Positions 1 through 36,309 of a DNA stretch of 36,309 bases are shown here, in pieces. Where the stretch lies: the IMG/VR virus record IMGVR_UViG_3300038797_000018, positions 1 through 36,309 of that record; one strand, given 5' to 3'. The notes under the pieces were generated by a model that worked only from the letters and a program-made list of their open reading frames with translations, was not told where the DNA came from and ran no database searches. Within the stretch, counting starts at the first letter, position 1; each line of letters begins with the position of its first letter. Position numbers and translations under genes: made by a program. The stretch comes from a virus. Its lineage: Duplodnaviria; Caudoviricetes.

Positions 1-160
1 GGCGCATGCATTCGCTCCAGGTGCCTGGGGCTGGGTTGAGCTCGGCGGGGTTGATTACGCTGTGCCCGGCGGCGCGGAGGGTGGCGGCCGTGGAATGGAA
101 CAGCGGGAAGTTCAGGTCCAGCATGTTACTCATGGGGCCGCTGAGGTAGATGCGCTTCAT
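1..160 (-). CDS. DUF4406 / nucleoside 2-deoxyribosyltransferase-like protein (5' part; runs off the window)
   Basis: Manual translation MKRIYLSGPMSNMLDLNFPLFHSTAATLRAAGHSVINPAEL... has the IYxSGPM and NPA motifs; ATGA overlap with the stop of 157..738. Confidence 0.8.
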   Translation of the reverse strand, partial: MKRIYLSGPMSNMLDLNFPLFHSTAATLRAAGHSVINPAELNPAPGTWSECMR

Positions 161-738
161 GCTGCCTCCTGCTGCGGCTGTTCTTGGCGCAGCGCCTGTT
201 GCACCGCGAGGATGATTCGTTCGAGATACGCATAATCGGGATTGGGTTCAGTGGCATCGCTCGTCATGTGCCACCACTCGTCGCCGAACAGCTTTGTCAT
301 CAGCTCGCTGTGGACGGCGTGCAAATGATCAATCGATGGCGATTCGCGCAGATCTGCCGCCGAGTCGAACAGCTCGCGCGCCTCATATGATGTGAGGTCA
401 AAACGGCGTCGCTCTTTCAGAACCAACCGCTGCGCTTCCTTGGCCAAGGCATCACCACTGAATTGCCGCGAGCGCAGTGACTGGTCGAAGTAGCCGATGA
501 TGTAGCTGGTGTTCAGCTCACAGAAGAACTGCGCAATGGTGTGACCATCCCACATGCCGCCCCAGTAAGCGGTCCAGCTCTTTCCCCAGCAGCTGACGGT
601 GATCTTGCCGCGCTTCGGTGCCAGGTCCTCAAGGAACACGGTGATCGGATCGAGGCTTGGCGCGCCGGTGATCACCAGCTTGGTCACAGTCGAGCGCTCA
701 ACCTTCAGCGGCTCGGCCGGTTTGTTTTCTGTGGGCAT
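157..738 (-). CDS. Hypothetical phage early protein (193 aa)
   Basis: Long ORF, AGGA upstream, ends in the EAA/ATGA coupling typical of phage early operons. Confidence 0.8.
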   Translation of the reverse strand: MPTENKPAEPLKVERSTVTKLVITGAPSLDPITVFLEDLAPKRGKITVSCWGKSWTAYWGGMWDGHTIAQFFCELNTSYIIGYFDQSLRSRQFSGDALAKEAQRLVLKERRRFDLTSYEARELFDSAADLRESPSIDHLHAVHSELMTKLFGDEWWHMTSDATEPNPDYAYLERIILAVQQALRQEQPQQEAA

Positions 739-838
739 GGGGCGTCCTATGCCGGGGCATGCCCGGGCGGTGGAGATTTATCGCCTGAACCAAATAGCTC
801 CTGCATAATCAGCGGAACTGAATTGGCTGGAGAGCGAA

Positions 839-1543
839 TTGAAAAAGGATTTCGTGGTTTGGGGTGGATGCGTTCTTTTGTTTTGCGCAGGTGTTATTTG
901 GGGTGGTGGCAGATTTGATTTAGCCTTCTTCAAGATCGCAAATATCCATGATCTTTTTGAAATTTTTTCGTCTGCCGCGACTGTTGCAGCTGTTTTTTTG
1001 GCGTTCATCGGTGTTAACGCTTGGCGTCAGCAACTGGGTGCTCAGTCTGATCACGCTCTTGCCCAGCGTGTAGCGATCGCAGCGCTTAAATACAAAGAAG
1101 TTTCTCGATCGGCCTATAACGATGCACATTTTGCTGTTACTCAATTCCGTTATGGCTTGGACACCGTGCCGGAAGGAATACTTGACCGGTTTATTATCAA
1201 CATGGAGAGCAGGCTTCAGAAAGGTCAGGATTCGAAGGCTGAGTTCCTCGCCGTGTTGCTCGAATCGCGCGCAATATGGGGATTAGAGTTCTCTTCGAAA
1301 TATGATGAGCTGATCGGCATCACCGAAGGATTTTATGGCTGTGTTCGCATGTTTTTTAAATGGGCTCGCTTAGATCCAAATGACGAATTAACAGAGGCTT
1401 ATGAGGCGTCACTCCAAAAGCACTATGATTATTTCGATGAGCAGGGATGGCTATTACTTAGCGCCGCCCAAGTTCCAAAGTTTGATGAGTTGACGCAGTC
1501 AGCAGATGAAGATCTTCGCGAAAAGCTGCTCAAGTCAAGTTAA
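839..1543 (+). CDS. Moron: membrane-anchored hypothetical protein (two N-terminal hydrophobic segments)
   Basis: AT-richer than its flanks, opposite strand to the operon, GGAG RBS before a TTG start. Confidence 0.75.
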   Translation: MKKDFVVWGGCVLLFCAGVIWGGGRFDLAFFKIANIHDLFEIFSSAATVAAVFLAFIGVNAWRQQLGAQSDHALAQRVAIAALKYKEVSRSAYNDAHFAVTQFRYGLDTVPEGILDRFIINMESRLQKGQDSKAEFLAVLLESRAIWGLEFSSKYDELIGITEGFYGCVRMFFKWARLDPNDELTEAYEASLQKHYDYFDEQGWLLLSAAQVPKFDELTQSADEDLREKLLKSS

Positions 1544-1556
1544 ATGAACGGCCGAA

Positions 1557-1934
1557 TTAGGCTGCTCGCGAATTATCAGGCACCCAATCGGCGAAGCCTA
1601 CTTTAGGCGCCCCTGTTTTAGGATTGATGATCGGCTTTTTCTTAGCGTCCACTAGGACGGCCTTTGTCCTGATCTTCAGATCGCGACAGACGATGCTCGC
1701 CCGGGCCATCTCCATGAACTGCTGGGCGTACTGGGGGGCGTCGAACATCGGGGAGAGGCGCACGCTCTTTTTGCTGGCCATGATCCTTTCGACCTCAGCC
1801 TCAACCGCCTCCTCCCACTCAGCAATCGTCCGCTCGAGACGCTTGCCGCCATCCATCTTGTGGGTGCTGGTGGTCTCCTTGGCTTCTTCGCGAGCCCAGC
1901 TTTCACTCATTCCAAACACGGCAAAAGTAGTCAT
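1557..1934 (-). CDS. Hypothetical phage protein (125 aa)
   Basis: ORF in the early operon with GGAG upstream. Confidence 0.7.
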   Translation of the reverse strand: MTTFAVFGMSESWAREEAKETTSTHKMDGGKRLERTIAEWEEAVEAEVERIMASKKSVRLSPMFDAPQYAQQFMEMARASIVCRDLKIRTKAVLVDAKKKPIINPKTGAPKVGFADWVPDNSRAA

Positions 1935-1938
1935 TGGA

Positions 1939-2247
1939 TCACTCCAGGCAGTCGAGGGCCTTCTGCAGAAACTGGTTGATGGTCATTGATTGGTCGTCGG
2001 GGTCCATTGCTCGTTTGATCCACATACAGGCATCTTCGACTTCGTCCTGCAGGTCGCTAAGCTCGCCGGCGACCTCGTCCGCATCATCTTCGATGCGGCG
2101 AATTCGCTCCTGAAGCTCTTCGTGCTCGGCGCGCGGGTCGATGCATTGGGCAGTAAGGCGACGGGTCAGCTCGGCAGCAGCCGCCGGCTCGAGCGATGCG
2201 TAGTGCAGGCACTCTTCGTCGCTCAAGGCATTTGCGGGGATGCTCAT
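1939..2247 (-). CDS. Hypothetical coiled-coil phage protein (102 aa, MSIPANALSDEECLHYA...)
   Basis: GGAG RBS precedes the ATG at 2247; the longer listed ORF overlaps a + strand gene. Confidence 0.7.
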   Translation of the reverse strand: MSIPANALSDEECLHYASLEPAAAAELTRRLTAQCIDPRAEHEELQERIRRIEDDADEVAGELSDLQDEVEDACMWIKRAMDPDDQSMTINQFLQKALDCLE

Positions 2248-2346
2248 GGCAGTTCTCCAGGCATACGCCTGCCTCGCCGGCTGGCGTGATTCGTAGAAGT
2301 GGGGTATTTGTGTTCGGCCCGGCATGGAGCCGGAAGGGGATTCAAA

Positions 2347-2643
2347 TTGAAGCGATTGATGATCGCGCTTGCCGCACTCATACCGATGGCCGCTTCCGCA
2401 GAATCGGTGAAGGAAATGTATCCGGCGCCATGGGTCTATGAATTCAACAACGCGGTAACCGGCGCGCTGGTTCAGGCAAAAGTGAAAGGTTGCGGAATTT
2501 ATCGCTACCGTGTCAGCCGCAGCAGCGACAGCGAATACCTCGTTTACTGCTCTCGGGACAATGAGATCTGGAAGGCCTATATGGTGTGGCCGAACATCAA
2601 CAAGGTGATGGGGCCATACGAACCTGATCCCGAGCTGCCTTAG
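2347..2643 (+). CDS. Moron: small exported protein with signal peptide
   Basis: TTG start after AGGGGA; (M)KRLMIALAALIPMAASA|ES is a Sec signal; two Cys in the mature part. Confidence 0.7.
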   Translation: MKRLMIALAALIPMAASAESVKEMYPAPWVYEFNNAVTGALVQAKVKGCGIYRYRVSRSSDSEYLVYCSRDNEIWKAYMVWPNINKVMGPYEPDPELP

Positions 2644-3004
2644 TTTCGGGCTTCTCGACTTCGTCGTCAGGCTCTGGCGGATCATCGGCAAGCGACTTCA
2701 TGCCGGCCGCTTCAATAAGTCGCGACACCTTTTCAGTAACCACAAAAGGTGTCGTGACACACTTGAGCATCTGGGACTGGGTTTCGAAGTCGGCGGCGAT
2801 CAGGTTCATCAGCAGCAGCTGGTAAACCTCTTGCTGATTGTTGATGCCGTGAGCTGCCATGACCCGCTTGAGGTCGGGCTTGAACACCCCGGCGACTTCA
2901 ACCGTAAACTTCTCGACGCCCAATGCAGCGTCCTTTGCTGCTGCCTTCTCGCGCTTTTTCTTCTGCTTGATGGCTTCCTTCGTCGGCTCCTGTACTTCGG
3001 CCAT
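2597..3004 (-). CDS. Hypothetical phage protein (135 aa; basic N-terminus, possible DNA binding)
   Basis: GAGGT RBS; part of the early operon. Confidence 0.7.
   Translation of the reverse strand: MAEVQEPTKEAIKQKKKREKAAAKDAALGVEKFTVEVAGVFKPDLKRVMAAHGINNQQEVYQLLLMNLIAADFETQSQMLKCVTTPFVVTEKVSRLIEAAGMKSLADDPPEPDDEVEKPETKAARDQVRMAPSPC
2719..2760 (-). repeat. Dispersed motif copy A: GTGTCACGACAC-N20-GTGTCGCGAC
   Basis: Read directly; same architecture at 11940-11979 and 19360-19401. Confidence 0.8.
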
Positions 3005-3073
3005 GGCCTACCTCTTCAATTCCGCTGGCCGGCAAGTCCAGCCAGGTCTGTCGTTTGCGTTGTTGGATTCGAG

Positions 3074-3667
3074 CTATGCGGCGCATGAAGTACAGCCGCG
3101 CCGCGCCTTCGGATAATCGATGCCGTGATTGGCGAGAATCCGCTCGAGTGTTTTGTTGGCGATGCCGAGGCGTCCACACACTTGCCGGCGAGTGGTGCCC
3201 AGTTCAAGGAATGCCCGGATCCGCTCGGCGAACTTTGCGTCGCGAGCTTCCAGATGCTCCTCCCGGTCTTTACCGGTCATGCGGCCGCGAGCCGCACCTT
3301 TGAACGTCAGGTCGTGGGTCTGGGCGATGTTGTAGAGCGTGCGGCGGCTGATTCCGAGTGCTTCAACGATCTCTGCCTGCGTGTGCGTCGGCGCCATTTC
3401 GCGAATCCGTTTGAGCTGATGCATGCGCTCCTGATGGCGAATGTCTTGAGCTGACAGCGGTTGAGGCGGGGCAGGCGCCCGACGCCGAACGAATGGCTTC
3501 GGCGCCGGCGGCATTTGGTTGCTGTAGCTGATCGGCTTCGGCTTGTAGCCGATTGGCTCCGCCTCTTGAATCGTCCCGCCAGCGGATAGGAACTCTTCAA
3601 CCTGCGCCGCAAGCTCGTTGGATTTCGGTCGAAGGGCTTCGACCATGCTGAGGTGGTTGCTGATCAT
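3074..3667 (-). CDS. SutA-like RNAP-binding motif fused to tandem helix-turn-helix domains
   Basis: N-terminal VEALRPKSNELAAQVEEFLSAGGTIQEAEP resembles the SutA core as recalled (VEAKQKERDALAKAMEEFLSRGGKVQEIEP); HTHs at TQAEIVEALGISRRTLYNI and TRRQVCGRLGIANKTLERIL. Confidence 0.7.
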   Translation of the reverse strand: MISNHLSMVEALRPKSNELAAQVEEFLSAGGTIQEAEPIGYKPKPISYSNQMPPAPKPFVRRRAPAPPQPLSAQDIRHQERMHQLKRIREMAPTHTQAEIVEALGISRRTLYNIAQTHDLTFKGAARGRMTGKDREEHLEARDAKFAERIRAFLELGTTRRQVCGRLGIANKTLERILANHGIDYPKARRGCTSCAA

Positions 3668-4281
3668 GCTGCGATCCCCAGTACCTGGTTCATGCGATCC
3701 TCAAGGATCTCGTAGAAGGTTTTCACCCGCTCCGAGAGCTTGCGGATCATTGCCTCGTCGCGGTAGGCGCGCTTGATGAAAAGCGGCATGCCCGGCCAGT
3801 AGCAGACGAAGTCGATCCACTCGCGTTCCGACACCCACAAGCCGCCTTGGCATTGGGCGATGTGCTCTTTCGGGATCTCACCGCCGAGGATCACCTCGAC
3901 CTGTAGCTTAGGAAGCTTGGTTTTGATTTCTGTCAGTCCGTCCTCAAGCACCAGGGAGTCCGGCGAGTAACCGATGCCATGGTTGAGGATGATGCCGACC
4001 TGCGTGGTTTTCACTTCTTCGCGATCTTCGTACAGGGTGCGCGCGGCGCCTTCCAGTTCGTGGCCGCGTTCGGTATGGCGGTTGCCCGTGAATGGGTCGG
4101 CCAGCTCGCCAGTGATGCGCTCGCCGATCAGGGTGTTCATGTAGGTGAATGCCCCTGCGCCGAATCCAGCTTCACCCTTTCCGTTGACCAGCAGGCTGTC
4201 CAACTCCGAGCAGGTGACAATGCCAAGGCGCAAAGCAAGCCACTCAGGCGTACCTTGCTGAATATCCGTGATGATTTGCAT
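3664..4281 (-). CDS. YqaJ / lambda exonuclease family 5'-3' exonuclease
   Basis: QGTPEWLALRLG, RGHELE, SPD, EIK and QCQGGLWV motifs; adjacent to the annealase. Confidence 0.9.
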   Translation of the reverse strand: MQIITDIQQGTPEWLALRLGIVTCSELDSLLVNGKGEAGFGAGAFTYMNTLIGERITGELADPFTGNRHTERGHELEGAARTLYEDREEVKTTQVGIILNHGIGYSPDSLVLEDGLTEIKTKLPKLQVEVILGGEIPKEHIAQCQGGLWVSEREWIDFVCYWPGMPLFIKRAYRDEAMIRKLSERVKTFYEILEDRMNQVLGIAA

Positions 4282-4284
4282 GGT

Positions 4285-5046
4285 TTACTCCTGCGGCCGG
4301 CTGGCTGCTTTGGTGATCCGCGCTGAAACTGCATCGAACTCGGATTTGAAGACGTTGGCTGCACACCCGTATTTGGCCGCGAAGTTGTCCTGTAGCACCT
4401 GACTGCACTTCTTCAGCAACGCGTCCAGTTGAGCGGCCTGGCCAGCGGTGATGACCGGCTCTTTCGGCGGTTCGGGATTCTTATTGGCGCCTTGGCCGTC
4501 ATCGTCTTCGCCCGTGGTGGTGAAGTTGAGCAATGCGCCGGCGGTGTAGCGTTTCCCGTAACTGACAGAGCTGGCCACCGCCTGAACGGCGTTTTTATTG
4601 CCGCTGACATCCGCAGGGAGAAAGATCGACGTCACCTCTCGATGGCCGGCGCGGTGGCTGAGTACGCCCTCGACCTCAACCCCGCCCTGAGTGCGTGGAA
4701 TTCGGAACGACAAGCCAAACCCGTGCTTAGCGAGGACGGGTTTGATTTGTTCGTTGATGTCTTCCCACAGCGCGTAGGTGGATTGAACGTTCTTGAACTT
4801 GTCGCGGATCGCTCCGCGTTCGCCGATCACCGGCATTTCCTCCTGCATCTGAGCCAGCGCTTCGTCGTACTGCTGTTTCGCCTGCTGCGCCTGGTAGCGT
4901 TCGTGCATCGCCATCAAGCGTTCCATCTTGTCGATGTCGGCATCCGGGGACATCGCCACCTGCTGGATGATCGACATGATTGTTGCCGATTCGGTTTGCA
5001 CGGCCGGGACGCGCTCGACCTTTTCTGTCACTGCCAGATTGCTCAT
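4285..5046 (-). CDS. ERF-family single-strand annealing recombinase
   Basis: YA-WEDI, PVLAKHGFGLSF, QAVASSVSYGKRY and EDDDG motifs of the ERF superfamily. Confidence 0.88.
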   Translation of the reverse strand: MSNLAVTEKVERVPAVQTESATIMSIIQQVAMSPDADIDKMERLMAMHERYQAQQAKQQYDEALAQMQEEMPVIGERGAIRDKFKNVQSTYALWEDINEQIKPVLAKHGFGLSFRIPRTQGGVEVEGVLSHRAGHREVTSIFLPADVSGNKNAVQAVASSVSYGKRYTAGALLNFTTTGEDDDGQGANKNPEPPKEPVITAGQAAQLDALLKKCSQVLQDNFAAKYGCAANVFKSEFDAVSARITKAASRPQE

Positions 5047-5053
5047 AGCGACC

Positions 5054-6178
5054 TCAGTAGCTGATTGAAATGGCGGGGATCTTGCGCTGGGCGATCAGAG
5101 TGATTGCCTGCTTGGCGCATTCTTCAGGCATGCCGCCGGCAATAAACGCTTCGAGTGCGGCGCGGTTGATTGCCCTGCGGTGTGCTTCGTCCTGCTCGCG
5201 CGCCTGCTGCTGGCGGACGATTTCGGCAGCCGCTGCATCGGCGCGGCGGCGCTCGTCAGCACGAGCTTGCTCTGCGGCCTGCTCGGCACGTTGCTCGGCG
5301 GCGATGCGATTCGCTTCCGCCTGCTCTGCCACAAGTCGAGCCTGCTCGGCCTGCTGCTCAAGCTGGAGGCGCTGACGCTCGGCCTGTGCCTCTGCTTCGC
5401 GGGCAGCTTGCTCGGCGGCACGCTGCGCTGCGGCAGCCTGATCAAGCAACTCTTGCTCGCGGCGGGCGGCAGCGTCTCGTTCGGCCTGGGCACGCTGCTC
5501 AGCTTCGCGGCGGGTGCGCTCTTCAGCTTCCCGGGCGATCTGTGCATCCCGATCGCGCTGAGCCTGTGCTTCGGCTTCGGCGCGCAACCGTAGCAGTTCA
5601 GCCTGTTCGGCTTCGTACCGCGCTCGCTCGGCGTGCAGGGTGCGCAGCTTGATCAGCGTCTGGTCTTTCACCTGGGCGGCTTCGGCCAAAAACTCTTCCC
5701 AGCTATCGCCGATTTCGAGCAGTTCGAGGTCGGCGATGAGGCTGGCCAGGTGGTCGGACGTTGGCGCCGTTTCGAAGATGGCGAGATCCTTGATGCGCTG
5801 GATCGCGTCGACGTGAGCGTCAGTCCGGGCAATCTCGGCCTGCTCCCAGTCCGTCAGCGGCTGGCGAGTTGCGTCACGCAGCGCGTCCATCTTGTTCACG
5901 AATTCGCGCAGCTCAGCTTCGACGACCTTTGGCATTTCCTTCAGGCGTTTGAGGTAATCGCGGCCCGGCTTTTCCACGGCTGTCTTCGACTTGCTGACCT
6001 TTGCTGCCAGAGAGGCGATACGCTCGCGGCCCTTACGAGTGGTCAGGTCTGGAACCTCGGCGGCGACCTCAGCGGCTACCGCGTCGAAGAACTGGCCAAG
6101 GCCGCCAGCAACATAGATGGCCGGTGCGTTTTCTTCGCTGATGTCGTCGATCTTGATGACTTGCTGTTGTGCGGACAC
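5054..6178 (-). CDS. Long coiled-coil phage protein upstream of ERF (374 aa)
   Basis: Ala/Glu/Arg/Gln-rich helical region; GTG start with AAGGA upstream. Confidence 0.8.
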   Translation of the reverse strand: MSAQQQVIKIDDISEENAPAIYVAGGLGQFFDAVAAEVAAEVPDLTTRKGRERIASLAAKVSKSKTAVEKPGRDYLKRLKEMPKVVEAELREFVNKMDALRDATRQPLTDWEQAEIARTDAHVDAIQRIKDLAIFETAPTSDHLASLIADLELLEIGDSWEEFLAEAAQVKDQTLIKLRTLHAERARYEAEQAELLRLRAEAEAQAQRDRDAQIAREAEERTRREAEQRAQAERDAAARREQELLDQAAAAQRAAEQAAREAEAQAERQRLQLEQQAEQARLVAEQAEANRIAAEQRAEQAAEQARADERRRADAAAAEIVRQQQAREQDEAHRRAINRAALEAFIAGGMPEECAKQAITLIAQRKIPAISISY

Positions 6179-6221
6179 GGGGAATCCTTGCCGCGACGTG
6201 CGCAGCGCTTGAAGTTGAAAG

Positions 6222-6338
6222 TCAGGAGGTGATGCGATCGGCGAGGGCGCTGAGCAGCATCAGGAAGGCGAACATGCCGATGGCGGAGAACCGGCCGCGC
6301 CAGATCAGTGTTCTACGGGCCAACTGCCGGCTGGTCAT
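6222..6338 (-). CDS. Small hydrophobic peptide (38 aa, MTSRQLARRTLIWRGRFSAIGMFAFLMLLSALADRITS)
   Basis: Manual translation; ATGA coupling with the upstream ORF. Confidence 0.55.
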   Translation of the reverse strand: MTSRQLARRTLIWRGRFSAIGMFAFLMLLSALADRITS

Positions 6339-6460
6339 CGAAACACTTGGTAGGTGGTGGAGCGCGGCACCTGGCAAGTGCCCGAGCCATCGCGAATGAC
6401 ACCGTAGGCGCCGGCGCCGGCAACCAGAATCACAACGAGAATCCAGTAGACGAGATTCAT
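6335..6460 (-). CDS. Small membrane peptide (41 aa, MNLVYWILVVILVAGAGAYG...)
   Basis: Manual translation; ATGA overlaps at both ends. Confidence 0.6.
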   Translation of the reverse strand: MNLVYWILVVILVAGAGAYGVIRDGSGTCQVPRSTTYQVFR

Positions 6461-6651
6461 GGCCGAGCCCTCACAGCGATGCGACCGCCTTTCATGGTCA
6501 CCGACAGGCGCTGCGGGAGGCTGTCGACCAGATCCTCGCGCTTGCGGCCGATCACTTCGTTGAAGGGCAGGCCGAAGCCGAGAATCGCAATGCGGCGCTC
6601 GATGTCGTCGAGCTGCTCATCGACCAGCGTTTTCACCAGAGGGGTTGTCAT
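6457..6651 (-). CDS. Hypothetical phage protein (64 aa)
   Basis: Coupled ATGA chain with GGAG RBS. Confidence 0.7.
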   Translation of the reverse strand: MTTPLVKTLVDEQLDDIERRIAILGFGLPFNEVIGRKREDLVDSLPQRLSVTMKGGRIAVRARP

Positions 6652-6863
6652 GCCGAAACTCCTTTCAGATGCGTGTTGCGCTCCACGAACTTGGCGTCGA
6701 GCGCATCCCGATAACGATTGGCGGTGCGGGTGTCGATGATCTCGGCGAACTCAGCCATTTCGATCATGCCCATGACGAAGGTGCGATCCGGCACCGGAGT
6801 GCAGGACTTGCGCATCTTCGCGATCTCAAGGCCCAGTCGAGCCAGTGCTACCTGATTGCTCAT
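6648..6863 (-). CDS. Hypothetical phage protein (71 aa)
   Basis: Coupled ATGA chain. Confidence 0.7.
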   Translation of the reverse strand: MSNQVALARLGLEIAKMRKSCTPVPDRTFVMGMIEMAEFAEIIDTRTANRYRDALDAKFVERNTHLKGVSA

Positions 6864-7288
6864 AGCTCGTTGTCCTCGGCCTGGGCGATCAGCGCATCAT
6901 CGACAAGGGGTCGAAGTAGGCCCTCTGCGATTTCGCCGAGCTTGCCCAGTGGGTGGTCGCTGGGGCCGAGGAGTTCGGCGGAGGCGACCTTGTCAGCGTG
7001 GCCGCGCTCGGCGGCGATCAGCAGGTAGCCCAGCGAAGCCGTGGTGACCTCGCAGTCTGCAAGCCGTCCGTTTGCATGCTCATCAACTGCCAGAGCGAAC
7101 TGGGCCAGCGTGACACCCTGAGCCGGCCGCATGCGGCGCTGGAACGAGACGTCGCAGCCGAACCGCACCAACTGCTCGGAAGCGTTGTACAGCCACTCAG
7201 TCCGAGCCACTTCCTGCGCGCTCTCGCTCACCATCGGAGGCAACTGCGCGTCGTGCATGGCCTGACAAATCTTCAGTGCTGCGTTCAT
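6860..7288 (-). CDS. Hypothetical phage protein (142 aa, MNAALKICQAMHD...)
   Basis: GGAGG RBS and ATGA overlap at 7285-7288. Confidence 0.72.
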   Translation of the reverse strand: MNAALKICQAMHDAQLPPMVSESAQEVARTEWLYNASEQLVRFGCDVSFQRRMRPAQGVTLAQFALAVDEHANGRLADCEVTTASLGYLLIAAERGHADKVASAELLGPSDHPLGKLGEIAEGLLRPLVDDALIAQAEDNEL

Positions 7289-7563
7289 GCTGCCTCCGGC
7301 CAATGGCGCTTAATGCTCTCTTTTGCGTAAATGGACAGCCGCTCGTAACTGTTCACGCCACCGCAACCGGGCATGGTTCCCTCCAGTTCGACGCAGGCGC
7401 GGATATCGCAGCGGCGCGAGCAAACCCAGCCGCCGTAATGACAGCGGTGGACTTCACCTTTTGGATCGGGGTGATAGGCGAGGCCGCCTTTCCACGAAGG
7501 CGAGCCGCGCAGCTTCAGCCCGCAACCTCGGCAAACTGCTTGTGTGTCGGTGCAGTTGTGCAT
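7285..7563 (-). CDS. Cys-rich putative zinc-finger protein (92 aa)
   Basis: CRGC and CSRRC motifs; GGAGG RBS. Confidence 0.72.
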   Translation of the reverse strand: MHNCTDTQAVCRGCGLKLRGSPSWKGGLAYHPDPKGEVHRCHYGGWVCSRRCDIRACVELEGTMPGCGGVNSYERLSIYAKESIKRHWPEAA

Positions 7564-7584
7564 GGCGACCTCCAGTATTTGGGG

Positions 7585-7908
7585 TTAGGCGGAACGGGCG
7601 GCGAGCATGGCGTCGGCGAGCTCGTAAGATGCAGTTGCGATCTTCTCGTTGCTGATCAGGCCCCATGTGTCTGCATGAGAGCAGATGCCTTGCATGGCCT
7701 TGGCTGCGAAGTAGTCGCGAATCGTGAGCCCGAAGCAGGTGCCGTGCCCGCCGTATTCGTTGGCGCCGACAGGAAAGGCCGGTTCCTTTGCGGCGTCGAC
7801 GGCTTGGCACTCGAAGCAAATGCCGCCGGACTGTTCCGAATCCTCGATCAAGCTGCTGCACTTCAAGCACGACCCGAAGCGTTCCGGATCCGGTGGCTGA
7901 AAATTCAT
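7585..7908 (-). CDS. Phage protein with N-terminal Zn ribbon and GLTIRDYFAAKAMQG...AYELADAML domain
   Basis: CLKC/CFEC pair; recurrent phage motif; GGAG before the ATG at 7908. Confidence 0.75.
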   Translation of the reverse strand: MNFQPPDPERFGSCLKCSSLIEDSEQSGGICFECQAVDAAKEPAFPVGANEYGGHGTCFGLTIRDYFAAKAMQGICSHADTWGLISNEKIATASYELADAMLAARSA

Positions 7909-8136
7909 GGCTTTCTCCATTTGTTGATTGATCCAATAAAACTCGCAATGCACTCATCCGCTCCGCTGGTTGCCGTTGGGCGCGGAGGGGAGTGCATTCG
8001 TACTTGTGTAGGGGGGAATGCCGGTTACGTCTCCGGCGCCAGCCTCTGCTGGCCGTGGTCCAGGGTTTTGAGTCCCTGTGCTACTGGGCTCTACGGGACT
8101 TGATGCAGGTGGGCGGTTATAGGCCGCAGTTTCGTC

Positions 8137-8269
8137 CGCATCGGGGTGTGATCTACGCGAGGTCGTCACCTCTGGCTTCACCTGCCGCCGCGCTTTGTCG
8201 ACGGTGCTCAGTGGCTGGCCTGATTACGAGTCAGGTGCCTTGCTCCGCTGTAGATCACACCCCGATGCG
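8137..8269. repeat. Perfect 20-bp inverted repeat CGCATCGGGGTGTGATCTAC enclosing 93 nt
   Basis: Arms at 8137-8156 and 8250-8269. Confidence 0.9.
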
Positions 8270-8322
8270 CTCTCATAGAGAGGATCGGGCAGTTAACGAC
8301 AGGCTGTCGTGGCGCTGGTTGT

Positions 8323-8505
8323 TCAGTCGTGGTAGCTGAGCACCGTGTGAACGTCGTGCACTTCGCTGATCTCGCCGCACTCCAGCTCCTCGACCAGTTC
8401 GATGTACTCATCGACGTTTCCTTGGCGGTCCAGAGTGATAATCGCGATCTCGGTCACGACGCGGGTGATCTTCGCCTTCACGCGGCGCGGTTTTTGTTCT
8501 TGCAT
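8323..8505 (-). CDS. First ORF of the pL operon (60 aa, MQEQKPRRVKAK...)
   Basis: GAGGG RBS; basic N-terminus and acidic C-terminus. Confidence 0.6.
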   Translation of the reverse strand: MQEQKPRRVKAKITRVVTEIAIITLDRQGNVDEYIELVEELECGEISEVHDVHTVLSYHD

Positions 8506-8776
8506 CGTCTTGCCCTCGGTTGTTTTCCCAATGCACCCGTCACCAGGTGCATCAGTGAAAAATTCCGTGTTGCTATCCGCCCCATGCTCGGCGCCTCGGT
8601 TTCCCCACCTGGCCGGCGTCACACATTTCGTGTTCGGTGTTATTCGCCGGCTGGCTTGCATGGTTTGGCGTCCTCCCATATGGGGAGTCCGGCAGGTTCC
8701 AGAGCCTGCATGGGGATCGAAGTTTGTGTTTCGCGCTATGCCCGTTGCCGGGGATCGATCCGCGAAGATTCCTGAC

Positions 8777-8788
8777 TGTTAAAGAGCG
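8777..8788 (-). promoter_or_regulatory. boxA antitermination element (nutL-like), CGCTCTTTAACA
   Basis: Exact consensus boxA about 45 nt downstream of the predicted pL start. Confidence 0.8.
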
Positions 8789-8839
8789 GCGGGTCTGTTG
8801 AGGCCCTTCGCAGTGGCTGTGTGTCGCTGCGATGGGTGC

Positions 8840-8891
8840 AATTTAGAAAACTTAACAAAATACGTCAACACTTATTTTAGAAAACTTAACA
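8840..8891 (-). promoter_or_regulatory. pL promoter (TTGACG-N17-TAAATT) with OL operators
   Basis: -35 at 8863-8868, -10 at 8840-8845; TTTAGAAAACTTAACA is repeated at 8842-8857 and 8876-8891. Confidence 0.82.
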
Positions 8892-8961
8892 GGCGGAGCG
8901 AATAGGTAACGGATCGCGCTCATCGCAACAGGTCTTTTTGTTTAGGAACCTTCACGCTATG

Positions 8962-8977
8962 CTGTATTTATATACAG
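8962..8977 (+). promoter_or_regulatory. LexA (SOS) box CTGTATTTATATACAG
   Basis: Perfect CTGT-N8-ACAG overlapping a -10-like TATGCT (8958-8963). Confidence 0.85.
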
Positions 8978-8997
8978 TAAAATATGGAGGGTTTTGG

Positions 8998-9312
8998 ATG
9001 ACTAAAAAGCAGGCTAAACCGGCAATGCGGCATGAGATGAGCGGGGTTGAGCGACTTGGTCTGAGGGTGTCATCAATGATCAACCACCCTATCGCGCAGG
9101 ATCAGCGGTGGGTGACGATCCATCGCCTGGATACGGATGGAGATCGGGAGTGGGAGGAGGTGATGGGCGTGCTGTCCGAAACGGACGGTATAGAAATTAC
9201 GTTCAACGACGACGATTCGGTGACACTGAAGTGGGAGGCATCATCAGAAAACGATCATGAGGTTGCGGTGCCTGACGAGTTCATGAAGGTGGAGGAGGTT
9301 GCGCCATTTTGA
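8998..9312 (+). CDS. DUF1654 family protein
   Basis: ERLGLRVSSMINHPIAQ...WVTIHRLDTD motif typical of Pseudomonas prophage DUF1654; GGAGG RBS. Confidence 0.8.
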   Translation: MTKKQAKPAMRHEMSGVERLGLRVSSMINHPIAQDQRWVTIHRLDTDGDREWEEVMGVLSETDGIEITFNDDDSVTLKWEASSENDHEVAVPDEFMKVEEVAPF

Positions 9313-9319
9313 TGGACAC

Positions 9320-9348
9320 AAAAAAGCCCGGCGCTGGGCCGGGCTTTT
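9320..9348. terminator. Bidirectional intrinsic terminator
   Basis: AAAAAAGCCCGGC-loop-GCCGGGCTTTT between convergent genes. Confidence 0.8.
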
Positions 9349-9360
9349 GGTGCAGGGAAT

Positions 9361-9867
9361 TCAGTGGGACTTTACTTCTCTCGATGCGTGCGATGCTGTG
9401 TGCGCGACGGAGGAGTATAGAGACGCTAGGGTAGGGATAGCTTTCATCCTGTTAGTCACCAGCCCAATGATGCTCAGTACTGCCACCGAAAACAGAAACA
9501 CCGGCATGCACACCAGGGAGGTCAGCGGATTCTTAGTGACGTACATTTTCACAATGGAATCAATAATCTCAGAATGCTGCGCGCTCGGCTTGCGAGGCAC
9601 ATGTCCTGCTCCGCGGATAAGTATGCTCAAAGCGAGCCACACCGGCGCCACCAAGGTCATGGCAGGCATGAAGATCCATAGCCTTGCAAAACGGTATGTC
9701 CAGTAAGCGGAGTCCCTATCGTCCTCAGAGACTTTGTGGTCTTCGAAATATTTTTCGAGCAATTCCGCGACTTTTTCTTGGTGCTTGAGCGAGGCATTCC
9801 TGCAGCTCACCCAATATAGGATCACTGCGAAGGCACAGATCAGCGCGAGAATAATCGTGCTCATCAT
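9361..9867 (-). CDS. Multi-pass membrane protein downstream of cI
   Basis: Three hydrophobic segments; ATGA coupling to 9864..10127; GGAGG RBS. Confidence 0.75.
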   Translation of the reverse strand: MMSTIILALICAFAVILYWVSCRNASLKHQEKVAELLEKYFEDHKVSEDDRDSAYWTYRFARLWIFMPAMTLVAPVWLALSILIRGAGHVPRKPSAQHSEIIDSIVKMYVTKNPLTSLVCMPVFLFSVAVLSIIGLVTNRMKAIPTLASLYSSVAHTASHASREVKSH

Positions 9868-10127
9868 TTTTTTCCTCCGGGTTTAGCTTTTAGGCGTTTT
9901 TTGCTGGCCTTTCTCGATGATTCGATCCGTTTGTCAATCTTTCGTTCGGGTTTGTTAGCAACCATCCAAACGTAAGAAATCCAAAAAGGCAGAAAACACG
10001 TCATAACGATTACAAAATACCCTAGAAACTCTGACTTGTCCCAAACCACCAGAAACAGATTTGCAACCGAATCTATTATTTTCTCTAATCCCTCAAGAGA
10101 AAACGAACGTGAGCCTTCTTCGGCCAT
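9864..10127 (-). CDS. Small membrane protein with Lys-rich C-tail downstream of cI
   Basis: Hydrophobic core FLGYFVIVMTCFLPFWISYVW; AT-rich. Confidence 0.7.
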   Translation of the reverse strand: MAEEGSRSFSLEGLEKIIDSVANLFLVVWDKSEFLGYFVIVMTCFLPFWISYVWMVANKPERKIDKRIESSRKASKKRLKAKPGGKK

Positions 10128-10205
10128 GCTTTGACATTCCCTTGATCGCTGATTTCATGAGATTTATTTTTTCTGCTTGAGCACTGAGCCTGTCTACGCC
10201 TACGC

Positions 10206-11036
10206 CTACGCTTTGCGACCGTTCCATATGAACAGAACCTTTGCGTGGATCGTCACGTCATCGATTCTGGCGGTCTGGTTTTCATAATGCTGGTTATCCG
10301 AGATGAGCCTGTAATTGTCTTCGTCCAAGCGCATTACCCGCTTGATGTACAGCTCCTGGTGCCAAGTTACGACGTAGATCCCTTCGCCAACGAACTCTTT
10401 CACGCCGCGATCAACGATCACCAGATCCTTGTCATTGATCGTGCCTTCCATCGATTGGCCCCAGCCGGTGATCATGGCTAGCGCACTGGCTGAGGTGTAC
10501 GTCACTCCCTTCTCGCGCAAGATCGCCTCACGCACCACAAGGTTGCGGACCGCCTCGTTGTACTCAGGCGGAACCTGGCCGTGGCCCATTGCGGCACGGA
10601 TGTCGTATTGAGGGATCAGGATCTCGTCGTTCGTTGGGCGCAGCACCGCGTAATTCTTCGGTAGGTATTGCTGCCCGTTTACAGCAGGGGTATCGGCTTC
10701 GGCTGCTGCCGCCAAAACCATTTCCCGCGCTTTCTCTGACAGGTTCTTCCCGGCTTTTGTCGCAAGCATGTGAGCCACCAGTTCCGCGCTGGTAGCGCCT
10801 GATTTCGGGCCATCTTGCGATGCGGCATCACCTGGCGATCCCGTTCCTTCAGACAGCCATTCAGGCGAGCACTCAAGAGCCTTCGCTAGCGCGAGAAGAT
10901 TTTTACCCTTCGCCCCATTAGTGCCGGACACCCAAAAGCTGACGGTCGCTTTGGAAACGCCAGTCGCTTTGACTATGTCCGCAGGCGTCAGGCCTAAGGC
11001 CTTCATGCGCTCGGTGATGCGGTCTTTAAATTCCAT
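10206..11036 (-). CDS. cI: CI-like repressor (XRE HTH plus S24 autopeptidase)
   Basis: HTH TPADIVKATGVSKATVSFW; catalytic GQSM and IKR motifs; divergent from cro; probably leaderless ATG at 11036. Confidence 0.92.
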   Translation of the reverse strand: MEFKDRITERMKALGLTPADIVKATGVSKATVSFWVSGTNGAKGKNLLALAKALECSPEWLSEGTGSPGDAASQDGPKSGATSAELVAHMLATKAGKNLSEKAREMVLAAAAEADTPAVNGQQYLPKNYAVLRPTNDEILIPQYDIRAAMGHGQVPPEYNEAVRNLVVREAILREKGVTYTSASALAMITGWGQSMEGTINDKDLVIVDRGVKEFVGEGIYVVTWHQELYIKRVMRLDEDNYRLISDNQHYENQTARIDDVTIHAKVLFIWNGRKA

Positions 11037-11100
11037 ATTTAGGATTCTAAACAAATCACTGTTTAGATAACTTGCCTTGTGTTGTTAAGAACTCTAAACT
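11037..11100. promoter_or_regulatory. OR region: three 16-bp operators (consensus GTTTAG-N4-CTAAAC) and pR (TTGCCT-N17-TAAACT)
   Basis: ATTTAGGATTCTAAAC 11037-11052, GTTTAGATAACTTGCC 11061-11076 and GTTAAGAACTCTAAAC 11084-11099 match the OL sites. Confidence 0.82.
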
Positions 11101-11125
11101 CGGCGTAGACACTGGAGACACAACC

Positions 11126-11335
11126 ATGACCTACGACGAAGCACTGACACATTTTGGCACTGGCCGCGCTATCGGCGACGCCCTTGGCGTGACTGGCAGC
11201 CGGGTATCTCAGTGCCGGGCCACGGGCGGCTTCTCCTACCCAATGCAATGCGTTTTGGAGAAGGAGTCGAGCGGAGCGCTGATAGCGAAACGCGAAGACG
11301 ATCCCGCCCAGGCGCTCAAGAAATCCGCCGCATAA
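11126..11335 (+). CDS. cro: Cro-like repressor (69 aa)
   Basis: MTYDEALTHFG...AIGDALGVTGSRVSQ HTH; GGAG RBS; divergent from cI. Confidence 0.85.
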   Translation: MTYDEALTHFGTGRAIGDALGVTGSRVSQCRATGGFSYPMQCVLEKESSGALIAKREDDPAQALKKSAA

Positions 11336-11367
11336 CCATTTTTCCATCACCAAGGAGCATCACCCGT

Positions 11368-11580
11368 ATGGCCTTTGACAACCCGGCCCACAAACGTAGC
11401 GAAGTGATCAAGACCCGTCACAAGCCCGAGGAAGCTCGGAAGTTGCGCATGGAAGCCCGTTTGGCCGGCATGCAGTTGGCGACCTACGTCTACGAGCTGG
11501 CGAACCTGGCTCGCAGCCTGGGCGCCGCCGATCTTCTTCGAGAACACCACGGGGCCAGCAAGCAGGATAAATCGGCTTAA
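11368..11580 (+). CDS. Small DNA-binding regulator in the cII position (ribbon-helix-helix-like)
   Basis: AAGGAG RBS; beta-helix-helix pattern VIKTR...EARKLRMEA...GMQLATYVYE. Confidence 0.65.
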   Translation: MAFDNPAHKRSEVIKTRHKPEEARKLRMEARLAGMQLATYVYELANLARSLGAADLLREHHGASKQDKSA

Positions 11581-11598
11581 GACCCCTATGGAGGGCCT

Positions 11599-11805
11599 AT
11601 GCCTGAAACAACATTCGAAATGCTGCCGCTGGAGGTGCAGGAAGAGGTTCGACAGCTGAGTGTCGATCTCGGATGGAGCCTTGAAAGAGCGGCAGATGAA
11701 TACCTTGAGATGGGCAGGTCGCTAGCGCTTCAAGCCCAGCTCAAACAGGTACGGCGAAAAGCACCTGTGCTTTCGCTGGTAGGACACAAAAAGGGCCTCG
11801 ATTAG
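11599..11805 (+). CDS. Hypothetical phage protein (68 aa)
   Basis: GGAGG RBS. Confidence 0.65.
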   Translation: MPETTFEMLPLEVQEEVRQLSVDLGWSLERAADEYLEMGRSLALQAQLKQVRRKAPVLSLVGHKKGLD

Positions 11806-11902
11806 GACTCTTTGTGAACACAGAAGGGGCAGTCACTTTCCTTCGGACGAAAAAAAGCCGGGATTGCAGCCCGGCTCTCTTAAATCGCTTGTGGAGCAAA
11901 TC

Positions 11903-12574
11903 ATGCACCAATCAATCCAAACGATCAATACCCCGGCCAGTGTCGCGACACAATTTGGCAACGGTGAAAACGTGTCGCGTACAGATGAAATCGCCCGGGA
12001 GATTCTTTCAATCCAGGCGGGTACAGCGCCAATGGGTGTCGTTTATGAATGGGCCTTCAAGGTCGTTGCACTCGCAAGCCAGAAGGTCGGATCAATTGAT
12101 CTAGGCGACTTAGACCACATGGATCGTGCCCAGGCTCGCGCTGCTCTGGATGAGATTGAATCCGGACGCGAATACCTGCGTGGGATTGCGCCGGCGTTTG
12201 ACAACTACCCGTATATCGCTGCGGTGATGAAATTTCACCTGAGCGCTCTCTTCTACGCGGAAGCAACGCTGATTCCTTTCTACATCCTCACCAACAAGAC
12301 CGCCGTAGCGCGCAAAGACGAATCAACCAGCACCTACATCGTTCGGCACCCCATGACGGGCCTGATCAAGATTGGACGCACGAACGATGTTCCTGGCCGT
12401 CTCAAATCTCTGCAAACGGGAGCCGGGGCCATTCTCGCTACGCTGGCGGTGATACCGAGCGACGTTGAAAGCAAACTGCACAAAAAATTTGCGGCCTTTC
12501 GGCGGCATGGTGAGTGGTTCGAGGATGTTGGCGGTGCTATCAGCGACTACGCGAAAACCATGGAGGCTGCGTAA
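11903..12574 (+). CDS. T5orf172 / GIY-YIG-like domain protein (antirepressor-type position)
   Basis: C-terminal YIV...IKIGRT...RLKSLQTG...ESKLHKKF...GEWF; GGAG RBS before the ATG at 11903. Confidence 0.82.
   Translation: MHQSIQTINTPASVATQFGNGENVSRTDEIAREILSIQAGTAPMGVVYEWAFKVVALASQKVGSIDLGDLDHMDRAQARAALDEIESGREYLRGIAPAFDNYPYIAAVMKFHLSALFYAEATLIPFYILTNKTAVARKDESTSTYIVRHPMTGLIKIGRTNDVPGRLKSLQTGAGAILATLAVIPSDVESKLHKKFAAFRRHGEWFEDVGGAISDYAKTMEAA
11940..11979 (+). repeat. Dispersed motif copy B: GTGTCGCGACAC-N20-GTGTCGCG
   Basis: Read directly. Confidence 0.8.
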
Positions 12575-13380
12575 TGGCCCGTGCACGCAACATCAAACCC
12601 GCATTGTTCAAGAACGAAATCCTTGGCGTAGCCGACCCAATGGCAACGCTTCTGTTCGAAGGGCTGTGGCTGCTCGCCGACAAAGCTGGCCGCCTCGAAG
12701 ATCGCCCGATACGAATCAAGGGGGAGCTTTTCCCGTACCGCGATGGGCTGGACGTTGAGGGGCTTTTGAGGTTCCTCGCAAACGAAGGTTTTATTGTTCG
12801 GTACTCAGTCGGACCGAAGCGTTACATCCAGGTTGAGAACTTCGACAAACATCAGAACCCGCATCGTAATGAACCGGAGTCAGTTATCCCTTCTGTATCA
12901 GAGGGTTGTATCACTACCGATTTTGGCGGAAGTACTTCTGCCATTCTCGGTAGCGCTCCGGCTGATTCTCTGATTCCTGATTCCGGATCCCTGACTGCTG
13001 ATTCCCTCACCGCGTCAACGCCTTCGGCATTGCCGACTTCGCCGAGTGACGACCTCTTCCCGAAGTTCTGGAAGATGTACCCGAACAAGAAGGGTAAGGC
13101 CGCAGCTGAAAAAGCCTGGAAGAAGCTCAAGGTCACTACTGACCTGTTCCGCCAGATTGCCGAAGGCCTGGCTGCCCAAGTCGTTTGCGAGGCGTGGGTC
13201 AAGGACGGCGGCCAGTTCATTCCTCACCCGGCGACATGGCTGAACGGCAAGCGCTGGGAAGACGAGGTGAAAGTGGCCAGCAATGTGCACCCGTTCCCGC
13301 AATCCCGTCACACCGGCTTCGCTGAACGCGACTATCACGCCGGCCTGAAACAACGGGAGGACGGCAGCTATGCGCTCTGA
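12574..13380 (+). CDS. Phage replication initiator (O-like)
   Basis: MARARNIKP N-terminus; FWKMYP-K-GK--A-KAW and HPATWLNGKRWED C-terminal motifs; upstream of the helicase loader. Confidence 0.85.
   Translation: MARARNIKPALFKNEILGVADPMATLLFEGLWLLADKAGRLEDRPIRIKGELFPYRDGLDVEGLLRFLANEGFIVRYSVGPKRYIQVENFDKHQNPHRNEPESVIPSVSEGCITTDFGGSTSAILGSAPADSLIPDSGSLTADSLTASTPSALPTSPSDDLFPKFWKMYPNKKGKAAAEKAWKKLKVTTDLFRQIAEGLAAQVVCEAWVKDGGQFIPHPATWLNGKRWEDEVKVASNVHPFPQSRHTGFAERDYHAGLKQREDGSYAL
12960..13008 (+). repeat. CTGA(T/C)T(C/G) short tandem repeats inside the initiator gene; probably part of the phage origin
   Basis: gctgattctctgattcctgattccggatccctgactgctgattccc; lambdoid origins lie within O. Confidence 0.5.
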
Positions 13381-14176
13381 GCCAGTCCAAGCCAGTCCCG
13401 AACTGCCGCCGGGCACTCGCATCCAGCCAGCCGAGTGCGAAACCCACGGCGCCTACGAGCAGAAGGTCTATGCGGTGCTGGGCCGCGAGCTGAAGAGCAA
13501 CTGCCCCGAATGCAGCCGTATCGCCCGGGAGAAGTCCGAAGCAGCTGAGCAAGCCAATAAGTCGATGGAACTGCGCATGTCCCTCGCTCGCAAGCTGGGC
13601 GATGCGTTGATCCCGAAACGCTTTACCACTCGCACCCTGGGCAACTACCAGGCCGAGAACGACGGCCAGCGTAAGGCCCTCCGGTTCTGCCAGCACTACG
13701 TGCAGATCTTCGACGAGATCCTGAAGACGGGTCGCTGCATGGTGCTGATCGGCAAGCCCGGTACCGGGAAAACGCACCTCGGCGCCGGCATGGCCAACGA
13801 GCTGCTGCACAACACGTCGCGCACGGCCGTGTACCGCACTGTCGGCGCAATCCTTCAGGCGATCCGCTCCACGTACGACAAGCACAGCGAACGCAGCGAG
13901 GCCGAGATTCTGTCGAGCCTGATCGATCCCGATCTGCTGGTGCTGGACGAGGTAGGCGTGAGCAAGGAGCAGCCGAGCGACTTCGAGCTGACGACCCTGT
14001 TCGCAATCATCAATGGCCGGTACGAGCAGGAGCGCCCGACAGTGGTGATCTCCAACCTCGAAGCCAGCCAGTTGCCGGCCGCCATGGGTGACCGCTGCGT
14101 CGACCGCTTGCGCGAGGGCGGAATGATCGTGGTCCCGTTCGATTGGGAATCTCAGCGCGGCAAGGAGGGTTTCTGA
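13370..14176 (+). CDS. DnaC/IstB-like AAA+ helicase loader
   Basis: Zn motif CETHG...CPEC, Walker A GKPGTGKT, Walker B LLVLDEVG, DRL sensor. Confidence 0.92.
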   Translation: MRSEPVQASPELPPGTRIQPAECETHGAYEQKVYAVLGRELKSNCPECSRIAREKSEAAEQANKSMELRMSLARKLGDALIPKRFTTRTLGNYQAENDGQRKALRFCQHYVQIFDEILKTGRCMVLIGKPGTGKTHLGAGMANELLHNTSRTAVYRTVGAILQAIRSTYDKHSERSEAEILSSLIDPDLLVLDEVGVSKEQPSDFELTTLFAIINGRYEQERPTVVISNLEASQLPAAMGDRCVDRLREGGMIVVPFDWESQRGKEGF

Positions 14177-14177
14177 A

Positions 14178-14402
14178 ATGACCATCGACAAACAAAAACT
14201 CCAGAAGCTGCTGTGGGCCGAAGCCGCGTCCTACCGTGCTGACTGCGCAGACTGGAAGCGCAACACCGAGGCGCTTCAGGAATTCCTCGGGGAGAAGACC
14301 GTGGAGGAGGTGGCGCTGGAGCTGCTGGCGGAGAACGAGCGACTGACAAAGCAGCTCGGTGAACTGATCGACGGGCTCTCAAGCCAATTGGTGCAGCCAT
14401 GA
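14178..14402 (+). CDS. Hypothetical phage protein (74 aa)
   Basis: GGAGG RBS; coupled to the next ORF. Confidence 0.7.
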   Translation: MTIDKQKLQKLLWAEAASYRADCADWKRNTEALQEFLGEKTVEEVALELLAENERLTKQLGELIDGLSSQLVQP

Positions 14403-14875
14403 ATCCACTGATCGTTCGACAGATGCAACCGTGCCCGGTGAGTTGCGTTTCAACGTGCCTCGCGATGCTTGCCGGTCGACCTGCTGCTGAGGTCATCGAT
14501 GAGCTGCACAATCCATACCGTGAGGGCGAGCTGACCATGCGCGAAATGCTCGAATACCTCGGGATAAAATACACGGCGTTTTTCAGTGTCGACAACCCGC
14601 CCCTGGCGGACGAGGGCGTTTATCTCTGCACGGCGCCGTCACTCAATATCGAAGCTGGCAATCACCAGATCCTGATCGAGGTGACCGGTGGGGGTTACTT
14701 TGTGATTGACCCGGTCCAAGGCCGCGAGGATCGCAAGTATTACGTGCCGCGCGGCCAGGGCAACGGTGATCCGCTTGCAATCGATATCGGAGGGTTCGTC
14801 GTCGATGCGTTCGTCTCACGTTCCCACCTGGTGGAGAAATACACGAACGCTATGGCGACGGAGGTTGCGGCATGA
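14399..14875 (+). CDS. Peptidase C39-like (papain-fold) protein
   Basis: Q-x4-SC-x2-TCLAM, later H (NHQILI) and D (VIDP). Confidence 0.6.
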   Translation: MNPLIVRQMQPCPVSCVSTCLAMLAGRPAAEVIDELHNPYREGELTMREMLEYLGIKYTAFFSVDNPPLADEGVYLCTAPSLNIEAGNHQILIEVTGGGYFVIDPVQGREDRKYYVPRGQGNGDPLAIDIGGFVVDAFVSRSHLVEKYTNAMATEVAA

Positions 14876-15270
14876 AAGAGTTCGCAATCCGCAGCCAGCG
14901 CGATATCAGCCGCCTCATGGGCGTTCTCCACGCCACCGACTTCACCAAGCCGAAGATCGTGGTCATCAAGGACGAGAAACGCCCTGACATCTGCAACCGC
15001 AAGATGTGGGCAATGCTCAAGGACGTCTCCGAGCAAGTGATCTGGCACGGCAAGAAGCTGACCAGTGAAGACTGGAAGTGCCTTTTCAGCGCCTCACTGG
15101 AGAAGCAGCGCGCGGAGCCAGGCCTCGACGGTGGCTTCGTCGTGATGGCCGTATCGACCCGCAAGCAATCGCAGAAGTGGTTCAGCGATCTGTTCGAGCT
15201 GATGCATGCCTTCGGCGCAGAGCATGACGTTCGCTGGACTGAGCAGGATAAGTGGGGAGGGCGGTATTGA
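14872..15270 (+). CDS. ninB: NinB-like recombination protein
   Basis: NRKMWAMLKDVSEQVIWHG...EDWK...STRK...FSDLFELMHAFGAE motifs. Confidence 0.88.
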   Translation: MKEFAIRSQRDISRLMGVLHATDFTKPKIVVIKDEKRPDICNRKMWAMLKDVSEQVIWHGKKLTSEDWKCLFSASLEKQRAEPGLDGGFVVMAVSTRKQSQKWFSDLFELMHAFGAEHDVRWTEQDKWGGRY

Positions 15271-15860
15271 TGCGCATAGCCATCAAGGAATCGAAGGCGC
15301 CCAAGCCGAAGAAGTGCAAGAACCCAGCGTGCGGGGATTCATTCGTCCCGCAGCGCCTCGGACAGGCGGTATGTGGGTACAAGTGCGGTCTGGCCATCAA
15401 GGACGTCAATCAGGCGAAGGCCGGCAAGGCGTTGGCCCAGATTGGTCGCCGCGAGATCCAGGTGCGCAAGGAAAAGCTGAAGAGCAGGGCGGATCACCTG
15501 CGCGAAGCTCAGGCGGTCTTCAACGAGTGGGTTCGCCTGCGTGACGCCGATCAACCTTGTATCAGTTGCGGTCGGCACCACGAAGGCCAATACCACGCAG
15601 GGCACTACCGATCCGTAGGAGCGAACCCTGAGTTGCGATTCGAGCCGCTCAATGTGTGGAAGCAGTGCGCCCCATGCAACACGCACCTGTCAGGCAATCT
15701 GGTGAACTACCGGATCTCACTCCTACAGGGAATCGGCGCCGAAAAAGTCGAATGGCTTGAAGGGCCTCATGAGCCCCGCAAGTACACCGTCGAAGAAATC
15801 AAAACCATCAAGGCCGAATACCGGGCCAAGACCCGCGAAATGAAGAGGGCTGCAGCATGA
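15270..15860 (+). CDS. ninG: NinG/Rap-like HNH junction endonuclease
   Basis: AQAVFNEWVRLRD, CISCG, HAGHYRS, LRF, QCAPCN motifs. Confidence 0.92.
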   Translation: MRIAIKESKAPKPKKCKNPACGDSFVPQRLGQAVCGYKCGLAIKDVNQAKAGKALAQIGRREIQVRKEKLKSRADHLREAQAVFNEWVRLRDADQPCISCGRHHEGQYHAGHYRSVGANPELRFEPLNVWKQCAPCNTHLSGNLVNYRISLLQGIGAEKVEWLEGPHEPRKYTVEEIKTIKAEYRAKTREMKRAAA

Positions 15861-16402
15861 CCTATCGCAACGTGATTTCCGCCGTAGTCCGCGCGCTGGC
15901 CGCCGAGACGATCAGCTCTGCAGGAGGCTGCGACTTTGAGCCCAAGGTGCAGTGCGCCAAGCAGAAAGGGGAGATCGTCGGCAAAGAAGCCGCGCTGCTC
16001 CAAGATTGCTGGGTGTTCGGACGCCTGCACAAGGCGCTCACGCCGGCGCACTGGCGTGCTCTGGTAGCGAAATACTCGACACACGAAGAGCGCAAGCACA
16101 GCGCGATTCTCGGGCTGCTGAGTTCTGTGAAGTCGCCAGCACCGCAACGGTTCCGTGAGTGTGCCGTGCTGACCTGGGCAATACCGCAGGTTGGTGGTAC
16201 TGACGGGAAGCGCTCATCTGCGGTGCTGCCTGCCGCCTGGTATGACATCACTAACTGGGACAACGACGGCAAGCCTGAATCGACCCGGTACCGGTGGAGA
16301 TCTTCGATCCGAAAGGCGCTGGACGATCAGGTGAATGAGGCGCTCACAGCGGCGCAGGAACTGCTCGATGCGGAGGGCTTAATCGAAAGTTGCGCGGCGT
16401 AG
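15857..16402 (+). CDS. Putative late-gene antiterminator/activator (Q position)
   Basis: Last gene of the nin region, directly before a promoter-terminator unit; HTH-like PESTRYRWR near the C-terminus; assignment is positional. Confidence 0.6.
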   Translation: MTYRNVISAVVRALAAETISSAGGCDFEPKVQCAKQKGEIVGKEAALLQDCWVFGRLHKALTPAHWRALVAKYSTHEERKHSAILGLLSSVKSPAPQRFRECAVLTWAIPQVGGTDGKRSSAVLPAAWYDITNWDNDGKPESTRYRWRSSIRKALDDQVNEALTAAQELLDAEGLIESCAA

Positions 16403-16412
16403 CAAAAAGCCA

Positions 16413-16511
16413 TTGCAATGAGTGAGAAAGTGAGAGAATATTTACCCATCCTGTCGATCTTGCGCGTTAGGGATTGACATAGAAAACCCGGCCAACGTGC
16501 CGGGTTTTTTG
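16413..16511 (+). promoter_or_regulatory. Putative late promoter pR' and terminator tR'
   Basis: TTGCAA at 16413-16418 with a weak -10 near 16436; hairpin AAAACCCGGC-loop-GCCGGGTTTTTT at 16483-16510. Confidence 0.55.
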
Positions 16512-16739
16512 TTATGGAATCTCAACAAACGTAACGTCGGTATACCCGGCATCCTCGCACAGAGACTTCCACGTCTGCAGCGCTTCACCCTCCGCTTGAT
16601 CATCTGAATGCGAGAGGTAGAAGCGTGAAGCCACAAGACGCCACTCTTCGTGATCGTAAAAATTCTCAGTTTGTACGCTGAACGTGTTTCTCTCGCCGTT
16701 CTTGGTGTAGCTGATTTCAAAGGTTCGTAACTTCGGCAT
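16512..16739 (-). CDS. Moron: hypothetical protein (75 aa, MPKLRTFEISYTKNGERN...)
   Basis: GAGGG RBS; flanked by two terminators; antisense to the late operon. Confidence 0.6.
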   Translation of the reverse strand: MPKLRTFEISYTKNGERNTFSVQTENFYDHEEWRLVASRFYLSHSDDQAEGEALQTWKSLCEDAGYTDVTFVEIP

Positions 16740-16791
16740 TCTTCCCTCGCTGGTGTTGCCATTTGAATGGCTGAAATTCAAATTTAGTACA

Positions 16792-16821
16792 AGAGCTCGC
16801 CTCAAGGCGGGCTTTTTTATT
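16792..16821 (+). terminator. Intrinsic terminator
   Basis: GAGCTCGCC-TCAA-GGCGGGCTTTTTT. Confidence 0.75.
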
Positions 16822-16829
16822 CCCTCAAA

Positions 16830-17068
16830 TTTACCTGTAGCCAGGGCAGCCCTCGGGAAGGCCTGGACGTCGATAGCCGGATAGTGCGACGCACGGATCA
16901 ACGCCGGCAGCCCGTGCACTCTGACCTCACAATGCTTTCAGGGTGGCGCGAGACAGGAACGGCGAGATCGATGCAAAGGGGCGTCGACGCTGGGAGAGTC
17001 TTAGGCCGACAGCTCGGAAAGACGAGCGCACCTATTCAGGGCCTCTGCATTCGCAGGGGCTTTTTTAT
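16830..17068 (+). ncRNA. Candidate structured non-coding RNA
   Basis: Many nested helices (CCTGT/ACAGG, CCAGG/CCTGG, GCCGG/CCGGC, CACTCTGA/TCAGGGTG, GCTCG-GAAAGA-CGAGC) ending in a terminator at 17039-17068; no credible ORF. Confidence 0.45.
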
Positions 17069-17077
17069 ACCCGACAG

Positions 17078-17243
17078 AAACAAAAAAGCCCCGACAGATT
17101 CGGGGCTTTTCGTTCTAGCGCGGGAAAAAGAGAGGGCGACCCCAGAGGGTGCGGTAACACCCAAGGGAGACGCCAGATCGCAGAACCAGCCTGCAAGCCA
17201 GCCAAGGCCCTCACTGCTCGCGCGAGCGGGGCGGAGCCTAGCA
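17078..17243 (-). ncRNA. Candidate antisense RNA to the com leader (promoter plus terminator)
   Basis: Minus-strand extended -10 TGC-TAGGCT at 17243-17235; hairpin 17084-17110 has its long U tract on the minus strand. Confidence 0.4.
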
Positions 17244-17264
17244 GAAAACGACAAGGCTTTGCAG

Positions 17265-17450
17265 ATGCTTAAAGATTGCAGATGTGGAAAGTGCAACAGA
17301 CTTCTCGCCCGCGTGGGTGAGTTTACCGAGCTCCAGATCAAATGTTCTCGATGCGGGACGTTGAATCACGAGAAGGCCACGAGCCTCGAGCGATCGCCTT
17401 TGAGCGACATGAAAGCGGAATCCTCCGCGAACATTCATTCGACTCAATAG
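17265..17450 (+). CDS. com: Com-family zinc-finger regulator (61 aa)
   Basis: RCGKCNRLLA...IKCSRCGTLN, the Mu Com-type CxxC...CxxC signature. Confidence 0.88.
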   Translation: MLKDCRCGKCNRLLARVGEFTELQIKCSRCGTLNHEKATSLERSPLSDMKAESSANIHSTQ

Positions 17451-17458
17451 GTACTCAT

Positions 17459-18313
17459 ATGGCTATTCCAGCACGCATTCCGTTCGCACAGAACGGTACC
17501 TCTACTTTGCTGCCGAAACATGAGATGACTTGGAATCAGTATTTGGATTCGCCCAACAAGCGCTTCCGATTGATTCTCCAGGCTGACTCGAACCTGGTCC
17601 TCTACGATGGTCAGACTGCAGTTTGGTCTGCGCAAGACGGACAGCCCTACATCACGTACGGTAACAAGGTCTACGAAAATACCCCGACCTCCTTCTATAT
17701 TCTGTACTACGCAATCTTGAAAGATCGCGAGCACGTTCGCACTTGGTCGACCTTCAATAGTACTCCGCCGAATCGCGATGAAACTGCTGCTTCCGAGCGC
17801 ACTTATCTGCGCGTGCAAAATGACGGCAATATCGTCATTACAGACTCCATCTCGATCTGGAGCAGTAATCCGGCGATTCCTCAGTCACCTGGCGCCGAAG
17901 ACTCGATCATCATTGCTCCTGGCACTACTCTGGAGCGCGACAAAAAGTATGTGTCCGGTGGCACGACTTTCATCTTCCAAACCGATGGGAATCTAGTGAT
18001 CTCTAATGGTCCGCTGGGTGTGTTGTGGGCCAGTTGGACTCAGAACAAGGGTGCCGAAAGGGCGGTTATGCAAACCGATGGCAACCTGGTTATTTACGGA
18101 GCAAATTACTCAGTGCTTTGGCACAGTGGTACTGGCGGTAATCCAGGGGCAATTCTGCGCGTTCAAGCGAATGGTAACTTGTCCATCGTGCAAGAAAAGC
18201 CGGTCTGGGCACGCTTCGGCTACACCCCTACGCTGGTACCGAAAAATGTGTTCTACCCAGATCACACGACTGGGCCACTGCCGACCTTCAAGGATTTCAT
18301 CTGGACGTTCTGA
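17459..18313 (+). CDS. llpA: Lectin-like bacteriocin, LlpA / putidacin L1 family (284 aa)
   Basis: Tandem MMBL (bulb lectin) domains with QxDxNxVxY-type motifs (QADSNLVLY, QNDGNIVIT, QTDGNLVIS, QTDGNLVIY, QANGNLSIV), WARFG and a C-terminal extension ending FIWTF; no signal peptide. Confidence 0.92.
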   Translation: MAIPARIPFAQNGTSTLLPKHEMTWNQYLDSPNKRFRLILQADSNLVLYDGQTAVWSAQDGQPYITYGNKVYENTPTSFYILYYAILKDREHVRTWSTFNSTPPNRDETAASERTYLRVQNDGNIVITDSISIWSSNPAIPQSPGAEDSIIIAPGTTLERDKKYVSGGTTFIFQTDGNLVISNGPLGVLWASWTQNKGAERAVMQTDGNLVIYGANYSVLWHSGTGGNPGAILRVQANGNLSIVQEKPVWARFGYTPTLVPKNVFYPDHTTGPLPTFKDFIWTF

Positions 18314-18368
18314 TGTTGGCACGACGCCGGAACTAAAGGGCGTCGAGAGATCCTTCATTTGCTAAACC

Positions 18369-18428
18369 GCGCGGGTTCGCCCGCGCATCTATTCGAGGCT
18401 TCTGCAATCGCGGGAGCTTTTTCATTTT
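18369..18428 (+). terminator. Hairpin and probable terminator after llpA
   Basis: GCGCGGG-TTCG-CCCGCGC followed by GGCTTCTGC...GCGGGAGCTTTTT. Confidence 0.55.
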
Positions 18429-18510
18429 CGGCTCCCCACACCCATAGCCCCGAGCTGGGAGTGCAGCGGACGCCGGATTTATCAATCTCCCCAAGGGGGA
18501 GGCAACCCGG

Positions 18511-18834
18511 ATGCCAAACATGCCTGACAAGCCAGACACATGGGCCAAGCTCTGGCTGGCGTTGAGCAATCCGCTAATGGCGGGCGTCATCATGGCCATC
18601 ACCGTTTGCTTGCTTCGCGTCATCTACGACGGAAAAGAAACCAGCGTGCGCCGTATCATTTTCGAGGCGCTGATTTGCGGATCGCTGAGTCTGGTCGCGT
18701 CCAGCGTTATTGAGTGGATGGCCTGGCCTTCAAGCCTATCGATCGCCGCCGGAGGGACGATCGGATTCCTCGGCGTGACAGCCATTCGCGAACTGGTGAC
18801 CCGCTTCCTCGGTCGCAAGGCGGATGCCGCATGA
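18511..18834 (+). CDS. Phage holin, lambda family (three TMDs, dual-start MPNM)
   Basis: GGGGAGG RBS; three hydrophobic segments; GGTIGFLG motif; basic C-tail. Confidence 0.88.
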   Translation: MPNMPDKPDTWAKLWLALSNPLMAGVIMAITVCLLRVIYDGKETSVRRIIFEALICGSLSLVASSVIEWMAWPSSLSIAAGGTIGFLGVTAIRELVTRFLGRKADAA

Positions 18835-19217
18835 AGACCTTCGCTGCTGCAATCATCATCGCCCTGGTCGGCCTGCTCCTCATTGGGATTCAGCAGTCCC
18901 GCGTCGTCGCCCTTCGCGGAGAGGTGGCATTCGAGGCCAGCGAGAAGAAGAAGGCGGTCGACGCCAACCTTGAAAGCCAGGCCACGATCACCACCCTGCG
19001 CGCCGAAGCCCAGCGCAACGCCGATTACCAGAAAGACCTGAACAAGCGGTTACAGGCCAGCCAAGCCAAAGCCAGAAAGGCGGAGAAGAACTTTGAAGAA
19101 CTCAAACGCAACAGCAAGCCTGTTCGTGATTGGGCTGCTCAGCCTCTGCCTGACGGCCTGCGCGGGAAAGCCGGCGGTGGTAACAAAGACAGCGGCGGTA
19201 AGAGTCGAGCCCCCTGA
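18831..19217 (+). CDS. i-spanin (Rz-like)
   Basis: N-terminal TMD, coiled coil, C-terminal WAAQPLP; ATGA overlap with the holin. Confidence 0.8.
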   Translation: MKTFAAAIIIALVGLLLIGIQQSRVVALRGEVAFEASEKKKAVDANLESQATITTLRAEAQRNADYQKDLNKRLQASQAKARKAEKNFEELKRNSKPVRDWAAQPLPDGLRGKAGGGNKDSGGKSRAP

Positions 19218-19359
19218 GCTTGTGCCCTGTGAGCGGGTAGCTGATGAAGACCTCGCCGACAACGGCCAGCTGTGGGAACTGAAGAACCAAGCCATCAACC
19301 TGCTCGACACCTGTGCAGATCAGGTGGACGCGCAGATCAAGCGAAGTCAGAGCAAGTAG
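19093..19359 (+). CDS. o-spanin (Rz1-like lipoprotein), overlapping the i-spanin in the +1 frame
   Basis: Lipobox LTAC; Pro-rich PPELVPC; second Cys; exact start uncertain. Confidence 0.8.
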   Translation: MKNSNATASLFVIGLLSLCLTACAGKPAVVTKTAAVRVEPPELVPCERVADEDLADNGQLWELKNQAINLLDTCADQVDAQIKRSQSK

Positions 19360-19401
19360 GTCGCGACACGTTTCGCGAGAGTGCAAATTGTGTCGCGACA
19401 C
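19360..19401 (-). repeat. Dispersed motif copy C: GTGTCGCGACAC-N20-GTGTCGCGAC
   Basis: Begins immediately after the o-spanin stop codon. Confidence 0.8.
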
Positions 19402-19412
19402 TGGAGAAAGGC

Positions 19413-19718
19413 ATGACCGGAAAGATTCTTGAATTTAAGCCGCAGGAGGTGCCGCGGTCGGCCGGCGAGGCCATCTGCTCGAACTGTAAGCATGAGTGGG
19501 TGGCTGTGGCACCCGCTGGATGTCGCAATCTCGAATGCCCGTCCTGCAGCTCTCACCGTGGAATATTCAAGTGGCCGTACGGGCCAAGCGAGGGAGAGCA
19601 GGGCTACCAGTGCAACTGCGGCTCCGAAGATTTCTTCATCATGCGCCGGGGCAGTCAAGCAAACGGTGCCGTGTTCTGCCGGGGCTGCGGAGTGGAGGCG
19701 GCGGGTTGGTTTAGCTGA
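19413..19718 (+). CDS. Double zinc-ribbon hypothetical protein (101 aa)
   Basis: CSNC, CPSC, CNC and CRGC; GGAG RBS. Confidence 0.72.
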   Translation: MTGKILEFKPQEVPRSAGEAICSNCKHEWVAVAPAGCRNLECPSCSSHRGIFKWPYGPSEGEQGYQCNCGSEDFFIMRRGSQANGAVFCRGCGVEAAGWFS

Positions 19719-19786
19719 GCAGTGCTGAAGGCGCATGATGGCCCTATGGTATTGTCGGCATCCCTCCATAAAAAGCGAGAAAAACG

Positions 19787-19993
19787 ATGTCGGTATATTT
19801 AGAGCCTGTCACGGGTGGAGACATTCCGGAAACCATGCGGGGCCCTGACGTAAAGACCGTCTTTGCAGTTGTGGCGAACGGTACTGTTATGAAGTACTTC
19901 TATTCGAAAGACGAGGCACTTGGCTTCGCTGCTCACCTTGAACAGCTGGAGGAAGAACGTAAGCCTTCGTTCAGTTCTGGCCCACGCATGTAG
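19787..19993 (+). CDS. Hypothetical protein (68 aa), moron-like
   Basis: Own upstream TATGGT element and downstream hairpin at 19998-20024. Confidence 0.55.
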   Translation: MSVYLEPVTGGDIPETMRGPDVKTVFAVVANGTVMKYFYSKDEALGFAAHLEQLEEERKPSFSSGPRM

Positions 19994-20043
19994 AAATGAG
20001 CCCAGCGACCCAGCTGGGCTTCTTGCATTAGAAGGGAGGGGAT

Positions 20044-20655
20044 ATGGACAGGCCGCGCCCCCCGTCGTCATTGCTTGAACTTGACCTAAGCATGCGTCTG
20101 GCGCCCGCGCCAGAAGTGTGGGAATGGCTCCAAGCCGAAATCCTCGCCGACACCGGCAGCATCCACAACGAAGACCACGCCCATCTGATCGATGCGGACA
20201 TTCGTGTGATGTGGGCGTCTGCCGCATTCACGAAGAAGGGGCGCTCGGTGGTCGGTCAAGCCGAACAAGTAGCGTTCCGCGCTGGTGGTTGGCAGAAGGC
20301 CCGGATGGAACAGCAGATGCTGGATTGGTTCGGCGACGTGCCGGCCTACATCATCACGCTGGCTGCCGACTACTGCGCCAAGTGCTCCGACGCTGACTTC
20401 TGCGCACTGGTCGAGCATGAGCTGTATCACATCGCTCAGGCGACCGATAAGTACGGTCAGCCAGCGTTCACCCAAGACGGCTTGCCCAAGCTTGAGATGC
20501 GCGGACACGACGTTGAAGAGTTCGTCGGTGTAGTGCGTCGGTATGGGGCGAGCCCTCAAGTGCAAGAGCTGGTGGACGCTGCAAACAATCCTGCCGAGGT
20601 AGGGAAATTGAACATATCGAGGGCCTGCGGAACCTGTCTGCTCAAGTCGGCCTGA
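20044..20655 (+). CDS. Putative phage metallopeptidase
   Basis: HELYH zincin motif and HDVEEF; typical position upstream of terS. Confidence 0.85.
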   Translation: MDRPRPPSSLLELDLSMRLAPAPEVWEWLQAEILADTGSIHNEDHAHLIDADIRVMWASAAFTKKGRSVVGQAEQVAFRAGGWQKARMEQQMLDWFGDVPAYIITLAADYCAKCSDADFCALVEHELYHIAQATDKYGQPAFTQDGLPKLEMRGHDVEEFVGVVRRYGASPQVQELVDAANNPAEVGKLNISRACGTCLLKSA

Positions 20656-20685
20656 CTTTGACAGTACTTTGACGGATGCCCACTT

Positions 20686-21147
20686 ATGGCCGCACTCAGA
20701 GACGAGGTGAAAGCCTTTGTCGTACAGGCTCTCGCCTGCTTTGACACGCCATCGCAAGTGGTGGCGTCCGTCAAAGAAAGATTCGGGCTCGAGGTGACCC
20801 GCCAGCAATGCGAGGCATACGACCCAACCAAGTACGTTGGACGCAACCTGCACGTGAAGTGGCAGACGCTGTTCAACGACACCCGAAAGAGGTTCCGCGA
20901 AGAGACGGCAGAGATCCCGATCGCCAACCGAGCGTATCGACTTCGCACTCTGGGACGCATGGCCGAGAAGGCCGAGAACATGAAGAACATAGCGCTGACT
21001 GCCCAGTTGCTGGAGCAGGCGGCGAAGGAGGTCGGCGATGTCTATGTGAATCGCCAAACCAAAAACGAAAACCCTCACGACAACCTCCCGCCCACCCGAG
21101 TGCAGGTAGACGTGGTGGACGCGAGGAAGCCTGATGCCGACGCTTAA
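20686..21147 (+). CDS. Terminase small subunit (DUF2280 family)
   Basis: VQALACFDTPSQV, YDPTK and IPIANRAYRL motifs; overlaps terL. Confidence 0.85.
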   Translation: MAALRDEVKAFVVQALACFDTPSQVVASVKERFGLEVTRQQCEAYDPTKYVGRNLHVKWQTLFNDTRKRFREETAEIPIANRAYRLRTLGRMAEKAENMKNIALTAQLLEQAAKEVGDVYVNRQTKNENPHDNLPPTRVQVDVVDARKPDADA

Positions 21148-22435
21148 CGTCCCGCAGGCAAAATTCCTCCAGATGGAGAACAAGTTTCGCGGCTTTGTCG
21201 CTGGGTTTGGTTCCGGGAAAACGTGGGTAGGCTGCGCAGGCATCTGCAAGCACGTATGGGAATGGCCTCGAATCAACTCGGGCTACTTCGCTCCTACATA
21301 CCCGCAGATCCGCGACATCTTCTTCCCGACGATTGAAGAAGTGGCTTTCGACTGGGGCCTGAAGGTAAAGACCAAGGAAAGCGACAAAGAGGTCGAGTTC
21401 TACAGCGGCGGTCAGTATCGCAGCACCACCATCTGCCGCTCGATGGAGAAGCCGCAGACGATTGTTGGTTTCAAGATTGGCCACGCGCTGGTGGATGAAC
21501 TGGACGTCTTGCCCGCACTGAAGGCTGAGCATGCGTGGCGCAAGATCATTGCCCGTATGCGCTACAACGAGCCGGGGCTCAAGAACGGCGTAGACGTGAC
21601 CACGACGCCGGAAGGCTTCAAGTTCGTCTACCAGCAGTTCGTGAAGCAGCTGCGCGAGAAGCCCTCGCTCCAAGGCATGTACGGCCTGGTGCAGGCCAGC
21701 ACGTTCGACAACGAATTGAACCTGCCGCCCGATTACATCCCATCGTTGATGGAGTCTTACCCGCCACAGCTGATCCTGGCCTACCTCAACGGGCAGTTCG
21801 TCAACCTGAATGCCGGGTCGATCTATCACGCGTACGACCGGAAGCTGAATGGCTGCTTCGACGCTGTAGATCCCGGCGAACCGCTTTTCATCGGCATGGA
21901 CTTCAACGTCGGCAAGATGGCGGCGATCACGCACGTCAAGCGCGCAGACGGGAAGCCTCGGGCAGTCGACGAGCTGATCGATGGCTTCGATACCCCAGAC
22001 ATGATCCGGCGCATCAAGGAACGCTACTGGCGCTACAACGGCAAGGACTACGAGAAAACTTGCGAGATTCGAATCTATCCTGATGCCTCGGGCGGTTCCC
22101 GCAAGTCGGTAAATGCCAGTGAGACGGACATTGCCATCCTGCGCCAAGCGGGATTCAGCGTCATCGCACCAGATGCGAACCCGCCGGTGAAAGACCGCAT
22201 CAACGCCATGAACGCGATGTTCTGCAACGCCAATGGCGAGCGGCGCTACCTGGTCAACCCGCTGCGTTGCCCGACTTATGCCGATGGCCTGGAGCAGCAG
22301 GTGTGGGCGCCGAATGGCGAGCCAGACAAGAAGTCAGGCGTCGACCACGCGAACGACGCAGGCGGCTACTTCATCCACCACGACTACCCGATCATCCGGC
22401 CGGTCACGCACATTCCTGTCACATTCAGCTTCTGA
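21134..22435 (+). CDS. terL: Terminase large subunit
   Basis: Walker A AGFGSGKT, Walker B LVDE, TTTPEG coupling motif, nuclease GMDFN and DHANDA. Confidence 0.95.
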   Translation: MPTLNVPQAKFLQMENKFRGFVAGFGSGKTWVGCAGICKHVWEWPRINSGYFAPTYPQIRDIFFPTIEEVAFDWGLKVKTKESDKEVEFYSGGQYRSTTICRSMEKPQTIVGFKIGHALVDELDVLPALKAEHAWRKIIARMRYNEPGLKNGVDVTTTPEGFKFVYQQFVKQLREKPSLQGMYGLVQASTFDNELNLPPDYIPSLMESYPPQLILAYLNGQFVNLNAGSIYHAYDRKLNGCFDAVDPGEPLFIGMDFNVGKMAAITHVKRADGKPRAVDELIDGFDTPDMIRRIKERYWRYNGKDYEKTCEIRIYPDASGGSRKSVNASETDIAILRQAGFSVIAPDANPPVKDRINAMNAMFCNANGERRYLVNPLRCPTYADGLEQQVWAPNGEPDKKSGVDHANDAGGYFIHHDYPIIRPVTHIPVTFSF

Positions 22436-22443
22436 GGCCATCC

Positions 22444-23862
22444 ATGGCGAATTTCAGCACTCCCCGGGCAGAGTACGCACAAGCCCTGCCTGGCTGGCAG
22501 TTGGTGAAACGCTGCGTAGCCGGTGCGCGAGAGGTGCGCAAGCACGACGAATACTTGCCGATGCCAGACTCGGAAAACAAATCACCGGAGAACCTGGCTC
22601 GGTATAAGCAGTACAAGAAGCGGGCGATGTTCCTCAACATCACCGGTCGCACGCGCACCGGCTTGATGGGTGCGGTTTTTCGCAAAACTGCCGAACTCTC
22701 GCTGCCGACTGCGGTGGCGTACCTGAAGGAGAACGCCAGCGGAGACGGCACCAGCCTTGAGCAGTTGTCGAAAGAATCGGTTGGCGAATGCCTGGACAGC
22801 GGGCGAGGCGGCTTTCTGGTCGACTTCCCAACCGTGGCCACTGAAAGCGGTGTCAGCTCGATGGCCGATCTGGCAACCAAGCGCGCTCTGATCCACCACT
22901 ACGACGCCATGTCGATCATCGATTGGGACGAGCAGGTGATCGATGGCGTGAAGCGTCTGGTGTACGTGAACCTGCGGGAATGTGTTTCTGAGTTCAACCC
23001 TACCGATCTGTCCCGCGAGACGTACAAGCAGAACCGGGTCTTGCTCTTGGTCGATGGGCGATACATTCAGCGCGTCTACAAGGAAGGCGAGGAAAGCGTC
23101 GAGGAGACGCAGCCTACCGATAAGGCCGGCCAGCCATTCGATCACATCCCGTTCAGCTTCTACGGCGCCCAGAACAACGACGCCAGCATCGACAAGTCTC
23201 CGCTGGAAGACTTGGCCGACGTCAACATCCTGCACTACGGCAATAGCGCCACGGTGGAGGAGAGCGGTTTCATCAGCAGCCAGCCGACGCTCTTCATCAC
23301 CACCAGCATAGATGCCGACGAGTTCGCAAAGCTGAACCCGAATGGGATGCACATAGGTTCGCGGCGTGGTCACAACCTTGGCAAGTCCGGGTCTGCGGTC
23401 ATGCTGCAGGCCACCGAAACCCAGCTCGCCCGAACCCTTATGAAGGACAAGGAAGAGCAGATGCTGATGATCGGCGCCCGTGTCGTCCAGAAGGGCAGCG
23501 GGGCGGAGACGGCAGAGGCTGTCCGAATCCGGTACAGCTCGGACAACAGCGTGCTGGGCACCATCGCCGGCAACGTATCGGAGGCGCTGAAGCGAGCCAT
23601 CCTCGACGCCGAGCGTTTCATGATGGACGCGGCGGACGAGAAGGGCACGGTGTTCTGGCTCAACCAGTCGTTCTTCGACGAGACGATGACCGCGCAAGAC
23701 ATCCTTGCCCAGGTGCAACTGTGGCAGCAGGGCTTCATTGCGAAGTCGGATGTCCGGGTGAACCTGCGTCAGGGCGGTGTGCTTGAAGCGGATCGCACTG
23801 ACGAGAAAATCGACGAAGAGCTGGCCAGCGCGCCACCTGTAGGCGGGAACGATGAGCAATGA
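22444..23862 (+). CDS. Portal protein (DUF4055 family)
   Basis: Follows terL; YLP, Y--RA-FLN-T and PLEDLA-VN--HY motifs; GAGG RBS before the ATG at 22444. Confidence 0.88.
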   Translation: MANFSTPRAEYAQALPGWQLVKRCVAGAREVRKHDEYLPMPDSENKSPENLARYKQYKKRAMFLNITGRTRTGLMGAVFRKTAELSLPTAVAYLKENASGDGTSLEQLSKESVGECLDSGRGGFLVDFPTVATESGVSSMADLATKRALIHHYDAMSIIDWDEQVIDGVKRLVYVNLRECVSEFNPTDLSRETYKQNRVLLLVDGRYIQRVYKEGEESVEETQPTDKAGQPFDHIPFSFYGAQNNDASIDKSPLEDLADVNILHYGNSATVEESGFISSQPTLFITTSIDADEFAKLNPNGMHIGSRRGHNLGKSGSAVMLQATETQLARTLMKDKEEQMLMIGARVVQKGSGAETAEAVRIRYSSDNSVLGTIAGNVSEALKRAILDAERFMMDAADEKGTVFWLNQSFFDETMTAQDILAQVQLWQQGFIAKSDVRVNLRQGGVLEADRTDEKIDEELASAPPVGGNDEQ

Positions 23863-24895
23863 AGGCTTTCTTGAGGACGCCGCCACGCGGCACCAGATTT
23901 ACGTCCAGCGGTACGCCGGCGGAAACCTGAAGCGTGTGGCATCGTTCATCACCAAAGCAATCAAGACCGCCAAGCAGCGCGTGTCGGACGGCCTGAGCGC
24001 TTACGGTACGCGTCGGTACAACACTCAGATCGAAACGCTTCAGGGCGACTTGCGGGGCATCTACGACGATCTCAAAGGGCGCGCTCAGCTAGATCTCGGC
24101 GAGTTCGCCACCTACGAGGCCCAGTTCAACGCGACGATGCTGGGCAAGGTTGTCCGTGCGGTGGTTCAGCTCAATGTGCCATCGGCGGAGATGATCTCCG
24201 CCGCAGCCCTGGCTGATCCGCTGCAGCTCGAAGCGCGCAAGGGCATTCAGCGCATCAGCATCAGCGGGGCGCTCGACCAGTTTGGTACGAAGAAGGCGGC
24301 CGAGATCATCGGCGAGATTCAGATCGGTTCCAGCCTGGGCGAAACCAGCCAGCAGATCAGCCGGCGTCTGACCGGCATTCATCAGTTGCAGCAAGATCAG
24401 GCCGGCGCACTGGTTCGCACCATGACCAACCACATCGCCAGCACTGCGAGGGTGGAGACGCTGAAGGCGAACGACGACATCCTCGCAGGCATGCGCAGGG
24501 TGGCGACCCTGGACTCGAAGACCACGTTGTTCTGCATGAGCGTGGACCAGACGGTGATCCCGCTGGACGGGCCAAAGCCGCCGTATCACTGGGGCTGCCG
24601 CACCACGCTGATTCCGGTGCTGAAGGACGAGTTTGCACGCGAGATCAAAGGCTCGACGCGGCCCTCAATCGGCCCTGACGGAGTGACGCTGGTGCCGAGC
24701 AAGACCAGTTATCAGGAATGGCTAGCTCGGCAACCTGCGGCGTTTCAGCGCGACATTCTCGGGCCGAATCGGTATGCGTTGTTCAGTAAGGGGGAGCTGA
24801 CCCTGGACAAGTTCATCGATGACGACGGCAAGACGTTAACCCTAAAAGAGCTGCGCGAACGTGAGCCGATGGCATTTGAGCTGGTCGGATTGTAG
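23852..24895 (+). CDS. Minor head / head morphogenesis protein (SPP1 gp7, Mu F-like)
   Basis: VATLDSKTT-FC and PPYHWGCRT motifs. Confidence 0.88.
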   Translation: MSNEGFLEDAATRHQIYVQRYAGGNLKRVASFITKAIKTAKQRVSDGLSAYGTRRYNTQIETLQGDLRGIYDDLKGRAQLDLGEFATYEAQFNATMLGKVVRAVVQLNVPSAEMISAAALADPLQLEARKGIQRISISGALDQFGTKKAAEIIGEIQIGSSLGETSQQISRRLTGIHQLQQDQAGALVRTMTNHIASTARVETLKANDDILAGMRRVATLDSKTTLFCMSVDQTVIPLDGPKPPYHWGCRTTLIPVLKDEFAREIKGSTRPSIGPDGVTLVPSKTSYQEWLARQPAAFQRDILGPNRYALFSKGELTLDKFIDDDGKTLTLKELREREPMAFELVGL

Positions 24896-24913
24896 GTTCG
24901 CGCTGCCGACAGA

Positions 24914-25309
24914 TCACTTCGTCTGGTTATTGAGAACCCGATTGACCTTAGTCTGGTTTGTTTCGTAGATCGTCGCCAGCTGATGGTCTGTGAGGTCATG
25001 TTCCTTTTTTAAATCGCGCATTCCTTGGGCTTCTGCATCAGTGAAAGGGGTATTGAGAGTTGAAGTCGAGCTGACTGAGTCGATCAGGGTGTCGAGAGTT
25101 ACTTGAACCTTTTGAACCTGCATGATCTTTTCCAGCATCGCCTCTGGCTCTAGCCGTTGCGTAGACATGTCATGAATCATGCTGGCTTTCGCATCTGTCA
25201 GCTGAAGCTGAGTCAGATTTAGTTTGGCGACGGTGGTTTTGCTGAAGGTCGCCTCAGACGACGGTGCATTTATAACGGCTTGACTCTCGGGAACAATTGG
25301 ATCTGCCAT
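24914..25309 (-). CDS. Moron: coiled-coil protein with C-terminal HTH-like motif
   Basis: Antisense insertion, GAGG RBS, AT-rich upstream region; LTDHQLATIYETNQTKVNRVL. Confidence 0.7.
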   Translation of the reverse strand: MADPIVPESQAVINAPSSEATFSKTTVAKLNLTQLQLTDAKASMIHDMSTQRLEPEAMLEKIMQVQKVQVTLDTLIDSVSSTSTLNTPFTDAEAQGMRDLKKEHDLTDHQLATIYETNQTKVNRVLNNQTK

Positions 25310-25439
25310 AGCTGCCTCTATTCGGTGAAATTTGACTTCGGATCAGACTATACAGGCATTTCGGAGTTGGTGAATAAATATATTATTCATGCGTAGTGCC
25401 TTAAATTGCTCTGTGAGCAGCAAAATTCATAATTAATTC

Positions 25440-25465
25440 GACCGCCATCTGGCGGTTTTTTTATT
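25440..25465 (+). terminator. Intrinsic terminator
   Basis: ACCGCCA-TC-TGGCGGTTTTTT. Confidence 0.7.
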
Positions 25466-25505
25466 CCCGCAGGCAGGGCCTGCACTACGTCTCTGGGAGA
25501 CAGCA

Positions 25506-26216
25506 ATGACCTTGAAATTCCAACTAGACAGTCTCGAAGGCGTCGACGAATCCATTCAGGCCCTGTACGTCGAGAAGGACGGCAAGTTCGTTCTCGGCAT
25601 TGAAGGGCTGCCACAGCCGGAAGATGTTTCCGGTCTGAAATCCAAAGTCCAAGAGCTCCTGGACGAGAAGAAGGCAGAAGCCGAGAAACGTAAAGCCGCT
25701 GAGGATCAGGCGCGACTGGATCGCGAAGAGGCGCTGCGCAAGTCCGGCAACGTCGAAGAGCTCGAAAAATCGTGGTCTGAGAAGTACGCACGCCGCGAAG
25801 CTGAGCTGACCGGCCAACTCGAAAGCACGAATAGCACACTGCAAGGCCAGATCCGGGATCTGACCGTGGGCCGTACTGCTACCGAGATCGCGACCACTCT
25901 GGCCATTCCCGGCAGCGCCAAGGCATTGCTTCCCCACATCGAACGCCGGCTCAGCGTTGAGCAGCGCGACGGCAAACCAACCGTCGTCGTGCTGGACGCG
26001 GCCGGCAAGCTCTCGGCGGCAACGCTGGACGAGCTGAAAGCAGAATTTACCAACGATCCGGCCTTTGGTCCGCTGATCGCTGGCAGCAAGGCATCGGGCG
26101 GCGGGGCCGGCGGTGCTGGGAAAGGCGGCGGGGCCGCAAAAGGAAACATCGGCGGCACCAAAGAGGAACGACAGGCCGCAATCGCGAGCCGGTTCCCAGA
26201 CCTCCCTCAGAAATAA
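25506..26216 (+). CDS. Capsid scaffolding protein
   Basis: Coiled coil with Gly-rich C-terminus directly upstream of the capsid gene. Confidence 0.8.
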   Translation: MTLKFQLDSLEGVDESIQALYVEKDGKFVLGIEGLPQPEDVSGLKSKVQELLDEKKAEAEKRKAAEDQARLDREEALRKSGNVEELEKSWSEKYARREAELTGQLESTNSTLQGQIRDLTVGRTATEIATTLAIPGSAKALLPHIERRLSVEQRDGKPTVVVLDAAGKLSAATLDELKAEFTNDPAFGPLIAGSKASGGGAGGAGKGGGAAKGNIGGTKEERQAAIASRFPDLPQK

Positions 26217-26228
26217 GGAAAATCACTC

Positions 26229-27197
26229 ATGTCCCTGTCGCAAATGCAGGTCTTCAACGAATACGTAATGCCGGCGACCATCGAGACGCTGGACCAGTTG
26301 CTGGTGGCGTTCAACGCTGCCAGCCGTGGCGCCATCCTGCTGTCGCCTGACGGTTTCACTGGCGACTTCCTCCAGGAGTCATTCTTCCAGACCCTGGCCG
26401 CCGCTCAGCGCCGCGTCGATCGCTACGCCGCCAATGGCGCCGCACCAATCACCGACTTGACCGAGCTGAAAAACTCCTCGGTGAAAGTGGCCGGCGGTTT
26501 CGGCCCTATTCGCTACGAGCCATCGCAGATGACCTGGCTGGAGCGCCCAACCGCGCAGGGCATCGAAGTGGCATCGCGTGCGTTCGCCGAGATCCTGCTG
26601 AAGGATCAGTTGAACACCGCAATCGCTGCTCTGGTCGCCGCCATCACTGCTCAGGCAGCGGCCGTGAATGACGTCTCTGCAACCGCCGGCATCAGCCAAG
26701 CGGCACTGAACAACGCTCACGCGAAGTTCGGCGATGCAAGTCAGTCGCTGGTCACCCAGATCATGCAGGGCACCACCTACCATAAGCTGGTCGGCCAGGC
26801 GCTCACCAACAGCGAGCAGCTGTTCCAGGCCGGCAACGTCCGCGTGGTGGACATCCTCGGCAAGATCTCGGTTGTCACCGACGCCCCGGCGCTCATGCAG
26901 ACCGGTACGCCGAACAAGGAAATCGTTCTGTCCCTGGTGCAGGGCGCGGCGATGGTGCACGACGGTCGGGACATCATCAGCAACGTCCAGACCACCAACG
27001 GCAAGGAGCGCATCGAGACCACGCTTCAGACCGATTACACCTTTGGTCTGGGCTTGAAGGGTTACACCTGGGATACCACCGCCGGCGGCAAGTCTCCGAC
27101 TGACGCCGAGCTGGCGACCGGCACCAACTGGGACAAGACCGCCACCAGCATCAAGCACACCGCCGGTGTTGCTCTGATCGGTGACGCCTCCAAGTAA
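26229..27197 (+). CDS. Major capsid protein
   Basis: 322 aa, strong RBS TAAGGA, highly biased codons, KGYTWD...SPTDAELATGTNW motif. Confidence 0.88.
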   Translation: MSLSQMQVFNEYVMPATIETLDQLLVAFNAASRGAILLSPDGFTGDFLQESFFQTLAAAQRRVDRYAANGAAPITDLTELKNSSVKVAGGFGPIRYEPSQMTWLERPTAQGIEVASRAFAEILLKDQLNTAIAALVAAITAQAAAVNDVSATAGISQAALNNAHAKFGDASQSLVTQIMQGTTYHKLVGQALTNSEQLFQAGNVRVVDILGKISVVTDAPALMQTGTPNKEIVLSLVQGAAMVHDGRDIISNVQTTNGKERIETTLQTDYTFGLGLKGYTWDTTAGGKSPTDAELATGTNWDKTATSIKHTAGVALIGDASK

Positions 27198-27240
27198 CCC
27201 TGACTGCTGAGCCGGGCTTTGTGCCCGGCTCCGCGAGGAC

Positions 27241-27825
27241 ATGATCATGAGCAACAAAATCTGGTATCTGCCCGGTCCGTTCCACCAGTACCGCGAAAAC
27301 GTAAAGGCGCTGGCCAAAGAGCGAGGCTTGCGAATTGTTGACGCGAACGTCACTGAAGACCGCGAGGGCGAAGCTGTCGATGTGCCTGAAGTGACACTGC
27401 GACAGGCTGCTCCGGTACTGGTGATCGGCGGCCAAGGCGGCGTTGATGGCGCAGCGCTGCAGGATCTGATCGACAAGTTGAGTGCGGAGCGCGACGGCAT
27501 CGTGCCGCTGATCGACGCGGCCGAGGGGCTTGCTCCACTGGAACATCCTGGCGCCGGCGAACTGCCGATTCGCCTGTTCGATGCCTTGACTTCCATTCAC
27601 GAAGGCATCGCCTCGCTGAAGAGCAAACGTGATGAACTGCTGGGTGAAGTTGAATCGCTTCGCGCAGAAGTAGCACGCCTGACTCCTGCAGCGCAGAACA
27701 ACGGCTCAGCTCTCGAGGATCTTACCGTCGTGCAGATCAAGGAACAGCTCGACGCCAAGGGCCTTACCTACAAGGTTAACGACTCGAAGCCTGATCTGCT
27801 CGCTCTGCTGAAGGCAAGCCAGTAA
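27241..27825 (+). CDS. Head-associated protein with C-terminal HeH/LEM-like motif
   Basis: LTVVQIKEQLDAKGLTY...KPDLLALL. Confidence 0.65.
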   Translation: MIMSNKIWYLPGPFHQYRENVKALAKERGLRIVDANVTEDREGEAVDVPEVTLRQAAPVLVIGGQGGVDGAALQDLIDKLSAERDGIVPLIDAAEGLAPLEHPGAGELPIRLFDALTSIHEGIASLKSKRDELLGEVESLRAEVARLTPAAQNNGSALEDLTVVQIKEQLDAKGLTYKVNDSKPDLLALLKASQ

Positions 27826-27865
27826 TACCCGGGGCTTCGGCCCCACTCATTCAAGCGGAGGCCTG

Positions 27866-28255
27866 ATGGCTACCTACATCACCGTGGCGGACGTTGACGC
27901 CATGCTCGGGGCTTCGTGGGCTCCAGATGACAATAAAGCCCGGGCGGTGTTGCAGGCGAATGCCTATCTGACCTCGCTCAACCTGGTCGGTGTCGATAAG
28001 GACGCCATTCCCGAAGAAGTGAAGCAGGCCGGCGCAGAGCTGGCTGTTGTCGCCTCTGAGGGCAAGCTGTACCAGCAGCAGACCGAGGGATCGCTGGAGG
28101 CCAAGACGGTAAAGGCCGGATCGGTGACCACCAGCAAGACGTTCGCCTCGATCGACACCAGCAAATCCACTGCACTGCCCGATGGGGTCCAGTTCGCGCT
28201 GGGGCTGCTCGCGCCATGGCGTGTCAGCGGCTTCAGCTTCAACGTGTACAGGTGA
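27866..28255 (+). CDS. Head-tail adaptor
   Basis: YITVADVD...A--YL and IPEEVKQA--ELA motifs; synteny. Confidence 0.72.
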   Translation: MATYITVADVDAMLGASWAPDDNKARAVLQANAYLTSLNLVGVDKDAIPEEVKQAGAELAVVASEGKLYQQQTEGSLEAKTVKAGSVTTSKTFASIDTSKSTALPDGVQFALGLLAPWRVSGFSFNVYR

Positions 28256-28258
28256 TCC

Positions 28259-28618
28259 ATGGGCCTACGTGAAGAGATCCAGGCAGATCTGGCCGAGGCC
28301 TTCGACACTGATCTGGCGGACGCCGTGAAGCCATTCAGTGGCGGCGTGACGCTGCCGGGGACATGGGATCCGGTCAATGAGACGGCGGGCGATCCAGTGG
28401 TCATTGCCTACACCGGCCGGGGCGTGTTCGACGCCTTCAAGATTGCTCAGGTCGACAGTGTGAACATCCGCGCCACCGACCAACTGCTGATCGCGTTGAC
28501 CAACGAAACCATCGGCGGGGTGCCGGACATCGGCCACAAGATCAACGATTACGACGTGGTCAACGTCCAGACTGACCCGGCCGGCGCCCATTACGAGATT
28601 CAGCTGAGGAAGGTCTGA
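28259..28618 (+). CDS. Head closure / head-tail joining protein
   Basis: Synteny; beta-rich, ends YEIQLRK. Confidence 0.65.
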   Translation: MGLREEIQADLAEAFDTDLADAVKPFSGGVTLPGTWDPVNETAGDPVVIAYTGRGVFDAFKIAQVDSVNIRATDQLLIALTNETIGGVPDIGHKINDYDVVNVQTDPAGAHYEIQLRKV

Positions 28619-29193
28619 TGACGAACAAGGCGGGCTGGAGCCATAGCCTCACGGACTTCGCCGATCAGGCTGGCGAGGACATCACCCAGATGGCGCGCGC
28701 CATCGCGACTGCCATGCTTACGGAGGTGGTGAACCGTTCTCCGGTCGGGAGCCCTGACCTGTGGCATGCCAACGTGGCGCTGCGCACCAAGAACGTGGCG
28801 CTGGCAGATGCCTATGACGCGAACGTCGACGCACGCAACGCTGCGCGCACCGGTGGCCGAGCCTTCAAGAAGCTGACCAAGCGCGAGCGCGAAGAGAACT
28901 ACTTCGTCAAAGCGCAGGCAGCGGGGAAGGGGTATATCGGCGGCACGTTCCGAGGCAGTCACCTGGTATCGATCGGCGCTCCCGACATGACCGTGACCGA
29001 CAACATCGACCCGTCCGGCCGCGAAACGATCAGCAAGGGCAGCATGCTCATCAAAGCATCGGGCCAGTTTCCCGTCATCTACATCCAAACGAACAGCCCC
29101 TATGGCGAGATGCTGGAACTGGGGCATTCCACGCAGGCGCCCGGCGGGGTTTATGATCTCGCGTTCATCGGCGTATCCGAGGCCTACAAATGA
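28618..29193 (+). CDS. Tail completion / neck protein (HK97 gp10-like)
   Basis: SPVG...G-FR-S and NSPY---LE-GHSTQAP-G motifs. Confidence 0.78.
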   Translation: MTNKAGWSHSLTDFADQAGEDITQMARAIATAMLTEVVNRSPVGSPDLWHANVALRTKNVALADAYDANVDARNAARTGGRAFKKLTKREREENYFVKAQAAGKGYIGGTFRGSHLVSIGAPDMTVTDNIDPSGRETISKGSMLIKASGQFPVIYIQTNSPYGEMLELGHSTQAPGGVYDLAFIGVSEAYK

Positions 29194-29585
29194 CCTTCGA
29201 GCAGATCAGAGCGCTGATCACCGCGCGCATGGTTGCCTTCACTGGCATTGACCAGGCGCGGATCGATTACCCGAACCAGCCGGAAGTGTTCACGCCGCCG
29301 GCGACCGGCCTCTGGTGCCGGCTAAATATCCAGTACGCCTCAGCCTTCATGGCCGGCATGGCCGACCGGCCGCACACGCGCAAGCCTGGGCAGATCAGCA
29401 TCCAATGCTTTGCTCGGGAGCGAACCGGCACCAAGGCCATCAACGAGCTGGCCGACGCACTTGAATCGCACTTCGCCTACTGGATGTCCGGCCACCTGGA
29501 ATGCATGGAAGCCAGCCAAGTGGTCGCCGGCGAGTTCGAGGGCTTCTACCAAATCAACGTAAACATCCGGTTTCGCGCCGGCTAA
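29190..29585 (+). CDS. Tail terminator-like protein (DUF4128-type)
   Basis: YPN---F-PP, G---IQCF and A--L--HF motifs; synteny. Confidence 0.75.
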   Translation: MTFEQIRALITARMVAFTGIDQARIDYPNQPEVFTPPATGLWCRLNIQYASAFMAGMADRPHTRKPGQISIQCFARERTGTKAINELADALESHFAYWMSGHLECMEASQVVAGEFEGFYQINVNIRFRAG

Positions 29586-30148
29586 GGCAGTCCGCAATAT
29601 TGGCGAAGCGCGAACCAGCGAGGAGATACTCCCAGTTTCTTCGCAGCGTCTGCGCTACCGCGATATTTATCCAGTGTGTCCGCTTTTCCTTCTGGCCACT
29701 CAGAGAAGGCATGAACGATTATTGCTGATGCCTTGTGGAGTTCGACCCCGTTCAAACCGTTGCTGTAATACTCCTGAGTCATTTGCCCAAGTGGTTCGAG
29801 CCGGAGGAAAAACTGGTGCCTCCAATGCTCCTCATGACTTTCACACTCTCTCAGAGTCAGCTTTTCTTTAATTAAGCATTTTGTTGATTTGTACTCCTCA
29901 ATCAGTCGAGCGCATGTCAGCCAAGCAAGTCGATCAGGAGCCGGCGGCCTTCCAGCAGGTGTTCCCTCGCACAAGGCCGTAAATGCGCGTTCCAAGCTTG
30001 ACTTCGCATGATTCAAAAGATGGGTGTTCTTGCGATCTTTCGAAGCCTTCCGTATTGCCCATCCTGCGAAGACTGCTGACAGTCCGCCAGCGATTGCTGC
30101 AGAGGCTTGTGAGATATCGACAACAAGCTTCCAGGTATCGGCATCCAT
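29582..30148 (-). CDS. Moron: N-terminally membrane-anchored hypothetical protein (188 aa)
   Basis: Antisense insertion between tail terminator and tail tube genes; hydrophobic ASAAIAGGLSAVFAGWAI. Confidence 0.72.
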   Translation of the reverse strand: MDADTWKLVVDISQASAAIAGGLSAVFAGWAIRKASKDRKNTHLLNHAKSSLERAFTALCEGTPAGRPPAPDRLAWLTCARLIEEYKSTKCLIKEKLTLRECESHEEHWRHQFFLRLEPLGQMTQEYYSNGLNGVELHKASAIIVHAFSEWPEGKADTLDKYRGSADAAKKLGVSPRWFALRQYCGLP

Positions 30149-30219
30149 CAGCGCTATCCCTTATTCCGTAAGTAAGGGCTCGATCCTAAGCGATGAAAGT
30201 TCATCTGTTCTACAGCCAG

Positions 30220-30243
30220 CCCCGCCATGAGCGGGTTTTTTTA
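30220..30243 (+). terminator. Intrinsic terminator
   Basis: CCCGC-CATGA-GCGGGTTTTTTT. Confidence 0.7.
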
Positions 30244-30265
30244 TGCCCGCGAATAGGAGGCTCCA

Positions 30266-31186
30266 ATGAGCTCTGGCGCAAAAGTTGTAAGCCACATCAT
30301 TGCGGAGGTGACGCCCGGCGTCACTCCCACCGGTACCTGGGACACGCTGCGCCTCACCGGCAACGCGCTGACCCCGACCGTCAACACCGAAGTCAGCGAT
30401 GAAATCACCGACACCCGCCTGAGCCAAGGCTCGGTGGCCACCAGCATCGATATCGGCGGCGATTTGACGGCGGAGTTCTCGTTCGGCTCCTTCGATCAGT
30501 TGCTCGAAGCCGCCTTCTACGGCGTATGGACGGCTGACGTGCTGCGCGTAGGCGATACCCGCCACACCTTCAGCATCGCCAAGGGCTACAACGACGTCGG
30601 CGTCTATGGCGTGTTCAAGGGTGCGCACGTCTCGACCTTTGCACTCGACATCCCGTCGGAAGGCAAGGTGACCGCCACGTTCAACATGGCGTGCCTGGAC
30701 TACACCGATGGCGACACGCCGATTGTCGTCTCGCCGAATGCGCCGACCACCACCCCGTTCCTGTCGAACAACAACGTCGGCACGATCCTGGTTAACGGCC
30801 AGTCGCTCGAAGGCGTGGCCTGCGTCTCGGCCATGACCGTGAATCTGGACAACAGCCTGCAGACTCAGCGCTGCCTTGGCTCCGATCGCCTTGGGCCGGG
30901 CGCGCACATCGCCACCGAGGCGGCGGTCACCGGCAGCATCACGCTGGCCTGGTCGAAGCGCGCGTGGGAGATCTGGAAGAACACCTTCACCCGGACGCCG
31001 ATCGCAGTTGTCTTCCCGATCACCGACTCGCTGGGCAACAAGTACACGTTCAACTTCCCAGCCGTGGAAGTTGACGGCGAGCTGCCGAACGGTGGTAAGC
31101 GGGACCTGATTGAGGTCACGCTGAACTACACCGTCGCCAAGCTCAGCCCGACCATCACCCGCGAAGCGGCTGATCCAACCCCGTAA
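30266..31186 (+). CDS. Major tail tube protein
   Basis: E-TPGVTP, S-EI---R and GGD---E-S motifs; AGGAGG RBS; precedes the chaperones. Confidence 0.88.
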   Translation: MSSGAKVVSHIIAEVTPGVTPTGTWDTLRLTGNALTPTVNTEVSDEITDTRLSQGSVATSIDIGGDLTAEFSFGSFDQLLEAAFYGVWTADVLRVGDTRHTFSIAKGYNDVGVYGVFKGAHVSTFALDIPSEGKVTATFNMACLDYTDGDTPIVVSPNAPTTTPFLSNNNVGTILVNGQSLEGVACVSAMTVNLDNSLQTQRCLGSDRLGPGAHIATEAAVTGSITLAWSKRAWEIWKNTFTRTPIAVVFPITDSLGNKYTFNFPAVEVDGELPNGGKRDLIEVTLNYTVAKLSPTITREAADPTP

Positions 31187-31257
31187 ACCCTTTGGCTCCC
31201 TCGGTTCAAACGCCGGTCGGGGGAGCCCTTTTATTGGCGTGGCGTTGAGGAATTGAA

Positions 31258-31743
31258 ATGGCTCTGCAACTGGGCAAGAAGAAGCCGGCGGCCGCCGGTG
31301 AGCGCTGGGCGAAGTTCGACGAAGACACCAAAATTCTGCTCGCCAGCATCGACAACCCTGAATACCAAGTCGCCCTTGAGCGCATGCGCCGCCGGATCCA
31401 GCGCAACGACGCACGGTTTGAAGAGGGCCAGGTGGGCGTGGTCGCCGGCGAAATGACCGAGCACCAGAACCACGCGATGCTGCTCAGCCATTTCATCGTG
31501 AAGAACTGGGAGGGCGTGCTGGATGCCGACGGCAAGCCGATCAAATATAGCCCGCCTGTAGCTGCAGAGCTGCTGGAAAACAACATCGAGTTCTTCATCT
31601 TTGTCCTGCGCGAAGGCGCGCTGGCTGCCAACGATGCCGCCGAGGAGCGAGCCGAGTCGGTGGGAAAGCAGTCGCCCGCTTCGAGTGGGAGCAAGAGTGG
31701 GGCGGGGAAAGCGAAAAGCGCCGGGCAGTCTACTCTCGGCTGA
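31258..31743 (+). CDS. Tail assembly chaperone (gpG-like)
   Basis: Between tube and tape measure genes; WEGV motif; slippery site near the end. Confidence 0.8.
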   Translation: MALQLGKKKPAAAGERWAKFDEDTKILLASIDNPEYQVALERMRRRIQRNDARFEEGQVGVVAGEMTEHQNHAMLLSHFIVKNWEGVLDADGKPIKYSPPVAAELLENNIEFFIFVLREGALAANDAAEERAESVGKQSPASSGSKSGAGKAKSAGQSTLG

Positions 31744-31985
31744 AAATGGCGATCCCCGGCGAGCCCGACAATGACCCGCTCACCGCCTACCTGCTCAACC
31801 TGTACCGGAACGTGTCTCGCGGCCGCCGCTACATTGCCGGCATGGCGGGAGCATTTCCGCTGCCGCTCTCAGCGCGGGAGATCTCCGACTGGCTGGAGTC
31901 GCATCCGTCACCGCTGCCGCGCGATGAGATCGACGATGTGATGTTTGCGCTGGATGCGGTGTGCTTGGCCGGTGCCGACGAGTGA
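31662..31985 (+). CDS. gpT-like extension reached by -1 frameshift at GGGAAAG
   Basis: G GGA AAG at 31662-31668; the -1 frame is open into the 31746..31985 ORF. Confidence 0.8.
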   Translation, partial: GKAVARFEWEQEWGGESEKRRAVYSRLKMAIPGEPDNDPLTAYLLNLYRNVSRGRRYIAGMAGAFPLPLSAREISDWLESHPSPLPRDEIDDVMFALDAVCLAGADE

Positions 31986-32037
31986 TTTTGTCGAGGGCCT
32001 CGACTTGGTGCTAGATTCCTCTTTCAAACAGGGAGGG

Positions 32038-32481
32038 GTGTCTTTGAAAAGACAAATAGCATTTGGGTTGGCGTTCTTACTTCTGGCGGGTTGCGAAACT
32101 ACTCGCGTTTCGCCTGAGAAGGCCGCACAGGTCCCGGCAGACGATATCTTTGCCTTTGGGAAGCCAACTTCGGCCAGTGATGCTCGCATTGTTTTCACTC
32201 AGGACGCAGGCGCTCTGAGCTGCCTCGGAGCAGGTATGCAGGTTTTTCTCAACGAAAGACTGGCTGCTGAAACGAGCAGCGGGAAATCGGTGAAGCTGTA
32301 CCACAACCCCGGCCCGGTTCAACTGAGCATCAAAAACAACGCTGCGTGCGCCGGGGGCGATCTGCGAGGAATGTTGCTCGATTTGAAGCCTGGATACTCT
32401 TATTCGGTTCGCGGATATCGCGGAATGTGGGACAAGGCTGAACCATTGTTGACATCACCAGAGCCCTATAAATACAAGTAG
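32038..32481 (+). CDS. Moron: lipoprotein
   Basis: Lipobox LLAGC; GGGAGGGG upstream; start GTG 32038 or TTG 32044. Confidence 0.78.
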   Translation: MSLKRQIAFGLAFLLLAGCETTRVSPEKAAQVPADDIFAFGKPTSASDARIVFTQDAGALSCLGAGMQVFLNERLAAETSSGKSVKLYHNPGPVQLSIKNNAACAGGDLRGMLLDLKPGYSYSVRGYRGMWDKAEPLLTSPEPYKYK

Positions 32482-32490
32482 AGAGGCGGC

Positions 32491-32787
32491 ATGAAACGAT
32501 TAATTGCGGCATCGACGGCATCATTGTGCATTGCGCTTTCAGCCCATGCTGAAGACAGTTCGTGCAAGAAAATTTCGGCGCTGGCCGGGCAGGCTATGAC
32601 GGCGCGCCAGAACGGTCAGTTGCTTGAGGATTCGCTCGATAAAATCGGCGACGGCAGCAAATTTGCGCGCTCAATGATCCTCAAAGCCTACGAGCGACCG
32701 GTAGCAATAGTCGACAGCATCAAGACTGAAGCAATCAATGAATTCAGGAACGATGCGTTTCGTCAGTGCCTGGATGCCAACGGATAG
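32491..32787 (+). CDS. Moron: small exported protein
   Basis: Signal peptide ending AHA; Cys pair; followed by a terminator. Confidence 0.75.
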   Translation: MKRLIAASTASLCIALSAHAEDSSCKKISALAGQAMTARQNGQLLEDSLDKIGDGSKFARSMILKAYERPVAIVDSIKTEAINEFRNDAFRQCLDANG

Positions 32788-32800
32788 ACCAAACGCTCAC

Positions 32801-32826
32801 AAAGCCCGCTACGGCGGGTTTTTTTA
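32801..32826 (+). terminator. Intrinsic terminator
   Basis: AAGCCCGC-TACG-GCGGGTTTTTT. Confidence 0.75.
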
Positions 32827-32841
32827 TGCCTGGAGAAAACA

Positions 32842-35760
32842 ATGGCTCAGACATCCCGCCTGGTTCTGGAGATCGACAGCCGGGACGCCGAGCAGAAGGC
32901 TGCCGACACGCGCAAGGCACTTGAGGCACTCGAAGGTGCAGGCCTTCGAGCCAAGCCAGTCATGGACAAACTGGCCGACGGCATCGATAGCGTTGGTCAG
33001 TCCTCGGAGACCACAGGCAAAAAGGTCAAAACACAGAAAGAGCAACTGGAAGAGTTGCTGGGGAGTATTGACCCTGTCACCCGAAAGCTGGGCGAACTGG
33101 ACAAGCAAGAAAAGGAACTGGCCAAAAACCGAAAGCTTGGCTTGATCGACGCTGATACTTTTTCCGAGTACCAAGCCAAAATCAACACCACCCGAGCTGA
33201 TCTGGGGCGCTTCAACGCGGACCTTGGCAAAACCGGCATGACGGCCAAGGCAACAGCCGCCGCACTGCGGGGCGTTCCGGCGCAGTTCACGGATATCGCT
33301 GTTTCGCTGCAGGGCGGACAGGCGCCTCTCACTGTTTTCCTGCAGCAGGGTGGCCAGCTTAAGGATATGTTCGGCGGTGTTGGGCCGGCCGCGAAAGCGT
33401 TGGGCGGCTATATCCTTGGCCTGGTCAACCCGTTCACTGTGGCTGCCGCAGCGGTTGGCGTGCTCGGTCTGGCCTACTACCAAGGCTCGAAAGAGCAAGA
33501 TGCTTACCGCCTTTCTCTCGTCACCACTGGCAATGCTGCCGGCACTACCACGCTGGCGCTGGCCGAGATGGCGAAGCGTGTCAGCGGCACCGTCGGCACC
33601 ACTGCAGACGCCGCTGCGGCACTGGCCCAACTGGCCGGCACCGGGAAGATTGCAAGTTCAAGCTTTGAGCAAATCGCAACATCTGCAATCGCCTATGAAA
33701 AAGCCACGGGCAAAGCAGTGTCGGAGACGGTCGCTGAGTTTGCCCGGCTCGCCGACGACCCCGTGAAAGCGGTTGCGGAGCTAAACGACAAGTACAACTT
33801 TCTGACCGCGTCGGTGTACGAGCAAATCCGAGCCGCTCAGCAAATGGGTGAGAAGGAGGCAGCCGCAGCTATAGCGCAGGAAGCCTATGCCAGGGCGCTG
33901 GGCGAGCGCGCCGCAACGATGAAGGCGAACCTCGGCACGCTTGAAAAAGCGTGGAATGATCTTGCTGGCGCAGCGAAGAGCGGATGGGATGCCATTCTGA
34001 ACATCGGGCGGGAGTCGAACGACGGTCCTGATGTTCAAGCCATCCAGCAAAAGATCAATTACCTGAAATCCACTCTCGATACGGGTTACGAGGACGGTAA
34101 CGCAAGGGAGCGAATCGCCTCTCTTCAGGCTGAGCTGGATGCCTACAACAAAAAGTCCAAGGCCGAGCAGGACGCTGCTGATGCTGCCGCGCGAAACGCC
34201 CAAATTCAGCGCGACGGCCAAGCCGCATACGAGGCTTTCGAAAAAAACAAAGAGCAGTACTTCACGAAAGAGCAAAAGAGGAACAAGGCCCTTGAGGATG
34301 AGCTGAAGCGAATCAACGCAGCAAGGGCGGCAGGCTATACGATCACAGCTGAACAGGAGGCCGCAGCCCTGAAGGCTATCCGGGAAAGCGATAGCTTTAA
34401 GGAGGCTGCGGAGAAGAAGCCCAAGGCATACCGCGAAGACTCCGGCATGAAGGCGCTTGACCAAGCCCGCCAGCAATATGCTGTGCTGCAACAGCAGAAT
34501 TCGCTGATCGGCGTGCAGAAAGGCGAGGTCGATAAGCTAGGCGCCGCCGGGCAGGCGCTGGTGAAATGGGAGCAGGAACTCGCCGACATCAAGGGTAAGC
34601 AGATCCTGACGGCCGACCAGAAGGCTTTGGTCGCGAACCAGGAACTGATCACCGCCCAGCTGAAAAAGAACGCCGCGCTTGAGAAGGAAAACCAGCTCAA
34701 GAAGATCTCCATGGAGGAGACGCAGAAGCTCGCAGCATTCCAGGCCAATCTGGCCAGCCAATTGGCAAAGGCACAGACCGGGCTGGACAACAACCTCGCC
34801 GGCATGGGGCTGGGCGACCAGCAGCGTCAGCGCTTGCAGGAACAGTTCAGCATCGAGCAGCAGTACCAGTCGCAGATGGATGCTCTGCAGCAGCAGCGCA
34901 ACGAGGGTCGCATCAGCGAAAAGCTGTACAGCGAGGAGACTGATGCGCTCCGCTCAGCGCTGCAAACCCGCCTCGCGATGCAGCAGCAGTACTACACGGA
35001 CGTGGATAAGGCTCAATCGGACTGGGCGCTCGGTGCTTCGTCGGCGTTTCAGACCTACTCGGAGCAGGCGCGCGACGTCGCCGGGCAAACCCGCAACCTG
35101 TTCACCAACGCCTTCAGCAACATGGAAGACGGCATCATCCAGTTCGTGAAGACCGGCAAGCTGTCGTTCAAAGATCTGGCGGACGGCATCATCGCCGACT
35201 TGATCCGCATTCAAGTGCGCCAGGCGGCAGTAGGCATATTCGGAACTGTCTTCAGCGGATTGACCGCAGGCGCCTCAGCCGGCAATGGCCTCGCAGCCGG
35301 ATCCGCTGGCGCGACGTCTTCCACGCTCGGCGCATCTGCCGCCGGATACGGCTCAAAGTTCGGATTCTCCGACGGCGGCTATACCGGTGACGGCGGCAAG
35401 TTCGAGCCGAAGGGCGTCGTGCACGGCGGCGAGTTCGTGGTCCGCAAGGAAGCGGTCAGTCAGCCAGGTGCTCGGGAATTCCTCGAGCGCATGAACGCGA
35501 ACACCAAGGGCTATGCTGACGGCGGGTATGTGGGCGGCGCGTCCACGTCCAGGTCAACGACGACATCGGCATCGATGAGTCTGCCAGCTATAGAGCAGCA
35601 CTTTCATTTTCAGGGAAATCCTGATGAAAACACTGCTCAATTGCTCAAACAGGCTGCAGATGACGGCGCGAATCGCGGCATGAGAGGCGGCTACGAGATG
35701 ATGCTGCGCGACCTCAAACAGAATGGAACGGCAATGCAACTTATAAGGAGAAACAGGTGA
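32842..35760 (+). CDS. Tail tape measure protein (lambda H-like, 972 aa)
   Basis: [23 protein letters not shown] motif; [10 protein letters not shown]; [22 protein letters not shown]. Confidence 0.95.
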
Positions 35761-36056
35761 AAATCTCTGATCTGGATACAGGAAAGCTCATTGATGTGAT
35801 CAATCGCGCAATCTTTCCTGTGGTTTTTGAGGGCGTTAATGCTCAAACACCTCCCAGCGAGTTGCGCAGTCGAGCGAACCTGAATGCCGAGGTTATGGGC
35901 AGGATCATGGGTGTTCTTCTTTGCAAGGATGAGATCGGGCAGGAAATTTTCGAACTGATCGAATTGAGCGTGGCGCGCATGAAAGAAGGTCACGGCGAAT
36001 CGTTCGACGAGCTGCTGGGGCCAGGCGGCTCACTAAGCAGCATTCACAAGCTTTAA
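35757..36056 (+). CDS. Hypothetical protein inserted after the tape measure gene (99 aa)
   Basis: GTGA overlap, AAGGAG RBS, AT-richer than flanks. Confidence 0.6.
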
Positions 36057-36084
36057 ACAAAGCTGATTCTTCAAGGAGTACTGC

Positions 36085-36309
36085 ATGGCTCTCACGTGGC
36101 CGGCTTCGCTGCGCCCGTCAGAAATGACGTGGGGCATCGTCAACAACAGCAGGGCGTTCACCTCGACGCTCTCGAATGCCCAGCAGATCGTCGGCTACCC
36201 GGGCGCTTACTGGCAGTGCACCTTGACGTTCGGACTATTGACCAGAGCCCAAGAGCGCGAGCTTTCAGCGTTTCTCGGGCGACTGGATGGGATGTTCGGC
36301 ACCTTCAAC
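36085..36309 (+). CDS. Distal tail / minor tail protein (5' part)
   Basis: AAGGAG RBS; MALTWPASLRPSEMTWGIVNNSRAFTSTLS...; position after the tape measure gene. Confidence 0.72.
   Translation, partial: MALTWPASLRPSEMTWGIVNNSRAFTSTLSNAQQIVGYPGAYWQCTLTFGLLTRAQERELSAFLGRLDGMFGTFN

Follow-up and report, generated by a model that had tools for sequence, protein, structure and literature searches.

What might an early phage protein do if it combines a docking segment for host RNA polymerase with two DNA-binding domains? The question is raised by a 197-aa open reading frame (ORF) in the stretch of DNA analysed here (the window), a single viral record of 36,309 nucleotides (36.3 kb) with a lambdoid layout. 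A first-pass annotation had described this ORF as a motif like that of SutA, the RNA polymerase-binding factor of Pseudomonas, joined to two helix-turn-helix (HTH) domains, and had proposed that the phage carries a DNA-tethered SutA mimic. The genes around it are as follows:

3074..3667, minus strand: gene for the 197-aa protein (P0001; PHROG 9129), with a SutA-type RNA-polymerase-binding domain (RBD), a linker and two HTH units
3664..4281, minus strand: YqaJ-type (lambda-exo-like) exonuclease, which closes the recombination module
4285..5046, minus strand: ERF single-strand annealing protein
2597..3004, minus strand: 135-aa protein with a basic N-terminus (PHROG 5439), the usual downstream neighbour
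10206..11054, minus strand: CI-type repressor (HTH plus S24 peptidase), with a cro-like gene opposite

The 197-aa ORF is a conserved gene of a lambdoid Pseudomonas phage. Within the leftward early operon it comes immediately behind the recombination module, and its start overlaps the exonuclease stop by 4 nt; rightward, the window carries replication genes, ninB, ninG, holin, terminase, portal, capsid and tail genes. The protein matches phrog_9129 over its length (E 2.5e-50) and has 490 relatives at E<=0.001 among 711 candidates. Regional dN/dS values of the gene, obtained from 60 distinct 197-codon sequences and pairs of at least 75% identity, lie between 0.08 and 0.28. Cultured phages that carry the gene are phiAH14a, UFJF_PfDIW6, AH02 and PseuP_222. 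The named members of its 90% protein cluster come from P. atacamensis, P. iridis, P. koreensis, P. siliginis and unclassified Pseudomonas, so the host of this phage likely lies in the group of those species. One relative, UniProt A0ABU1CQ49, has already been named automatically as 'SutA RNAP-binding domain-containing'. The label 'DNA invertase Pin-like recombinase', which JGI attaches to some relatives, was rejected, since only the HTH resembles resolvase tails and the catalytic domain is unmatched.

The motif stands in the ORF exactly as first described, spacings included, and the SutA core given in the first-pass annotation agrees with PDB chain 7f0r_G. A search against the SutA RNAP-binding profile, which the first-pass annotation had suggested as a check, matched Pfam PF20661 (SutA-RBD) over residues 17-35 with an E of 9.5e-7, yet at 28.5 bits against a gathering cut-off of 29.3 (0.8 bit under); some family members pass this cut-off (P0154 30.6, P0167 33.1, P0224 33.2 and L112 31.8 bits) and most fall below it. 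The NCBIfam SutA model (NF041490) gives E 7.7e-5 for residues 1-60, and its full-length cut-off of 145 bits is missed, the score being 21 bits over residues 4-38 only. Among PDB sequences, SutA (7f0r_G) is the top match both of the single phage protein (E 0.0076) and of a phage-only profile of 35 N-termini (E 3.8e-6); the runner-up of that profile is a designed repeat protein, which gets to 5.4e-6 only because six pieces of 4 bits each are added up.

HMMs built from host proteins only score the phage protein at 25.3 bits for the SutA class (15 sequences), 20.2 for the PFL_1563 class (9 sequences) and 17.4 for a third class (9 sequences). Diverse phage proteins scored above the best of 2000 controls with shuffled N-termini in 38/40, 37/40 and 37/40 cases for the three classes respectively, the best control reaching 5.9 bits with the SutA-class HMM. 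Among the host RBD classes hhalign also put SutA first (97.5% vs 96.8% and 95.7%). In the reciprocal direction, a profile of 40 phage proteins matched the host sutA of genome G004 (E 8.7e-7; the same place as locus L111) and scored SutA at 29.1 bits vs 19.3 for the PFL_1563 paralogue. At E<=1e-5 this profile has matches in 182/199 Pseudomonas genomes, a count that leaves aside two unpublished ones; the weak matches mostly cover model positions 5-55 in frames of ~108-120 codons, and sutA identity is confirmed in G004 only. Pfam, NCBIfam, PDB, HMM and reciprocal-profile results thus bear out a SutA-like N-terminus fused to two HTHs, and as far as sequence comparison goes the phage N-terminus is homologous to the SutA RBD. 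The alignable 30 columns are too few for a tree to give donor or direction. A SutA-like Tyr-Gly C-terminal tail in some distant relatives was discounted, as the profile alignment to SutA ends before the tail.

The protein can be divided as follows:

3554..3652, minus strand: predicted polymerase-binding segment of SutA type, residues 6-38 (a helix, then Gly-Gly and a putative short strand)
3452..3553, minus strand: Pro-rich extended linker, residues 39-72
3302..3451, minus strand: HTH unit 1, residues 73-122
3110..3271, minus strand: HTH unit 2, residues 133-186

An AlphaFold2 model (input, the 40-row diverse alignment; mean pLDDT 89.8, pTM 0.47), with which a second model agrees, predicts a helix at residues 4-28, an extended stretch at 29-72 and two three-helix units at 73-118 and 132-181. 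For residues 11-30 the pLDDT is 96-97. The short strand after the helix is absent from this monomer model; in SutA it pairs with the polymerase sheet in the complex, according to the available text of PMC9300723. HTH Pfams pass their cut-offs (HTH_23 35.9/24.6, HTH_7 31.7/23.8, HTH_28 29.2/25 bits), and the three-helix HTH fold appears twice in the model, so that the Pro-rich linker followed by two HTHs, as described before, is upheld. The two units resemble each other weakly (30% over 27 aa), and the recognition helix of unit 1 is variable, with 57 variants in 195 rows. The linker is strongly conserved in close relatives and variable in distant ones. In close relatives HTH unit 2 (dN/dS 0.08) and the linker (0.09) are more constrained than the RBD (0.26), and the HTH part is therefore not idle cargo. 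The VIA structure search, in which residues 1-72 were barely tested, gave generic HTH matches alone (Z<=6.1); Foldseek against the PDB gave no match at E<=0.001, BFVD returned a protein of Pseudomonas phage Skulduggery (E 5.1e-5) together with generic HTH proteins, and the ESM Atlas returned unnamed clusters only.

Is the docking face of SutA kept? PMC9300723, the numbering of which equals the PDB chain numbering minus 4, names ten positions of SutA at which a substitution weakened its binding to the polymerase beta protrusion. Seven of the ten are identical (L67->L19, F74->F26, L75->L27, G78->G30, G79->G31) or conservative (M71->V23, V81->I33) in the phage protein. The remaining ones differ (K60->L12, R64->S16, I84->A36), and alanine at any of these impaired SutA binding in the two-hybrid tests of the same paper, again in its available part. 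Both the kept and the changed positions are family traits. Among 194 distinct close relatives the kept ones are L19 in 191, F/Y26 in 191, L/V27 in 193, G30 in 194, G31 in 193 and I33 in 193, and the changed ones L12 in 180/194, S16 in 168/194 and A36 in 167/194. In 40 diverse relatives, which were picked by N-terminal similarity, so that this conservation test is partly circular, position 19 is L/I, 26 F/Y/W, 27 L/V/I, 30 G, 31 G and 33 I/V in all 40; position 23 is hydrophobic except for 8 Thr, and columns adjoining the interface ones vary. R13 is invariant in the 194 close relatives (15/40 in the diverse ones) and might act as a substitute. On the side of the polymerase, S59 and E73, residues named in the available text of PMC9300723, are present in RpoB of one lysogen host (L127).

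That K60, R64 and I84 are not kept, and that the Pfam score lies under the cut-off, would suit a protein whose motif is a relic of SutA or serves another partner, i.e. an ordinary tandem-HTH early regulator without polymerase binding. This explanation also draws on the HTH-only genes that exist beside some RBD genes and on 3 of 19 diverged loci taken from the weaker genome matches, in which the HTH pair is intact and the Phe-Leu/Gly-Gly motif is lost. Of the same 19 loci, 7 begin with a shortened helix and score <10 bits on the host profiles, and 3 are broken. We consider a relic or another partner unlikely, however, given that the conserved columns coincide with the tested hydrophobic face of SutA, that the host PFL_1563 class has Ser at the R64 position too, and that the RBD persists without any HTH in an 80-aa form (379 viral contigs; 38/90 loci, see below).

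Docking, if it occurs, would not make the protein a SutA. SutA is an activator of rrn transcription by RNAP-sigmaS. It has an acidic, disordered N-terminal domain with 23 D/E in 55 residues, a domain that the phage protein lacks; before the K60 position the phage protein has 11 residues, one of them acidic. The acidic tail is required for activation by SutA (PMC9300723, available part; bioRxiv 10.1101/423384), and SutA without its tail acted as an inhibitor of transcription, with an effect that depended on dose (bioRxiv 10.1101/423384). With the acidic tail absent and the full-length NF041490 score missed, the phage protein is by its sequence not a SutA. The term 'SutA mimic' is overstated, since the tail needed for activation is absent. 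Competition with host SutA, one of the actions first suggested, fits this anatomy of a docking face kept and an acidic tail absent.

Our preferred reading, to which we give a little less than an even chance, is of an early polymerase-docking factor that would occupy the site of SutA without activating, its HTH pair adding a grip on DNA. Infection or induction would lead to synthesis of the protein from the leftward early transcript that CI controls. Its SutA-type N-terminal segment would dock where SutA does, in the groove of the beta protrusion of the host polymerase. In the absence of an acidic tail it would hold the site, displacing SutA and its chromosomal paralogues with no activation, so that SutA-dependent transcription (e.g. 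rRNA synthesis) would be lowered, as tail-less SutA does in vitro. The HTH pair, ~35 residues away on the Pro-rich linker, would raise residence on DNA-bound polymerase and may bias polymerase among promoters, as an accessory module. Counting against this reading are the changed positions K60, R64 and I84, the Pfam score under the cut-off, the diverged loci that have lost the motif, the 8/90 loci that lack an RBD gene near the slot (see below), the stronger constraint on HTH unit 2 and the linker, the unsuccessful search for a DNA target, and the matches of the short motif in unrelated repeat proteins.

The genomic slot shows which part of the protein is constant. For the two-HTH form, 93/101 loci have an upstream gene that could be assigned. 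Every one of these 93 genes belongs to one of five clusters, the type of each cluster being read from a single representative: YqaJ exonuclease 50, Gp157/Gam-like 28, long RecE-like 11, Sak4-like ATPase 3 and DnaQ-like exonuclease 1. In the cultured phages phiAH14a, AH02 and PseuP_222 the gene order agrees with a slot after recombination genes. An RBD profile search of 1.84 billion representatives gave 106 matches, 5 of them long unrelated repeat proteins (false); the forms among the 106 have one, two or three HTH units, or are 80-aa proteins with a basic tail, RBD-only peptides or fragments. In 76/80 loci the 80-aa HTH-less form (PHROG 14822) likewise comes after these recombination genes. 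Long and short forms do not occur together within the flanks (0/101 and 0/80); one 83-kb contig has both ~55 kb apart (L093, L206) and a few genomes have both at separate places, likely as separate prophages. Behind the RBD gene, 62 short-form loci and 0 long-form ones have a 156-aa gene (PHROG 5434; e.g. L193:5240-5707), for which no Pfam, NCBIfam, PDB or named Atlas match was found and which may replace the HTH pair in function.

An unbiased test of the slot started from 160 loci found through two other genes, of which 90 were usable (59 showed no recombination module in the DNA available, 6 lacked enough DNA behind it and 5 were duplicates). An RBD gene stands directly after the module in 75/90 (36 two-HTH, 38 HTH-less, 1 other) and, with a looser profile, within 2.5 kb of it in 82/90, being absent in the other 8/90 by the same profile and distance. 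The seven extra loci comprise three with a three-HTH form after an intervening gene, three with a weak RBD-plus-one-HTH form behind an HTH-only gene, and one with another tail. Because 82/90 relatives keep an RBD gene with zero to three HTHs, the polymerase anchor is the constant part and DNA tethering optional, and the anchor outlasts the recombination genes that precede it as well as the module that follows. DNA tethering as a constant feature, implied by the first-pass annotation, is thus not borne out: the HTH-less form fills the same slot in many relatives. A near-full-length two-HTH match is present in 35/198 Pseudomonas species genomes (the centre genome and two unpublished genomes left out).

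A broader form of the docking reading can be proposed on this basis, which we hold as possible but doubtful. The SutA RBD would be a portable RNA-polymerase anchor, through which a near-core early gene of lambdoid Pseudomonas phages brings exchangeable effector modules, 0-3 HTHs or a basic tail, to the beta protrusion. With two HTHs the protein would act as a factor guided by DNA that, through a surface not known to be used by phages, displaces the slow-growth factor of the host and steers polymerase to phage DNA.

The anchor–linker–DNA-reader anatomy of the AlphaFold2 model is also the classic one of a site-specific activator that works by recruitment: the HTH pair would read a phage promoter element and the RBD would pull in host polymerase, following the logic of GcrA with a new contact surface. 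Purifying selection on both HTH units agrees with such an activator, as does the persistence of the SutA RBD in the open complex (PMC9300723, in its available text). Residues 6-9 of the phage protein align with the SutA wedge loop (54-57, from the same partial source), these N-terminal residues are conserved, and wedging without a tail may be possible through them; residues 1-9 would then perhaps be the wedge. A fixed promoter element is, however, hard to reconcile with 0 to 3 HTHs in the same slot and with variable recognition helices, and a k-mer contrast between the two forms brought up no 10- or 12-mer characteristic of the long-form phages, the best k-mers occurring in 19/78 vs 0/51 upstream and 26/83 vs 7/57 downstream. 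A repeat search for a DNA target yielded no convincing repeats. We regard recruitment to a phage promoter as rather improbable.

GcrA of Caulobacter crescentus may be taken, by analogy, as the nearest working analogue. It shares the logic of a polymerase-bound cofactor with a separate DNA-binding domain, and differs in being a sigma70 cofactor and activator, the predicted phage contact being the beta protrusion (PMC4647560 and PMC5887438, as far as the accessible text goes); in structure comparison the two give a generic HTH match only (Z 5.0).

The place of the gene in the leftward operon bears on when it acts and on whether it could take the place of lambda N. One promoter candidate was considered:

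8840..8868, minus strand: candidate leftward early promoter, a consensus match only and at chance level

The search found 3 such sites vs 4.0 expected by chance, and the gene, which lies ~5 kb downstream of this candidate, does not stand at the operon's head. Because it is in a leftward early operon behind a CI-type repressor, the gene is likely silent in lysogens; the same position leaves the suggested action in dormant hosts unsupported. Relatives from RNA libraries are assembled contigs only, in which RNA and DNA cannot be separated.

An elongation or antitermination factor, loaded at a DNA site and riding polymerase in place of lambda N, would account for the lack of an N-like family match among the leftward ORFs scanned. 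DNA-loaded antiterminators occur in Pseudomonas (AlpA; PMC7969949, available part), and a factor at the beta protrusion site fits with the open complex (PMC9300723, available part). AlpA of P. aeruginosa, of prophage origin, and lambda Q resemble the predicted make-up of the phage protein in being DNA-binding proteins that also bind polymerase; they differ in acting in antitermination, and the flap rather than the protrusion is contacted by AlpA, Q and N alike (as given in the accessible part of PMC7969949). No sequence or fold link to them was found. The distal position of the gene after the recombination genes also disfavours this role, as do terminator-like sites at chance level (12 vs 13.2), and no antiterminator RNA was among the Rfam matches in window 1-20000. 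With nothing found linking the gene to antitermination, an action as a substitute for N has no support, and we judge such a factor very unlikely.

Lambda N and Nun are characterised by an Arg-rich RNA-binding motif, nut sites and the first position in the early operon. A small Arg-rich ORF in this region presumably recalls their RNA-binding motifs:

2898..3086, minus strand: small, unannotated Arg-rich ORF that begins inside the last codons of the 197-aa gene

Conservation with a coding pattern covers its first 29 codons (3000-3086); the unconserved tail reads on into the next gene in another frame. Over 60 distinct relatives, variation is highest at the third codon position (0.168 vs 0.038 and 0.052), and none of the variant codons is a stop. 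The ORF also follows the short-form cassette in 61/80 loci, and it had no family match in PHROGs or NCBIfam.

The leftward early leader further contains a perfect 20-bp inverted repeat (window 8137-8156 and 8250-8269; folding z -5.4). Its arms are kept around a variable insert in relatives, both arms being present in 23/341 loci; some of the inserts form tRNA-arm-like hairpins, in which ARAGORN finds no tRNA. The repeat may be a processing stem from which a variable small RNA is set free.

Earlier descriptions of SutA gave it neither homology to characterised proteins nor a known role in DNA binding. With SutA of Pseudomonas aeruginosa (PDB 7F0R, 7XL3, 7XL4) the phage protein shares the segment of predicted helix and Gly-Gly, with a putative strand behind it; unlike SutA, it has a C-terminal Pro-rich linker and two HTHs, and it is a phage early gene whereas SutA is chromosomal. 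It shares an RBD without acidic tail with the small proteins of the PFL_1563 family (NF058628) and with a chromosomal class of ~105 aa; these differ from it in having no HTH, in their other C-terminal tails and in being chromosomal. With PHROG 14822 and the phage forms that have 1 or 3 HTHs it has the N-terminus and the genomic slot in common; in PHROG 14822 a short basic tail takes the place of the HTH pair, and the PHROG 5434 gene usually comes next.

Both sutA and a tail-less PFL_1563-type RBD gene are present in 5/5 Pseudomonas genomes tested, at least one RBD match occurs in 47/61 genomes of the order (up to 9 in one genome), and the third class, of ~105 aa with a conserved C-terminal motif, was found among 29 genomes read. 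Loci with tail-less RBD paralogues in Pseudomonadales include L102-L106, L153, L154, L161 and others. Since tail-less RBD proteins are also cellular, the phage forms would be part of a larger unstudied family and not a one-off theft of sutA. We found no paper on phage-encoded SutA-RBD proteins in a literature search that covered few subscription papers, and the accessible part of the genome paper of UFJF_PfDIW6 (PMC8951688) makes no mention of the RBD protein.

If the phage proteins bind in the groove of SutA, phage take-over would have a target in the beta protrusion; RBD proteins without a tail, whether from phages or chromosomes, would then be natural antagonists of SutA, and a widespread hypothetical gene (as counted above among the Pseudomonas species genomes) would gain a testable function. 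The published two-hybrid and in vitro assays for SutA are directly applicable to the phage protein.

Other parts of the window hold features of separate interest. Two small genes with hydrophobic segments (9361-10127, minus strand; PHROGs 19124 and 21491) lie directly after the repressor, and because of this position they are suggested to be lysogen-expressed exclusion or defence genes. A 181-aa gene (PHROG 3412; 15857-16402, plus strand), with no Pfam match, stands directly after ninG, the usual place of a Q-type late regulator. In the late leader region the Rfam RNA Proteo-phage-1 (RF03044) is found at 16835-16912 on the plus strand with 74.9 bits against a cut-off of 42. Finally, a 323-aa ORF before the holin (17342-18313, plus strand) has two B-lectin (D-mannose-binding) stretches over the Pfam cut-off, and it may resemble the lectin-like bacteriocins of Pseudomonas.
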